Source of the DNA: Desulfatiglandales bacterium
GTDB lineage: Bacteria > Desulfobacterota > DSM-4660 > Desulfatiglandales > HGW-15
Reading direction: 5' to 3'
Assembly (NCBI GenBank): GCA_963667015.2
Contig: CAXXJJ010000001.1
Span: 1,120,001 to 1,184,000 of the forward strand
Length of the DNA stretch: 64,000 nucleotides
The number at the start of each line of letters is the position of its first letter. The first letter of the stretch is position 1. A program made the translations under genes and the position numbers. Of this stretch, positions 1 through 64,000 are shown piece by piece. The notes under the pieces were generated by a model. It worked only from the letters and a program-made list of their open reading frames with translations. It was not told the DNA's origin and ran no database searches.

Positions 1-385
1 TAAAAAAACCGACGAGATAGAACTTAATATGTCCCCGTTAATTGATATGATATTTATTCTGCTGATATTCTTTCTGGTTACGACTACATTTGTTAAAGAA
101 TCCGGTGTAGAGGTTAACCGTCCGGTAGCATCATCGGCAGTAGCAAAAGAAGAAACCAATATGGTCATTGGGGTAACAAAGGAAGGAATGGTGTGGATAG
201 AAAACCAGCCTATTGATATACGCTCCGTACGCTCCAGAATGGAACGATTTAAACATGAAAATCCCGATGGAAATGTAGTTATTACCGCAGATAAAGACAG
301 CCTTTTTGGAGTGGCCATTGAGGTTCTTGATCAGGTAAGGCTTGCACAAATTAAAAATGTTGTTGTAGCTGCAACGAAAGAGTAA
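1..385 (+). CDS. exbD: Biopolymer transport protein ExbD/TolR (5' partial)
   Basis: xPLIDMIFILLIFFLV TM motif. The frame is open to the window edge (KKTDEIELN before the ATG at 29). Upstream of tonB. Confidence 0.9.
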   Translation, partial: KKTDEIELNMSPLIDMIFILLIFFLVTTTFVKESGVEVNRPVASSAVAKEETNMVIGVTKEGMVWIENQPIDIRSVRSRMERFKHENPDGNVVITADKDSLFGVAIEVLDQVRLAQIKNVVVAATKE

Positions 386-388
386 TTA

Positions 389-1069
389 GTGATCATGGCT
401 ATTAAAACTAAATCAATTGCTAGTTTACCTCTTAGTGTCATAGTGGCATTAATTGTAACAAGTTTGCTTTTTATTGCTATCCCTCTTTTGACAAAAATTT
501 CTACCATGAAAAAAAGTAAAGAGAAGGTTCAGCACGTTCTTATAACTCAACGAAAACCGCCACCTCCTCCTGAGCCAGAAAAAGAAGAAAAGCTTGAAGA
601 ACAAAAAAAGCAGGAAGCACCTAAAAAGGCACAGCAGAAGCAAAGAATGCCGCAGCCTAAGCTTAATATTCCATCCAGTGGTTTATCAGCAAATATGAGT
701 GGAACAATTCAAATCAGTGGTCTTCTTAAGTCGGATTTTAAGGTTTCTGATTCTTTATTTGTTTCTGCTTTTAATTTAAATGAAGTTGACCAGCCCCCAA
801 GAATCTTAAGAGCTATGCAGCCAAGGTATCCTTTTGAGGCACAGCAAAAAGGGATTGAAGGGAGAGTTACGGTTAGATTTGTAGTTGATGCTAATGGACA
901 GGCCCAGGAACCTGAGGTTTCAAAGGTTGAACCGAAAGATGTCGAAGGTATTTTTGAAGAATCCGCCCTTGCAGTAGTCAAGAAATATAAATTCAGGCCT
1001 GCAATGAAAGGCGGAAAAGCGGTTGACTGTATTGTTAATCTTCCAATTAAATATTCTGTAAGCGAATAA
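389..1069 (+). CDS. tonB: Energy transducer TonB
   Basis: N-terminal TM helix, Pro/Glu/Lys-rich linker, C-terminal YP..A...GIEG.V.V.F.V...G TonB_C domain. Start may be ATG 395. Confidence 0.9.
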   Translation: MIMAIKTKSIASLPLSVIVALIVTSLLFIAIPLLTKISTMKKSKEKVQHVLITQRKPPPPPEPEKEEKLEEQKKQEAPKKAQQKQRMPQPKLNIPSSGLSANMSGTIQISGLLKSDFKVSDSLFVSAFNLNEVDQPPRILRAMQPRYPFEAQQKGIEGRVTVRFVVDANGQAQEPEVSKVEPKDVEGIFEESALAVVKKYKFRPAMKGGKAVDCIVNLPIKYSVSE

Positions 1070-1073
1070 TTAT

Positions 1074-2354
1074 ATGACTATAAATAGAAAAAATATGACT
1101 GGTAAATGTTGTAATATCATGAGGGTTTCACTTTCTGCTATTTTTATCCTTCTGTTAATATGCGGCACGGCTTTTTGTCAGGAAGAAGAAAAAACAGAGG
1201 AAGAAAAACCCAGGCTTTCCCGTGAAGCTCAGTTGGCGATGGTAGAAGCTCAAAAGTTTTTTGAAAGTGAAGACTATGCCAGCGCAAGAAAGCCTCTTCT
1301 TGATTATTTAGCAACTAACCCTGAAGTAGTAAATGAGCAGGTTTATCTGATGCTGGGGTACTGCTGGTATAGTGATGGAAATGCCAAAGAAGCTCTTAAA
1401 GTATTTAAAAAAGGGCACGAGGAATATCCCGATAATTTTGATCTGTTATCATATTATGCCGCTGGATTATATGAAACTGAAGATTTTGCCAAGGCAGCCC
1501 CTTTAATGGAAGAGCTTTATGTTAGAGACCCCAAGAAACAGGAAAGGTTTCTTGAGGCTGCATGGGGTGCATATTACCAGATTGAAAAGTTTGAGGATGT
1601 AATAAGAATTCTAAAAAAGTTAATAAAAGAATCAAAAGAAGTAAAACAAAACTGGTATACCATGATCTTTCAGATTTACTATAATGATATGCAGAATACT
1701 GATATGGCTGAAAAATTTTTACGTGAAGCCATGGCACTTTACCCTATGGAGCCACAGTACTGGAACTTTTTGAGTCTAATAAGGCAGGAAAGAGAAGATT
1801 ATTACGGGATGGCAGGGGCATATGAAATTAAAACATATGTTGCACCTCCAGAAAAGGAAAGCGATTGGAAACAGCTTTTAAGTATGCAGCACAACTTGGG
1901 TTTAGTAAGTAAAGAGGTTAAAAATTTACGAAAATCTATTAATGATGATATAAATAAAGAAGAAGAACAAATTCAAATAGCTGATTTATACGCACGTGCT
2001 TATAAAATCGATAAAGCTGTTTCTTACTTAGATGATATTCTAAAAAAGAAACCATCTTCAAAACTGATGCTAAAGAAGGCTGAGATACTGTATTCCGCAA
2101 GAAAAAACGAAGAAGTTATTGCTGCCTGTGACGATTTAATTGCTGTTAAGAAGGATGAGGGGGATGGAAAAGCCTATTTTATGAAAGGAAATGCTGCGTG
2201 GGATCTGAAAGATTGGGATACCATGGAAGAGGCATTTAAGAGGGCGCAAAGTTACAAAGATTACAAAGCCTTTGCAAAATATGCACTTGGATTTATAGAA
2301 AGTCTTAATGAAGCGGAAAGGCAGATAAAAGAAGATTACAAAAAAGATAAATAA
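1074..2354 (+). CDS. Exported tetratricopeptide-repeat protein
   Basis: Hydrophobic signal-like segment followed by helical TPR-like repeats. Typical last gene of exbBD-tonB operons. True start probably later (MRVSLS). Confidence 0.75.
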   Translation: MTINRKNMTGKCCNIMRVSLSAIFILLLICGTAFCQEEEKTEEEKPRLSREAQLAMVEAQKFFESEDYASARKPLLDYLATNPEVVNEQVYLMLGYCWYSDGNAKEALKVFKKGHEEYPDNFDLLSYYAAGLYETEDFAKAAPLMEELYVRDPKKQERFLEAAWGAYYQIEKFEDVIRILKKLIKESKEVKQNWYTMIFQIYYNDMQNTDMAEKFLREAMALYPMEPQYWNFLSLIRQEREDYYGMAGAYEIKTYVAPPEKESDWKQLLSMQHNLGLVSKEVKNLRKSINDDINKEEEQIQIADLYARAYKIDKAVSYLDDILKKKPSSKLMLKKAEILYSARKNEEVIAACDDLIAVKKDEGDGKAYFMKGNAAWDLKDWDTMEEAFKRAQSYKDYKAFAKYALGFIESLNEAERQIKEDYKKDK

Positions 2355-2369
2355 ATAATTAATATACAT

Positions 2370-2412
2370 AAAAAAAGGGTTTCAAAATATTTTGTTTTGA
2401 AACCCTTTTTTT
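2370..2412. terminator. Bidirectional intrinsic terminator
   Basis: A7-GGGTTTCAAAA...TTTTGAAACCC-T7 immediately after the TPR gene stop. Confidence 0.85.
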
Positions 2413-2582
2413 ATTTTCACTTAATTAAACCTTTAGTATTAAGCTTCCATAGTTAATAATTTGTTGCTCGTGTCTGGCAGTTCTTTTACCCGAATTAATT
2501 TGACACACTGGTATGGTCTTTTTATACTCCTCTTTTGAATCGGTTGTTTAATATAATGTAATACAGTGAGGAAATTAATTCC

Positions 2583-3023
2583 ATGAAGGAAACTGAAGGG
2601 ACTATCGGCAGGGTGTTTATAATACGTCTTGAAGAGGGCGACATTATACCTGATTGTATTGAAGAATTTGCGAGGGAAAAAGCGATAAGTATCGGTCATG
2701 TGATTATTGTAGGGGGGATAGGCTCAGGAGAAGTTGTAGTCGGTCCAAGAGATTCCAAAAAAATGCCTCCAGACCCGATGCTGCTGCCGGTAGACGGCGC
2801 ACACGAGATGCTGGCATCCGGCATAATTGCTCCCGATCAAAACGGGAACCCTGTGCTTCATATTCATGGCGCTTTGGGACGTTCGGGAAGTACTCTTACA
2901 GGATGTTTCAGGCATGGAGTATCAACCTGGCTGGTAGGTGAAGTTGTTTTATATGAAATATTGGAGGCCGATTTAATGAGGGTAAAAGACGAAGAAAGCG
3001 GATTTGATTTGCTTTCGATATAG
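2583..3023 (+). CDS. PPC/DUF296 domain protein
   Basis: GRVFIIRLEEG N-terminus and LHIHGALG motif. Confidence 0.8.
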   Translation: MKETEGTIGRVFIIRLEEGDIIPDCIEEFAREKAISIGHVIIVGGIGSGEVVVGPRDSKKMPPDPMLLPVDGAHEMLASGIIAPDQNGNPVLHIHGALGRSGSTLTGCFRHGVSTWLVGEVVLYEILEADLMRVKDEESGFDLLSI

Positions 3024-3112
3024 ATAACAATCTGAGTATGATATGCCTGTCTTGTCCTGAAAGCATATCAGGATAATTTTAACATTTGATTCCTTATCAA
3101 CGGAGGGAAAGT

Positions 3113-3763
3113 ATGGAAATAGAAGTTACAGAAGAGCAAAAAAAGAAGATTGAAGAACTTGGCGCAAGAAAGTGGGATGATGAGGAGATTTCTGCAAGGG
3201 TCCGGAAATTCGCAAAAGAGGGTATTCCACAAAAGAAACTTGAAAAGGAATATCTGGTTGCACACAAGGCTGAGATTCTGGAAAGTGTTCAGAGAAAAGC
3301 GGAAGAATATAATTATATCACCAAGAACTGTTCTCAAGGCACAGCTCTGGCGCTCCTTGATGAATTTGGTATGGGCAGCATGGAGGTTATCAGGGGACTT
3401 ATGCTGTATCCAGGTATAGGGGGAACAGGTGATATGTGCGGAGGGATAACAGGGTCTCTTGTTGCCTTTGGTCTTTTTTTCTTTGGAGATGATCCGCTGG
3501 ATCTTTCAAAGGTGGGGGACTTAATGTTTCTGGCGCAGGACTTTATGGCCTTTTTTGAAGGTGAAATAGGGTATTATTATTGCGCTGATATCCAGGAAAA
3601 GATAATTTTTGGAAAAAATATGGATCCTGGATCCAGTGAGGATAACATGGGTGCCTTCGCGGCAGCAAAAGGCTTTGAAAAATGCGGACTTCCTCCGGGA
3701 ATAGGGGCAAAGCTGGCCGCTGGATTTATGATAGATAACTTTGATATGAGATCTAAATCATAA
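3113..3763 (+). CDS. C-GCAxxG-C-C family putative redox protein
   Basis: NCSQG, GIGGTGDMCGGITG, C(ADIQ) and late C motifs. ATG 3113 follows GGAGGG. Confidence 0.7.
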   Translation: MEIEVTEEQKKKIEELGARKWDDEEISARVRKFAKEGIPQKKLEKEYLVAHKAEILESVQRKAEEYNYITKNCSQGTALALLDEFGMGSMEVIRGLMLYPGIGGTGDMCGGITGSLVAFGLFFFGDDPLDLSKVGDLMFLAQDFMAFFEGEIGYYYCADIQEKIIFGKNMDPGSSEDNMGAFAAAKGFEKCGLPPGIGAKLAAGFMIDNFDMRSKS

Positions 3764-3781
3764 AAAACAGGTAGAAGTATA

Positions 3782-4438
3782 GTGATAAAAAATAATGACT
3801 CGCCGAGTAATCTTAAGGCTGCAAAGCAGACAAGAGAAAGGCTCCTGGAAAGGGCAGAGATCCTTTTTGCCCAGAGAGGATATCATGCTGTAAGTGTAAG
3901 AGAAATTACTGCTGCTGCCAAATGCAATATGGCGTCGGTAAATTATCATTTCAACAATAAAAAAAATCTGTATCTCGAAGTGTTCCGCTCAAGGTGGGTG
4001 CCGCGGGAGCAGCTTATGTATGAAGCATTTGAAAAATCAGTTGATTGTCTTGAAGTGCAGACTCCCGAACTAGTGATACAGGCACTAGCAAGAGCTTACC
4101 TGGAGGTTCCCCTGTCTGATGAGGAATTCAGGCGGCACAGGCAGCTGATTGTCAGAGAACTGAATAATCCCACAGAGGCGTTCGAGATTGCCGCAGACCA
4201 GACACTCAGGCCCCTCTTTAAAAAACTTTATGGCCTTCTGGACTCTTTTGCACCGGAGGGTGTTGATGAGGATAATCTAAGCTTTGATATTCTAAGCATT
4301 TTTGGTATCATACTTTACTTTAACTATTCCAGGCCTATGGTTACGCGCATAACAGGAAAAACCTATGATGCGGACTTTAAGGCTCGGCTTATCGATCAAC
4401 TGGTCAGGTTTTCCCTATATGGCCTGAGTGTAAAATAA
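3782..4438 (+). CDS. TetR/AcrR-family regulator (CerR-like C-terminus)
   Basis: TRERLL..A..LFA..GY..VSVREI...A.CN.ASVNYHF..K..LY HTH. Confidence 0.9.
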   Translation: MIKNNDSPSNLKAAKQTRERLLERAEILFAQRGYHAVSVREITAAAKCNMASVNYHFNNKKNLYLEVFRSRWVPREQLMYEAFEKSVDCLEVQTPELVIQALARAYLEVPLSDEEFRRHRQLIVRELNNPTEAFEIAADQTLRPLFKKLYGLLDSFAPEGVDEDNLSFDILSIFGIILYFNYSRPMVTRITGKTYDADFKARLIDQLVRFSLYGLSVK

Positions 4439-4538
4439 AGGGGCAGCCTTTAAATGAAGTAGAGGTAGTAGCCGGAGCAGGTTTATATGGGGCTCCGGGC
4501 AAAATCGCTATAAACTGAATAAATTTCAGGGAGGAATT

Positions 4539-7067
4539 ATGACGGAACAAGTTTTTACTAGCTGTACAAACGCTGGTCCCATATCGGTCTATGTCAGGGA
4601 TGGGAAAGTAGTCAGAATCAGACCTTTAGAAGCAAAAGATGAAGACTTCATACCCTCCTGGACAATAGATGACGGGAGCAGAAAATACTCACCGCCGAAC
4701 AAGTTTTTTATATCTCCATATGTGCATGCTGAAAGGACAAGGCTATATTCTGAAGACAGGATAAAATATCCCTATAAAAGAGTTGATTTTGATCCTAATG
4801 GCAACAGAAACACCCATACAAGGGGCAAGGCAAAATATGAAAGGATCAGCTGGGATGAGGCCCTTGATATTGTATCATCCGAAATTACCAGAATAACTGG
4901 TACATACGGCTCATCAGCAATTACCGGAATCACTTCATCGCACCATAACTGGGGTATTGTGGGATACAAGATGGGGCCCTTTGCTCGATTTATGAACATG
5001 ATCGGTTTTACACCAATTTTTGACAATCCGGACAGCTGGGAAGGATGGCACTGGGGAGCTACCCACACCTATGGCTTCTACTGGAGACTGGGTATGCCGG
5101 AGCCATATGATCACCTGACCGATGCCCTGCAGAATGCCGAGATGATTGTCTACTGGTCATGTGATCCTGATTCCACAAGGGGAACCTATACCGGGCAGGA
5201 TTCATGCATGTGGCGCCAGTGGCTCAAGGAAAAGGGTGTGGAGATGGTCTTTATAGATCCCCTCTACAACTACACCAATGCAGCCATGGACGGAAAATGG
5301 ATTCCCATAAGGATGGGAACAGGAACCGCACTGGCAATGGCTATTGCATATGTATGGATAAACGAAGATACCTATGACAAGGATTATATAGACTCCAAAA
5401 CGGTTGGTTTTGAGACCTTTAAAGATTACGTTATGGGCAGGGAAGACGGTGTGGCAAAGACACCAGCCTGGGCATCCGAAGAAACGGATATTCCGGTTAA
5501 GACAATAGTTTCCCTGGCAAGAAGATGGGCATCAAAGAGAACAATCCTGGCCGGCGGTACAAGGGGCGGCGAGGGTGGAGCCTGCAGAGAAGCCTATGCA
5601 ACAGAGTGGGCAAGGATGATGGTCCTGCTTCAGGCAATGCAGGGCCTTGGCAAACCCGGAATAAGCATATGGGGTACGAGCATGGGTGCTCCTTCCAATC
5701 CCGATGTATTCTTCCCCGGGTATGCTGATCCTGACGGAAAGGTAGGTTCAACAAAGGCTGCCACCAAAAAGTTTACACCTGCAGAAAATCCTACAAAGCA
5801 GAGGCTTTACAGGCTTACAGTGCCTGATGCCATCCTGAATCCTCCAATTGACTGGAGGGGTGACGGATTCTGCGGAAATGCCATTGAGCAGCAGTTTAAT
5901 GAATATGTATACCCCATGGAAGGCCACTCAGAGGTTAAAATGTTTTACCGGTATGGCGGTTCATTTATGGGTACAATGAGTGATACTAATAAATGGGTTA
6001 AGATGTATCAGAGCCCCAAGCTGGAGTTTGTTGTCAACCAGGACTGCTGGTATAACAGTGAAACCAACTTTGCAGACATCATCCTTCCTGCATGTACAAG
6101 TATTGAGCGTGATGATGTTGGTGAATGGGGTGCTGCCGGCGGATATACGCATCATGCAAGCAACGGATGCAACCATAGGATAGTTGTGAGACAGCAGAAA
6201 TGTATTGAGCCCCTGTGGGAATCAAAGTCCGATTACCGGATCTTTACAGAACTGGCAGACAAACTCGGCAGGAAGGAAGATTTTACTGACGGCAAGGATG
6301 AAATAGGATGGATAAAGGCATTCTATGAGATTTCTGATCTGCCGAAATTCATATCCTATGAAGAGTTTGAGAAAAAGGGATACTTTGTTATACCCATGCC
6401 CGAAGATTACAAACCTACTGTCTCTATGAGATGGTTTGCAGAGGGCAGGGACTGCGATACACCTGACCCGGGCAACCCGAAACGTGGAACAGACAAGGCA
6501 AAGGAGCTGGGCACATACAGCGGTAAAATAGAGTTTGTATCCGAAAGCCTTAAAAAATATTATCCGGATGATGAGGAAAGGCCTGTTTCACCGAAATATA
6601 TTCCCAGCTGGGAAGGACACAGGTCGGAGCTGGCTGAGAAATATCCCCTGGCAATGGTTTCTCCTCACCCGAGATTTACTTTCCATACCCACTATGACAA
6701 GCACACTGACTGGCTCAATGAGATACCCGTGCATCGTGTCTACAAAGATGGATATCCCTACTGGCCTGCGAGAATTCATCCTTCTGATGCCGAACCAAGG
6801 GGAATAAAGAATGGTGATATCGTAAAGCTTTATAATGATCGCGGTGCAACCCTGTGTATCGCCAAGGTAACAGAAAGAATAAAGCCGGGAATAATTCACA
6901 GCTATGCCTCGTCCGCTGTCTATGATCCTCTTGAGCCCGGAAAGGCCGGATCGATCGATCGCGGAGGCTGCGTGAACCTGCTGACGTCATCAAGGATGCT
7001 TTCAAAGAATGCTCCGGGTATGACTCCCAATTCCTGTCTTATTGAAATTGAAAAGTGGGAGGTTTAA
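4539..7067 (+). CDS. Mo-bisPGD oxidoreductase, pyrogallol-phloroglucinol transhydroxylase large-subunit-like
   Basis: SSHHxWG, NPDSWEGWHWG (Ser Mo ligand), GGACR...EWAR and SPHPRF motifs match the Pelobacter transhydroxylase alpha subunit as I recall it. No N-terminal FeS motif or Tat signal. GGAGG RBS. Confidence 0.85.
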   Translation: MTEQVFTSCTNAGPISVYVRDGKVVRIRPLEAKDEDFIPSWTIDDGSRKYSPPNKFFISPYVHAERTRLYSEDRIKYPYKRVDFDPNGNRNTHTRGKAKYERISWDEALDIVSSEITRITGTYGSSAITGITSSHHNWGIVGYKMGPFARFMNMIGFTPIFDNPDSWEGWHWGATHTYGFYWRLGMPEPYDHLTDALQNAEMIVYWSCDPDSTRGTYTGQDSCMWRQWLKEKGVEMVFIDPLYNYTNAAMDGKWIPIRMGTGTALAMAIAYVWINEDTYDKDYIDSKTVGFETFKDYVMGREDGVAKTPAWASEETDIPVKTIVSLARRWASKRTILAGGTRGGEGGACREAYATEWARMMVLLQAMQGLGKPGISIWGTSMGAPSNPDVFFPGYADPDGKVGSTKAATKKFTPAENPTKQRLYRLTVPDAILNPPIDWRGDGFCGNAIEQQFNEYVYPMEGHSEVKMFYRYGGSFMGTMSDTNKWVKMYQSPKLEFVVNQDCWYNSETNFADIILPACTSIERDDVGEWGAAGGYTHHASNGCNHRIVVRQQKCIEPLWESKSDYRIFTELADKLGRKEDFTDGKDEIGWIKAFYEISDLPKFISYEEFEKKGYFVIPMPEDYKPTVSMRWFAEGRDCDTPDPGNPKRGTDKAKELGTYSGKIEFVSESLKKYYPDDEERPVSPKYIPSWEGHRSELAEKYPLAMVSPHPRFTFHTHYDKHTDWLNEIPVHRVYKDGYPYWPARIHPSDAEPRGIKNGDIVKLYNDRGATLCIAKVTERIKPGIIHSYASSAVYDPLEPGKAGSIDRGGCVNLLTSSRMLSKNAPGMTPNSCLIEIEKWEV

Positions 7068-7070
7068 GAG

Positions 7071-7907
7071 ATGGCCAGATATGGAATGATGATAGATGTT
7101 GATAAATGTACAGGCTGTTACAGCTGTTTTCTGGCCTGTAAGGATGAATTCTGCGGGAATAATTATCCGGGATATTCCGCTTCCCAGCCTGCCAAAGGCC
7201 ATTACTGGATGAAGCTTGTGGCCGTTGAAAGAGGTACATATCCCAAGGTGAAGCTTGATTACATCCCTACTCCCTGCCAGCAGTGTGAAAATGCCTCCTG
7301 TATTTCCGGCGGAACTGAGGGTGCTGTCTATAAACGACCTGACGGCATTGTAATAATTGATCCTGAAAAGGCAAAAGGCCAGAAAGATATAGTCTCTTCC
7401 TGCCCATACAGGGTTATCTACTGGAATGAAGAAGAGAATGTTGCCCAGAAATGTAATTTCTGCGCCCATCTTCTTGACCAGGGATGGAAAGAGCCAAGGT
7501 GTGTTGAGACATGTCCCACCGGCGCTATTATATTTGGCGATCTTGATGATCCGGGGAGTGAAATCTCAAAGAAAGCGGCTGCTGAAAGTACTGAGATTCT
7601 GCGTCCTGAGTTCGGGATGAATCCTTCTGTCTGCTACGTGGGACTTCCCAAACGTTTTATAGCCGGTGAAGTCGTATTTGCAGATAAAAAGGACGAGGCT
7701 GCCCAGGATGTCAAGGTTACACTTAATGACGGGGCCAGTGAAATTACCACAAAGACAGATCATTTTGGTGATTTCGAGTTTGAAGGCCTTGAATCCGGTA
7801 AGGAGATAACCGTCAAACTTGAATATACCGGGTATATTTCGCAGGAGATCAGGGTGAAACTCCTCAAGGATCTTAACCTTGGGGAAATTGTCATGCAGGC
7901 AGCGTAA
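7071..7907 (+). CDS. 4Fe-4S beta subunit, transhydroxylase small-subunit-like
   Basis: CxxCxxCxxxC motifs, ERGTYP, YWNEEENVAQKC, plus the extra C-terminal beta-sandwich domain typical of this subunit. Confidence 0.85.
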   Translation: MARYGMMIDVDKCTGCYSCFLACKDEFCGNNYPGYSASQPAKGHYWMKLVAVERGTYPKVKLDYIPTPCQQCENASCISGGTEGAVYKRPDGIVIIDPEKAKGQKDIVSSCPYRVIYWNEEENVAQKCNFCAHLLDQGWKEPRCVETCPTGAIIFGDLDDPGSEISKKAAAESTEILRPEFGMNPSVCYVGLPKRFIAGEVVFADKKDEAAQDVKVTLNDGASEITTKTDHFGDFEFEGLESGKEITVKLEYTGYISQEIRVKLLKDLNLGEIVMQAA

Positions 7908-7935
7908 ATTTATTTGTATTGTTAAATAGATTCGA

Positions 7936-7964
7936 GTAGAGACAGGTTTAAAACCTGTCTCTAC
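7936..7964. repeat. GTAG-type REP-like palindrome
   Basis: GTAGAGACAGGTTT-A-AAACCTGTCTCTAC, perfect 14-bp arms. Confidence 0.7.
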
Positions 7965-7978
7965 AGGAGAATTATAAT

Positions 7979-8665
7979 TTGAACGAAATATTTGCCGAAG
8001 CAAAAGAGGAAAACCGCTCGATTCTCACTGAGATAGAGGCCAAGCAGATCCTCAGCCAGGCTGGAATAGATTGTACAGATACCAGGCTGGCCAGAACAAA
8101 GGAAGAGGCAGTTACCTTGAGCGAAGAGATCGGTTATCCGGTAGTCCTGAAGGTCTCATCTGTTGATATCACGCATAAGAGTGATGCAGGCGGGGTAAAA
8201 GTGGACCTCAAGGACAGGATTGCGGTAGAAATGGCCTTCGATGATATTCTTGCCTCATCAAAGAAAAAATTCCCCCGGGCTGTCGTAGAAGGGGTATCAG
8301 TGCAGGGAATGGCAAAACCGGGTATAGAGATCATTATTGGAATGACAAGAGATCCGCAGTTTGGGCCTGTATTAATGTTCGGTCTCGGCGGAGTAATGGT
8401 TGAGGTGCTGAAGGATGTTGCCTTCAGAACAGTCCCTCTGGGTAAGAGCGACGCCTCTAATATGATCAGGGGCATAAAAGGCTACAAAATTCTTCAGGGA
8501 AACAGGGGGCAGGATCAGGTTGATACCGGGTACCTTGAGGAATTAATAGTTAAACTTTCGGAATTTATTGAGAAAACTCCGGAAATCAAAGAACTGGATA
8601 TGAATCCTGTTTTTGCGTATAAAGACGGGGCCATAGTTGCAGATGCAAGAATCGTCCTGGAATGA
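7979..8665 (+). CDS. ADP-forming acyl-CoA synthetase beta (ATP-grasp) subunit
   Basis: GYPVVLK, HKSDAGGV, DPQFGP, ELDMNP and DARI motifs. Confidence 0.85.
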   Translation: MNEIFAEAKEENRSILTEIEAKQILSQAGIDCTDTRLARTKEEAVTLSEEIGYPVVLKVSSVDITHKSDAGGVKVDLKDRIAVEMAFDDILASSKKKFPRAVVEGVSVQGMAKPGIEIIIGMTRDPQFGPVLMFGLGGVMVEVLKDVAFRTVPLGKSDASNMIRGIKGYKILQGNRGQDQVDTGYLEELIVKLSEFIEKTPEIKELDMNPVFAYKDGAIVADARIVLE

Positions 8666-8814
8666 GTGTATGGACCACAATCTTCTCTTTCGCCCTAGTT
8701 CTGAATGTGTACATCATGCTGCAAATTCTTTCCATAGAACCAATCTCTGAATTTTTCCAGGTTAAATATACAGGGTGTGGCTTAATGTGAAATTTTAGTA
8801 AAAGTACTTGACTC

Positions 8815-8862
8815 TTAAACGAACGTTTGAAATAAACATGTTGTTTAAATAACAGTTGTTTA
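8815..8862. promoter_or_regulatory. Three tandem AAC-N4/5-GTTT imperfect palindromes (candidate operator array)
   Basis: TTAAACGAACGTTTGA, TAAACATGTTGTTTA and TAACAGTTGTTTA, directly downstream of TTGACT (8808-8813) and upstream of the BKACE gene. Confidence 0.45.
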
Positions 8863-8930
8863 GCTATAAACATCTTAATATTGACCTTAAAATAACGTTA
8901 GTTATTTTTATTTTTCGGAGGAAAAAATAA

Positions 8931-9785
8931 ATGTTTAAAATACTGCCAAAAGATAAAATTATTATCACCGTCTCTCTGACGGGTGCATTAGTAACCAAGG
9001 AACAGCATCCTGACCTTCCTGTAACACCTGATGAAATTGCAGAGAATGCAAGGCTCTGTGTGGAAGAGGGTGCTGCTATTTGTCATATTCATGGTAAGGA
9101 TAAAAACGGCCAGAATACTTCTGATGTTGAGGTTTTTAAGGAAATCAAAGAAAAAGTCATGGCCAAATCAGATGCAATCACACAGTTCAGCACAGGCGGC
9201 GGACCTAACCTGAGCCAGGAACAGCGCATTGAATGCCTTGGCGCGGGTCCAGAGATGGCATCACTGAACATGGGCTCTCTAATGAGACTGTCAGGCCAGT
9301 ACAAGGGGACAGCATTCTGCAACCTTCCCGAAGAAATCGAATTATACCTCTCAAAGATGAGGGATCTTAATATAAAACCGGAAATGGAAGTGTATAACCT
9401 GGCAATGTTTCAGGACGTTAACAGCATCATCAAGAAAGGACTTGTAGAGCCTCCCTATTGTATAAATCTGGTGCTTGGCATGCGTTATCAGGGTGCCCTT
9501 GAAGCTACACCGAGAATACTTACAACCATGTATGATTACCTTCCTGATGATTCGATCGTAAACTGTGCTGCTGTCGGTGCTGATCAGCTGCCTATTACAA
9601 CATTAAACATGCTCATGGGCGGGGCAGTGAGAGTTGGCCTTGAAGATAATATCTACTACAGCAAGGGTGTTAAGGCTACCAACATGTCGCTTGTTGCAAG
9701 GACTGTAAGGATTGCCAGAGAGCTTGGCAAGGAGCCTATGTCACCGACAGAAGCCAGGGAGTTTCTCGGACTCAAACCGCTTTAA
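8931..9785 (+). CDS. Beta-keto acid cleavage enzyme (BKACE/Kce, DUF849)
   Basis: ITVSLTGA, PVTPDEI, HIH Zn motif, STGG, ASLNMGS and RVGLEDN. Confidence 0.9.
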   Translation: MFKILPKDKIIITVSLTGALVTKEQHPDLPVTPDEIAENARLCVEEGAAICHIHGKDKNGQNTSDVEVFKEIKEKVMAKSDAITQFSTGGGPNLSQEQRIECLGAGPEMASLNMGSLMRLSGQYKGTAFCNLPEEIELYLSKMRDLNIKPEMEVYNLAMFQDVNSIIKKGLVEPPYCINLVLGMRYQGALEATPRILTTMYDYLPDDSIVNCAAVGADQLPITTLNMLMGGAVRVGLEDNIYYSKGVKATNMSLVARTVRIARELGKEPMSPTEAREFLGLKPL

Positions 9786-9918
9786 TAAGCCCCGGGAACA
9801 GAGAATTTTCCGTTAGACTGATAGAGTGAAGCGGGGCGCGCCTTTAAGACAAAAAAGGTGCTGCCCCGCATGTGCTTGAAGAATAAAGCTTATCAAAATA
9901 AAAATATGGAGATAAAAA

Positions 9919-10896
9919 ATGACAGATAAATTGAAATTGGAAGATATAAAGAAAGTAGCAGTTATCGGTGCCGGAACCATGGGTCATGGTATTGCCCAGG
10001 CCTTTGCCTATGCAGGTTACGAAGTAAATATGATGTCAAGAACCCAGGAAACCCTGGACAGGGCAATGTCCCTGATCAAGGCAAGCCTTGAGGCTATGGC
10101 TGGTGCCGGTCTTGTTGATGGAGACAAGATTCCAGCTACACTCGAACGCATTACTACCTGCCAGAGCATTGAAGAAGCTGCACAGGGTGTAGATATTGCC
10201 TTTGAAACCATGGTTGAAAACAAAGATGCAAAGATCATGGTTTTTAGCGAGCTGGATAAACATTGTCCTCCTCATGCCCTGATCGCCAGCAACACAACAT
10301 TCCTTAATCCCTTTGAATTCGCGGACACAAGCAGAAATGACAAAATTCTCATTGCTCATTTTTACGCACCACCGCAGATTATTCCCCTGGTTGATGTTGT
10401 AAAGGGACCTGAAACCGACATGTATAATGTTGAACTTATGGTTGAGCTTCTTAAGAGTATTGGTAAAAAACCGATTCTTTTTAAGCAGTATGTATCAGGC
10501 TATGTTATCAGCCGTCTTCAGCTTGCCCTTCAGCGTGAAATCTACTTCCTGCTTGATGAAGGTCACCTTACTCCAAGAGAAATTGATGATGCATGTATCT
10601 GGGGCCTTGCAATGCGTATGATGATAGTCGGTGCAGTAGGCCGAATCGATTACGGCGGTATTGGCCTGAGCGTAAACAACCTTAAGAATCCTGCGTGTGA
10701 TGCCACACCGATTGAGTATATGCCAAAGAAGATTTTTGAGTTGTTTGATCAGGGGCATGTTGGCGTGAAATCCGGCAAGGGTTTCTATGACTATGAAGGA
10801 AAACCCGAGGCCGAACTCTGTTCTATCAGAGATGAGAAACTTCTGAAGATGCTGAAGTTCGCCATGGATCTCGGAGACGCATTACCGAAAAAGTAA
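9919..10896 (+). CDS. 3-hydroxyacyl-CoA dehydrogenase family protein
   Basis: GAGTMGHGIA Rossmann motif, ASNT, HF..P and GVKSGKGFYDY. Confidence 0.9.
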   Translation: MTDKLKLEDIKKVAVIGAGTMGHGIAQAFAYAGYEVNMMSRTQETLDRAMSLIKASLEAMAGAGLVDGDKIPATLERITTCQSIEEAAQGVDIAFETMVENKDAKIMVFSELDKHCPPHALIASNTTFLNPFEFADTSRNDKILIAHFYAPPQIIPLVDVVKGPETDMYNVELMVELLKSIGKKPILFKQYVSGYVISRLQLALQREIYFLLDEGHLTPREIDDACIWGLAMRMMIVGAVGRIDYGGIGLSVNNLKNPACDATPIEYMPKKIFELFDQGHVGVKSGKGFYDYEGKPEAELCSIRDEKLLKMLKFAMDLGDALPKK

Positions 10897-10908
10897 TAAG
10901 GAGAGATC

Positions 10909-12177
10909 ATGAGTCTTGAAAAAGTATATATAGTAAGTGGAGCCAGGACCCCTATAGGGCGCTTTGGCGGTACATTGAGAAGCGTGCCTGTCTATAAGTT
11001 TGCTGCAGTGGTCCTGAATGAAGTAATCCGCAGGGCAGGCATAGAGGCTGATTCTGTGGATGAGGTGGTTATGGGGCACGCCTACCAGAACGGTGAATGT
11101 GCCAATGGTGCCCGTATGGCGCTTCTGGAAGCAGGCTGGCCGGTATCAATTACAGGGCTGGTTGTGGACAGGCGCTGCTGCTCCGGTCTTGATGCAATCG
11201 CAATGGGCGCAATGAAGATCCAGACCGGTAATGCCGATATAGTGGTAGCCGGCGGTATGGAGAGCATGAGCCAGGCCGAAATGTATATCCCCGGTGACAT
11301 CCGCTGGGGACTTGGTGGCAAGAATGATGAAAAATTCGGATTTATGCCAAAGGGCCATGGTGCTCTTGCCATGTGGGGTATCCCTTTCTATGACAGGATA
11401 CAAAGAGGCCGTGTTATGGCACAGCCCATCGAAAGGTTTGGTGAACTTAACTCGATGATGACCTGGGCTGAGGCTGCTGCCAAAAACGAAGGGATTACCC
11501 GTGAAGCGGTTGACGAATGGGCTTATAACAGCCATCAGAAGGCAGTGAAGGCTATGGAATCGGGTAAGTTTACAGAGGAAATTATTGGTATTCCGGTCCC
11601 TCAGGCAAAGGGTGATCCTGTTCTGTTTGATAAGGATGAAACACCGCGTGCCGACACCACCATAGAAAAACTGGCCAAACTTAAAACCATATACGCGGAC
11701 GGTGTCTGTACAGCAGGGAACTCTTCCTCAGAGAATGACGGCTCCGGTGCCGTGGTTCTTATGAGTGAAAAGAAGGTCAAAGAACTTGGGCTTACGCCCA
11801 TGGTTGAATTCAAGGCCTTTGCTGCAGCCGGTGATGATCCTACTCTCACATATCCTGCAGTTCCTCTCGCAGTAAATAAGGCACTGAACAAGGCCGGGAT
11901 TACACAGAACGATGTAGACCTGATCGAGATTCAGGAGGCCTTTGCAGCTCAGACACTTGCTGATGCAAAACTTCTCGGTCTTACTCCGGACGAGTGTAGC
12001 GCAAAGGTAAATGTCAATGGTTCAGGCATTTCACTTGGGCATCCGATCGGAGCAACCGGTGCCATGCGGCTTGTTACTTTGATACACGAGATGGTTCGCA
12101 GAAACTCGCGCTATGGTCTTGAGACGATCTGCGGTGCTGGCGGACTGGGCGTTGCTGCGGTATTTGAAAGAAGTTAA
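10909..12177 (+). CDS. Thiolase (acetyl-CoA C-acyltransferase)
   Basis: RTPIG, CCSG, GNSSxENDG, EAFA, GHPIGATG and CGAGG. Confidence 0.9.
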   Translation: MSLEKVYIVSGARTPIGRFGGTLRSVPVYKFAAVVLNEVIRRAGIEADSVDEVVMGHAYQNGECANGARMALLEAGWPVSITGLVVDRRCCSGLDAIAMGAMKIQTGNADIVVAGGMESMSQAEMYIPGDIRWGLGGKNDEKFGFMPKGHGALAMWGIPFYDRIQRGRVMAQPIERFGELNSMMTWAEAAAKNEGITREAVDEWAYNSHQKAVKAMESGKFTEEIIGIPVPQAKGDPVLFDKDETPRADTTIEKLAKLKTIYADGVCTAGNSSSENDGSGAVVLMSEKKVKELGLTPMVEFKAFAAAGDDPTLTYPAVPLAVNKALNKAGITQNDVDLIEIQEAFAAQTLADAKLLGLTPDECSAKVNVNGSGISLGHPIGATGAMRLVTLIHEMVRRNSRYGLETICGAGGLGVAAVFERS

Positions 12178-12216
12178 GGCTTCAGAAAAAAAGTATTTTA
12201 GGAGGCAAAATTTAGT

Positions 12217-12984
12217 ATGGAAGATATTTTTAGTCTGAAAGGGAAAAATGCCGTTGTACTTGGCGGGGCTGGTGGGCTCGGTGAGGCCATAGTTGAAGGT
12301 CTGAGTCAGTATGGCGCAAAAATTGTTATTGCAAGCAGAAAGCTTGATGCCCTTGAGACGGTAGCAGCAGATATTGCAGCAAAGACAGGCGGCGAAATTA
12401 AAGCCATGACAGTTGATGTTACTGATGAAAGAAGCATGGCAAAGCTTGTCGGAGATGTGGTAGAAAAATTCGGAACCATTGATATCCTTGTAAATGCCAT
12501 GGGGCTGAATATAAAAAGAGATGCACTGGATTATCCCATGGAAGACTGGGACAAGATATTCAACATAAATGTTAAAGGCACGATGATCGCCTGTAAGCAG
12601 TTTGGCTGCATAATGAAGGAGCAGGGAAAGGGCAAGATAATCAACCTTTCGTCAGTAAGAGAAGTAAGAGGCTATACCGGCGGAAACTCAGCCTATTGTG
12701 CCACAAAGGGTGCTGTAGGTATGATAACAAAGGCCCTGGCACTTGAGCTTGCTCCCTATAACATTTATGTGAACGCTATCGGTCCCTCTCTTATTATTAC
12801 CCAGGGAACAAGGCATATACAGAAAGATCCATCTCTTGCCCAGAAATATTCTTCTCAGATACCCCTGGGAAGACTTGGAATTCCGGCTGATCTGAAAGGT
12901 GCGGCAGTATTTCTTGCATCGAATGCATCTGACTTTATTACTGGACAGACTATATTTGTTGACGGCGGTTTGACTGCAGGTTAA
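12217..12984 (+). CDS. SDR oxidoreductase (possible phloroglucinol reductase-like)
   Basis: GGAGGLG, YxxxK (YCATK) and VDGG. Specific function inferred from context only. Confidence 0.8.
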   Translation: MEDIFSLKGKNAVVLGGAGGLGEAIVEGLSQYGAKIVIASRKLDALETVAADIAAKTGGEIKAMTVDVTDERSMAKLVGDVVEKFGTIDILVNAMGLNIKRDALDYPMEDWDKIFNINVKGTMIACKQFGCIMKEQGKGKIINLSSVREVRGYTGGNSAYCATKGAVGMITKALALELAPYNIYVNAIGPSLIITQGTRHIQKDPSLAQKYSSQIPLGRLGIPADLKGAAVFLASNASDFITGQTIFVDGGLTAG

Positions 12985-13006
12985 ACGGTTGTTCATAAGT
13001 TGGATT

Positions 13007-13047
13007 AAAGAAGGGGCAGCTTTTATAAAGCTGTCCCTTCTTTTTTT
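13007..13047. terminator. Bidirectional terminator between SDR and marR
   Basis: AAAGAAGGGGCAGCTTT...AAAGCTGTCCCTTCTTTTTTT between convergent genes. Confidence 0.75.
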
Positions 13048-13492
13048 ATTCGGGCAGGGGCTGAGATATTTTTATCAGCAATTCGTTAAGCTGATTGAGT
13101 TCTTCTCCGGACAGGTTCTTATATTGAAAAACATGCAAATCAAACAGAGATTTTTGACATTCAGTAACCAGTTGTTTTCCCTTAGGGGTGAGTTTGACGA
13201 TTACAATTCTGCGGTCAGTTCCGCTGGTTCGTTTTACAAGTCCGGCATTTTCAAGCTCTGCCACCATCCTTGTAATATTGGGCTGAAGGCATACGGTTCT
13301 TGATGCAATATCCTGAATTGTCAGGGCCTGGTTTTCGGACAGCAGTATTGTTTCCAGCAAATCAAACTGGGCTACTGTTATTTCCTTATTTTTGAACAAC
13401 TTGTTTGATCCGACATGCATAATGTTGTAAGCACGTTTGAGATTTCTGGAAGTCAATTTTTCTATTGGCATCTTTGCTATTGTATTACTCAT
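13046..13492 (-). CDS. MarR-family regulator
   Basis: ITVAQF..L, NITRMV..LE..GLV.R and DRR...V.LT.KG. Confidence 0.9.
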   Translation of the reverse strand: MSNTIAKMPIEKLTSRNLKRAYNIMHVGSNKLFKNKEITVAQFDLLETILLSENQALTIQDIASRTVCLQPNITRMVAELENAGLVKRTSGTDRRIVIVKLTPKGKQLVTECQKSLFDLHVFQYKNLSGEELNQLNELLIKISQPLPE

Positions 13493-13686
13493 TACAGCCC
13501 CTTAGGTTTTTTCTTTTTTGCTAATATATAAAATGGGAGAAGTCACTTGAGAACAGTATATCTACATTGTGAAGCAGATGTATATCAATGATATATTGTA
13601 TGTCAAGGATTTTTTCCGTGTATATTATAGAGCGTCATTAATTATATCTTTAAATTAATTAATTACGCTCCTGTTATTAAAACCTT

Positions 13687-15357
13687 TCAGTATCTGGAGT
13701 GCAACGGCACCATATTTCCATACTTCTTAACAAGTTTTTCCCAGTTGCCGGGAAGCATTATTTTTTTTGTAATAAATGAATTTTTTATATCTCCAACACC
13801 TTGAACCAGACCTGTCCAGTTTCCCGGTCCGCCAGCTACAACAATATTTAATCGACCGGTATCATTTCCATCCCGAGATTGTCCATAACTGTTAATAAGA
13901 AAATTTCTTAATTTCTCTTTACTCCACCCCTCACTGGCCAGGGTTTCAGCCTGTTCCGGATTGACAATAAAGCAGGATATTCCTTCCGGGCCCAGTTCAG
14001 ACATTGACTCTGCAATTGCCTCAGCATCATTACCCCCTGCTGTGTTCTGCGTGAAGCTGTTCGGGAAGAATAACGTAAGCGAATTTTCATCCTTTTTAAA
14101 TCCATGGTCTGCATGAAGAGGCTCCCATGGACTCTCTTCTTCATTTTCTCCGATAACCAGTGCGTTTTTAAAGGGATTCCCTAATGTACCCATATCTTCG
14201 ATACCTTTGCGCATTCCGCCGATATTCTGGATAATCAACCCTATCGTGCGGCCGATAGCGCCGTTGGCGAGACTCCCGGGGCTCAACGCGCCTGCCCCTG
14301 AATTTACATGGATCTGATTGCGCACTGGGCCGTTAATAATAAAAAAAGGTCCCCATGATCCGGTGCCCGATTCAACTGCATTAATACCGGATTCCTTATC
14401 TGCAAGGGCTTCGACAGCCGCTATAATGACAGGCATATGGGTTGGAAGCGCACCTGCCATAACCGCATTTATGGCTATTTTTTCAACCGTTGCCTTTCCC
14501 TTCATTGGAGGTATTTTTGCAACTACATGATCTGCCGATAGATCAGTTACCTTCAACATTTCCATTACCGCTTTTTCTGTCGGCGGAATTACAGGCAGAC
14601 CGTCCGTCCATCCTTTCCTGAAAAAGAACATATTTATGTTTTCATAATCCCCTTTAAATGCAATTTTTGGAGGAGGTTCAGTACTGTATTTCGGTGATTT
14701 TTCATGATCTGACAATGGTTCTGTCAATGATTCAAGTATGCCGGACATTGCTTCACCTATACCGGCTTCAATATCTTCCCTTGAGGTAATTTCACTTCCC
14801 AGGTTAAGCACCTGCCTTCGAATTACCGGCATTCCCTTTTCCTTTGCTGCAGACTGCAACTCGCCCATAAACCCCTGATTCACCAGTAACACGACCGGTG
14901 TTCCAAGCTCCTCGATGGATATACCATTGTATGTGAGGATCCTGGAGCAGGAGCCTCAGCTTCCTACGAGCAGGATGACAGCATCATTGCCCTGTGCCCA
15001 TTTTTTGAAGGTCTCAGCGCGTTTTGTATCAAGCTCTCTCTCCTTCTGTTGATCAGAACTGTATATATTGATTTTAGCATCAGGATACATGGAGCCCAGC
15101 CATTCCTTTAATGAAACGGCAATAGGGATGGCAGAGTGTTTGTAATTGGCAAATAAACCGATATTTTTGCCTTCCAGACTTTCCAGTCTTGGAGAAATTC
15201 CCTTAAGTATCTCCTGGTCGGTCTCACCCCATGGATTGAGAACTTCATATTTATTGTTTGACTGGTCCGCAGCAAACGAAATCCCGATGTAAGCAGTGAA
15301 GAAAAACACAACCATACAAAGCGTTTCCAGGCTTCGGAGAAAAGCGCGTCTGTGCAT
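13687..15357 (-). CDS. UGSC-motif selenoprotein, paralogue A (556 aa, Sec at TGA 14956-14958)
   Basis: ORFs 14956..15357 and 13687..14892 are in frame. Read-through gives LLVGS-U-GSCSRILTYNGISIEELGTPVVLL. A hairpin follows the UGA. C-terminal GWTDGLPVIPPT / A.NAVMAG domain. Confidence 0.85.
14902..14946 (-). promoter_or_regulatory. SECIS-like hairpin (paralogue A)
   Basis: On the minus strand: TCCAGG/CTTGGA, TCCTC/GAGGA and ATGG/CCAT stems, starting 10 nt after the UGA. Confidence 0.55.
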
Positions 15358-15370
15358 AAATTATACCTCC

Positions 15371-17068
15371 TTAATACCTTACATATGTCGGAACCATGGT
15401 TCCATACTTTGCCTTCAGGCTATCCCAGTTTTCGGGCAGCTTGATTTCTCTTGTGACAAAATAGTTGCCAAAGTTGCCTGCACTCTGCAGCAGGCCCATC
15501 CATACACCCGGCCCACCCGCAACAACTATTGCAAAATCTTCATTTTTCAGGTTTCCCTGCCTCCTGCTGAGGACATCCGCGCCATTGGACTTTTCAATAA
15601 TAAAATCTTTTACCTTCTGCTTGGACCACCCTTCGCTGGCAAACCTGTTTGCATGATCCGGGATTACAATCATTGTGGACAGGGCTGTAGGGTTCATACC
15701 TGCCAGAGTTGTGGCAATCCCTTCTGCAGTTGTCTGGGCAGGGATTGTCTGGGCATAGCGGTTAGGGAACATTACTGTAACGGTGCTTGAACCCTTCTCG
15801 TAACCGAATTCAACATTAAGAGGCTCCCATGGACTGTTTTCTTCATTTTCTCCAATTACAAGGGTATATTTTAAAGGATCTCCCAGTGTGCCCATATCCT
15901 CTATTCCCTTTCGGGCCCCGCCAATATTCTTTACAATAAGCCCCAGGGCTCTTCCAATTGCTGCATTTGCTATATTCCCGGGACTCATCATGCCGGAACT
16001 GCAATTGACATGAATATCATTCCTTATGGGACCATTAATGATAAGCAGCGGCGCCCAGGACCCGGTGCTTACCTCAAATGTATCAAAACGCGTTTTAGGA
16101 TCGGAAAGTGCCTCTACCGCTGCTAACAGTACCGGCATGTGGGTCGGCAAAGCCCCTCCCATTACTGCATTGACTGCAATTTTTTCGACAGTGGCCTTGC
16201 CCATTCTGGGTATCAGCTTTGTCACGACATGATCAGGCGATAGGTCTGTTCCTTTCATCATTTCATCAACCCTGGCCTGTGTCGGCGGGGTAATCGGAAG
16301 ACCGTCGCCCCAGCCTTTTCTGTAGTAAAACTGGTTTACCTGATCATATGTTCCTTTAAAGGCAATCTTTGGTTCTGTCTCAGTCCTGATTTTGGGGGAT
16401 TTTTCTTCATCGGTCAGAGGATTGGTAAGTGCACCGATAATATCATCAAGTACCTCATCTATACCTGTTCTGATATTTTCGGCATCGGTTGATTCACATA
16501 ATATTGTTGTTCCAAGTGCGCGAACTCCCGGCATGCCTTTTCCTGATGCTGCGGAGTGAACGTCGTTTAAAAAGCCCTGATTCGCCAGTAGCACGACCGG
16601 CGTTCCAAAGTCCTCAATGGCTACGCCATTATATGTGAGGAACTTTGTGCAGGAGCCTCAGTCTCCTACCATGCCGACGACGGCATCAACCCCTTTGGCC
16701 CAGGCGGAAAACTCTTCTTTGTTTTCTGTTTCCGATTCGTCGACATTGGGCAGTGTGGAATGAAACAGTATGGTCTCAATATCCGGAAATCTTTCTTTAA
16801 GTCTTTTCTCAACCTCGTTGGCGATAGGCACAGCCGCACGTTTGAAGTTGGCAAAAATACCGATTTTTTTACCTGCCAGTGAACCCACCCTGGGGGATAT
16901 GCCCCTCAGCGGAATCGGATCAACATCTGCCCATGGGCTGAGAACCTCATACTGCGTCTCAGCGGCGGCAGTATTCCCGGTCGGCTGTTCAGGTGTATTG
17001 CCGGAACACGAGAAAGCGGCCGCAATGGTAAAGACCATTATGGCTGTATGTTTGATAAACCTTAACAT
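15371..17068 (-). CDS. UGSC-motif selenoprotein, paralogue B (565 aa, Sec at TGA 16658-16660), predicted lipoprotein
   Basis: ORFs 16658..17068 and 15371..16594 are in frame. Read-through gives GMVGD-U-GSCTKFLTYNGVAIEDFGTPVVLL. Lipobox-like AFSC. Paralogous to A on both sides of the UGA. Confidence 0.88.
16606..16647 (-). promoter_or_regulatory. SECIS-like hairpin (paralogue B)
   Basis: On the minus strand: CAAAG/CTTTG and TCCTC/GAGGA stems, then AATGGC-GTA-GCCATT. The apical loop begins with G, 33 nt after the UGA. Confidence 0.65.
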
Positions 17069-17596
17069 GTCAATTCCCTCCTTTTTATTTGTTTTAGTTT
17101 TGTTTTATATATTTATCATAAATTCGATAAAACAGGGGATAATCATATTATCAAATATCTGCATTTTTCAGGATTAAAAACATGACACATTTTTACTTGA
17201 CCAACCCATTTCCTTTGATGTAATCATGTTTAAAAAATATATCAATAATATGTAAATATTTATAAGGCAGTCATTCAATCATGTCAAGGGATAACCAGAG
17301 AGATGGTTGCAGGTCATTTAAGCACATGTACGTTTTTGTTCGTCCGCCATTGTGTCCACTACAAAATCCTTTAACCGGAAAATAATGAATTACCTGCGAA
17401 GGCAGAAAGGAAATTTCCGGGGAGCACATTTGATGAATATGATTCCCGGGAAACGCATGTATTATGTTTATTCCTTCTTTAAAAAATTACAATAATATGG
17501 CAGACTGTGCGACACTAAAAGAAACACCAATGGAATACTTATGATTTTATGCCGGATATGGCTGGATGATATCCGGAGAAGCAGAAAGGAGCGGTT

Positions 17597-18031
17597 ATGA
17601 AAACAAGACGGTCGACAGGTATTTGCACAACTTTATTATTGATAGCAGCTATTTTTTCTTTCCTGATTTTTTCTCCGTGTTATGGAGCGGAAGAAGGGAT
17701 TCCAAGGATAACCATCCAGGAATTGAAAAAGATGATGGACGACGGTGAAGAGGTGACTGTAATCGATACGCAGCCAGAAAATGTATTCGTTAAGGGGCAT
17801 ATAAAGGATTCTGTTAACATACCCTGGAAATCTCAGCTTGCCCTTGAAGATGTCTGGTCGATCCCGAGCGGTATCCCTATAGTAACATACTGCGCATGCG
17901 GCGCAGGGGAAGCCGACAGTGCCGACTTTGCCAAGCAGCTGATGAAAATGGGCTATAACGATGTGAAGGTTCTTAAGCACCCTGCAATTGAGGGATGGAT
18001 TAAAGCCGGATACCCGATAGAAAAAGAGTAG
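17597..18031 (+). CDS. Exported single-domain rhodanese-like protein
   Basis: Signal-peptide-like N-terminus, VIDT, GHI, YCACG, GY..V..L and W..AGYP. Confidence 0.85.
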   Translation: MKTRRSTGICTTLLLIAAIFSFLIFSPCYGAEEGIPRITIQELKKMMDDGEEVTVIDTQPENVFVKGHIKDSVNIPWKSQLALEDVWSIPSGIPIVTYCACGAGEADSADFAKQLMKMGYNDVKVLKHPAIEGWIKAGYPIEKE

Positions 18032-18121
18032 ACTGAAGGATTTATACATCTGCACAATTGGTATTTGCAGACTGACCTTGTATGCAGCAGCGCCGCTGGC
18101 TGAATTTCCAAAGGAGAGACA

Positions 18122-19450
18122 ATGATTGTACCAAACAATGCTGTTATGAACAATGATCCGCGAAAAAAAATTGATATTGCGCCTATGGGTTTCCTGCAGA
18201 TATTTATTATCGCAATAACCGTAGGACTGAACGCCCTGGATGGTATTGATGTACTTTCAATAAGTTTGGCTATACCCGATATTGCACGTGAATGGGCACT
18301 TAACGATACTGTAGTCGGCTTTATACTGAATATGGAACTTATCGGGATGGGGATAGGCTCCATATCATTGGGATGGGTTTCCGATTCAACAGGACGCCGG
18401 AAAACAATGATCGCCTGCCTTATAATGATGGCAGCAGGCATGTTCATGGTGGCAAGATCATCTGGTGTAGTAGAGTTATCGATCTACAGGATTATAACCG
18501 GTCTGGGCATCGGCGGCTTATTGGCGGCTATCACGGCAATAACAGCGGAGTTTTCCAACCTTAAAAACAGGGCTCTTTGTATTTCCATAATGGCTATCGG
18601 CTACCCCATAGGCGGCATTGTGGGATCCAGGATAGCCGGATGGCTGTTGCATACCTATGGCGACTGGCGGTTGATATTTTATTTTGGTGCGGTTGTAACT
18701 ACTTGTTTTATTCCTCTGTTTTATTTTGCAGTCCCTGAATCAATCCACTGGCTTATGCGTAAACAACCGAAAGGGGCGCTGGACAAGGTAAATAAGACAC
18801 TTAAACGTCTGGGGCATGACGTTATTACAATGCTGCCTGATATTACAACAGACATACGGAAAAAATCCTACGGCGATTTATTCTCGCCCGGGCTTATCCG
18901 TATTACAACAATTATAACCGTTGCCTACTTTCTGCAGATCAGCACCTACTTTTTTATACTTAAATGGGTACCCAAGGTAGTTGTAAAGCTGGGATTTTCC
19001 TCTGCGGACGGAGCCGATATGATGATGTTTGTCAATATCGGCGGAATGCTGGGCGGAATAATCCTTGGATTACTGACCCTGAGAGTTGGTGTGAAGATAC
19101 TCACTATAGGAACTCTGGTGTTTTCGGCTGTTTTTATCACCATTTTAGGGACAACAAGCGAGCTGAATTACTTTGCAGTATTTGCGGTCTTGAGCGGTCT
19201 TTTCGGTAATGCGGGTATAGTCGGTATGTATGCCCTGTTCCCGGCGGCCTTTCCCACTCATGTAAGATCCTCGGGTACCGGTTTTGTGCTTGGTATCGGA
19301 CGTGGAGGTGCATACCTGACGCCTGTCATGGTAGGGATCATGTTTGATCATGGTTTCAGCCTGCCGGTGGTTACCATGCTCATCAGTATCGGGGCATTAG
19401 TCGGTGCATGTGTGCTTTTATTTTTAAAACTTAATAAAAATGCAGATTAA
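18122..19450 (+). CDS. MFS transporter (aromatic acid:H+ symporter-like)
   Basis: 12 TM segments, DG.D, G..SD..GRR motif A and PES..WL. Confidence 0.85.
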   Translation: MIVPNNAVMNNDPRKKIDIAPMGFLQIFIIAITVGLNALDGIDVLSISLAIPDIAREWALNDTVVGFILNMELIGMGIGSISLGWVSDSTGRRKTMIACLIMMAAGMFMVARSSGVVELSIYRIITGLGIGGLLAAITAITAEFSNLKNRALCISIMAIGYPIGGIVGSRIAGWLLHTYGDWRLIFYFGAVVTTCFIPLFYFAVPESIHWLMRKQPKGALDKVNKTLKRLGHDVITMLPDITTDIRKKSYGDLFSPGLIRITTIITVAYFLQISTYFFILKWVPKVVVKLGFSSADGADMMMFVNIGGMLGGIILGLLTLRVGVKILTIGTLVFSAVFITILGTTSELNYFAVFAVLSGLFGNAGIVGMYALFPAAFPTHVRSSGTGFVLGIGRGGAYLTPVMVGIMFDHGFSLPVVTMLISIGALVGACVLLFLKLNKNAD

Positions 19451-19475
19451 TTAACTGGAATGAGTCACACCAGAT

Positions 19476-19508
19476 AAGGAGTTTCAGGATTTTCTTGAAA
19501 CTCCTTTT
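19476..19508 (+). terminator. Intrinsic terminator
   Basis: AAGGAGTTTCAGGA...TCTTGAAACTCCTTTT after the MFS stop. Confidence 0.7.
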
Positions 19509-19514
19509 AATTTG

Positions 19515-19744
19515 ACCACTAACCACACGAAATACACGAAAAGTAGAAAGTCATCATAGTCCTGTCCCATAAATTTATGGGACAGATAGTAAATTTTATA
19601 TAAAAACCCCATAACCTATTGAATTATAGAATAATATTGCGAATTGGCTTTCCAAAACCTATGGACACTTTAGAAAACTTCCCAACCACCATTTTTTCGC
19701 GTCTTTCGCGTCTTTCGAGTCTTTCGTGTCTTTCGTGTGTTTCG
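19515..19744. repeat. Inverted pair of 9-nt-period arms (CACGAAA-type), pair 1
   Basis: Forward arm ACCACTAACCACACGAAATACACGAAAA (19515-19542). Reverse arm (TTTCGNGTC)x5.5 (19695-19744). Confidence 0.8.
19561..19700. repeat. Dispersed ~140-220 bp element, copy 1
   Basis: Starts with the 24-bp perfect palindrome CTGTCCCATAAATTTATGGGACAG. Shares TTGAATTATAG...TATTGCGAATTGGCTTTC...CCTATGGACAC...ACCATTTTT with copies 2 and 3. Confidence 0.85.
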
Positions 19745-19837
19745 CCATAAACTGTAATAAATATGCTTCATACGTTTTGATTGCTATTTTTTGCTGAACA
19801 GGTCATAATGACCATTATTTTTAACAAGAGGATATCA

Positions 19838-20107
19838 ATGAGCGAACAAAAAGTTAGTGTTGCAGATGCAAAAAAAAACCTTTCCGAACTTTTAGGGAAA
19901 GTAGCTTATGGAAAGGAACAAATTATAATAACAAAAAGAGGAAGGCCAATGGCCCGACTTGTCCCTGCTGAAGGTTCAGCCGGACACCTTGGCGATGTCA
20001 AAGGATGGCTTGATGATAATGACCCATTTTTTGATACTATCGGAACGATTGTCGAAAAGAGAGCCAGTCATATACCAAGGATTCTTAAACAGAAAATGGA
20101 CAAATAA
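19838..20107 (+). CDS. Phd/YefM-family antitoxin
   Basis: VSVADAK..LSELL..V...EQIIITKRGRPMA.L. ATG 19838 follows GAGG. Confidence 0.9.
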   Translation: MSEQKVSVADAKKNLSELLGKVAYGKEQIIITKRGRPMARLVPAEGSAGHLGDVKGWLDDNDPFFDTIGTIVEKRASHIPRILKQKMDK

Positions 20108-20511
20108 TGTATCTGCTTGATACAAACATTCTGAGCGAATTAGTTAAAAAGAAACCCAATCCGAATTTCATCTCAAAACTTAAATCAGTACCACCCCAAT
20201 CACTCTATACATCCAGTATTTGCATATTTGAGCTGCGATTTGGAAGCGTGTTAAGGGATGATTTCAATATTTTCTGGCAGCGAATAATGGATTCTATTCT
20301 TTCTCGAATCTCAACTCTGAACTTTGGAGATGAAGAAGCTCATATAGCCGGAGATATTCTGGCTCAACTTCAGAAAAAAGGTCAAATACTTGGAGTCGAA
20401 GATGTATACATTGCCGCAACAGCCCTTTCCAATAAATGTACTCTTATCACAGCTAACACCAAACATTATAAAAGGATTGATGGGCTTAAGCTGGAAAACT
20501 GGATAATATAA
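20107..20511 (+). CDS. vapC: VapC PIN-domain toxin
   Basis: YLLDTN..SE, EL..G, D..IAATA and T.N.KHY. Coupled to the antitoxin (TAATG). Confidence 0.9.
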   Translation: MYLLDTNILSELVKKKPNPNFISKLKSVPPQSLYTSSICIFELRFGSVLRDDFNIFWQRIMDSILSRISTLNFGDEEAHIAGDILAQLQKKGQILGVEDVYIAATALSNKCTLITANTKHYKRIDGLKLENWII

Positions 20512-20542
20512 AAGGTCTGCCTGCAGAAATTCATCATCATAA

Positions 20543-20760
20543 ACCTGTTCCATAAATTTATGGAACAGGTAAGGAATTTTGCATTGAAGCTCTATAACTC
20601 ATTGAATTATAGGGTGATATTGCGAATTGGCTTTCCAAAGCCTATGGACACTTTAGAAACCCTCCCAATCACCATTTTTTCGCTCGGTTGACGATGGTGG
20701 ATAGTTAAAAAAAAGGTTTGTAATCAATATCGGCAATAATGCTAATGTGAGCAAAATTGC
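20543..20760. repeat. Dispersed element, copy 2
   Basis: 28-bp perfect palindrome ACCTGTTCCATAAATTTATGGAACAGGT, then the shared body. Ends in the middle of its terminal hairpin, at the livM fragment junction. Confidence 0.85.
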
Positions 20761-21070
20761 TTCTATAGGTGGTAGTCTTTATGCCTATTATATAAGTTTT
20801 ATTGATCCAACAAGCTTTACTATCATGGAATCGATCTTCATGCTCTCTATAGTTATTATCGGCGGTGCTGGAAATTTAAAAGGCTCTATTATTGGGGCTG
20901 CTCTTTTGATATCCATCCCTGAGATACTTAGATTTGTCGGGATGCCAAACACGATAGCCGCAAACATGAGACAGATATTTTATGGAATCCTGATCGTTTT
21001 TTTTATGATGTTTAGACCTCAGGGTCTTTTAGGTAAACATGCCTTCCGAGATAAAGTGGTTATTAAATGA
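20756..21070 (+). pseudogene. 5'-truncated branched-chain amino acid ABC permease (LivM C-terminus)
   Basis: GGSLYA...FIDP..F, IIGG.G...G..IGA and RPQGLLG motifs. Only ~100 aa; the N-terminus is replaced by the repeat element. Confidence 0.75.
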
Positions 21071-21855
21071 ATAGTTTTTTACTGAATGCTAAAAATCTTG
21101 AGAAACATTTTAATGGTATCAAAGCCCTTGATGATTTTTCCACTTCTATTCAAAAAGATGAAATACTCGGCCTGATTGGCCCTAATGGTGCTGGAAAGAC
21201 AACTCTTTTCAATGTACTTACCGGTTTTATCCCTCCTGATAATGGAAATATAATTTTGAATAAAAAAGACATTACCAATGTTGCTCCATATAAAATAGCC
21301 AATCTGGGTGTAAGTAGAACCTTTCAGAATCTTCGCTTAATTCAGCAGATAAGTGTCCTTGATAATGTATTGCTTTCCTTTAGGGATCAACCAGGTGAAA
21401 AACTCAGGAATGTGTTTTTTCGATGGAAAAAGAGCAAAGCACAGGAAAACATTAACCGGAAAGAGGCTCTTGAACTGCTTGAGCAAACAGGATTAAGGCA
21501 AAAAGCAAATGATCCTGCTGAAGACCTATCATGTGGTCAGCAAAAGCTTTTAAGCCTTGTATGCTGCCTTGCTGCCAAATCTGATCTCCTTTTACTTGAT
21601 GAACCTGTTGCAGGTATTGCACCTGCCATGATTGAAAAAATTCTGGAGATAATAAAAAAACTTCGTGCACAAGGAAAGTCTGTAATCATCATTGAACACA
21701 ACATGGACGTAATTATGGAAATATGTGATCGTGTTATTTTTATGGATATGGGGAAAAAGATTTGTGAAGGGACACCGGAAGAGGTGAGGAATGATCCGAG
21801 GGTTATAGAGGCATTTGTGGGAAGTCAGATGCATGGTGTGAGGTTCAAGGTTTAA
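21067..21855 (+). CDS. livG: Branched-chain amino acid ABC ATPase, LivG-like
   Basis: GPNGAGKTT, RTFQN, LLDEP, IEHNM and GTP.EV..DP.VIEA. Confidence 0.85.
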   Translation: MNSFLLNAKNLEKHFNGIKALDDFSTSIQKDEILGLIGPNGAGKTTLFNVLTGFIPPDNGNIILNKKDITNVAPYKIANLGVSRTFQNLRLIQQISVLDNVLLSFRDQPGEKLRNVFFRWKKSKAQENINRKEALELLEQTGLRQKANDPAEDLSCGQQKLLSLVCCLAAKSDLLLLDEPVAGIAPAMIEKILEIIKKLRAQGKSVIIIEHNMDVIMEICDRVIFMDMGKKICEGTPEEVRNDPRVIEAFVGSQMHGVRFKV

Positions 21856-21889
21856 GGTTAAAAGCATAAAAAATAATAAAACTTATTTT

Positions 21890-22086
21890 AACCACGAACC
21901 ACACTAAATACACGAAAATAAAAACAACTTTATGTTTTTGATTTAAAAATGAAAAAACTTTCAGTGTATTTCGAGTGGTTAGTTGTATTCCAATATCGAA
22001 TCACTACTTCGGATTTAAAAGAAAAAAGCGAAGTAAGAAAAAATACAGATTTTTGTTAATGAAAAACTTTTCGTGTGTTTCGTGGT
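21890..22086. repeat. 9-nt-period inverted arms, pair 2
   Basis: Forward AACCACGAACCACACTAAATACACGAAAA (21890-21918). Reverse arms TTTCAGTGTATTTCGAGTGGTT (~21959-21980) and TTTTCGTGTGTTTCGTGGT (22068-22086). Confidence 0.8.
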
Positions 22087-22092
22087 AACTGA

Positions 22093-22803
22093 ATGAAAAA
22101 AATTCTTGAAATATCAAATCTTGAAACCGGCTACGGCAAAAAGCAGGTTTTGTTTGGTCTGTCCCTCGATGTTAAGCAGGGTGAGATAGTCGCTATTATA
22201 GGACCTAATGGCTCTGGTAAATCCACAGTACTTAAAACTGTTTGCGGACTTATCCAGCCCTGGCTGGGAGAAATCCTGTTTGATAGTAACGTAATTAATG
22301 GCTCTGATCCTGCTGAAAATGTTGCCCGCGGCATTACATTTTGCCCCCAGGGGAATCTTGTTTTTCATGACATGACTGTTATGGAAAATCTTGAGATAGG
22401 GGGATTTCCTTTAAAACGTAAAGAAGCAAAAGAACGTATTTCAGAAGTTCTGGAAACATTCCCGGTACTTAAAGATCGCCTTAAACAGGACGCAGGCAAA
22501 CTCTCAGGCGGAGAACAACAGATGGTTGCTCTTGCACGCGCTCTTGTCCCTAAACCCAAGCTCCTCATGCTTGATGAACCATCATTAGGCCTCTCACCAA
22601 AATTGATTGGTGTTGTCTTTGATAAGATCATAGAAATAAATAAAAAAAATGGCGTTACATTCCTTATAGTTGAGCAGAAAGTTCGTGAGGTTCTGGAGAT
22701 ATGCGAAAGGGTGTATTCCATAAAGCTTGGGAAAAATGCCTTTGAAGGGCAGCCGGATGAATTGAAGGAAAATAAAGGAAAGCAGAAAGAATTATTTCTC
22801 TAA
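22093..22803 (+). CDS. livF: Branched-chain amino acid ABC ATPase, LivF-like
   Basis: GPNGSGKST, LSGGEQQM, LDEPSLGL and VEQ. Confidence 0.85.
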   Translation: MKKILEISNLETGYGKKQVLFGLSLDVKQGEIVAIIGPNGSGKSTVLKTVCGLIQPWLGEILFDSNVINGSDPAENVARGITFCPQGNLVFHDMTVMENLEIGGFPLKRKEAKERISEVLETFPVLKDRLKQDAGKLSGGEQQMVALARALVPKPKLLMLDEPSLGLSPKLIGVVFDKIIEINKKNGVTFLIVEQKVREVLEICERVYSIKLGKNAFEGQPDELKENKGKQKELFL

Positions 22804-22954
22804 ACTCTTCTTGTTCTATCAGATATTGAAGCGATCCGGATTTTTGATGATATAATTAATATTCATGAAAAATAGAATATATAATTAATTTTCATAGACA
22901 ATAATCATTTTTCATGCCACAATACCCAGGTAAATATAAGGGGTATTCATAAAA

Positions 22955-24493
22955 ATGAAAATATATAATCAAAATTCAAAGAATATAATCGTTTTTCACG
23001 ACTTTCCGGCTTTGGAAGAGGGGAGCAGTTTAGCCGGGTATTCGGCTCTGATTATAGCCTATGATCTAAAAGTGCCTGTTCCTGATTACCTTTGCGCTAT
23101 TGGTACCAAACATAAAAAATATGATTTTGAACGCTGGAATATTTTTACCCCGCGCCATAAACCGGAAGATACACTTTATGGACACCTGATTTTTGCGCTT
23201 AAATATGAAGGCATTGATCTGGCAGTTCTTAATGCGCTGTTTCAAAAAATTAAAGCCAATGAAATTTGTGAGATTATCCTTTCGGAACCGACAGGCAGTT
23301 ATAGCCGAAGAGTGTGGTTTTTATGGGAATGGCTGCGTGATGAGAAACTGGATATTAAGGACGCATCAGCAGGGAATTTTGTTCCGCTCATTGACAGTAA
23401 ATTACAATATGAAGGGAAATCATATCCATCCAGACGCCACCGGGTTCGTAATAACCTGCCCGGTACGCACAATTTTTGTCCTTTAATTAGAAAAACCGAA
23501 AAGCTTGAAAACTTTATTGGAAAGAACCTGTCAGAAAAAGCCGTAAAAAATATCGGGCAGACACACTCCGATCTTTTACGCCGTGCCGCTGCTTTTCTAT
23601 TGCTGAAAGATTCAAAGGCCTCTTATACAATCGAAGGAGAGACTCCGCCACATAATCGGATAGAACGATGGGGGCGGGTCATAGGTGAAGCAGGAAGGCG
23701 TAAACTCAGTATTTCAGAACTGGAATATTTGCAAAAAATCCTTATCGCGGATATTCGATTTATCGAACCGGGGTTGCGAAAAGAAGGCGGTTTTGTTGGT
23801 GAACATGACCGCGCTTCCGGAATGCCTATGCCAGATCACATCTCGGCTCGCCCGGATGATTTAAAGGATTTGCTCTCAGGACTTGTCGATACATATTCTA
23901 TTCTTTGCGAGGAGGATTTTGATGCTGTTTTATTAGCGACGATCATTGCCTTTGGCTTTGTCTTTATTCATCCTTTTGAAGATGGGAATGGCAGGATTCA
24001 TCGTTATTTGATTCATCATGTTCTGGCAGAAAAAGGTTTTGTTCCGAAAGGATTAATATTCCCTGTATCCGCTGTAATTCTGGATCGGATAGAGGGATAC
24101 AGAAAGACATTGGAACATTTTTCAAAGACAAGGCTTGATTTAATCAAATGGAGGCCAACAGAGAAAAACAATGTCGAGGTTTTAAATGAGACTATTGATT
24201 TGTATCGTTATTATGATGCAACGAAACAGGCCGAGTTCTTATTTGAGTGTGTTGAAGAAACAGTAAATAAAACGCTTCCTGAGGAAGTTGCATATCTTAA
24301 AAAATACGACATTTTAAATGAGTTTATCAAAAACTATATTGATATGCCTGATAAACTTGTTGATTTACTCATACGCCTCATTACCCAAAACGATGGGAAA
24401 CTCTCAAAACGAGCAAGGAAAAGGGAATTTGAAAAATTGACCGATAATGAAATTAACGCGATTGAGGAAAAATACGCCGAGATTTTTGCTTAA
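22955..24493 (+). CDS. Fic-domain protein
   Basis: Canonical HPFEDGNGRIHR Fic motif. Confidence 0.9.
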   Translation: MKIYNQNSKNIIVFHDFPALEEGSSLAGYSALIIAYDLKVPVPDYLCAIGTKHKKYDFERWNIFTPRHKPEDTLYGHLIFALKYEGIDLAVLNALFQKIKANEICEIILSEPTGSYSRRVWFLWEWLRDEKLDIKDASAGNFVPLIDSKLQYEGKSYPSRRHRVRNNLPGTHNFCPLIRKTEKLENFIGKNLSEKAVKNIGQTHSDLLRRAAAFLLLKDSKASYTIEGETPPHNRIERWGRVIGEAGRRKLSISELEYLQKILIADIRFIEPGLRKEGGFVGEHDRASGMPMPDHISARPDDLKDLLSGLVDTYSILCEEDFDAVLLATIIAFGFVFIHPFEDGNGRIHRYLIHHVLAEKGFVPKGLIFPVSAVILDRIEGYRKTLEHFSKTRLDLIKWRPTEKNNVEVLNETIDLYRYYDATKQAEFLFECVEETVNKTLPEEVAYLKKYDILNEFIKNYIDMPDKLVDLLIRLITQNDGKLSKRARKREFEKLTDNEINAIEEKYAEIFA

Positions 24494-24620
24494 ATACCTG
24501 GCTTTGATATTCCAGTACCTTATTGTTAATTCGGATTTTGAAGGGCCAGTTGTCTGTTGACTGATGCATCCCAATAAGGCATCATTGTATGCATAAAAGA
24601 TCATATTTGAGAGGATTATT

Positions 24621-24818
24621 ATGAGGACAACAATCAACATTGAAGACAGTCTTATTGATAAAGCTTCCAAATTAACCGGAATTAAGGAGAAGACCTCGCT
24701 GGTTAAGCTTGGCCTGGAAGCACTTATAGCAAGAGAAAGCAGTAAAAGGCTTGCAAAACTTGGGGGAAGTGAAAAAGAGATCTCATCTGTTCCGCGCAGG
24801 AAGCCTCAGAATGTCTGA
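24621..24818 (+). CDS. vapB: VapB-family antitoxin (RHH)
   Basis: MRTTINIED.L...A..LTG..EKT.LV..GL.ALI.RE...RLA.LGG. Confidence 0.85.
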   Translation: MRTTINIEDSLIDKASKLTGIKEKTSLVKLGLEALIARESSKRLAKLGGSEKEISSVPRRKPQNV

Positions 24819-24920
24819 ACTTATTCTTGTTGATAAACCGATGTGGACAAATCTTTGAGAAAGGCCGCTAATAAACTCTCCATAGAGTATAGTGCCATAT
24901 TCAATAACTGGGTAAACTGA
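24811..24920 (+). pseudogene. Internally deleted vapC remnant
   Basis: MSELILVD (PIN start) overlaps the vapB end and is joined out of frame to DKSLRKAANKLSIEY (PIN C-terminus). Confidence 0.6.
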
Positions 24921-24942
24921 AAAAATGATCTCTTCAATCATT

Positions 24943-24971
24943 AACCACGAACCACACGAAATACACGAAAA
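24943..24971 (+). repeat. 9-nt-period forward arm, left boundary of the kinase cassette
   Basis: AACCACGAACCACACGAAATACACGAAAA. Confidence 0.8.
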
Positions 24972-25115
24972 ATAATATTTATTAATGCATTTTTCATTCT
25001 TTTAATGTATTTAATATGTAAGCTTTCCTTTAGATTAATCCTTGGCTTAATTATTATATGAATCATAAGCATCAAATACAAACCACTCTTTTCTAACTAT
25101 CTTGGAATATAAAAA

Positions 25116-26000
25116 ATGGTGGATAAACCTGATATACATAAAATAACCGAAATTATACCAGAGGCATCAAACCTGGAAGAAATCGGATCCGGTGGATTCA
25201 AGGTTGTCTTTAAGGCAAATATCGGAGATAAAACTGAAGCTGTCAAATTAGTACAAATCCCGAGTGATGAGGATAACGAAGATGTCAGAGAGGAAAATCT
25301 GAGAAGAATTATTAGAGAAATAGATATCCTCAAAAAAGCAACAAGCCCATACCTGGTGAAACTTGGTTCAATAGAACCACGACCGTGCAAAATTGATGAT
25401 ATTGAATATGTAGTATATTCGGAAGAGTATTTGGACGGGAAAAGCTTGAGACAAATGATTCAATCCGATTATAGTCCCGATAAAAATGAAATGGCGGAAT
25501 TAGCAATTTGTATGTTTGAGGCTATCCATGAATTAGCAGGGCTCAATGTTATCCATCGCGATATTAAACCCGATAATATTATACAAACTTGCGCTCCTGA
25601 AAGACCGTTTGTTTTGCTGGATCTAGGAATCGCTTTTCATATTGGCGGAACCAAATTAACAAAGGACAGTAACAGAATCCCGGGAACTCTATACTATATA
25701 GCTCCTGAGATGCTTGATCAAAATTTTAGGCAAAACCTTGATTACAGGGCAGATCTTTATACAATAGCTTTGACATTATACGAGTTTGCTTCAGGTGATA
25801 ATCCTTTTGCTAATGTGGGTGATCCTCAATTTACCACTCTCTATAGGATTAAAACTCAGAAGCCGAAACCATTGAAAGAACTTCGAAATGATTTGCCTGA
25901 TGCATTGTGCAAATTGATTGATCAACTAATGAGGAAAGTCCCAGCGCTTCGGCCTGCCAACTTTAATAGACTGATGGATCAGATGGAGGCAATCAGATGA
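25116..26000 (+). CDS. Hanks-type Ser/Thr protein kinase (kinase domain only)
   Basis: GSGGFKVV, AVK, HRDIKPDN, DLG, APE and ADLY. No TM or sensor domain. Confidence 0.9.
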   Translation: MVDKPDIHKITEIIPEASNLEEIGSGGFKVVFKANIGDKTEAVKLVQIPSDEDNEDVREENLRRIIREIDILKKATSPYLVKLGSIEPRPCKIDDIEYVVYSEEYLDGKSLRQMIQSDYSPDKNEMAELAICMFEAIHELAGLNVIHRDIKPDNIIQTCAPERPFVLLDLGIAFHIGGTKLTKDSNRIPGTLYYIAPEMLDQNFRQNLDYRADLYTIALTLYEFASGDNPFANVGDPQFTTLYRIKTQKPKPLKELRNDLPDALCKLIDQLMRKVPALRPANFNRLMDQMEAIR

Positions 26001-27175
26001 AACTGTATGCACAAATAGGCCACGGCCTTGGTGATAAAGTAAATAAAGGTTTATCAGAGAATTTGATAGATGGAGCGATTTTTAGCCCGAAAGACCTGCA
26101 AAAAAGTACAATGATAGAGAAGATAAGCGGAATGCGAAATGATTTCTCTGATGCAGAAATATTAATTGATCCGCAATTCTATGTAAGTTTGTATTCAAGT
26201 TCGCCTGAAATAAATGTAGGGAAAATATTTGATTGGGATTATTTCAAATCTTATCGTAAAGGTCAGTTGGAGTTAAATGAGGCTATAGATAAAGTTCTAA
26301 ACGAGTACTTTCAGGAAATAGTAGAATTTAAAACTACAGGAGTGATTTCTCCAAATATTTATATTTCACAGTCATTTGATTCACGTGAAGCAGTTATTGC
26401 AAAGAACTTTATCAGACAGGCAAAAAAAATCTATGATTCAATTGGAGATACAAGGCCACTTTATACAAGCCTGATAGTATCGCGTGAGACATTGCAGGAC
26501 CGCCGTGAATTTGAAGAATTTATAAATGATATCACGCTACTTGATAATCCGCCTGATGGCTTTTATCTTATTGTAGCAAGCCGGTCGACAGAAGCCCTTT
26601 CTGATATTTACCATACAGATGTTGTGGCAAACTGGATGTTTTTGAATTTATCCCTTTCTATAAATGGGTTCCAGGTAATTAATGGCTATTCCGACCTTTT
26701 AACACCCTTTCTTGGAGTGGCAGGCGGAACTGCCGGGGCCACGGGCTGGTTTTCAAATCTTAGGATGTTTTCGATGGACAGATTTTATCCTGCATCCGGA
26801 GGCAGGGTGCCAATCATCAGGTACTTGAGTAAATCACTATTGAATAGAGTCACATTTTCAGAAAAAGATGCTATAAGTCAATTTGTTCCTGCGGTTATAA
26901 ATGGTCTCTCTCATGATGCAGATTATAATCCTGAACCGGAGCGTTCCGAAGAGATTTTGCAATCATGGGAAGCAATCGGTTCATTGAATAATGAATTGGA
27001 AGATGATGATATTGAAGAAGGGCTTAATAAATCTAAAATACTAATTCAACAGGCTGAGCAGATATATAGTGAAATTGCATCTTCAGGAATACAGCTTGAT
27101 AAAAAATCACGTAATGATCACGTCCAGCCTTTACTTGAAGGGTTGCGGCAATTTAAGGAACGTGCAGAATTATGA
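25997..27175 (+). CDS. Hypothetical protein coupled to the kinase (possibly beta-protein/sce7725-like)
   Basis: 392-aa ORF with ATGA overlap to the kinase. G.IFSP, IDPQFY, P.GFY and A.GWF..LR motifs. Family assignment tentative. Confidence 0.6.
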   Translation: MKLYAQIGHGLGDKVNKGLSENLIDGAIFSPKDLQKSTMIEKISGMRNDFSDAEILIDPQFYVSLYSSSPEINVGKIFDWDYFKSYRKGQLELNEAIDKVLNEYFQEIVEFKTTGVISPNIYISQSFDSREAVIAKNFIRQAKKIYDSIGDTRPLYTSLIVSRETLQDRREFEEFINDITLLDNPPDGFYLIVASRSTEALSDIYHTDVVANWMFLNLSLSINGFQVINGYSDLLTPFLGVAGGTAGATGWFSNLRMFSMDRFYPASGGRVPIIRYLSKSLLNRVTFSEKDAISQFVPAVINGLSHDADYNPEPERSEEILQSWEAIGSLNNELEDDDIEEGLNKSKILIQQAEQIYSEIASSGIQLDKKSRNDHVQPLLEGLRQFKERAEL

Positions 27176-27745
27176 AAGCATTGCCTGATTGGCAATTTGA
27201 ATAGCCTTTTGTCCGTATTTTGGAATGAATTGTTGCTTGGGGCGTGGAGTAAAAAGACAGGAAATAGTTCCCCTTTCTTTTGAAAATCCCCAAAGACCCA
27301 CACGCAACTTTTTGAACATATCTAATTGTGATTCAATCTGTTTTAATTTTTCCAGCGGTAATACAAGTATGGAAGCATGAGAGAAATATTTGTAGCGATG
27401 AGCCTGCATAACACCTTTACGCCAGTCTTTAAGTTTGAACTCAAAAGCCCGGACAGTTGGATTATATTTTTCAAGATTAACTTCAGCAGTATTTTGTTGC
27501 GTTAAATCATTTGCCCAGTTGAAAACAAGCAAATCTGCTATCCCGTTTCCCGAAATCGGAACTTCGCGCATGAAAAGAGTATTTTTTCTATTAGTTCCGG
27601 TATGAATTTTTAAAAAGTTTTCATAGTAAGACTCTGTGAATTGTTGAGCGAACTCTTCCTCTGGATTTCTTCTAGGTATTTTAGCGGAGAAATTCATTTG
27701 TGGGTTATGAAATTTATATTCCAATATGTCAGAATAATCATTCAT
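27170..27745 (-). CDS. PD-(D/E)xK restriction-fold protein (sce7726/MmcB-like)
   Basis: REV....GIADL...AFEFK..DW.KG..QA..Y signature. GAGG RBS. Stop overlaps the convergent gene. Confidence 0.65.
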   Translation of the reverse strand: MNDYSDILEYKFHNPQMNFSAKIPRRNPEEEFAQQFTESYYENFLKIHTGTNRKNTLFMREVPISGNGIADLLVFNWANDLTQQNTAEVNLEKYNPTVRAFEFKLKDWRKGVMQAHRYKYFSHASILVLPLEKLKQIESQLDMFKKLRVGLWGFSKERGTISCLFTPRPKQQFIPKYGQKAIQIANQAMLS

Positions 27746-27859
27746 TCAATAAGGCCTCTTATTAATTACTGCACTATGATTTATCATTGATAATATAATA
27801 ATGCAATTATCAAATTCACGTGCTTAAAAAAGAAAAAAGTAATTTGTTTTACTTAAAAC

Positions 27860-27884
27860 TTTTTGTGTTTAGAGTGGTTCATGG
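27860..27884 (-). repeat. Degenerate 9-nt-period reverse arm, right boundary of the kinase cassette
   Basis: TTTTTGTGTTTAGAGTGGTTCATGG, preceded by AAAACT like the other reverse arms. Confidence 0.55.
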
Positions 27885-27894
27885 AAAAAATATA

Positions 27895-28214
27895 ATGGGT
27901 GTAACAGCAGAAAACATGACTTACCTCGAATTGATTTATAGAGAGAAGTGAAGGCCGATGTTCACCTTCTTTCCATCGAACCATTGCTTGAAGATTTAGG
28001 CGATATCAATTTATCAGATATACACTGGAGTATTGTTGGTGGAGAATCAGGACCAAAGGCCAGACCTATGAAAGCCGAAAGGGTAAATAAAATTAAAAAA
28101 CAATGTAAAGAATATAATTTGCCCTTTTTCTTTAAGCAGTGGAGAGGATGGGGCGCAGACTGCATTAAAAGGCCCAAAAAACAAAATGGCAGATTACTTC
28201 TTGGGCGAACCTAG
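27895..28214 (+). pseudogene. DUF5131 (phage Gp37/Gp68) C-terminal remnant
   Basis: GVT.EN, RID, S.EPLL, W.IVGGESGP.ARPM and FFFKQW motifs. Broken frame, no N-terminus, premature TAG. Confidence 0.75.
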
Positions 28215-28419
28215 GACAGGTAAGGAATTTTGTATTGAAACTCTATAAGTAATTGAATTATAGTGGGTTATATTGCGAATTGGCTTTCTAAAACCTATGG
28301 ACACCTTACTAAACCTCCAAACCACCATTTTTGTGCGTGGCTGGCGACGATGGATGGTTAAAAGAAGGTTTGTAATCAATATCGGCAATAATGCTAATGT
28401 GAGCAAAATTGCCGATATT
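28214..28419. repeat. Dispersed element, copy 3
   Basis: Retains only the right tip of the palindrome (GGACAGGT) and the shared body. Has the complete terminal inverted repeat AATATCGGCAAT...ATTGCCGATATT. Confidence 0.85.
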
Positions 28420-28636
28420 CGATTTAAAAAATTAATCCACACTCCACCAAATCGCTGAAAAGCATGTCTGGCTTGAGTTCATGGTCGAGCTATTACTTTG
28501 CATCATAAAAATTACACTTCCTGATTTAGTGAATTACAATGGAGATAAAGAAAAGATAGGCTGGATGGTATTTAGGTATAATCGAAATCTGTGAGCGTGG
28601 TAACCGCACACCACGAAAATACTTAAAACAGAAGTT

Positions 28637-28724
28637 AACCGCGAAACACACGAAATACGCGAAAATAAAAACATAAATATTTTTCTTTTTTAAAACTTTT
28701 GAGCCTTTCGTGTATTTCGTGGTT
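28637..28724. repeat. 9-nt-period inverted arms, pair 4
   Basis: AACCGCGAAACACACGAAATACGCGAAAA ... TTTCGTGTATTTCGTGGTT. Confidence 0.8.
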
Positions 28725-28797
28725 TAAATGTATTATTCTTGATTCTTGTACCGTTTTTCGGTACTATTACGGCTCAATCATAATGGAGATTATAATA

Positions 28798-29049
28798 ATG
28801 CCTGAAACAACATCCAATATTTTTCGAAAGACATTAAAATCCCAGGTGGATAATACAATTGCCAACCACGAAGTGCTCAGGGTCAAAAGGCGAAATGGTG
28901 AAAATTTTGTTGTAATTGGTGAAAAAGACTGGGAGGCAATCGAGGAAACACTTTACCTTAATCAGTTTCCAGGACTTGTTGACAGCATTCATGAAGCTGA
29001 CAGAGAGCCACTCGAAGAAGGCACACCTTTTGAGGAATTGGACTGGTGA
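28798..29049 (+). CDS. yefM: Phd/YefM-family antitoxin
   Basis: FRK.LK..VD, V.I...DW.AIEETLYL....G. ATG 28798 follows GGAG. Confidence 0.85.
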   Translation: MPETTSNIFRKTLKSQVDNTIANHEVLRVKRRNGENFVVIGEKDWEAIEETLYLNQFPGLVDSIHEADREPLEEGTPFEELDW

Positions 29050-29309
29050 GCTGGTCTGTTGTCCTATCCAGGCAGGCAGTCAAAGATACTAAAAAAATAG
29101 AAAGGGCAGGGTTAAAAAGCCAGGCCAAAGAGTTATTATCCCTTTTAAAAGAAAATCCATTCAAAACACCTCCTGCATACGAAAAACTTCTTGGAAACCT
29201 GAAAGGCTTTTATTCTCGAAGGATCAATATTAAGCACAGGATGGTTTATTCAATAAATACTGAAAGAAGAGTCGTTCATATATTGAGGTTGTGGACACAT
29301 TATGAATAA
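29046..29309 (+). CDS. yoeB: Txe/YoeB toxin
   Basis: NPF..PP.YEKL.G.L.G.YSRRIN..HR.VY and W.HYE. GTGA overlap with the antitoxin. Confidence 0.9.
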   Translation: MSWSVVLSRQAVKDTKKIERAGLKSQAKELLSLLKENPFKTPPAYEKLLGNLKGFYSRRINIKHRMVYSINTERRVVHILRLWTHYE

Positions 29310-29360
29310 CCGCAGGAATAATCAGACGGCTTTTTAAAGCAAGGAAAGGAGAAACAGCTA

Positions 29361-30254
29361 ATGCACAACAGGGAATATCTTGAAGGATTTGTTAATAAGT
29401 ATATTAAGGCTCTGGAGAAAAAGGATTTTTCTGAACTTCCTGTATCTGACTCCTATAAATATTCTGAAAACTGTGAACTGATCAGACTCGGGGAAGGGAT
29501 CATTACCTGGCCGGTAAAAGAGACTGTAAGGCTTGATATATATGATGTTAAGACAGGTCAGGCGGCAGTTCAGTCGGTTCTTGATAATGGTGAAAGGCTT
29601 ATCATGTTTTTCCTGCGTCTTAAAATTGAGAATGATAAAATCACCGAGATTGAGACCCTGGTAAACCCGGGGGAAAAGGGTGTTCCTATCCCATTTAACC
29701 CTGCAAATATAACTGAGATATCAGATCACTGGAAAAGATCCATAAGACCTGCTGAACGGGATTCCCGGTTCAAACTCATGGATGTTGCAGACGGTTACTG
29801 GCGGGCAATGGAAACCGAAGGGACAGCAGATTATGTAAGACCTGCAGTTCTTCCTGATACAGAGAGATATGAAAACGGCATGCACACCACAAACGAGGTA
29901 ATGCCTGATTTTTCCGAGATATTCGGTGATTCTGCACCCCTGTTTGTGCCGGCATATCCCTTTCCTGACAGAGGGCCGCGTACAGCCCTTGCTGATTTTG
30001 ATCACGGCACATGGACCGGCACAAAGGTGGCAGACAGGCGTTATCCGGTAATTGATGAGGAGAGGGGTATTATTGTAAGTCTTGCAAGATTTGGCAGCCT
30101 TAAGGAAGACAGGTCAAAGAATCCCGATGCCGGACCTGCCCCCTATGTGGCGGAATTTTTTGCTGTAACCAGGGGATGGATAAGGGAAGTGCATGTTGTA
30201 ATTGCCGGTGTAAAACCCTGTGTGCCTACTCCCTGGCCTTTGGATGTATATTAG
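29361..30254 (+). CDS. Hypothetical protein (two NTF2/SnoaL-like halves suspected)
   Basis: 297-aa ORF with AAGGAG RBS. Y.EN and R.ENG motifs, one per half. Confidence 0.55.
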   Translation: MHNREYLEGFVNKYIKALEKKDFSELPVSDSYKYSENCELIRLGEGIITWPVKETVRLDIYDVKTGQAAVQSVLDNGERLIMFFLRLKIENDKITEIETLVNPGEKGVPIPFNPANITEISDHWKRSIRPAERDSRFKLMDVADGYWRAMETEGTADYVRPAVLPDTERYENGMHTTNEVMPDFSEIFGDSAPLFVPAYPFPDRGPRTALADFDHGTWTGTKVADRRYPVIDEERGIIVSLARFGSLKEDRSKNPDAGPAPYVAEFFAVTRGWIREVHVVIAGVKPCVPTPWPLDVY

Positions 30255-30386
30255 AGAGAAAGGGTTCAAGGGGTCAAGTGAAAAACTTTATTAACCTCGA
30301 ACACCCCTGTAAGCTTATTAATGTTTTGATATATCGGGAAATTGCGAATATCCTGGATACAGGTTTGAAACCCTCTACAAAACGAA

Positions 30387-31772
30387 TCACGGGCATCTTA
30401 TTATTCCCTGTCCCCAGAGGCATGCCCCGCATGTGGGGAACCTGTTACCTATACAGTCTTCCTCGTTTTTCTGTGACAGGTCGCAGCCGCCGCATGTAAT
30501 GCAGGGGGCAAAATCATAGTCAAGTACGCGTTCCCTGAATGCCTTGTGCTCGGGGGTATTCCAGAGGTCATACAGGTCTTGATCAATCACGCTGCCTATT
30601 GCCCATTTTTTTGAATGGCGTCCGTCATAGTTTAAAAATCCAAGATAGCAGTCATGACTGTGTAAAAGCGGGAGACACGGGCTCAGGTTACCGTCCCAGC
30701 CGATGGCACCCGCCCCAGCGTCTATAAAAGGGCACCTGTTTCTGAGTTTTTCAGCACTGACAAAAGGGACGGTCATTGTAATTTTATCTGCAGATTTTCG
30801 AATTGATTCCAGAACCGATTCGTCCATGTCCATTAAGGGGAGGTCCAGATTGAAATTATTCCTGTTGATGGATTTGTAGTACAGAGATTCATCTACCATT
30901 TCCTTTGTATAGGGGAGTACATTTGTTACCATCATACGCGTCGCGCCGATATCGGTACTTATCTCTATTACAGCAGGAAGTTCGCTTATATTGCGTTTCA
31001 TTGCAACAAAGACAACACCGATTTCCATATGCTGTTTAAAGCCGTGCCTGCCCCCGTTAAGCCTGTTTAACAGGGTAAGGTTTTCAAGTATATTGGGCAG
31101 TTCTGCTCCCATCCTAATATCAGAAAAGCTGTCTGGAGTTGATCCGTCCAGGGATACCCACAGTGTATCGAGCCCGACATCTATCAGGGATTTTATCATG
31201 TCTTCTTTTAGAAGGGTGCCGTTAGTGATGAGCTCTGCTTTCATGCCCAGTGATTTGAATCGGGAAATCATATCCAGTATCTTCGGGTGGAAGAGGGGCT
31301 CTCCAAATCCCCCGAAAAATACCCTGTCGGGGAGTGATGGAAAGGAATGTATCCCTTTGATAACTGCCTCAAAGACCTCTTCGGACATCATTCCCGAAGG
31401 TTCATTCCATACATGACGGATACATGTGCGGCAGTTGAGGTTGCACAGGTTTGTTACCTCAATATACAATTTTGATAAACGCATGGGAAGGCGAAGTGTT
31501 ATGGTGTTTCCCTCTCTATCAAATCTGACCCTGTCCCCAGGGCTGACTCCCATGCCGGATACCGAATTTTCAGGTATTATAAGGTTTCCCGATGGATCGG
31601 TCTCAAAATATTCATGTCTTTGTGTGCTCTTCAGCTTATTGTTTCTATCCTGCATCATTAAAATATTAAAACCCTGTTTGCGGAGTTCTTCCTCCATTTT
31701 AAAATTATTTGTCTGTGTATTTTTACAAAGAGTTATAACATAGTCAAATCCTTTATCCAGATGATAATCCAT
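30387..31772 (-). CDS. Radical SAM/SPASM protein, tungsten-oxidoreductase maturase-like, with AbrB-like N-terminus
   Basis: CNLNCRTC, GGFGEP, TNG and Cys-rich C-terminus CxxCGGC...NEEDC.GN.FPTCG.CLW.QG.I.CP. Start uncertain, probably later. Confidence 0.8.
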   Translation of the reverse strand: MDYHLDKGFDYVITLCKNTQTNNFKMEEELRKQGFNILMMQDRNNKLKSTQRHEYFETDPSGNLIIPENSVSGMGVSPGDRVRFDREGNTITLRLPMRLSKLYIEVTNLCNLNCRTCIRHVWNEPSGMMSEEVFEAVIKGIHSFPSLPDRVFFGGFGEPLFHPKILDMISRFKSLGMKAELITNGTLLKEDMIKSLIDVGLDTLWVSLDGSTPDSFSDIRMGAELPNILENLTLLNRLNGGRHGFKQHMEIGVVFVAMKRNISELPAVIEISTDIGATRMMVTNVLPYTKEMVDESLYYKSINRNNFNLDLPLMDMDESVLESIRKSADKITMTVPFVSAEKLRNRCPFIDAGAGAIGWDGNLSPCLPLLHSHDCYLGFLNYDGRHSKKWAIGSVIDQDLYDLWNTPEHKAFRERVLDYDFAPCITCGGCDLSQKNEEDCIGNRFPTCGACLWGQGIIRCP

Positions 31773-31899
31773 GCCCTGTGGCGATAAGTCTGATAACGTC
31801 GGTTTTACTGGAACAATACAGCATTTGTATGATAATCAGATGGGGGTTTACACCTAATACTGTTGACTTAATAAAATCAAACAGATATTTCGGTTTAAT

Positions 31900-31928
31900 C
31901 GTCATCCCCGCGGAGGCGGAGATGACGA
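31900..31928. repeat. GTCATCCCCGC-type REP-like hairpin (collapsed)
   Basis: CGTCATCCCCGC-GGAG-GCGGAGATGACG. Confidence 0.5.
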
Positions 31929-32011
31929 ACTATAAAGCTTGAATCAACAACATCGGGTTTTACACACCACAATGAAAGGACAGGTTTCAGGAATTTACAT
32001 GGGGATGAACG

Positions 32012-35000
32012 ATGGGCGACTCATGGTTTGACAAAAATGAAAAATGTTCAAATATTGATAAAGATAAAGATAAAGAGCTATCCACGATAATAAGGGGCAT
32101 AGCGTCCGAATTTGATGTTGTCATGGGAAACCCTGAACGTGTGAGGAAAAACTGTTCCAGGCTCCTTGAACTATTGGAAAACCCGCCGGCCTCAATTGAT
32201 CTTGAATGCCTGAATCAGCTTGTCCCCCTGTTGCCAAAGAAGATGGGAGATATAGTCTCTCCACTGTTTGACCTTTTTTATGAAATCACAAAAAAGGTTA
32301 AAGATCCCTGGCCTTTTCTTCAGGGGCTTCTTTCTGTCAGGGATGCAGATCTTGTTTTAAAGGCGCTGAATTTCGCGGCCTCCCTCGCACAGTCAGGGGC
32401 CTTAACCGTTGATCCCAAGGTGTTAGGCTTCTTCGCCGATAAAATTGAAAGTGACGGAAGTCCCCTTAGTAATCCCGAAGGCCATGCGGTAACTGCAAAA
32501 ATAGTACACTGTTTTTCCGACGGATTCTCCGCCGATGTAAAAGATGGTGCAATGGATATTTTCCTGCATCAAAAGGATATCAAATTACGCAGACTGGGAG
32601 CCCGGATTCTGGATTTACCGGGAGTGCCGGTGCCGGAGGATGTAGCGCTTGAGGCCCTGGGTGAGGATGCATTCCGGTTTTTCATGCCTTACCTGTTATT
32701 TACCAGGGCATCCTATACGGATCTCCTTCAAATCCTTCCATTGCCGGGAAAACCCGCACCGGCATTGAATCTGTTGCGTTCAGCCGAATCATCATTCGGA
32801 GAACAGCTTCTTAAAGAAATTGTATCGCGCATGGGGTGGCAGAATATCAATTTCGGGATTGAGAGCAACAGACTGACCAGCCTAAAAATCGGTGATTCAT
32901 TTCCGTTAATTGTCTCCCATGAAGAGGCCATACTCTTTGATTCAAGGAGTGATGTCAGGCGTGATAATGAAATATATCTTTTCATTGGTCATGGCGGATT
33001 TCAAGGTGAAGGTAAACGGGAGAACCGGGATAAGGATCCGGTGATACTCTTTCGGGCCTACAATCTTTCCCATGCCAGGGTCCTGGCCGATTTTAACGAT
33101 ACAGGGCCCCTTTCATCTGCAAAAGTGGACCGGATGCTGTCGGCGATGGACGGTATAGTTTCCGATTATTTAGCCCTTTTTTCTTCACACTCAACCGAAA
33201 GTTCAATATTGCCCGATGTCTACAGCAAACTTAAAAATAAGATTTTATCTGAAGTGGAAAAGATGAAATTAAAGGGCAGAACAACTCCTGATCTGTCCAG
33301 GCTTGTTCTGATGTTCGAGGATCCCCCAAACCTTGGTGCTGTTCAAACCTTGCACGGGCTGAAGCGTTACCTTCATCAAAAAGGACTTCGGCTGGGATTT
33401 CGGCTGATAGATTCAAGCTGTGCAATGAACCGTACGGTGTCAATGATTACCGCGTCTGAAAAAAAGGTCCTTAATGTATTATCATGCATCAGTTATATTA
33501 ATTTTGAGCCGGGAATGGAAGATGTCGATCCAACACATGTTCCCTTCCCGGTCAGGATTGTTGCTGATGCATATGCACGGCAGATGCTCAGGGGAGAAAA
33601 GGATTTCCCGAGTATAAGGATATTCTGTTACGGGAACGAAATTAATTACTACATATCTTTCAGAAATCACCCTGTGTTTCTGAGAATCGATTTCTCGCAC
33701 CCTTTAAACAACGGAATGATTGATCTAGAATATTATGGCGTGAGCAAGACAGAGATTGATCATCATCCTAACCTGTCCCTTGATGCTATTAAATATTTTT
33801 TTCAATATCTCGGATTCGATGTCGATGTTAACCAGACCCACATCAAGGTCCGTTATGATAAAAACATGACCATGGACACAAAGGATCTCTATGAGAAGGC
33901 AGAGATTCTGTTCAACCTTGTTCCCTACTTTATGGACATTGACTGGGTTATCAGTTCGTTAGATCTGGATAAAGAGTCCTGTGGCCTGGTTACCGAAGCA
34001 TGGGCAGGGTTTTTCAGGAAGTGGGGAGTTCTTCCTCTGGATCAGTTTCTTACAGCTGACCGCCGGGGAATTCTTGTGAATCGAAAACCCGGCCCTACCG
34101 GAGATAAGGAAATTATATGGAACGGAAAAGCTCCCTATACTGACCAGACCGGCTCACCATTGCCGGAAGATCTCCTGGCCTGTTTAAACAGATCTTTGCA
34201 GGAGCTTGGCCTTGATCTCCATCGTTTTTCCGGCCAGTTGTCAGACAATGAGATTGGCCAGCTTCAAATAGAAAAATTGATTCTTAGGCCCTTCAGGGAG
34301 GCTGTTTCCCTGGGCGGTATTTTGACGAAAGCAGGAGGTTTGTCCCGGGCACCTTCCGATAAATTCAAATATGAATGGGAAGCGGAACGTTTTGCTGAAA
34401 TACTTTCTGAGAAGGGGGATGCAATGATATCTTCCTTTTCGCTTGCCGGGCTTGTCAGGCCGCTTGAGCAGAATACATATTTTATAGATTCCGGCAGTAT
34501 TAACGGATACAGGATTCAATATGCGTCCGTACCGGTTTTCGGCAGCATAATCGATATCTACACCCTGAGAGATGAAGAAGGTATTATACGTTTTTCCTTT
34601 TTTACAAATGGCTCCACCCTTTGCCGAAAGAGAGAAGATACCGGGTCGCAGTGGAGATCAAACTTCAGTGTCGATATCCATGAACTGGCAGGCCTGCTCC
34701 GGGAAGGCAACTGCCTGATGCCGGGAATGGATGCAGTTGAAGAGTCTCCCGAAGAGATAAAATCTGTCTGTGATAAATTCAGGCAGTTTAACCGAAGGCG
34801 GGAGCATATGCCCTTTAAGGGAGAACGGATCATAAAAGGGGTAAAGGTTTCGCCTGGACGGGTTGTCGGAAGGATCCTCTTCAAAAGCTCAGAAAACAGA
34901 TCTCCGGAAGATTTTAAGGGCCGGATCCTTGTCACGCCGGGAATTCACCCCGAGGATAATGCTTTGATATACAACTCATCAGGTATAGTTACTACCGGTG

Positions 35001-37090
35001 GAGGTATACTGAGCCATGCTGCCCTTACTGCCCTTCAGTTCAAAAAGCCTTCCATGATCATAGACGGTAAATGGGAAAAATCTCCTGACGGCAGGATGAA
35101 TCTTCTCAGTTATTTTTCCGAATACCATGAGGAGAGTAAAGATTATTTGGATTATAAAATAACCGCTAGGTCGGTAATAACCAGAAATGATCAATATATC
35201 AGAGAGGGGGATCTTGCAGTACTGGACTCGGAGCAAGGTGTTTTTTCAATCCTCGGGCAGGAAAGGGAGGCAGTCAAATTCTATGAAACCTACATGCATT
35301 TTTGTGAAACTACCGAAAGTCTTATGTCATCAAAGGACACCCATCACATATTAACCCTGAGGGGTCTAAGGCTTCGTGCACTCCACAGAATTGAAAAACA
35401 GCTCTCCGGTATTTCCGATCCCTTTCTTGCCTGCCATGTTGTATATGAACTGCTTATGAGCGAGTATCTGTCCTTTAACCGCGGAAGCAGGAACGAGAAG
35501 GCCGGCCTGATATCCATTATTCTGAAAAACCCGGATACAGAGGCCTCTGCCAGGGAACATCTGCTGGATACATTTTTAAACCTTAATCTCCGGCACCAGT
35601 CACTTCTTGATGAAATCAGGAAGCAGCTGCCTTCCTATGTTAATATTTTTGAGAGGCTCTATATGCGTCTCAAGCTGCTGCGGATCAGGCGGACGGTGAA
35701 AGAGGCATATGAATCACTGCAGAGCTGCAGTTTTACAGATATCAGGATGGATGACTCTGTAAGTGAAGATATTGACGGGCAGTTTAAGGCACATTTTAAC
35801 AGAAAACTGGAAACACTGTCCGGCGAGCTTGAAAACAGCCTGTCATCAGGAAAGAGTTTTCATGTCCGCCATTTGATATTGCAGATGGAACGGCTGCATT
35901 CTTTACTTGGGACCTCAGCAGCAACAGAAAGCCGGATTAAGGAAACAACGGATAAGATTAGACTGTCTGATGAGGCCTCCCTGGATCGTCTGAAAAAGAG
36001 TTATATAGTGAGGTCAACGGATGGCGGTATTGAGCTGTCTCATCTGATTGGATGGAAGGCCGCCAACCTGTCCGAGGTAGAGCGTCTGACAGGAGAAGAA
36101 CTGGTGCCCCGGTGGTTTGCTGTTACAGACTATGCGCTTAATCAGGTTCTGGACCTGCCCCTTGACCTGGCAGCCAGAAACATCACAGGGATCTCTTCCT
36201 CAGGGACCTTAAGATCGGCATTAAAGGATATCCTTGCTCGTCATAATATTGACCACATACAGAAATCCCTGAAGATCATTCAGATATGGGAAGATGTTAT
36301 CCTTCCTGAAGAGCTGACCCGGGAAATTCTTAACGCCTACAGACTTCTTATGAATCCTTCAGTCAAAAAGAACGGTGAAAACGAGATGTCCGGCTATGTA
36401 TCAATAAGATCATCTTCCAGCGATGAAGACACTGAGCTTTCATCCAATGCCGGCATGTTTGACACCTTTCTTTTTATCCGCGGTGAAGAGGCGGTCTTAA
36501 AATATCTGAAAAGGGTATGGGCCGGGTTCTGGGGTGAAAAGGCATTATATCACAGGTCCCTGACCGGAGCGGTTTCGGAAATGCCCGGAGGAGGTGTAAT
36601 AATCCAGCGCCTGATTCCTTCGAGGGTTTCCGGCGTGCTTCAGACTATAAATGCTGCAGAAGAAAATCCCGGGGAGATGGTTATCAATGCAGGCCTTGGG
36701 CTCGGGCAGGGGATTGTTTCGGGAAGGATAACGGGTGATCAGATATTTGTTGAGAAGGACAGGAAAACAATGGAGAACCCGGATGAACAGTTAAAATTTC
36801 ATTATTTTACAAGAGAAAAAATAACACAGGCGGTATTTAATAAATGGGAGGGCCGGGGTGTAATATATTCTTCGATACCCTATCACAGGCGTCTCCTGCC
36901 CGCGCTCAGTTATATGGAGATCTCCAGCCTGGTAATAAGGGCGGCCAGCCTTGAAATAGCCTACGGATATCCTCTGGATATTGAATTCTGTATAGAGGGC
37001 GACAGGCTCTGGATTTTACAATGCCGTCCGGTTACCAGTTTTATGAAGATTTTCCAGGAGACAATTAAACACTATCCATTATCTCAGTAA
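32012..37090 (+). CDS. Large PEP-utilising/PPDK-family protein (phospho-His domain + C-terminal ATP-grasp)
   Basis: TTGGGILSHAA swivel motif. G.KAANL, RSSSSDED...AGMF.T, GLG.GIVSG and DIEF...ILQCRPVT. About 930-aa unassigned N-terminus. Confidence 0.8.
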   Translation: MGDSWFDKNEKCSNIDKDKDKELSTIIRGIASEFDVVMGNPERVRKNCSRLLELLENPPASIDLECLNQLVPLLPKKMGDIVSPLFDLFYEITKKVKDPWPFLQGLLSVRDADLVLKALNFAASLAQSGALTVDPKVLGFFADKIESDGSPLSNPEGHAVTAKIVHCFSDGFSADVKDGAMDIFLHQKDIKLRRLGARILDLPGVPVPEDVALEALGEDAFRFFMPYLLFTRASYTDLLQILPLPGKPAPALNLLRSAESSFGEQLLKEIVSRMGWQNINFGIESNRLTSLKIGDSFPLIVSHEEAILFDSRSDVRRDNEIYLFIGHGGFQGEGKRENRDKDPVILFRAYNLSHARVLADFNDTGPLSSAKVDRMLSAMDGIVSDYLALFSSHSTESSILPDVYSKLKNKILSEVEKMKLKGRTTPDLSRLVLMFEDPPNLGAVQTLHGLKRYLHQKGLRLGFRLIDSSCAMNRTVSMITASEKKVLNVLSCISYINFEPGMEDVDPTHVPFPVRIVADAYARQMLRGEKDFPSIRIFCYGNEINYYISFRNHPVFLRIDFSHPLNNGMIDLEYYGVSKTEIDHHPNLSLDAIKYFFQYLGFDVDVNQTHIKVRYDKNMTMDTKDLYEKAEILFNLVPYFMDIDWVISSLDLDKESCGLVTEAWAGFFRKWGVLPLDQFLTADRRGILVNRKPGPTGDKEIIWNGKAPYTDQTGSPLPEDLLACLNRSLQELGLDLHRFSGQLSDNEIGQLQIEKLILRPFREAVSLGGILTKAGGLSRAPSDKFKYEWEAERFAEILSEKGDAMISSFSLAGLVRPLEQNTYFIDSGSINGYRIQYASVPVFGSIIDIYTLRDEEGIIRFSFFTNGSTLCRKREDTGSQWRSNFSVDIHELAGLLREGNCLMPGMDAVEESPEEIKSVCDKFRQFNRRREHMPFKGERIIKGVKVSPGRVVGRILFKSSENRSPEDFKGRILVTPGIHPEDNALIYNSSGIVTTGGGILSHAALTALQFKKPSMIIDGKWEKSPDGRMNLLSYFSEYHEESKDYLDYKITARSVITRNDQYIREGDLAVLDSEQGVFSILGQEREAVKFYETYMHFCETTESLMSSKDTHHILTLRGLRLRALHRIEKQLSGISDPFLACHVVYELLMSEYLSFNRGSRNEKAGLISIILKNPDTEASAREHLLDTFLNLNLRHQSLLDEIRKQLPSYVNIFERLYMRLKLLRIRRTVKEAYESLQSCSFTDIRMDDSVSEDIDGQFKAHFNRKLETLSGELENSLSSGKSFHVRHLILQMERLHSLLGTSAATESRIKETTDKIRLSDEASLDRLKKSYIVRSTDGGIELSHLIGWKAANLSEVERLTGEELVPRWFAVTDYALNQVLDLPLDLAARNITGISSSGTLRSALKDILARHNIDHIQKSLKIIQIWEDVILPEELTREILNAYRLLMNPSVKKNGENEMSGYVSIRSSSSDEDTELSSNAGMFDTFLFIRGEEAVLKYLKRVWAGFWGEKALYHRSLTGAVSEMPGGGVIIQRLIPSRVSGVLQTINAAEENPGEMVINAGLGLGQGIVSGRITGDQIFVEKDRKTMENPDEQLKFHYFTREKITQAVFNKWEGRGVIYSSIPYHRRLLPALSYMEISSLVIRAASLEIAYGYPLDIEFCIEGDRLWILQCRPVTSFMKIFQETIKHYPLSQ

Positions 37091-37129
37091 TATTATAACT
37101 TTCTGCATATTAACTTTGGAGGTTGCCGC

Positions 37130-39379
37130 ATGATAAGAGAAAATGATTCCCTGACATATCACTCAGCCGAACGTCCCGGAAAAATCGAGATACACAGTTC
37201 AAAGCCGTGTATTACACCCAGGGAAATGAGACTGGCCTACCTGCCCGGGGCTACATTTCCTTCAAAGCTCATAATGGAAGAACCGTCACAGATATTTAAC
37301 TATACAGCAAAAGGAAACCTGGTTGGCGTAATAACAAACGGATCTTCTGTTCCCGGCCTGGGTAATGTAGGGCCGGAGGCTGCAAAACCGATGCAGGAGG
37401 GTATCGCGGTTCTTTTCAAGCAGCTTGCTGACATTGATGTGTTTGATCTTGAACTTGACACTTCTGATCCGGAGAAGTTCATTGATACAGTTTTAATGCT
37501 GGAACCCACTTTTGGAGGAATAAATATCAAGGACATAAGTGTCCTGGAAGGGTTGCATATCTATGACCGTCTAAGTGAATGTATGAAAATACCTGTTTTT
37601 CATGAAAACCTTTACAGCTCTGCGGTCGTGGCTTCTGCCGCACTCTTAAACGCACTTGATCTTGTTGATAAAAAGATCGAAGACGTGCGTGTGGTTATAT
37701 GCGGTATCGGGACCCTGGGCGTGGGTTGTGCCAGACTGTTTTTACAGCTTGGAATTCAGCCTGAAAACCTCCTTGTATATGACAGAAAAGGTCTGCTGCA
37801 TCCTGACCGGAAGGATATGCCTGAGTATAAAAAAATCTTTGCAAGGAAACACCCGGCACGTACCCTTTCGGAAGGGTTAAGAGGCGCGGATGTATTCCTT
37901 GGGGCCTCGGTTTCCGGTACAGTCAATCCCGTGATGGTCAGGTCCATGAACTCCTTTCCAATCCTGTTTGCACTGTCCGCACCATATCCGGAAATCGATT
38001 ATGAAAAAGCCAAATCAAGCAGAAAAGATGTTATTGTAGCCACCAGCATGGGGCTTTACCCCAATGCGGTCCTTGATACCCTCAGTTTCCCCTATATCTT
38101 CAGGGGCGCACTCGATGTCCAGGCCACGCGTATTACGGAGGGAATGATGATAGCCGCTGCCAGGGCACTGGCCGAACTGGCCCGTGAAGAGGTGGTGGAG
38201 GAGGTGGAAAGGGCATATGGTGATGAGCATTTCAGCTTTGGGCCCGAATATCTTCTTCCAAAACCCATTGACCCGAGGATTCTGGTATATGAATCATCCG
38301 CTGTCGCCCAGCAGGCTATAGAGGAGGGTGTTGCCCGTATTTCAGTTGACAACACATCGCACCGCGAAAGATTGTCCGTTCGGATGGGAACAGGCCGGGA
38401 AACCATGCGGAAGATAATAATGAAGGCAAAGCAGGAAAACCTCAGTATCGTTTTTGCTGACGGAACAGATGAGACGATCCTGCGTGCCTGCTCAATCCTG
38501 CTGGATGAAGGGATCGTAAGACCGACACTGCTTGGTAATCGTGAAGAGGTTTTAAGGGCTGTCGAAACTCTCGGTCTGGATCTGGAAGGCGTAAATATTA
38601 TAGACCCGGTTAAAAGTCCCCGTTTTGAATTTTATGTGGATGAGTATTTCAGGATAGGGCAGCGCAGGGGTGTAATGCGGCCCGAGGCTATAAAGCGCCT
38701 TCAGCAGCGGGATTATTTTGCATCGCTTATGCTTCATACCGGCGATACTGATATGCTGTTTGCAGGGGTATCAACACATTACGCAAAATCATTCCGGACA
38801 ATTCTTGAAGTGATAGGTCCTGCCCCGGAAATAAGCAGGATTTCAAGCCACCATATGATACTTCTGCCTAAAAATATCTATTTTCTTGCAGACTGCGCAG
38901 TCAATATAGACCCGAGTGCGGAAGAACTGGCGGAGATTGCATTGCTTACCGCAAGCAGGGTGAGTTCGCTTGGGCTCGAACCCCGTGTTGCCATGCTTTC
39001 ATTTTCCAATTTCGGGAGTGTTGGGCACCCCCTTTCAAACAAAGTGAGAAGGGCCACGGAGATAGCAAAGGAGCGTGCCCCTGAATTAATTATTGACGGG
39101 GAAGTACAACTGGCCGTTGCTGTAGATGAAAAATTAAGGTTAAAAAATTTCCCCTTTTCCGACCTTGTTGAAAATGCCAATATTCTTATCTTTCCGGATC
39201 TTCAGTCCGGGATACTGGCCCTCGACCTGATCCAGCAGATCGGCAAGGCCGTATCGGTCGGGCCCATACTCATGGGGACAAGGCTGCCGGTACATCTTCG
39301 CCAGTATGGTGTTACTGTGGAAGAGGTCGTGAATCTGGTGGCAACAGGGGTGGTGGAGGCGGTGTCATTCAACAGATAG
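37130..39379 (+). CDS. MaeB-like malic enzyme/PTA fusion with degenerate active site
   Basis: Overall MaeB architecture (YT.KGNLV, GLGN.G, FPYIFRGALD, PTA-like ADCAVN...SFSNFGS). Catalytic motifs altered. Confidence 0.85.
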   Translation: MIRENDSLTYHSAERPGKIEIHSSKPCITPREMRLAYLPGATFPSKLIMEEPSQIFNYTAKGNLVGVITNGSSVPGLGNVGPEAAKPMQEGIAVLFKQLADIDVFDLELDTSDPEKFIDTVLMLEPTFGGINIKDISVLEGLHIYDRLSECMKIPVFHENLYSSAVVASAALLNALDLVDKKIEDVRVVICGIGTLGVGCARLFLQLGIQPENLLVYDRKGLLHPDRKDMPEYKKIFARKHPARTLSEGLRGADVFLGASVSGTVNPVMVRSMNSFPILFALSAPYPEIDYEKAKSSRKDVIVATSMGLYPNAVLDTLSFPYIFRGALDVQATRITEGMMIAAARALAELAREEVVEEVERAYGDEHFSFGPEYLLPKPIDPRILVYESSAVAQQAIEEGVARISVDNTSHRERLSVRMGTGRETMRKIIMKAKQENLSIVFADGTDETILRACSILLDEGIVRPTLLGNREEVLRAVETLGLDLEGVNIIDPVKSPRFEFYVDEYFRIGQRRGVMRPEAIKRLQQRDYFASLMLHTGDTDMLFAGVSTHYAKSFRTILEVIGPAPEISRISSHHMILLPKNIYFLADCAVNIDPSAEELAEIALLTASRVSSLGLEPRVAMLSFSNFGSVGHPLSNKVRRATEIAKERAPELIIDGEVQLAVAVDEKLRLKNFPFSDLVENANILIFPDLQSGILALDLIQQIGKAVSVGPILMGTRLPVHLRQYGVTVEEVVNLVATGVVEAVSFNR

Positions 39380-39395
39380 GAGCATTTTTTATTGC

Positions 39396-39487
39396 GAAGC
39401 GCAAGGTCTAATACCTCGTCGCTTGCGGCGATTAAACAGATTTATTCATTATTTGATACCCCGCTGCTTGCGGCGGGGCAGTTCATT
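39396..39487. repeat. Hairpin element resembling IS200/IS605-type end or REP remnant
   Basis: GATACCCCGCTGCTTGCGGCGGGGCAGTTCATT plus an upstream degenerate copy. Related sequences at 43820-43849 and 55067-55088. Confidence 0.45.
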
Positions 39488-39517
39488 TAAAAACTATTAA
39501 AGACACAGGGAAAATGA

Positions 39518-41482
39518 ATGGGTATTGCTGCTGATATAATCCTGCTGATTGTTGCTGCTTTTTTTTGCGGTCTGCTGTTTCAAAAATTTGGCCAGCCTTT
39601 GATCCTGGGATATATTATCGCAGGGATAATTTTAGGCCCCTATACAGGTGGATTAACGATCTCAAACATTCATGAGATTGAGCTGCTCGCCGAGATAGGC
39701 ATTGCACTCCTTCTTTTTGCCCTCGGCCTTGAGTTTTCCTTCAGGGATCTAAAACCGGTGAAGATGATTGCGGTTATAGGAACCCCAATCCAGATTCTGC
39801 TTACCATTGGTTTAGGTATGGGCATCGGATACCTGATGGATTGGGATTGGAAAACATCTCTATGGCTTGGGGCAATGATTTCCCTATCCAGTACAATGGT
39901 TATTTTAAAAACCCTGATGAACCAGGGATGGATGGGCACACTATCCAGTAAAGTGATGATAGGAATGCTTATTATCCAGGATCTGGCTGTAATTCCCATG
40001 ATGATAATTCTCCCTCAATTAAACAATCCCGCAGTGGGGCTGCCAGCTCTTGGATTTGCAGCCCTTAAAGCAGGAGTGTTTATTGCCGGGATGGTTTTTC
40101 TTGGAACCAGACTGCTGCCCGGCTTGATGACACATATTGCAAAACTTGGTTCAAGGGAGCTTTTTTTGCTCGCTATTACCGCTATCGGATTGGGTATAGG
40201 CTATCTGACACATCTGGTGGGGCTCTCTTTTGCCTTTGGTGCATTTGTGGCCGGAATAGTTCTCAATGAATCTGACTATGGTCATCAGGCGCTTTGTGAT
40301 ATTATTCCGCTTAGAGATCTCTTCGGGTTGCTGTTTTTTACCTCGGTTGGCATGCTGTTTAATCCTTCCTTTCTTTTAAATCATATAAAAGAAGTTATTA
40401 TTCTTGTACTGGCAATAGGTTTTGGAAAGGGACTCATCTTTGCAATGCTGTCCGGAGTTTTCAGATATAAAAATGTTATACCGCTTGCGGTAGGATTGAG
40501 TATGTTTCAAATCGGAGAGTTTTCCTTTGTTTTGGCAAAAGTGGGAGTAACAACAAATTCGATCGATACTGAGCTTTACTCTTTAATTTTGACTGCAGCT
40601 ATCTTTACAATGTTAATGACTCCTCTGATTTCAGGTCAGACATCAAAAATTTATTCATTAAAAAAACGCTGGTTTCGTCATGAAAAGCTTGAGACATCTA
40701 ATGTCCCAACCATTGGCCTGAATAATCATGTTATTATCGCCGGGGGCGGTCGAGTGGGTTTTCAGATAGCAACGGTTTTAAAACGCCTTCAAATACAATT
40801 TATTATTATCGAGCTTGATCACAGACGGTTTGAACAGGCCAAGGCAAGCGGAATGGCGGTTGTCTATGGTGACGCTGTTCAGGAAATCGTACTGGAAGCG
40901 GCTGGAATAAAGAATGCAAACCTTCTTATTTTAACACTGCCCGGAATTGTTGAAGCAAGATCGGTTATTGTTAATGTAAAAAAGCTGAATAGCTGCATAG
41001 AAATAATAGCAAGAACATCCGGGGCTGATTATTTCGAATCACTGAGAGAATTAGGGGTTACAGAAATTGTGCTCCCGGAGTTTGAGGCCGGCATTGAAAT
41101 GACCCGCCAGTCGCTCCTCCGTCTCAGAGTCCCGCCCGCAGAAGTCCACCGTTACACAGATACTCTAAGGCATGAGATTTGCTCTAATACATCCGGCCAG
41201 TTAACAGATTATCTGATGCTTTCACAACTCAGAAATGTTGAACAACAAATGGATCTGCAATGGGTTCGCCTGGAAGAGAACAGCCCGATTGCTGATAAGT
41301 CAATAGGTGAAAGTGAAATACGAAAGAGAACAGGTGTATCTATGGTTGGAGTTTTAAGGGGGGATAAATTTAAAGCAAATCCGGATGCAAATTTTGTTAT
41401 ATTACCGGGAGATATAATGGCAATAATCGGGGATGAGAAAAGCAGAAATTCTTTTATTATTTTGGCATCTCCTTTAGCGTAA
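39518..41482 (+). CDS. CPA2/Kef-type cation:proton antiporter with TrkA-N and TrkA-C domains
   Basis: LLF.LGLE, SST, QD and GEF motifs. GxGRVG RCK-N, plus RCK-C. Confidence 0.9.
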
Positions 41483-41663
41483 ATGCTTCATCGATTTTTA
41501 AGTGTGACATCGTAGAAACATGTTATTCTTGAATAATGCCAGAGGACTGATTCAAAATTATCGAATAATATTTGACAAAAAAAGTATTATTTTATAAAAA
41601 TTCACAACCTTGCAGCAGAAGCTGCATTTTGAATAAAAGAAAAGTATAAAAAATATGAGACTT

Positions 41664-41718
41664 AAAAAGCCACGAAGGCTGCAACTCCGGTAGGAGTGGT
41701 GCCTTTGTGGCTTTTTTT
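41664..41718 (+). promoter_or_regulatory. Leader hairpin with U-tract (candidate attenuator)
   Basis: AAAAAGCCACGAAGGC...ACTCC-GGTA-GGAGT...GCCTTTGTGGCTTTTTTT, located between TTGACA (41572) and the TonB receptor start. Confidence 0.6.
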
Positions 41719-41768
41719 ATTTTAATCCCTTAATAACTGCATTGCGAAGTCTGAAAATGGAGGAAAAA

Positions 41769-43796
41769 ATGGTCAGGTTTTCACGTTCCTGTTTTATTTT
41801 TATTATGATGTTGTCATGCCTTTGTATTCAAAACGTTTCAGCCGAAACCCCATCCAGGGAGGCTTATCTGGAAGAAATAACTGTCACTGCAACGAGAAGT
41901 GAAATAGCCGTATTTGATGCACCTCAAAGTGTTACAGTTATTTCTGAAGAAGAGTTAGCCGTGCTTCCCTTTGAGCGTATTGAGGACATACTGAGATTCT
42001 CTGTCGGTATACAGAACTACAGCCACTATGGGAACCAGACTGGTGGAGTGTCAAGCCATTTCAGCATGAGAGGTGTGGGACGTAACCGTGTTTTATTTAT
42101 GCTGGATGGTGTTCCACTTAATGATAATTTTAATAATTCGATTGCATGGGTTGCCTGGGGTATTGTTCCAAAGGAAAGTATTGCAAGGATAGAGATAGTA
42201 AGGGGGCCTACATCTGCTGTTTATGGAACCGAGGGGCTGGGAGGTGTGGTAAATATCATAACCAAAAAGCCCGAAGAAAAAACAGAAACCAGCCTGAAAC
42301 TAAAGGGCGGAACCAGTGATACCTATTCTGTCTCAGGTCTTCATTCTCAGGATAATGGCCGTTTAGGGTTTCTTGTGTCCGGCGGTTATGACGATAGTGA
42401 CGGATTTTATATGGTAGATCCTGAAGGCATCGAAGACTATACTCTCAGACGTTATCGTGAAGTTGCAAAAGGTTTTGGAAAAATATCCTACTCGCTGAAT
42501 GAACGTACTGACATTTCTTTCAGTGCCCTTTATTATGACCATGAAATGGGAAAAGGACGAGAATATTTTTATGATGACCTTACAATGGATCAGTATCGTC
42601 TTGGAATAACCTATAATGGAAATCAAATTGACTGGTCCGGTATTGTATATTTGAATCGTGCTGAAAAGACTGCCTATCAGGATAGTTATGTCAGCTCTAC
42701 AGATTCCTATACCCCGGACCGCAATGAAATGTTTCCTGGAAATGACGTTTGGGGTGCAGAATATCAGAATACGGCTATACTATTTGATTTAGCCACGGTT
42801 ACCGCCGGGTTGTCCTATAAGGGCATTTCAATGGACTATGATGTGGACTATTTAACCAGTTCACGTGATACCGGTGCAACCGGACGTCAGGATACAGTAG
42901 CTACATTTATTGATGTTACTGCAGAATTTCTGGACAATAGGCTGCTGATCAACGCAGGACTGCGCTTTGATCAGATAAAAAACCACAAGGGCCGGAGCTG
43001 GGATACAAGCCTGTCAGCAGACGATGCATATAATTCAAAAATCTGGAAGAATTATTCCCCAAAGCTGGGTATTACTTTTCATCCCGATGATCTGACCACA
43101 ATTCGTTCGTCCATTGGAACAGGTTTCAAGGCCCCAAGTCTCTTTGACCAGTATAAGCTTCATATAAGGGGCGGAGGGAGAAGTGTCAGGTTCCCCAACC
43201 CGAATCTTGATCCCGAAGAGATTGTAACATGGGATATCGGGGCTGAGAGATTTTTCAAGGATAATTTATGGGTAAGGCTGGCATATTATCAATCAACAGC
43301 ATCTGATTATATAGGGACAAGGACTATCACTAGCTATTATGTTGGATCAAGGCTTTATACAGAAAGCACTTACCAGAATATAAGCGAGGTTGACATACAC
43401 GGTATTGAGGCAGAGCTGCAATATGAAATAGGTTATGGGCTTTCTTCGTTTTTTAATTTTAATTACAACAGCTCTAAAGTCACAAAAGATGATGAAACCC
43501 CCGAACTTGTAGGAAAATATATGGCAGGAGATCCAAAACAGAAATATCGTGCCGGACTAACCTACAGAAACCCTGATCTTGTCAACGGTTCTGTAGCGGT
43601 AAAATACAATGTGGATGAATACTCGGATTCTGAAAATGTAACAAAGCTCCCGAATTATTTCACCCTTGATCTTTCAGTATGGAAAAAGCTGGGTGATTAC
43701 CTGACCCTGAGACTTGACATTGAGAACCTGACTGAAGAAGATGAGTACATAAAGGACGGTACACTGTATTACGGAACAGTACAGATCGACTTTTAA
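41769..43796 (+). CDS. TonB-dependent receptor
   Basis: Signal peptide, TonB box EEITVTATR, plug MRG...LDG.PLN, RIEIVRGP.S.VYG, and terminal Phe. ATG 41769 follows GGAGG. Confidence 0.9.
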   Translation: MVRFSRSCFIFIMMLSCLCIQNVSAETPSREAYLEEITVTATRSEIAVFDAPQSVTVISEEELAVLPFERIEDILRFSVGIQNYSHYGNQTGGVSSHFSMRGVGRNRVLFMLDGVPLNDNFNNSIAWVAWGIVPKESIARIEIVRGPTSAVYGTEGLGGVVNIITKKPEEKTETSLKLKGGTSDTYSVSGLHSQDNGRLGFLVSGGYDDSDGFYMVDPEGIEDYTLRRYREVAKGFGKISYSLNERTDISFSALYYDHEMGKGREYFYDDLTMDQYRLGITYNGNQIDWSGIVYLNRAEKTAYQDSYVSSTDSYTPDRNEMFPGNDVWGAEYQNTAILFDLATVTAGLSYKGISMDYDVDYLTSSRDTGATGRQDTVATFIDVTAEFLDNRLLINAGLRFDQIKNHKGRSWDTSLSADDAYNSKIWKNYSPKLGITFHPDDLTTIRSSIGTGFKAPSLFDQYKLHIRGGGRSVRFPNPNLDPEEIVTWDIGAERFFKDNLWVRLAYYQSTASDYIGTRTITSYYVGSRLYTESTYQNISEVDIHGIEAELQYEIGYGLSSFFNFNYNSSKVTKDDETPELVGKYMAGDPKQKYRAGLTYRNPDLVNGSVAVKYNVDEYSDSENVTKLPNYFTLDLSVWKKLGDYLTLRLDIENLTEEDEYIKDGTLYYGTVQIDF

Positions 43797-43871
43797 GCTT
43801 TTTAAAGGCACAACTAAATGATACTCCGCTCTATTGAAAGCGGGGTATCACAGTAAAGTGAGGAAACAGGA

Positions 43872-44600
43872 ATGACTGTTAAACAGATTTTATTTATATG
43901 TATAAGCTCATTAATATTTTTTGTTTCAGGGAACTCAGTCAGTGCTCATCACCTTTGGGTGGAAAAAAGTAATGGTGCCTATATCGTCGCCAGAGGTGTT
44001 CTGGGTGAGCGACATGATAGTTACAATCCTGACAGGGTTATGGCCTTTGCGGCCATTGGGGCAGATGGCAAAAGGGTATCAGAGGAAATGATCCGGAGAT
44101 CGGATGAACCTGATAGAGCCCGGTTTGAAATTTCAGAGCAGGTTAGTATGGCTACTGTTTCATGCGACTGGGGGTACAGGGTCAACACAACAAAAGGTAA
44201 AAAGCTGATGAGCAAACCTGAGGCTGAAAAAGAAGGTTTAAGGATAATCAGCGCCTTTTTTTCCACCCAGTACAGCAAGGTTTTCTTTGAAAAAGGGATC
44301 GGAAATACAATAGCTGCCGGGCTTAAATTTGAAATGATTCCTCTTAATGATCCTGTTGGATTGCACAAGGGCGATGTGCTTCCTGTGCAGGTCCTCTTTG
44401 ATGGAAGGCCTCTTGCAAATGTTGTAATTACGAGCGCGGCAAGGGAAGAAATTCCTACTGATAGCAATGGTGTCGGCCATTTTAAAATTACGAAAAAAGG
44501 AAAAACGCTTTTGATGCTGGGGCAGAAAGTCCCTGTGAAAGATGATCCTGAAAAGGATTATCATCTTTATACCACCTTTATGGTTTTTGAGGTTAAATAA
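43872..44600 (+). CDS. DUF4198 (Ni/Co uptake-associated) exported protein
   Basis: Signal peptide then AHH.W. Also GL..E..PL..P..L..GD...VQVL.DG.PL and TD..G. Confidence 0.75.
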   Translation: MTVKQILFICISSLIFFVSGNSVSAHHLWVEKSNGAYIVARGVLGERHDSYNPDRVMAFAAIGADGKRVSEEMIRRSDEPDRARFEISEQVSMATVSCDWGYRVNTTKGKKLMSKPEAEKEGLRIISAFFSTQYSKVFFEKGIGNTIAAGLKFEMIPLNDPVGLHKGDVLPVQVLFDGRPLANVVITSAAREEIPTDSNGVGHFKITKKGKTLLMLGQKVPVKDDPEKDYHLYTTFMVFEVK

Positions 44601-45103
44601 TGAAACGGAGCAAAATTTTCTATGTCCTGTCAGTAGCTTTTGTTTTTCCACTTATTTTTAATGTGATATCAGCAGCCGCACATGGAACAGACTGTCGGGT
44701 TAATGAAGATATCAGGACTATAACCTTTGATTTTTTCTATGATGACAGGGAGCCTATGCAGTATTGTGAGGTGCTTGTGTTCAGCCCGCTTGATGAAAAA
44801 ATCGAATACCAGAATGGAAGAACTGACAGCAAAGGAAGGTTTTCTTTTTCCCCGGACACTCCCGGCCAATGGCGCATTGAGGCAAGTGATGGAATGGGAC
44901 ATATGGTAAAGGGCACAGTGAATGTGGAGGCTGATACATCCCCAAAAACAGCACCTGTCACGCAGGAGAGAAAAAATGATGGAGTATTTTCTGAAGATAT
45001 CTCAAAGACCCTGAAGGTTATTCTGGGATTAAGCCTGATCATAAACATATGGGCGCTTTTTTCTTTCCTGAAAACACGATCTGTGAATAAAAAAGCTCAG
45101 TAA
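44600..45103 (+). CDS. NikL/CbiL-like accessory protein
   Basis: Signal peptide then AHG, YQ.GRTD..G.F.F.P...G.W...DGMGH, and a C-terminal TM helix. Confidence 0.65.
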   Translation: MKRSKIFYVLSVAFVFPLIFNVISAAAHGTDCRVNEDIRTITFDFFYDDREPMQYCEVLVFSPLDEKIEYQNGRTDSKGRFSFSPDTPGQWRIEASDGMGHMVKGTVNVEADTSPKTAPVTQERKNDGVFSEDISKTLKVILGLSLIINIWALFSFLKTRSVNKKAQ

Positions 45104-45152
45104 AATAACAGGTTTTTTACTGGAAAACTCACTTTAAAAAGGAAATGTAAAT

Positions 45153-46010
45153 ATGAAGAAAAATGTAAATATCCTTTCAGTAACTTCTTTTATTATTCTT
45201 ATTCTTTTTCTGGCGCCATTTGCAAAAGCCGACACACCAATGGGGAAACTTTATGTGGTAGGGATGGGGCCTGCCGGACCGGATCTTACGGCACCACGTG
45301 CCCTTGATATTGTAAAAAAGGCGGATTTATACCTCTGTTCTCCAAGAATGCCTGATCGTTTCAAGCGGTTCGGGTTATATATAGATCCTGAAAAGGTGGC
45401 CTTCGATCCCTGGGACAGGGTAATGAGCAATAACAAGGGAAACAATAAAATTTCACTTGAAGAGCGCGAAACCAGAAGAAAAGAGCAGATTGCAGAAATT
45501 CAGGCATTTATTATGAAAAAATTACAGGAGGGTAAGACAATAGCCATGATGGATGGGGGCGATCCATGTGTATACGGTCCCAGCCTTCATCATCTGTTGA
45601 ATGGTTTTGATCCGGACCTGTTTGAAGTGGTTCCCGGAATGGGTGCATTTAATGCTGCGGCTGCAGCCCTTAAAACTACTGTAACACCGGATAATATAAG
45701 GTTTGTTGCGCTTACATCTCCGGAATCACTGTTCGGTGATTCAGAGAAAAATGGTGATGATATCCTCAAGGATCTATCAAAATATGAAACAACCATGGTT
45801 TTATACATGTCCCTCTCTGCCATGAGCAAGGTTGCTGATCGGTTCAGGAAATATTACAAGCCTGACCTGCCTATAGCCATCGTGTATTATGCCGGGTACC
45901 CGGATAAAGAGAAAGTGTTAAGAAGCAGCCTGGGAAAAATAGAAGAAGATATGAAAGATATGGATGAAAAATGGCTGGGATTGGTCGTTCTTGGACAGTG
46001 TGCAAAATAA
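45153..46010 (+). CDS. Tetrapyrrole (CobM/CbiF-like) SAM methyltransferase with N-terminal signal peptide
   Basis: LYVVGMGP.GPDL, GGDPCVYG, VVPG...F.AAAAAL and T.VLYM. Confidence 0.8.
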   Translation: MKKNVNILSVTSFIILILFLAPFAKADTPMGKLYVVGMGPAGPDLTAPRALDIVKKADLYLCSPRMPDRFKRFGLYIDPEKVAFDPWDRVMSNNKGNNKISLEERETRRKEQIAEIQAFIMKKLQEGKTIAMMDGGDPCVYGPSLHHLLNGFDPDLFEVVPGMGAFNAAAAALKTTVTPDNIRFVALTSPESLFGDSEKNGDDILKDLSKYETTMVLYMSLSAMSKVADRFRKYYKPDLPIAIVYYAGYPDKEKVLRSSLGKIEEDMKDMDEKWLGLVVLGQCAK

Positions 46011-46014
46011 ATGG

Positions 46015-46233
46015 TCATTGATTTTCTGTATTTTGAGCAGGCATTCTTTCTTCGCATATTAAAAAATCATATGTCTGCTGAATCTCCTTGAAGCGTTCTT
46101 CTGCATCCGGATTACCAGGATTCCTGTCCGGATGCCATTCCTTGACAAGACTGCGGTATGCACTTCTTATTTCTGGTTTTGAGGCATTGTTTTTTATGTT
46201 CAATGTTTTGTATGGGTCTTCTTTTGATGCCAT
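46015..46233 (-). CDS. Stand-alone J-domain protein (possibly truncated)
   Basis: DPY..L......EI.SAYR.L...WHPDRN......FKEI. 72 aa from ATG 46233. Confidence 0.75.
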   Translation of the reverse strand: MASKEDPYKTLNIKNNASKPEIRSAYRSLVKEWHPDRNPGNPDAEERFKEIQQTYDFLICEERMPAQNTENQ

Positions 46234-46240
46234 ATAATTA

Positions 46241-47053
46241 TTATTTAAAAGCCATATAGCCCATCCAGAAGGCAATAAAGACCAATAGAATACCAAAATA
46301 TTTTTTATGATGCGTTTTGTCAATCCTGACTCCAAGCCTTGCACCAATCTGGGATCCTGCAAATACAGCGATTCCCAGGATAAGGGCCAGCTTCGGATCA
46401 AAATGTCCTGCTGCTGCATGACCTAAAAGTCCTGTAAGGGCAGTAATTCCGATCATCAGGCTTGATGATCCGACTGCTATCTTCATGGGTACTCCCCCCA
46501 GCAGGACCAGTGCCGGCACCTTTATAAGCCCGCCTCCTACACCAAGCATGCCGGCAACAAATCCGGCAAGGATCATCAGGGGAATTATGGAAAGAAGATT
46601 TAATTCATATGATTCATCTCCGGTGCCTCGTTCAAGGTAAAACCATCTGCCCTTTATAATACCTGAATTAATCTTCCTGTTTCCTATGGGTCTTATCATG
46701 AAATAGGCACCGATAAGGATAATGCCGGCAAATGCAAGTTTTGAAAATGCCTCAGGGAAATAGGACGAGAAGTAACCGCCTAAAAAAGCCCCGATGTTAG
46801 TTGGCGGTTCCACAATAAGGGCAAGGGTCCAGTCAACAAGCCCGGCCTTGTGAAAAACAAGAAGGGCGGAGACAGTGGCTACTATAATCAGGACCTGGCT
46901 TGTGGCGGCGCACCTGTAGAGCGGGAGCCCGAAGGCAAGAAGCATGGGAACGTAGACAGCTCCGCCTCCCTGTCCGAACATCATAAAGATGACCGACACA
47001 GCAAAAAAGACAGCGCACAGCAAAACGATCTGTTCCAATCCAAAAGCCATCAC
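46241..47053 (-). CDS. TauE/SafE (TSUP) sulfite exporter family
   Basis: Two G.GGG...VP repeats and about 8 TM segments. Confidence 0.85.
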   Translation of the reverse strand: MMAFGLEQIVLLCAVFFAVSVIFMMFGQGGGAVYVPMLLAFGLPLYRCAATSQVLIIVATVSALLVFHKAGLVDWTLALIVEPPTNIGAFLGGYFSSYFPEAFSKLAFAGIILIGAYFMIRPIGNRKINSGIIKGRWFYLERGTGDESYELNLLSIIPLMILAGFVAGMLGVGGGLIKVPALVLLGGVPMKIAVGSSSLMIGITALTGLLGHAAAGHFDPKLALILGIAVFAGSQIGARLGVRIDKTHHKKYFGILLVFIAFWMGYMAFK

Positions 47054-47084
47054 TCATTCTCCGTGAATTTTTCAGGCAACTCTC

Positions 47085-47693
47085 TTATTCCCCGTAATTT
47101 GAGCATGGAATACAGACAAGGCTACCGTCACTCTTTACACGAAGCTTGTTTACAAAGGTAAGTTCCCCGCAGGCTTCACACCTTTTTGCATCGAAAACCC
47201 CTTTTGCTTTTTTAATATCAACGGTGTGTATCTCACCTGTATCAAGGAACTGTGATTCCTCCAACCCCAAAATCCTGTTAATCAGGGGATCTGCTATTTC
47301 GGGATCAATGTCCTGGGGCGGAGTGCCTGCCTTTCTTAACTGTACAAAGGGGGAGGCAAGCGCCATTTCAAAAAAATCAGGTTTAAGCGATACCCGCACT
47401 GCACGACCGGTTTTATTATCTATTAGGGTAAATGCCATCTTGTTGAAATAGAGTTTCTCTATATTGGATTTACCATAGGTGCATCCGGTGGCAATCATGA
47501 TACCGTCCAGGAAGCAGCCTGCAGCATGCCCTTTTCCTGTTTCGGATATCACCGAAAGTTCCTTGTCCTGTGACCGTTCAACTCCGAGGGCCTTCATAGC
47601 AGCAAGACCTGCCTTGAGCCCCATTGGCATGGCCGGGCACTTGTGACCGTGAAATTTAATGCCTGTTTCAAGTATTTCTTCAAAATTATCCAT
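47085..47693 (-). CDS. FmdE-family protein with C-terminal Zn finger
   Basis: FHGHKCP, C..DG....GCT.G and CxxC...CxxC. Confidence 0.85.
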
Positions 47694-47719
47694 GGTTATC
47701 TCCCTCTATTTTTTATCAA

Positions 47720-48976
47720 TCATTTATTTCCTGAAAAAAGATCCAAAAAACTTCCGCCCATCAGATAGAAATATGTTGCCGCCCAGTTAGTGAGTACAAC
47801 GACCACTGTAAAAAGAATATTACCCACACTCATGAGCGCCAGGCCCGATAGAATATTTCCAATAACACAGCCTCCGGCTATTGCCGCACCTGTCCCCAGT
47901 ATTATGCCACCGATAAAGGCAACTACCGTCTGTGAGGCCGGCCTGGGTTTAAACTCAATGGTGCCGGAAAGCCTGCCGGAAACCCATGAACCGATTACAA
48001 GGCTGGTAATAAGAAGCATGAGCCAGACATTTACTTTTTTACCTGTTTTTTGCGGAACCGCTGCGTCTGTTTGAACTTCAGGAGATTTCATCTGATTTTT
48101 TACGATGCTTTTTGCTTCAGGCTTTTTGTAGGCATAGTTCAGGTTGTTTTCAGTTAAAAGCATCTGGGCATGAAGAACGCCATGGGTTACTCCAAGTGGA
48201 TAATTTCTGCCTGAAGAAGCGGATGAGAGATAGGCAAATATTGCTAGTATCCCGATTGCAAGGCCTGCCTTCCATGGTTTCCATGGACGCCTGATTGTTC
48301 TTGTTACAAATCCTGTATCATCAGGTCTGACAGTGTTATTTTTTGAATTATTTTTGCGTTTTAAAAAGATCGTTATAATTGTGACCGAGGCAAATATACC
48401 CGCCAAGAGCCAGTAGGGCATTCCTGTAACCGATGAAATGGTAACAGGACCTCCGTCCTGTGATTTGATTACAAAACCTTTCATGTATTTTTGAAAACCG
48501 CTTAGGTATCCATACTCAACCAGTGCTACTCCAAGGGGGATGCCGATAAGACCTGCCATTGAATTTATGTTCCCGGCACCTGCCTTGAATAAACATCCGC
48601 TGACACACCCTCCGGCAAGTACTATTCCTGTGCCAAAGAGAACACCGCCGATTATGTAATTGAGGTATAATAATGGTTTAGCCGGTAACTGTACAAGGCC
48701 CAGGAGATCGAGCACTGCAAATCCAACCATACTTACTACGATAGCGATCCAGATTCCAAAGGCCTTTGATTTATCTCTCATAAGCGGAATTTCGCTCATG
48801 GCGCTTGCCCCGCACAACTCCCCCTTTTTCAGGAAAAATCCAAACAGAAATCCAACAGGTATTGCCGTTATTACCCACAGTTCGGTAGAGATTGCAGCCA
48901 GTGTAATTCCAATCATTATCACGATACTGGTAATAGAATAGGCCTTCCAGTTGATATCTTTTGCTGCTTCTGACAT
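47720..48976 (-). CDS. YeeE/YedE sulfur-compound transporter
   Basis: G.LC, AGGCVSG and AGGCVIG motifs; multi-TM. Confidence 0.85.
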   Translation of the reverse strand: MSEAAKDINWKAYSITSIVIMIGITLAAISTELWVITAIPVGFLFGFFLKKGELCGASAMSEIPLMRDKSKAFGIWIAIVVSMVGFAVLDLLGLVQLPAKPLLYLNYIIGGVLFGTGIVLAGGCVSGCLFKAGAGNINSMAGLIGIPLGVALVEYGYLSGFQKYMKGFVIKSQDGGPVTISSVTGMPYWLLAGIFASVTIITIFLKRKNNSKNNTVRPDDTGFVTRTIRRPWKPWKAGLAIGILAIFAYLSSASSGRNYPLGVTHGVLHAQMLLTENNLNYAYKKPEAKSIVKNQMKSPEVQTDAAVPQKTGKKVNVWLMLLITSLVIGSWVSGRLSGTIEFKPRPASQTVVAFIGGIILGTGAAIAGGCVIGNILSGLALMSVGNILFTVVVVLTNWAATYFYLMGGSFLDLFSGNK

Positions 48977-48993
48977 TTATAATCCCCCTTGTT

Positions 48994-49419
48994 TTATTTA
49001 CTGAGCTCTTCCTCGATATTTTCCACAAAGACCTTTATCTCGTCTCTGACCCTTCTGTAATGGTTTAAGGCTTCTTCCTCATTTGTAAGGCTTTCAGCCA
49101 GTTTTGGCGGATCATCAAAACCCCTGTGCATCAATTTTGTCTTTGCCGGAAAAAATGGGCATGCCTCATTGGCGTTGTCACAAAGGGTAACTACATAGTC
49201 GAATTCCATATCTCCCAGGGAGTCAATATCCTTTGATGTCTGCCCGGAGATGTCTATACCTGTCTCGGACATAACCTTTACAGCCCTTGGATCCACGCCC
49301 TTTGGTTCAATACCTGCTGAATATGCCCTGTAGGTATCCCTTTTAATATAGGTTGTCCATGCCTCTGCTATCTGGCTGCGGCAGGAGTTTCCTGTACACA
49401 GGAAAAGAATATTTTTCAT
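48994..49419 (-). CDS. arsC: Arsenate reductase (LMW-PTP type)
   Basis: CTGNSCRSQ, TLC...CP and FDDP. Confidence 0.9.
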   Translation of the reverse strand: MKNILFLCTGNSCRSQIAEAWTTYIKRDTYRAYSAGIEPKGVDPRAVKVMSETGIDISGQTSKDIDSLGDMEFDYVVTLCDNANEACPFFPAKTKLMHRGFDDPPKLAESLTNEEEALNHYRRVRDEIKVFVENIEEELSK

Positions 49420-49440
49420 AATATTATACCTCTTGAATCC

Positions 49441-50532
49441 TCAGTTTTTACAAGCCATATGGCACACACCTGTCAGTGTCTCAACCGCATATGGAAAATA
49501 TTTTTTCTTAAACCATAATGCCACATTAACAAGCCCTATGAGTACCGGCACCTCGACCAGCGGTCCTATAACAGCGGCAAATGCCTGACCTGAGTTTATT
49601 CCGAAAACGGCCACGGCAACAGCAATAGCGAGCTCAAAATTATTTGATGCGGCTGTAAAACTCAGGGTTGTTGACTGTTCGTATGATGCACCTGCCTTCA
49701 TGGACAGGAAAAATGATACGAAAAACATTATCAGAAAATAGACACAAAGTGGAATGGCTATACGAACCACATCCATGGGAAGCTGCACTATGTATTCACC
49801 CTTAAGTGAAAACATGACGAGGATTGTAAAGAGCAGGGCGATAAGTGCTATCGGGCTTATCTTTGGAATAAACTTTTTTTCATACCATTCCTTTCCCTTT
49901 GTCTTGAGCCCGATAACGCGTGAGATCATACCTGCAATAAAGGGGATGCCAAGATATATGAATACACTCTCCGCGATCTGACCTATGGAGATGTTGACAA
50001 CAATGCCTTTAAGGCCTATCCATTGGGGGACAACGGTTATAAAGATATAGGCGTAAAGGGAAAAGAACAGCACCTGGAAAATGGAATTAAATGCAACCAG
50101 CCCTGCGCAGTATTCGGTGTCGCCTGATGCAAGGTCATTCCACACTATCACCATTGCAATACAACGGGCCAGGCCGATAAGGATAAGCCCTGCCATGTAC
50201 TCGTGGTGCCCTGATAAAAAGGTTATGGCCAGCAGGAACATCAGTATCGGCCCTATTATCCAGTTCTGTACAAGGGATAGCGCAAGAACCCTGAAATCCC
50301 GGAATACTTGCCCGAGCTGTTCATATTTTACCTTTGCAAGGGGAGGGTACATCATTAAAATCAGTCCGACAGCAATAGGGATATTAGTCGTTCCAACCTG
50401 GAATATATTGATTACATCCTTTATTTTCGGAAAAAGATATCCTGCGAATACCCCAACTATCATGGCAGCAAATATCCACAGTGTCAGGAATCGGTCCAGG
50501 AATGAGAGCCTTTTTGTTATTGATTCAGCCAC
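49441..50532 (-). CDS. acr3: Arsenite efflux transporter Acr3
   Basis: [31 protein letters not shown] and GPLVEVP. GTG start after GGAG. Confidence 0.92.
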
Positions 50533-50533
50533 G

Positions 50534-51241
50534 CTAAGCTCCAAAAAAAGGTTTTGCTATAAAATAGATCCCCATAATAATTATTATTATCCCTGCCCCT
50601 TTACGAAACCAGTTGCCGGTGTTCTGCCATCTGTTGTTTTCCATTATGTTTTTAACCAGTCCCACTGAGCTTCCTGCCACGGCAATGGGCAGACAATGCC
50701 CGGCAGCAAAGAGAAGGATAAACAACGTGCCGATAAGTATCTGTTTCTGTACAGTGATAAAGGCCAGGACAGGGGCGATAAAACCAAAGGTGCATGAACC
50801 AGAAAGAACGCCATATGCAAGCCCGAGTCCGAATGCCCCGCCAATACCCCTGAAATTTAATCTGTAGAGCAGGCTTCCTGAAACAGAACATCTTTCCACT
50901 CCCATCATTCCCAGTGCGACCCATATAAGTACAAGGCCTATGAGTATCTGCCAGTAACTACCTATATCTCCCATCATACGCCCGAGGAGGACGCAGGTGA
51001 TACCGACAAGGGCTATTGAAATGAAGAAACCCGATGTGAATACAACTGAGTACAACCCTGCCTTTCGCGGTGTCACTAATGTCTCCTGTCCGCCGACATA
51101 TGCAACAATAAGCGGTATGGAGGCCAGGTGACAGGGACTGAACAGGACGCTTATTATCCCCCATAAAAAACAGCCAAGGGCGGCAATGGCAGAGCCTCCG
51201 GTCATCCATTCATTAACAGTGAGGAAAATAGTATCGAACAT
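50534..51241 (-). CDS. ccdA: CcdA/DsbD-type transmembrane thiol-disulfide protein
   Basis: FSPC and second Cys (GSCT); 6 TM segments. Confidence 0.8.
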
Positions 51242-51258
51242 TCAATGCTTCCTTTATA

Positions 51259-51648
51259 TTACTCCACACCCATTTTATTAAGCTGTTCTATTATGGCCTT
51301 TTCAGACATAAATCCCGTATGTCTGTAAATCTCCTTACCTTCCCTGTTAAAGAATATCTGGGTCGGCAGGGCCTTTAATTCGAAACGATACTGCTGTTCC
51401 GGATCGTCAAGGAGATTTATAAAGACGATCTCTGCCTTTCCCTGATATTTTATTTTAAGTTTTTCCAGTATCGGGGCCATCATCTTGCACTGGGTGCAGG
51501 TTTTTTTGCCCAGATCGATCATTGTTACAGTCCCTTTAACCGGAAGGTTTTTGAGAAAATTCTCATGTTCTTCATCAGTAGAAGCACTGACGCTTATTCC
51601 GACTGTCAGCAGAAAACAAAATATTACTGATATTATAAAAGATCTCAT
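51259..51648 (-). CDS. Exported thioredoxin-family protein
   Basis: CTQC, cis-Pro LPTQIFF and signal peptide. ATG 51648 follows GGAGG. Confidence 0.85.
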   Translation of the reverse strand: MRSFIISVIFCFLLTVGISVSASTDEEHENFLKNLPVKGTVTMIDLGKKTCTQCKMMAPILEKLKIKYQGKAEIVFINLLDDPEQQYRFELKALPTQIFFNREGKEIYRHTGFMSEKAIIEQLNKMGVE

Positions 51649-51756
51649 TATCTCCTCCATATTCCTTCTGTTCATTATCTGTTTAATGTCAGGTATATGT
51701 TTGATTGATATTTTTAAATGCGTTGCATGCAGTATCACAGCATCTTTCTTTTAATT

Positions 51757-52146
51757 TTATGCTACTCCTCCGCAGCACACTTTTTTGATTTCATCCTTTG
51801 CCCTCTGGACTTCAAGGTGTTTCAGGTCAAAGTCCTTGTTCTTCGGGATTCCCAGATCAGTTAATACAAGATAATCCTTCAGGGGAACGCCTGCCCTCTC
51901 AAGGGTTGCCTTTGCGCAGCCTACATCGCATCCGTCAATGGCAATCATTCTCGGGGTATCCTTTGCCGACTGAACAAAGCCCGAAAGAGCGCCACCTATA
52001 CCCGATAGGCAGAACATCTTTCCAAACCCTTCCTGTGTCAGTTCAACTGCTGCCCGGTTTGAAAGCTGGCCCACATTCGAGGCCCCTGAACATGCCAGAA
52101 TCATTATGTCTCCATTTGATGAACAACAATCTTCAGCCATTTTCAT
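51757..52146 (-). CDS. DGC-domain putative zinc-binding protein
   Basis: ACSGASNVGQ, MFCL and IDGC..GC. Confidence 0.85.
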   Translation of the reverse strand: MKMAEDCCSSNGDIMILACSGASNVGQLSNRAAVELTQEGFGKMFCLSGIGGALSGFVQSAKDTPRMIAIDGCDVGCAKATLERAGVPLKDYLVLTDLGIPKNKDFDLKHLEVQRAKDEIKKVCCGGVA

Positions 52147-52152
52147 TTCCTC

Positions 52153-52383
52153 CTATTGTATCCAGCCTTTTATTTCATCCTTGGTCGGTATCTTGCCTAC
52201 ACTCTTTACTACGCCATCAACTACGACCGCAGGAGTTCCGAAAACACCATGCTTTGCGATTTCAAGGGTATCGGTTATCTTTATTATCTCAGCTGAAATA
52301 CCGGTTTCAGCTACGGCTTCTTCTACAATTTTTCTGGTGGACTCGCATCTTTTGCATCCGGGTCCAAGTACCTTTATTTCCAT
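52153..52383 (-). CDS. Small redox-active disulfide protein 2 (thioredoxin-like)
   Basis: IKVLGPGCKRC and TPAVVVDG. Confidence 0.9.
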   Translation of the reverse strand: MEIKVLGPGCKRCESTRKIVEEAVAETGISAEIIKITDTLEIAKHGVFGTPAVVVDGVVKSVGKIPTKDEIKGWIQ

Positions 52384-52401
52384 GATATCCTCCGTTTAAA
52401 T

Positions 52402-53574
52402 TTACCCCGCGATCCATCCATAGGTCATACCTGCTACTGTAGATAGCAGAACAATTATTACACAAAATACCGCTGTCTTTTTTGCTCCCATTACGCCACC
52501 GATCACCAGCATGTTAGGCAGAGAGAGTGCGGGACCTGCCAGAAGCAGTGAAAGGGCAGGGCCTTTTCCCATTCCGGCGCCGATTAATCCCTGAAGTATC
52601 GGGACTTCGGTAAGGGTGGCAAAATACATCAATGCCCCGGATACTGAAGCAAAGAGGTTTGCCCATATGGAGTTCCCGCCAACAAGCTGTTCTATGTACT
52701 GCTCCGGTATAAGGGCAGGATGACCGGGTCTTCCTAGCATGAAACCTGCTACAAGTACACCTGCACCCAGAAGGGGAAAAATCTGTTTCATGAATCCCCA
52801 TGTGGCCTCTACCCAGCTTATTCTTTCATCTTTGCTGAACCAGGCCTTGAGCATAAGTCCCAGAATAATGAGAAGGAATATTGTTATAACCCATTTGGCT
52901 GAAAAGATTGCTGCCCAGATACCTGTTGATCCCTCTGCCGGCCTGGCAAAGGCTGCAAAGATCAGTATTAAAACCATGGTAAGCATATAGAAGGCTTCCT
53001 GGGTGAGTGTCCGCCCTTTTTCTTCTTCATCAGGGAGATAAATCTGTCCGGCTTCCCTGGCTGCATCTTCCTTCCTGAAGATAAATGCCATTAAAAGACC
53101 GGTTATTATTGCAAACAGGACAGCTCCTATTGCCCTTGCAACCCCGAGCTGCCAGCCCAGTATTCGTGAAGTAAGGATAATTGCCAGTACATTTATTGCC
53201 GGGCCTGAATATAAAAATGCCGTTGCCGGACCGATTCCTGCGCCTCTCGTATAAATACCTGCAAATAAAGGAAGCACAGTGCATGAACAGACTGCCAGAA
53301 CTGCACCAGATACTGAGGCAACCGAATATGAAAGTATTTTGCCTGCCTTTGCCCCGAAATATTTGAGCACAGATGCCTGTGAGACAAAGACCGAGATAGC
53401 CCCTGCAATAAAAAAGGCCGGGATAAGACATGTAAGCACATGCTCCCTTGCATATTCCTGGAGCATCATAAAGGCTTCAAGGCCCGATCTGCGAACAACA
53501 TCACTGCCCCAGGGTATGTAATACGCTCCTGCAAAAATAAGAATTATTATTAATAGTTTGGTTCGTTCTTTCAT
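52402..53574 (-). CDS. ArsP/DUF318 permease
   Basis: VCSCTVLPLF, GPAIN, YFATLTEVP and GPALSLP. Confidence 0.85.
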   Translation of the reverse strand: MKERTKLLIIILIFAGAYYIPWGSDVVRRSGLEAFMMLQEYAREHVLTCLIPAFFIAGAISVFVSQASVLKYFGAKAGKILSYSVASVSGAVLAVCSCTVLPLFAGIYTRGAGIGPATAFLYSGPAINVLAIILTSRILGWQLGVARAIGAVLFAIITGLLMAFIFRKEDAAREAGQIYLPDEEEKGRTLTQEAFYMLTMVLILIFAAFARPAEGSTGIWAAIFSAKWVITIFLLIILGLMLKAWFSKDERISWVEATWGFMKQIFPLLGAGVLVAGFMLGRPGHPALIPEQYIEQLVGGNSIWANLFASVSGALMYFATLTEVPILQGLIGAGMGKGPALSLLLAGPALSLPNMLVIGGVMGAKKTAVFCVIIVLLSTVAGMTYGWIAG

Positions 53575-53646
53575 TGTATTGCCCGGTTAAGATTTTTCAG
53601 GTTAATGCATATATTCCTATATGGCTATATATTAAGGATAAAAAAA

Positions 53647-53991
53647 TTATTTATAGCAGACCTCTTCTCTGTTGATAAAAGGAATCCTGTTGCGGAGTTT
53701 TTCGATGTCTTCTTCGTTTTCAAGCCAGTGTTTCAGGTTGCCAAGAAGGCTTGCCACATAGGGAGATTCGCTTCCGTCTGAAAGGTAATAGTCGACCCAC
53801 TGACCATCCTTTTTTCTTAAAACAATACCAGCGTCTTCCAGTATTTTAAGGTGCTTGGAGACACTTGGCTGGGCGATCTGCAGGGCTTCTCTCATTTCGC
53901 ACACGCACATTTTCTTATGCTGAAGCATTTTAACTATTTTAACCCTGTTGGGGTCGGAAAGGGCCTTCATTACTTTTATAAAGTTTTTCAT
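53647..53991 (-). CDS. arsR: ArsR/SmtB regulator
   Basis: KALSDPNR, MCVCE and QPSVSKHL..L..AG.V. Confidence 0.92.
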   Translation of the reverse strand: MKNFIKVMKALSDPNRVKIVKMLQHKKMCVCEMREALQIAQPSVSKHLKILEDAGIVLRKKDGQWVDYYLSDGSESPYVASLLGNLKHWLENEEDIEKLRNRIPFINREEVCYK

Positions 53992-54008
53992 AATATTTAT
54001 CCCTGGTT

Positions 54009-54053
54009 TATATTCCTTTTTGGGAATATATGATTTTAGGTTAGCGATGTCAA
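54009..54053 (-). promoter_or_regulatory. sigma70 promoter of arsR with overlapping operator
   Basis: TTGACA(54053-54048)-17 bp-TATATT(54030-54025). Inverted repeat TATATTCC-N6-GGAATATA (54009-54030), with a second degenerate copy at 53610-53631. Confidence 0.7.
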
Positions 54054-54091
54054 GGGGGAGATATTAAAAAAGCAAAAAGATAAAACATGTA

Positions 54092-54208
54092 TCTCGCAGA
54101 GCCCACAGAGTTCACAGAGAAAAACAAAAGACATTATAAGTTAAAAATAATAAAAAGCATTTCTCTGCGTTCTCTGTGAGCTCTAGTGACCGAAGGGAAC
54201 GGGCGAGA
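54092..54208. repeat. Inverted 9-nt-period arms (CACAGAG-type)
   Basis: TCTCGCAGAGCCCACAGAGTTCACAGAGA ... TCTCTGCGTTCTCTGTGAGCTCT...GCGAGA. Confidence 0.7.
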
Positions 54209-54310
54209 GATATTCTTATCGTTTGGGTATTAAATTTATTAATGCGTGTCTTGACTTTATTAAACAATTAAAATAATTTCCTAAAAAACTGACCAAAAGG
54301 AGATATAATC

Positions 54311-54991
54311 ATGAAAGTTCTTTTTTTCGGACCAAACGGCAGCGGAAAAGGCACCCAGGGTGCGATTGTTAAGGATAAACTGAATATTCCCCATATTGAA
54401 ACCGGCGTTATATTCAGGGAGAACATATCCAAGGGGACCGATCTTGGCAAAGAAGCAAAGGGATATATAGACAGGGGAGAACTGGTTCCTGACAGCATTA
54501 CAATTCCCATGATCCTTGACAGGCTTAAAGCCGATGACACAACCAATGGATGGCTTTTAGACGGATTTCCAAGAAACCTTACACAGGCCGAGGAGCTTGA
54601 CAAGGCACTCAAGGCAGAAGGCATTACCCTTGATATCGTTATCGAAATGGTACTGGACAGACAGATTGCCAAAGACAGGATAATGGGCCGCCGTCTCTGT
54701 GAAAATGACAACAACCATCCCAATAATATATTTATTGATGCAATCAAGCCTGATGGCGACAAATGCCGTGTCTGTGGTGGCGGATTGAAAACAAGATCCG
54801 ATGATCAGGATGAAGACGCAATCGATAAAAGACATAATATCTATTACGACACAGAAACCGGTACAATGGCAGCTGTAAATTATTATAAGAAGCTTTCGGC
54901 AGATAATAATGGCGTTCCAAGAATAATTGAGCTTGACGGCAAGGCCGGCATTAAAGAAGTATCAGCAGATCTTTTGGGTAAACTTCAGTAA
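54311..54991 (+). CDS. adk: Adenylate kinase
   Basis: GPNGSGKGTQ, LLDGFPR and LID domain C....H...C..C. Confidence 0.95.
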   Translation: MKVLFFGPNGSGKGTQGAIVKDKLNIPHIETGVIFRENISKGTDLGKEAKGYIDRGELVPDSITIPMILDRLKADDTTNGWLLDGFPRNLTQAEELDKALKAEGITLDIVIEMVLDRQIAKDRIMGRRLCENDNNHPNNIFIDAIKPDGDKCRVCGGGLKTRSDDQDEDAIDKRHNIYYDTETGTMAAVNYYKKLSADNNGVPRIIELDGKAGIKEVSADLLGKLQ

Positions 54992-55029
54992 TTTCAATTT
55001 TTTTAAAAAAATTCCATTAGTTGTACACG

Positions 55030-55060
55030 CGCCCCGCGGTCCTGCTGCAGGGCGTTTTTT
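55030..55060 (+). terminator. Intrinsic terminator of adk
   Basis: CGCCC...GGGCG followed by T7. Confidence 0.55.
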
Positions 55061-55289
55061 ATTTTTGAAGCGCGAGGTCTGATACCTCCTCCTTTGCGAT
55101 GGATTAATCATTATTCCTCAAAACCTCTTCAATGCGGTCCTCATACTGGCTTTTTGTTATCCTGAGCACTTTTTTATGTATTAAAAAGTGTAAAAGTATA
55201 TAAAAGTATACGCTAAAATTTATAAATTTATCTGTAAATTCACCTCTAAATATGCACCCTCAGCGGTTAGTAAGTAAATTAATATGATA

Positions 55290-55302
55290 AATCAAGTAGT
55301 TA
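55290..55302 (+). promoter_or_regulatory. IHF-binding consensus
   Basis: AATCAAGTAGTTA matches WATCAANNNNTTR, about 30 bp upstream of the sigma54 -24 element. Confidence 0.6.
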
Positions 55303-55329
55303 TAAATATTTTTAATTAAAAATCATAAT

Positions 55330-55345
55330 TGGAACATAAATTGCT
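55330..55345 (+). promoter_or_regulatory. sigma54 (-24/-12) promoter
   Basis: TGGAACATAAATTGCT with exact GG-N10-GC spacing. Predicted TSS ~55356, just upstream of the riboswitch. Confidence 0.7.
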
Positions 55346-55367
55346 ATATAGGTAGGCAAGTCGCTTG

Positions 55368-55454
55368 ATAAGGGCAAACCGTTCGAAAGGGCGGGACGCA
55401 AAGCCGATGGCCTAAGTTCTCAGTTAAAAGGGAATATGGTTGCAAGGTTGCCGG
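55368..55454 (+). ncRNA. c-di-GMP-I (GEMM-I) riboswitch
   Basis: AGGGCAAACC...GAAA...GGGACGCAAAGCC...CCTAA...ATGGT.GC..GGTTGCCG consensus. Confidence 0.88.
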
Positions 55455-55522
55455 GCGGATTAGCACACTCCAGAGTGCTGATTTGGCCAAAGGCTAAAGC
55501 GGAAAATCTCGGAGGTGCTTAA

Positions 55523-56368
55523 ATGTCTTGCAGAAAAATCGATAGTTACTTCAGTTCCAGGATTCAGACCCTTTTAGTTTCTGTTTTTCTAATATTAATA
55601 TTTGCCGCATCAGCTTCCGCACGTGAAGTTACTCTCTCCTGGGATGCCAACAGCGAGCCAGATCTCGACCATTATGTTGTATACTGGGGAGTTATTCCGG
55701 GTGATTATTCCTACAATAGCGGTGATATCGGACTGGCTAACGATTTTTCAGTTGATATCCCGGATGATGGCCAGGCCTACTTTTTTGCAGTTACAGCAGT
55801 CGATGAAGCCGGACTCGAAAGTGACTATTCTAATGAGGTCAGCACCGATGGTACATCAGCCGCAGATCCGACAATCCATATCCTGCCTATCAACAGCAAC
55901 TGGAATTTAATTTCTATCTCCGGCGGATCAGGAACAACTGCAATTGAAGATGTTCTTGCACCGATAATGGAAAATGTAATCAGTGTATGGGCATATGAGA
56001 ATGGTTCATGGCTGGTCTATGACCCTGCAAATCCGGATTACAGTGATCTTCTTGAGGTAGAGCCCGGACAGGGTCTGTGGGTAAACATGAGTGTTGATTC
56101 AGAACTGTCAATTCCCGGGGAAATACCAACTGATGGTATTGATCTTTCAGAGGGGTGGAACCTTGTAGGCTTTAGTTCACCCGATTCCCTGGAAATATCT
56201 GATGCCATATATTCAATTGAAGAAAATGTTGTGAGTGTGTGGGCCTATCAAAATGGTCAATGGCTGATTTATGACCCTCAGAATCCTGATTACAGCGATC
56301 TTACAACAATGGATCCGGGTTATGGTTACTGGATAAAAATGAGTTCATCAAGTGTCTGGTCATACTAA
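55523..56368 (+). CDS. Secreted fibronectin type III protein with a duplicated C-terminal domain
   Basis: Signal peptide, VTLSWD.N.E.DL..Y.VY.G...YFFAVTA.D..G.ES.YSNEV, then two WNL...SVWAY...YDP.NPDYSDL...PG.G.W repeats. Confidence 0.8.
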   Translation: MSCRKIDSYFSSRIQTLLVSVFLILIFAASASAREVTLSWDANSEPDLDHYVVYWGVIPGDYSYNSGDIGLANDFSVDIPDDGQAYFFAVTAVDEAGLESDYSNEVSTDGTSAADPTIHILPINSNWNLISISGGSGTTAIEDVLAPIMENVISVWAYENGSWLVYDPANPDYSDLLEVEPGQGLWVNMSVDSELSIPGEIPTDGIDLSEGWNLVGFSSPDSLEISDAIYSIEENVVSVWAYQNGQWLIYDPQNPDYSDLTTMDPGYGYWIKMSSSSVWSY

Positions 56369-56628
56369 TATCTGGCTGTAATATAAAATAATATAAATTA
56401 CTTTCTTCCTTCACTTCGGTCTTGAGAACATCATAGATATCTCAAGGCCGAAGCGCATTTTAAACCCTGCCGGTTAAATGATTAATCATAAAATACAACG
56501 GTATTATTCTTTGTTCTTTTAAAGAATACAAAAATATGCTAACAAACATATGTTTTTGATAAGATTAGGAAAAATAAGGGGTAAAAGATAAGTTGGCATG
56601 TTTCGGGATCAGCCCCTGCCTGAAAAAT

Positions 56629-56650
56629 AAAAAGGGAGCATGCGCTCCCT
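56629..56650 (-). terminator. Terminator downstream of tRNA-His
   Basis: Minus strand AGGGAGCGCATGCTCCCT followed by a T-rich tract. Confidence 0.65.
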
Positions 56651-56665
56651 GATATTTTAATTGAA

Positions 56666-56742
56666 TGGGGTGAGTGACGGGACTTGAACCCGCGGCATCT
56701 TGGGCCACAACCAAGTGCTCTGCCAGCTGAGCTACACCCACC
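56666..56742 (-). tRNA. tRNA-His(GTG)
   Basis: Minus strand G(-1)-GTGGGTG...TT-GTG-GC...GGTTCAAGTCC-CACTCAC-C-CCA. His-specific G-1:C73 pair; CCA is encoded. Confidence 0.95.
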
Positions 56743-56830
56743 ATATTTTTCCTACTCTATTTACCATGGTTTTTAAATTTTGCAACAAAAAGATGGAAAA
56801 TATTAATGATCAAGGAGCAGGTCGGGCAAT

Positions 56831-58249
56831 ATGACAGAAAACAGGGCAGAATTATTTCGAATGATACCGGCAGTGGACCGGCTGCTGGAGACCTCTGGAA
56901 TTAAAGATATATCAGATGAATATCCCAGAAAACTTATCCTCAGGGCGATCAATGAAATCCTGGCTGAAACGAGAAAAGGCATTGAAAAGGGAGAGATAAC
57001 AGGGGAGAGCAGTGCTATCGACCAGGGGCATATAATCGGTAAAATAAAGGAACGTCTTGAATTCCTTTCCCGATCCAGCCTGCGGAATGTTATCAATGCC
57101 ACTGGCGTTGTTATTCACACAAATCTTGGAAGATCTCTCCTTGCAGAAAGGGTAATAGAAAAATTCAGGGACATAAGCGGGGGATACAGCAATCTTGAGT
57201 ATGACCTGGAAAAAGGGAAAAGGGGAAGCCGCTATTCCCATGTTGAAGGAATCCTGAAAGAGTTAACTTCTGCCGAGGCAGCCATGGTTGTAAATAATAA
57301 TGCCGCAGCAGTCCTTATTACCCTCGAAACAATAGCAAAGGATCATGAGGCGATCGTATCCAGGGGCGAGCTTGTGGAGATCGGAGGATCTTTCAGAATC
57401 CCTGATGTCATGAAAAAAAGCGGTGCAACGATGGTGGAGGTAGGAACAACAAACAAGACCCATCTTAAGGACTATGAAGAGGCAATATCCCCTGAAACCG
57501 CCGCAATACTGAAGGTCCACAGGAGCAACTTTCAGATAGTAGGCTTTAACGAAGAAGTGGAAAGATCTGCCCTTGTGGAGCTAGGGCAGAAACATAATAT
57601 CCCGGTAATTGAAGATCTTGGGAGCGGTTCTTTTATAGATCTTTCAAAATACGGTATGGACTGGGAGCCGACCGTACAGCAGGTACTGGATGAAGGTGTG
57701 GATCTGGTAACCTTTAGCGGTGATAAACTTTTAGGCGGCCCCCAGGCAGGCATAATCCTCGGTAAAAGGGAACTGGTTGAAAAGATAAAGATGAACCAGC
57801 TTAACAGGGCTTTCAGAATAGACAAACTTACCCTTCTTGCCCTGGAAGAGACGCTCAATATCTACAGGGATGAACGAAAGGCCCTTGAGATAATACCCAC
57901 ACTCAGGATGATCTGCCAGTCACTCGAAAGCCTCAAGGCAAAGGCAGGCCGGCTTGCCAGGATGATAAAGCCTAAAGACGGGGATAATTTTAAGGTTGAC
58001 ACTGTAGACGGCACATCAAAGGTCGGGGGAGGCGCAATGCCCCTCATGGCACTCCATACGCGTCTTTTAAGACTCAGACCGGAAAAAATGACAGCTCATC
58101 ATATAAATGAAACACTTAAATCCTGTGATCCGCCCATAATTGTAAGGGTCGAGCAGGATAGCGTACTTCTGGATGTTAGGACCATACAGGATAGAGAGTT
58201 AAGAACTGTGGCAAAGGCTATAAATGAACTGAATTCGGCCAGTGAATAG
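56831..58249 (+). CDS. selA: L-seryl-tRNA(Sec) selenium transferase
   Basis: VINATGVVIHTNLGR, SRGELVEIGGSFRIP, EVGTTN and FSGDKLLGGPQAG. Confidence 0.95.
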   Translation: MTENRAELFRMIPAVDRLLETSGIKDISDEYPRKLILRAINEILAETRKGIEKGEITGESSAIDQGHIIGKIKERLEFLSRSSLRNVINATGVVIHTNLGRSLLAERVIEKFRDISGGYSNLEYDLEKGKRGSRYSHVEGILKELTSAEAAMVVNNNAAAVLITLETIAKDHEAIVSRGELVEIGGSFRIPDVMKKSGATMVEVGTTNKTHLKDYEEAISPETAAILKVHRSNFQIVGFNEEVERSALVELGQKHNIPVIEDLGSGSFIDLSKYGMDWEPTVQQVLDEGVDLVTFSGDKLLGGPQAGIILGKRELVEKIKMNQLNRAFRIDKLTLLALEETLNIYRDERKALEIIPTLRMICQSLESLKAKAGRLARMIKPKDGDNFKVDTVDGTSKVGGGAMPLMALHTRLLRLRPEKMTAHHINETLKSCDPPIIVRVEQDSVLLDVRTIQDRELRTVAKAINELNSASE

Positions 58250-58263
58250 GATATGGAGCCATT

Positions 58264-58845
58264 ATGAAAGATATTATTGATGATATCCTTCAGGAAAGTA
58301 TAAAGGTTAAGGAACAGTTTATCAGTGATTGCAGCGAGGACCTGATAATCCTTGCAAGAAAAATTGTCGTTTCATTTACCAGCGACAGAAAGCTGATGCT
58401 CTGCGGAAACGGCGGCAGTGCTGCTGATGCACAGCATATTACAGCGGGATTTGTAAATAAATTTGAAATGGATCGGCCGCCGCTTCCGGCTATTTCTCTT
58501 TCTACAGATACCTCTATTATTACATGCATTGGGGATGATCATTCTTTTAATGAAATATTCACAAAGCAGATAAAGGCCATCGGGCTTGAAGGTGATATTC
58601 TGCTTGCTATCAGCACGAGCGGAAATTCACAAAATGTTGTTGCCGCCGCCGAGACAGCCAGGGACATGGGTATTTATGTGGCAGGCATGACCGGAGGCAA
58701 GGGAGGCAAGCTGAAGGATGTCTCTGATATCTGCCTGACTGTCCCTGCCGACAGGACCGCCAGGATACAGGAATGCCATATGCTTGCAGGGAATATCCTG
58801 TGTAAGCTGGTGGATTATATCCTGTTCCAGGGCGGGGACGAATAA
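58264..58845 (+). CDS. GmhA/DiaA-family SIS-domain protein
   Basis: CGNGGSAADAQH, STSGNS.N and RIQE.H. Two GmhA metal ligands are substituted. Confidence 0.8.
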   Translation: MKDIIDDILQESIKVKEQFISDCSEDLIILARKIVVSFTSDRKLMLCGNGGSAADAQHITAGFVNKFEMDRPPLPAISLSTDTSIITCIGDDHSFNEIFTKQIKAIGLEGDILLAISTSGNSQNVVAAAETARDMGIYVAGMTGGKGGKLKDVSDICLTVPADRTARIQECHMLAGNILCKLVDYILFQGGDE

Positions 58846-59049
58846 AAAAGGGTCTACGGTTTGAGGTGTGCGGTAAACCCTTGAATAAGGCGTAATAATT
58901 ATTAAATTTTTAAATATTTAAATCGTTACCGGAAATTCTGACCCTGGTGTAAAAAACTTTACAACTCCGATTATGGATTTTATAAAGAGTTTCAGGTCTG
59001 TAATAAATATCTTTTACAGGCCGGATTGAGAATCGCAAGGAGAATTAAG

Positions 59050-59286
59050 ATGCCTATTTTTGAATATAAGTGCATGAAATGTAATGAAGAATTCGAGTGT
59101 ATAGTTCTGGGCGGGGATACTGTCACATGCCCTGAATGTAATACAAAAAAGGTAAAACGTAAAATGTCTGCCTGCAGTTTTAAGAGCGGTGGAAGCAGTG
59201 GCGGTGACTATTCTGCTCCCTCCAGTTCAGGTTCTTCATCAGGCTGTTCCGGGTGTTCAGGCGGCAGTTGTTCAACCTGCCATTGA
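59050..59286 (+). CDS. FmdB-family zinc ribbon protein
   Basis: MPIFEYKC..C..FE...CP.C and Ser/Gly-rich tail CSGC....CSTC. Confidence 0.85.
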   Translation: MPIFEYKCMKCNEEFECIVLGGDTVTCPECNTKKVKRKMSACSFKSGGSSGGDYSAPSSSGSSSGCSGCSGGSCSTCH

Positions 59287-59312
59287 TCCTCGATATAATT
59301 CAGGAGAAGTGA

Positions 59313-59792
59313 ATGTTCCGTATTGGTTTTGGATATGATGTCCATCGCCTGGTTGAGGACCGCAGGCTTGTGCTGGGCGGGATAGAGATACCCTGGGATC
59401 TTGGCCTGCTTGGCCATTCTGACGCCGATGTACTGGTTCATGCCATAATGGACGGTATACTCGGGGCACTGGGACGGGGAGATATTGGACGGCATTTCCC
59501 TGATTCCGATCCTGCCTTTAAGGATAAGGACAGCCTTCTGATGCTCCAGGATGTAATGCTGATGGTCAAGGATGACGGATACGCCATAAACAATATTGAC
59601 AGTACAATAGTTGCCCAGAAACCGAAACTGGCCCCCTACATTGACAGGATGAGGGAAAAACTTTCAGGCATACTTTATGTGGATATCGGCAGAATCAATA
59701 TAAAGGCGACAACTACCGAAGGTATGGGCTTTGCCGGCAAAGGAGAGGGTATGGAGGCATATTCGGTTGTCAGTCTGGCCAAAGTGTTTTAA
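59313..59792 (+). CDS. ispF: 2-C-methyl-D-erythritol 2,4-cyclodiphosphate synthase
   Basis: RIG.GYDVH, GHSDADV..HA and KATTTE. Confidence 0.95.
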
Positions 59793-59817
59793 GGTCTACG
59801 GTTTAGATAGGAATAAA

Positions 59818-61271
59818 ATGACAATTAAATTATACAACACAGCAACAAAGCAGAAGGAAGAATTTGTACCGCTTGTTGAGGGCAGGGCAGGGATATATGT
59901 CTGCGGTGTAACGGTATATGACCATTCCCACATCGGGCATGCACGGTCTGCAATCGTGTTTGACGTGCTTGTCAAATATTTCAGGGCAAGGGGAACGGAT
60001 GTTACATTTGTAAAAAATTTTACAGATGTTGATGACAAGATAATAAAAAGGGCCAATGAACTGGGAAAAGATCCGGCAGACCTGGCTCAGGAATATATTG
60101 ATTCCTTTTATGAGGATATGGATGCCCTGGGTGTAATGAGGCCGGATAAGGAACCAAGGGCAACAGAGTACATAGATGACATGATCGGTATGATACAGAC
60201 CCTAATCGATAAAGGTTTTGCATATGAGGCGGATGGTGATGTCTTTATTCGGTAGAAAAGCTTGATGACTATGGAAAGCTGTCCGGAAGAAAGATTGAGG
60301 ATATGAGGGCCGGCAGCAGGATAGACATAAACGATAAAAAACGGCACCCCATGGATTTTACCCTGTGGAAACCGGCTAAACCAGGAGAGCCCATGTGGGA
60401 AAGCCCATGGGGTAACGGAAGACCCGGGTGGCATATGGAATGCTCGGTAATGAGCAATCATTACCTTGGAGGCACCTTTGATATACACGGCGGAGGCAAG
60501 GATCTGCTTTTTCCTCATCATGAAAATGAAAGGGCACAGTCAAAGGCCGCCACAGGCCAGGAGTTTGCCAGGTATTGGGTGCATAACGGATTTTTGACCG
60601 TTGAATCGGAAAAGATGTCAAAATCCCTAGGGAATTTCATACTTATCAAGGATGCACTCCGGGATTATCATCCCGAGGTGTTAAGATTTTTCCTTCTGTC
60701 CAAGCAGTACAGGAGCCCCCTTGATTTTGCTAAAAAGGATGTCCAGGATTTTCAGGCCGGCCTTATCCGAATCTACCGGACACTCCAGAGACTTGAAGGG
60801 ATTATTGGCCCGGAGGAAAACAGTTCAGCTGATATTCAGGGGCTGATAGAGGGTGATCAGGATAATGAATTTATAAATAAATTTATTGCCCTGATGGACG
60901 ATGACCTGAATACTGCCGGTGCAATAGGCATTATCTTTGATAAGAACAAGGAACTGAACCGCATAATGGATGAGGCATTTGATAATCCTCCTGATTCTGT
61001 AAAAGAACAGCTGAAAGATGAAAGACAGGCGCTTTTAAATGCAGCAGCTGTGCTGGGAATTTTAACAAGTGATCCATCGGCATTTATTTCACAGATTGAA
61101 AAACCCTCTGACGTTGACGAATCAGAAATTGAAGACCTCATCAAACAGAGAACCGATGCAAGGACCCAAAAGGACTGGGCCAGGGCAGATGCCATAAGGG
61201 ATAAACTCCAGGGAATGGGGATAATACTGGAGGATAAAGCAGGGGTTACAACCTGGAGACGGGAAGTTTAA
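59818..61271 (+). CDS. cysS: Cysteinyl-tRNA synthetase, apparent 1-nt deletion at ~60244-60246
   Basis: HIGH in the first fragment; PGWHMEC and KMSKS in the second. Adding one T to GTCTTTATTCG restores [18 protein letters not shown]. Confidence 0.9.
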
Positions 61272-61345
61272 GGGGGGGGGCTTGATTGTTTGATTGGCTT
61301 CGAAAGCCCTTTTCTATTCCTTCGATTAATCAGCGACAATCAGCA

Positions 61346-61419
61346 GGTTTATGGTTTGAGGTATGCGGTTTACGGAAATCCCGGATCGAAGCCGTACCGT
61401 AAACCGTAGACCGTATACC
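61346..61419. repeat. Inverted 7-nt-period arms (GGTNTNN)
   Basis: GGTTTAT-GGTTTGA-GGTATGC-GGTTTAC-GG ... CCGTAAA-CCGTAGA-CCGTATA-CC. Single arms at 21835-21862, 58851-58879 and 59793-59804. Confidence 0.7.
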
Positions 61420-61492
61420 CAGTTAATTGAATGTTCTCACTCCAATTTTGAACATTTTTATTATTTCATTTTGCATCAATTAGGTACAACTC

Positions 61493-63478
61493 ATGTTAAA
61501 AATTAAATCCTCCCTCAAACCCTGCGGTGATCAGCCACAGGCTATCTCCGATCTGGTAAGGGGTATAAAGGATAATTTAAAACACCAGGTGTTGCTCGGG
61601 GTAACAGGCTCCGGTAAGACCTTTACCATGGCCCATGTAATTGAAGGTGTGCAGAAACCCACACTCATTATGGCCCCCAACAAGACCCTTGCCGCTCAAC
61701 TCTATGGTGAATTTAAAAATCTTTTTCCGGATAACGCGGTTGAATACTTTGTAAGCTACTATGATTATTATCAGCCTGAGGCCTACATCCCGCAGTCTGA
61801 CACCTATATCCAGAAGGATTCAAGCATCAATGAAAACATCGACAAGATGAGGCATTCGGCCACAAGATCTCTGCTTGAAAGAGATGATGTAATAATAGTT
61901 GCCAGTGTTTCATGTATCTATGGTCTTGGTTCTCCCGAGGCTTATCATGACATGCTCCTTTATGCCGAAACAGGGGATAAACTCTCCAGGGATGACGCGG
62001 TAAAAAAACTTGTTGAGATATATTACGAAAGGGGCGACTTTGATTTTTATCGCGGCCGCTTCAGGGTAAGAGGCGATATCCTGGATATCTTCCCTGCCTA
62101 TGAGGAGGATAAGGCAATAAGGATATCCTTCTGGGGGGACGAGGTTGAGGCTATACAGGAGATAGATCCCCTCACGGGCAAGGTAACCGCTGACCTTAAA
62201 AGAATAACAGTTTATCCTGCAACTCATTATGTCACATCGGACGAGATAAGGGACAAGGCCATTAAGGGTATCAGGGAGGAACTGAAAAAGCGTGTTGATG
62301 AGTTTCGGGACAACAACAAACTTATCGAGGCCCAGCGAATTGAAGAGCGAACCATGTTTGATCTGGAAATGATGATCGAGATGGGCTACTGCCACGGTAT
62401 AGAGAATTATTCCAGACATCTTACAGGAAGATCAGCAGGTGATGCCCCGCCGACACTTCTTGATTATTTTCCAAAGGATTTTCTTCTTTTTATTGATGAA
62501 AGCCATATCACAGTTCCCCAGATAGGCGGAATGTACAAAGGGGACAGGTCCAGAAAAGAAACCCTTGTGAATTATGGTTTTCGTCTGCCCTCGGCCCTGG
62601 ACAACAGGCCACTCAAGTTTGAAGAATTCACGAAAAGACTTAACCAGGTGGTTTACGTATCTGCCACACCGGGCCCATATGAGCTTGAGATCGGTGAGGC
62701 GTTGACCGAGCAGATTATCAGACCCACTGGTCTGATCGATCCAGAGATAATAGTAGTGCCGGCAACAGAGCAGGTTGATGATCTGCTTGGAAGAATCAGG
62801 GAAAGGGTCGCAAGAAACGAGCGTGTTCTTGTTACAACCCTTACCAAGAGGATGGCAGAAGACCTTGCCGAGTATTACTCTGAACTTGATGTAAAGGTAA
62901 GATATCTTCACTCTGACATAAAGACTATCGAAAGGATGGAAATCATAAGGGATCTTCGTATAGGTGCATTTGATGTGCTTATAGGAATCAACCTTTTAAG
63001 AGAGGGGCTTGATATTCCGGAGGTATCACTTGTTGCCATCATGGATGCCGACAAAGAAGGTTTTTTAAGATCGGAAAGATCACTTATCCAGACATGCGGA
63101 AGGGCGGCAAGGAATCTGAACGGTACTGTAATCCTTTATGCCGATCAGGTAACAGGCTCAATGGAGCGTGCCATGGATGAGAGCAACAGGAGAAGGCTGA
63201 TACAGGTCGAATACAACAGGGAACATGACATTACACCTGAATCCATTGCAAAGAATATTGATGATGTTCTTGGTTCACTATATGAGGCCGACTATGTGAC
63301 CGTGCCGGTAGTGTCTGAGGAGGCGAAGGAATACCTGACCCCGGATGCTATTAAAAAGATGATAAAGGATCTTGAAAAAAGAATGAAGGATGCAGCCGCC
63401 AGACTTGAGTTTGAGGAGGCTGCCCGTATCAGGGATGAGATTAAGGACCTCAGAGAAGATGAACTTGAGCTGAGGTAG
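61493..63478 (+). CDS. uvrB: Excinuclease ABC subunit B
   Basis: [32 protein letters not shown] and UVR C-terminus. Confidence 0.97.
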
Positions 63479-63485
63479 AGTATAG

Positions 63486-64000
63486 TTATCTTCCTTTTGC
63501 GCAGAATCGATCCCACCCCATAAGATGAGCGGTTCCTGCTATTGTGGTGCCGTAAAACAAGACAGGCTTTTTATTTAGAAACTGTTCTACTGTTCCGTTT
63601 GCAATGGTTGTTCCTGTGACCAGTAAAAGATTTGCCCAGTCAATGGCATCATCTGTTTTGTCCGGGCCTTCTATGAGGGTATCGTATTTTTTTGTCCCTA
63701 TATTGTCTTTATCAAGGTCGATAACACGAAGGTCAAAAGAGGCAGATATTTTTTCAACAAACTTCGGCTGAAAGCCTATCTGGGTTATTTTCGGTGTGCC
63801 GTATTCGGTTTTTATATGCTCTACAAGCTGTACCGCGCATTCTCCCGGCTCCTTATCCCTGCAGTGGATTGTTCCCTGTACCAGGCCCATGTGCCTTAAT
63901 GCTGCATTAAGAGATGCTATAAAAATAGCCTTCCGGTAATTATTGGCAAGGTCTGATTCCAGAATATCCTTGAGGGTTCCTTGAAAATCACCGTATTGAT
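63486..64000 (-). CDS. DUF364-like Rossmann/heavy-metal chelation family protein (5' partial)
   Basis: RAIFIA.LNA...G.....HC...P..C, IGFQP, LLVTGTT..NG and FYGTT.AG. The frame runs off the window end. Confidence 0.6.
   Translation of the reverse strand, partial: QYGDFQGTLKDILESDLANNYRKAIFIASLNAALRHMGLVQGTIHCRDKEPGECAVQLVEHIKTEYGTPKITQIGFQPKFVEKISASFDLRVIDLDKDNIGTKKYDTLIEGPDKTDDAIDWANLLLVTGTTIANGTVEQFLNKKPVLFYGTTIAGTAHLMGWDRFCAKGR

Follow-up and report, generated by a model that had tools for sequence, protein, structure and literature searches.

We found that four called open reading frames (ORFs) in the window (the whole stretch of 64,000 nucleotides that was analysed) are two neighbouring genes, each split by one in-frame UGA. 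Both genes, here A and B, are very probably selenoprotein genes with a predicted selenocysteine (Sec) at the UGA, as judged from their sequences. The best explanation overall, to which we assign a probability of roughly 55%, is that they encode exported long-form UGSC selenoproteins in which a Sec/Cys pair would belong to an enzyme acting on a small substrate. A preliminary description of this DNA had proposed two tandem genes hidden as four split ORFs, and the coordinates and frames proved exact on re-reading. The two genes and their in-frame UGA codons are:

15371 to 17068, minus strand: gene B, a predicted long-form UGSC selenoprotein gene of 565 codons, with the stop codon TAA at 15371-15373
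16658 to 16660, minus strand: in-frame UGA of gene B, at which GDUGSC would have its Sec (predicted Sec137)
13687 to 15357, minus strand: gene A, a predicted long-form UGSC selenoprotein gene of 556 codons, with the stop codon TGA at 13687-13689
14956 to 14958, minus strand: in-frame UGA of gene A, at which GSUGSC would have its Sec (predicted Sec134)

Gene A joins an ORF at 14956-15357 (minus strand), which ends in TGA, to the in-frame ORF at 13687-14892 (minus strand), and gene B likewise joins an ORF at 16658-17068 (minus strand), also ending in TGA, to the in-frame ORF at 15371-16594 (minus strand). In both genes 63 nt separate the TGA from the called GTG and code for U-GSC-SRILTYNGISIEELGTPVV in gene A and U-GSC-TKFLTYNGVAIEDFGTPVV in gene B, and the read-through products are 556 aa and 565 aa long, respectively. 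The motifs GW(T/G)DGLP(V/I)xPPT and A(I/V)NAVM(A/G)G were found in both proteins; the gap-encoded UGSC peptides and the downstream GWxDGLP and NAVMAG motifs noted earlier were thus both re-read in A and B. The ATG of gene B is preceded at 7-8 nt by the Shine-Dalgarno-like AAGGAGGG. Gene A starts 13 nt past the stop codon of gene B and has GGAGG 8 nt before its own ATG, and the two genes are therefore probably co-transcribed.

The UGSC domain profile PF24696 (cut-off 25) spanned the TGA in both genes, with 81.2 bits over residues 38-212 of A and 86.8 bits over residues 49-215 of B, in agreement with the earlier claim that each gene encodes a UGSC-domain protein with the UGA at the U of a UxxC motif. 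In addition, the TGA of gene B was retained in all nine orthologues examined from other genomes. At the level of sequence, the PF24696 match across the TGA and the TGA retention in orthologues are together far beyond chance. The preliminary description had suggested looking for homologues with Cys at the UGA site and for selB, selC and selD in the genome. We surveyed the Sec column in the best 150 representatives, of which 60 cover the column and 90 start downstream of the TGA, as expected of truncated gene calls. Among the 60 full-length relatives, the column holds Cys in 30, Ser in 8, Ala in 8, Gly in 5 and another residue in 9, and the Cys-bearing relatives mostly read GDCGSC. Furthermore, selB (390 bits), tRNA-Sec (74 bits) and selD (356 bits) were all found in the genome search, and selA lies within the window, as had been stated:

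56831 to 58249, plus strand: selA (selenocysteine synthase), 623 bits against a cut-off of 268, Sec machinery outside the A/B locus

All four components exceed their curated cut-offs in the same genome. The selD gene of this genome holds an in-frame TGA of its own.

Alternatively, the TGAs could be true stops, so that each locus would make a small exported peptide plus a ~400-aa protein starting at the GTG, or the genes could be decaying or wrongly assembled. Nearly all gene calls are split, the best 120 database matches are all 385-426 aa long, and the terminal TGA of gene A does work as a stop. However, PF24696 runs across the TGA, the 63 nt from TGA to GTG are kept as protein in all close paralogues, no Shine-Dalgarno-like sequence stands before the GTG, full-length Cys-bearing homologues exist, and the same TGA persists in the nine other genomes with a gene B orthologue. 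Moreover, a second, independent sequencing run (X3) yielded the same tandem within one contig that spans the whole stretch, and among the differences listed none falls on either TGA, which argues against an assembly error. We consider true stops, decay or misassembly highly improbable. Gene callers cut the family at the UGA almost everywhere, and the 120 best matches correspond to the C-terminal piece, called 'hypothetical' where named; cutting that is so nearly universal would hide thousands of selenoprotein genes.

The mRNA past each UGA can form a SECIS-like hairpin:

16606 to 16647, minus strand: SECIS-like hairpin of gene B, 10 nt past the UGA, with two stacked helices and an apical mini-hairpin
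14904 to 14945, minus strand: SECIS-like hairpin of gene A, its register matching that of the gene B hairpin, with weaker support

A SECIS stem-loop is well supported in gene B and less so in gene A. Folding of the gene B hairpin gave z-scores of -1.7 to -2.0 against shuffled sequences, and the gene A hairpin did not stand out from shuffled sequence (z -0.45 and -1.4). The helix shared by the two was paired in 89.9% of cells on 13 sequences; its covariation was modest, with three pairs showing two-sided changes, a number reached by 7 of 500 shuffles. Synonymous sites were unchanged at 14/19 in the 20 codons past the gene B UGA compared to 18/288 elsewhere (Fisher p 7e-12; 9 of the 10 compared sequences, gene B included, with L053 dropped), and the same 20 codons are the most constrained 20-codon window of gene B. 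This pattern in the aligned coding sequences shows that the mRNA directly past the gene B UGA is under RNA-level constraint. No SECIS family of Rfam matched at gathering thresholds, and none did over 13600-17100 with the E limit relaxed to 10. For Sec to be inserted, the hairpin about 10 nt past the UGA would be recognised by SelB together with Sec-tRNA.

Both proteins begin with a candidate export signal:

17006 to 17068, minus strand: N-terminal export signal of gene B, residues 1-21, with a lipobox-like AAFS-C end (by eye and hydropathy)
15271 to 15357, minus strand: N-terminal export signal of gene A, residues 1-29, with a Tat-like HRRAFLRS, a hydrophobic core and an SFA-A end (by eye)

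The earlier suggestion that the pair is exported is consistent with these N-termini, lipobox-like AFSC in B and Tat-like RRAFL in A, as judged by eye and hydropathy. A comparable Cys-ending motif was present in 6/9 gene B orthologues, in which the export-type N-terminus is retained, and hydropathy indicated a hydrophobic N-terminal stretch of the export type in 19 of the 23 paralogues of the same genome. We regard export of A and B as probable; the lipoprotein-type N-terminus of B and the Tat-like one of A would direct the proteins to the periplasm.

Gene B encodes two predicted domains:

16424 to 16924, minus strand: UGSC domain (PF24696) of gene B, residues 49-215, flavodoxin-like in the model
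15374 to 16396, minus strand: C-terminal 'Unknown_1' domain of gene B, residues ~225-565

The AlphaFold2 model of the gene B product had a pLDDT of 91.5 and a pTM of 0.89. Residues 63-223 of this model matched flavodoxin, CheY, TIR and Rossmann-type chains at Z 9-11, and thioredoxin-fold chains were absent among the structural matches listed for the Sec domain. The label 'thioredoxin-like', used in the preliminary description and also suggested for the UGSC fold in PMC2398784, thus finds no support in the matches listed for the Sec domain as modelled, which resembles flavodoxin/CheY-type three-layer folds. Matches of the whole model in Foldseek and VIA were confined to the N-terminal domain, and a PDB sequence-profile search returned nothing relevant, with a designed P-loop protein (E 8e-4, N-terminal domain) as its best match. 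The C-terminal domain was matched by no Pfam or NCBIfam model and, when folded alone, by 0 of 48,161 solved chains at a Z of at least 5 (best Z 4.8). Its Foldseek matches were weak, the widest being class I fumarate hydratase alpha subunits (E 8e-4, TM 0.28-0.35); VIA aligned the domain to class I fumarate hydratase at Z 4.0 and rmsd 5.0 over 179 residues, and Z below 5 is uninformative according to the tool. The domain is strongly conserved, and its invariant residues are T263, N368, R373, E407, E409 and W414 in gene B numbering. Its nearly invariant columns include no Cys, and in A and B it has no conserved Cys or His.

UGSC-containing proteins are a described selenoprotein family to which the accessible text of the literature assigns no function (PMC2398784), in line with the earlier remark that they are known yet functionally uncharacterised. 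The fusion seen in A and B, part of what had been suggested to be an undescribed redox system, is already shown as the 'UGSC/Unknown_1' fusion in Fig. S1A of Zhang and Gladyshev 2008 (PMC2398784). The fused architecture is thus not new, and the case is ordinary in kind. As in the described family, A and B have the U-G-S-C motif with Sec first and score above the PF24696 cut-off, and the A(V/I)NxVMAG...VNGP motifs of Fig. S1A (PMC2398784) also occur here: compared by eye with that figure, the Unknown_1 block is KIAVNAVMGGALPTHMPVLLAAVEAL...LIINGPIRNDI in B and KIAINAVMAGALPTHMPVIIAAVEAL...FIINGPVRNQI in A. In contrast, the conserved MAGC Cys highlighted in Fig. S1A is Ala in A and B, and Cys in 5/23 paralogues of the same genome. 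A and B also differ from the UGSC family in carrying predicted export signals. By profile score, they are domain-level relatives and not members of the equivalog NF041046 (~147 aa), for which A reached 53.4 and B 66.3 bits against a cut-off of 125. What is added here is the 23-copy expansion, the conservation of the gene B neighbourhood, the split forms in other phyla and a C-terminal domain that has no solved structural relative.

The genome holds 23 paralogues, 20 of which carry the TGA in the corresponding position, 19 as UxxC and 1 as UGGA. For comparison, Peng et al. 2016 (PMC5029168) list 26 and 33, apparently organisms and genes, for the UGSC-containing protein, versus 23 copies in one genome here. 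The 22 matches to PF24696 in this genome each lie inside an open frame of 557-621 aa. One TGA-bearing paralogue reads UUGC. The three Sec-less paralogues were ruled out as Cys back-ups, with Leu, Ser or Thr in the column. A and B as a recent tandem duplicate were also ruled out, since a quick tree pairs A with C1:279358 and B with C4:1836906. No A-type copy lies beside the gene B orthologues in any of the nine other genomes (1.5-kb flanks), and the idea of the tandem pair as a conserved unit has to be given up, A and B not being closest paralogues. Across 76 loci from many phyla, 66 have a UGSC-like domain next to the C-terminal domain; the two are either fused or encoded by separate genes, and both orders occur. 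Because Sec or Cys is missing at the first position in three paralogues of this genome and in about half of the full-length relatives, a dithiol-type redox cycle is, on this comparison, not universal in the family.

One genome thus devotes selenocysteine to 20 copies of a single family annotated without a function. The largest selenoproteome given in the accessible text of reviews has 39 genes (PMC9312934, PMC5029168); set against this maximum, 20 Sec copies of one family argue that the family must matter for the lifestyle of the lineage.

The likeliest role for A and B is that of a periplasmic Sec/Cys enzyme on a small substrate. The Sec at the helix start of the flavodoxin-like domain and the Cys three residues on would form a nucleophile/resolving pair, which would act on a small substrate gripped by the large C-terminal domain, by analogy with selenoprotein B, the substrate-specific component of glycine and proline reductases. 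In the case of gene B, the neighbouring exported rhodanese and MFS transporter could be partners, for example in S/Se transfer or in re-reduction of a selenylsulfide. We propose this Sec/Cys catalytic mechanism only tentatively, and we know of no obvious periplasmic reductant for a selenylsulfide.

PrdB and GrdB (TIGR04483, PF07355) resemble A and B in the order of elements around UxxC, which comes after a hydrophobic strand and before a helix and a G-(I/T)-P-(T/V)-V strand, and substrate-specific paralogues are a known theme of the PrdB/GrdB family. The Sec of a PrdB-like selenoprotein from the same genome aligned with the UGSC Sec over 37 columns at an hhalign probability of 11.6%, which is weak. 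However, sequence similarity is marginal (TIGR04483 gave 16.6 bits for A and no match for B at a cut-off of 300), and a pyruvoyl partner of the PrdA/GrdE type was not seen here. Prd and Grd are cytoplasmic, whereas A and B carry predicted export signals. Other exported bacterial selenoproteins include periplasmic formate dehydrogenase and [NiFeSe] hydrogenase. DsbA/DsbG-like selenoproteins are listed in PMC1976440. These three kinds are, like the predicted A and B products, extracytoplasmic Sec proteins of anaerobes, but their folds and cofactors are unrelated and none has UGSC or Unknown_1 domains.

The pair is flanked by the following genes:

17597 to 18031, plus strand: rhodanese (PF00581), divergently oriented to gene B, its N-terminus of the signal type
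18122 to 19450, plus strand: MFS transporter, downstream of the rhodanese
13046 to 13492, minus strand: MarR-family regulator on the strand of gene A, 194 nt past the end of that gene, a doubtful member of the unit

An exported rhodanese adjoins gene B orthologues in 5/9 other genomes, an MFS transporter in 6/9, and one or both in 7/9; MarR lies directly after gene B in 1/9 (L052). The rhodanese is also found beside the closest public relatives L062 and L063 and beside paralogue L050. From this conservation, the rhodanese is likely a functional neighbour of gene B. The proposed link of the pair to the exported rhodanese and MFS transporter therefore stands for gene B only. No invariant third partner was found in 113 proteins around the paralogues of this genome or in 115 + 70 around the 76 distant loci.

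The same neighbours suit a reading in which A and B are exported selenoproteins with a non-catalytic Sec/Cys site, which would serve as a persulfide/perselenide relay from the rhodanese or as a soft-metal ligand, with the MFS transporter moving the cargo. Besides the rhodanese at the five orthologue loci and at L062, L063 and L050, the textbook view of a periplasm without NAD(P)H would favour such a site, as would the second Cys, which is retained in many relatives that have neither Sec nor Cys at the first position. However, the rhodanese is missing at most paralogue loci of this genome (L050 being the only one with it) and at most distant loci, the conserved C-terminal domain with its invariant residues looks like the pocket of an organic-substrate enzyme or binding protein, and distant relatives occur in carboxylic-acid and CoA catabolic clusters. 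We judge a relay or ligand role to be unlikely.

Gene neighbours are heterogeneous around the 21 other paralogues and around the distant relatives, and those at distant loci include family III CoA-transferases (7 proteins), TctC receptors (11), PrpD, LarA, aconitase and Amidohydro_2. These neighbours in other phyla would also fit a non-redox enzyme, for example a hydro-lyase or isomerase on carboxylic acids, whose catalytic part would be the C-terminal domain, with the UGSC domain as a regulatory or accessory subunit. In structure, the C-terminal domain aligns most widely with class I fumarate hydratase alpha subunits (for example 7xky_A and 5l2r_A), which share the occurrence of both two-subunit and fused forms and whose carboxylic-acid substrates fit the neighbourhoods of the distant relatives; moreover, the two domains can be encoded as separate subunits, with either one first, and relatives without Sec or Cys exist. 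On the other hand, the structural scores are weak and in the uninformative range (Z below 5), and the searches returned no similarity in sequence. Fe-S binding in class I fumarate hydratases uses three Cys ligands, and the C-terminal domain has no nearly invariant Cys to match them. In addition, Sec is a costly residue, and its use at 20 of the 23 copies points to a catalytic role. A non-redox enzyme thus appears improbable, more so than the relay or ligand role.

Returning to the periplasmic Sec/Cys enzyme, a broader form of it would see the long-form UGSC proteins as radiated, substrate-specific periplasmic selenoenzymes that perform thiol-independent reductive or nucleophilic cleavage of plant-derived aromatics and esters outside the cytoplasm, with an exported rhodanese recycling some copies. 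The flavodoxin-like Sec module would be combined with a substrate-binding domain that has no solved fold relative, and at least 20 copies per genome in a sulfate-reducer lineage would each sit by a different esterase, transporter or catabolic gene. We offer this as a speculative proposal with little probability; if true, a bacterial selenoproteome of record size would be due mainly to one family. The function could be approached through the rhodanese and MFS neighbourhood of gene B, through the forms that are naturally split and through the domain without a solved relative, which is modelled with confidence. Among the distant loci, three (L068, L075 and L082) have TrxB-sized flavoprotein reductases beside them.

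We re-derived the open reading frames and the read-through of the two neighboring minus-strand genes, gene B (15371-17068) and gene A (13687-15357), and the coordinates, 63-nt bridge and motifs of the preliminary description proved exact throughout. Each gene is called as two ORFs separated by one in-frame TGA. The features considered here are:

16658-17068, minus strand: upstream ORF of gene B, ending in TGA (16658-16660), in frame with the ORF at 15371-16594
14956-15357, minus strand: upstream ORF of gene A, ending in TGA (14956-14958), in frame with the ORF at 13687-14892
56831-58249: selA, inside the window
4539-12984, plus strand: putative catabolic cluster upstream of the pair, from profile matches

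When the TGA is read as U, gene B encodes 565 residues (...VGMVGD-U-GSC-TKFLTYNGVAIEDFGTPVV...) and gene A 556 residues (...LLVGS-U-GSC-SRILTYNGISIEELGTPVV...); the true stop of gene A is also a TGA (13687-13689). Only 13 nt lie between the TAA of gene B and the ATG of gene A, GGAGG is found 8 nt 5' of the latter, and AAGGAGGG precedes the gene B ATG, so that genes B and A, in this order, probably form a single transcript.

Five lines of evidence predict that the UGA in genes A and B is read as selenocysteine (Sec). The Pfam UGSC model PF24696 (cut-off 25 bits) spans the TGA in both, matching residues 38-212 of protein A (81 bits) and 49-215 of protein B (87 bits). A search of 1.84 billion representatives returned 4,992 relatives at E up to 0.001, and among the best 150 of these, 60 cover the Sec column. 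Homologues with Cys at this position, proposed earlier as a check, account for 30 of the 60 (typically GDCGSC), the others having Ser (8), Ala (8), Gly (5) or another residue (9); the remaining 90 begin past the TGA, consistent with truncated gene calls. The genome (7.19 Mb, 4 contigs) encodes the Sec machinery: selB (390 bits), tRNA-Sec (74 bits) and selD (356 bits), which had been named as genes to confirm, and selA, located as noticed before in the same window as the pair. The selD gene (G000:C1:1618368-1619294, plus strand, locus L017) has one in-frame TGA, so that selenophosphate synthetase, too, is a selenoprotein in this genome. In addition, the TGA is kept in all nine gene B orthologues of other genomes in which the Sec region was read (73-90% identity). 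An independent sequencing run from another study, X3, covers 13000-17700 on one contig with 73 differences, and neither TGA is hit by any of the differences listed, beyond which there are 136 more. That the TGA acts as a stop codon in genes A and B, as the four called ORFs would have it, is very unlikely; the frame, PF24696 across the TGA, the Cys column and the Sec machinery bear out the original core reading of two selenoproteins.

The mRNA past the gene B UGA is also constrained as RNA. Codons were compared in nine of the ten gene B sequences, gene B itself included (locus L053 was left out, its anchor motif having been missed). Constraint peaks, across the whole gene, in the 20-codon window directly 3' of the UGA: 14 of the 19 degenerate codons with an invariant amino acid there are invariant in nucleotides too, against 18 of 288 in the rest of the gene (Fisher p 7e-12, which overstates the case because the sequences are kin, the contrast nonetheless lying within the same sequences). 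This stretch folds as a hairpin that starts 10 nt 3' of the UGA. In an alignment of 13 sequences, without exact duplicates and without L058 (the same as L057), the helix is 89.9% paired and shows modest covariation, with 3 pairs changed on both sides, a count reached in 7 of 500 shuffles. The gene A hairpin did not outperform shuffled sequence (z -0.45 and -1.4), and no Rfam SECIS model matched at gathering thresholds or at E up to 10 over 13600-17100.

Genes A and B belong to a kind of selenoprotein that is already described. The 'UGSC-containing protein' is an established family, found in the Olavius symbiont and in Hyphomonas neptunium (PMC1976440), reported among the most abundant selenoproteins of the GOS data (PMC2398784) and listed in surveys of 2016, 2022 and 2026 (PMC5029168, PMC9312934, PMC13188914). 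It was rightly regarded as known yet functionally uncharacterised, as the literature searched by full text assigned it no function. The fused architecture is not new either: a 'UGSC/Unknown_1' fusion already appears in the 2008 paper, whose Fig. S1A shows the block AVNGVMAGC.PEYMP....VNGP in GOS reads, Sulfitobacter and H. neptunium, and Unknown_1 alone in Mycobacterium leprae, Methanothermobacter and others (PMC2398784). This block recurs in genes A and B (KIAVNAVMGGALPTHMPV...IINGPIRN), but the Cys highlighted in Unknown_1 is replaced by Ala in both, and the NCBIfam equivalog NF041046 scores 53 bits for A and 66 for B, below its cut-off of 125. A table in Peng et al. (2016) gives 26 and 33 for this protein (PMC5029168), which we read as organisms and genes, the column heads lying outside the passage; the largest bacterial selenoproteome in reviews has 39 genes (PMC9312934, PMC5029168).

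The genome holds 23 full-length paralogues (551-613 residues), with TGA at the homologous site in 20 (19 UxxC and 1 UGGA, one of the 20 having two adjacent TGAs, UUGC) and Leu, Ser or Thr in three. That a single family should use Sec 20 times within one genome is worth carrying forward. All 22 PF24696 matches genome-wide fall within long frames, and thus there is no stand-alone UGSC protein in this genome. Matches at E up to 1e-20 occur in 29 of 61 genomes of the taxonomic family and in all ten other genomes of the genus, at least 13-23 in each. In a quick tree, A and B lie within a five-member GDUGSC clade, where A pairs with the paralogue at C1:279358 and B with that at C4:1836906; a recent tandem duplication was rejected for this reason. 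Within flanks of 1.5 kb, no gene A copy lies beside gene B in any of nine related genomes. The paralogue with adjacent TGAs (GG-U-U-GC; G000:C4:1502322-1504151, minus strand; L041:6323-8152) has two further TGAs near its C-terminus (GGH-U-S-U-APF), beyond which the sequence still resembles the C-terminal end of the family, and its product may contain two or more Sec residues; '2 TGA' is also seen in some relatives from other genomes. Another paralogue, L040 (G000:C1:78500-80752, plus strand), lacks a signal peptide and shares one TAA/TAG-free frame with a CBS-domain-like stretch in front of it, from which only TGAs separate it; this stretch may be a gene of its own with a TGA stop, or the read-through may extend across it.

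A hydrophobic N-terminal stretch is present in 19 of the 23 paralogues (12-residue Kyte-Doolittle mean above 2.0) and missing from four (below 0.6). By eye, gene A shows a twin-arginine-like HRRAFLRS motif and gene B a lipobox-like AAFS-C, a comparable Cys-ending motif being found in six of nine orthologues. Proteins A and B would be exported.

The AlphaFold2 model of gene B (74-sequence alignment) reached pLDDT 91.5 and pTM 0.89, with disorder at the signal region only. A thioredoxin fold was proposed for the UGSC domain in the 2008 paper (PMC2398784), and the UxxC motif had likewise been called thioredoxin-like here; among the structural matches listed, residues 63-223 of the model instead resemble flavodoxin, CheY, TIR and Rossmann-type three-layer folds (Z 9-11), a generic likeness. 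Sec137 follows strand 129-135 and precedes helix 138-153. The C-terminal Unknown_1 domain (C-domain), folded alone (346 residues), gave pLDDT 92.0 and pTM 0.91. None of 48,161 chains aligned to it at Z >= 5 with VIA-align (best Z 4.8, over an 84-residue sub-domain), and a PDB sequence-profile search found no relatives. This confidently predicted domain thus appears to have no convincing solved relative, and is worth carrying forward. Its nearly invariant polar positions are T263, N368, R373, E407, E409 and W414. Class I fumarate hydratase (alpha subunit) gave the widest alignment (Z 4.0 over 179 residues, rmsd 5.0; Foldseek E 8e-4, TM 0.28-0.35). That the family is a non-redox enzyme, a hydro-lyase or isomerase to which the UGSC module would be accessory, seems improbable.

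The frame, domain, Sec/Cys column, Sec machinery and RNA constraint are observed. Beyond these, we propose that SelB would insert Sec at the hairpin past the UGA, and that Sec may then act as nucleophile and Cys140 as resolving residue, with the C-domain binding the substrate. An analogue for this putative chemistry is selenoprotein B of proline/glycine reductase, which is substrate-specific, the resemblance being weak: TIGR04483 scores 16.6 bits against gene A and gives no hit in gene B (cut-off 300). The genome also encodes a PrdB/GrdB-like selenoprotein (G000:C4:1779089-1780360, minus strand; L061:928-2199) with FPV-U-PGC and a long C-terminal extension, itself at 103 bits below that cut-off of 300; its Sec aligns weakly with Sec137 in a 37-column block (hhalign probability 11.6%).

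MarR lies downstream of the pair, which is also flanked by an MFS transporter and by a divergently oriented rhodanese whose N-terminus is of the signal type. The cluster at 4539-12984 encodes a pyrogallol-hydroxytransferase-like molybdoenzyme (PF21423, PF00384), a 4Fe-4S subunit, an ATP-grasp_5 protein, a BKACE enzyme, a 3-hydroxyacyl-CoA dehydrogenase, a thiolase and an SDR, and presumably resembles a gene set for anaerobic trihydroxybenzene/phloroglucinol degradation; a second Mo-enzyme and Fe-S pair adjoins the paralogue L042. Rhodanese and/or MFS adjoin gene B orthologues in seven of nine genomes (rhodanese 5, MFS 6), and MarR in one of nine. Rhodanese also adjoins the two closest public relatives (L062, L063) and the paralogue L050. 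Among 113 neighbor proteins of other paralogues in this genome, we found MFS transporters at four further loci, carboxylesterases, tannase and other alpha/beta-hydrolases at four, molybdo-/tungsto-enzymes at three, glycyl-radical enzymes and DUF169 at two each and a TRAP system at one. Glycyl-radical enzymes (PFL-like plus Gly_radical) lie beside long-form UGSC genes at L066 and L086 in other genomes and at L033 and L046 in this one, four loci from at least three genomes.

A distant sample of 76 loci (the total of confirmed stretches being at least 579) spanned many phyla, with Thermodesulfobacteriota, Acidobacteriota, Chloroflexota, Betaproteobacteria, Binatia, Rokubacteria, Methylomirabilota, Poribacteria, Methanobacteriaceae, Streptomycetaceae and Oscillospiraceae. 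With HMMs built from both halves, 66 of the 76 showed a UGSC-like domain adjoining the C-domain, the other ten having the C-domain only; the two domains are therefore an obligate pair, fused or in separate genes and in either order (C-domain first in about 19 loci). Also worth carrying forward are the natural split forms and the module in which gene B is conserved together with rhodanese and MFS. Neighbors at the distant loci (115 + 70 proteins) share a theme of carboxylic and aromatic acid catabolism: TctC receptors (11), family III CoA-transferases (7), OYE-type flavoenzymes (4), TrxB-sized flavoprotein reductases (at three loci), Amidohydro_2, SDRs, Mo hydroxylases, PrpD, LarA and aconitase. 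No invariant third partner was found among them.

Three points count against a dithiol cycle that is universal in the family: about half of the full-length relatives are without Sec/Cys at the first position (many retain the second Cys), we know of no obvious reductant in the periplasm, and the neighborhoods are heterogeneous. A sulfur/selenium relay or metal-binding role of the Sec/Cys site, tied to the rhodanese that adjoins five of the nine orthologues, is possible, if doubtful.

Elsewhere in the window, a c-di-GMP-I riboswitch (55363-55455, plus strand; 72.7 bits, gathering score 35) precedes an ORF at 55523-56368, and a 1,692-codon ORF (32012-37090, plus strand) is followed by ORFs of 749, 654 and 684 codons.
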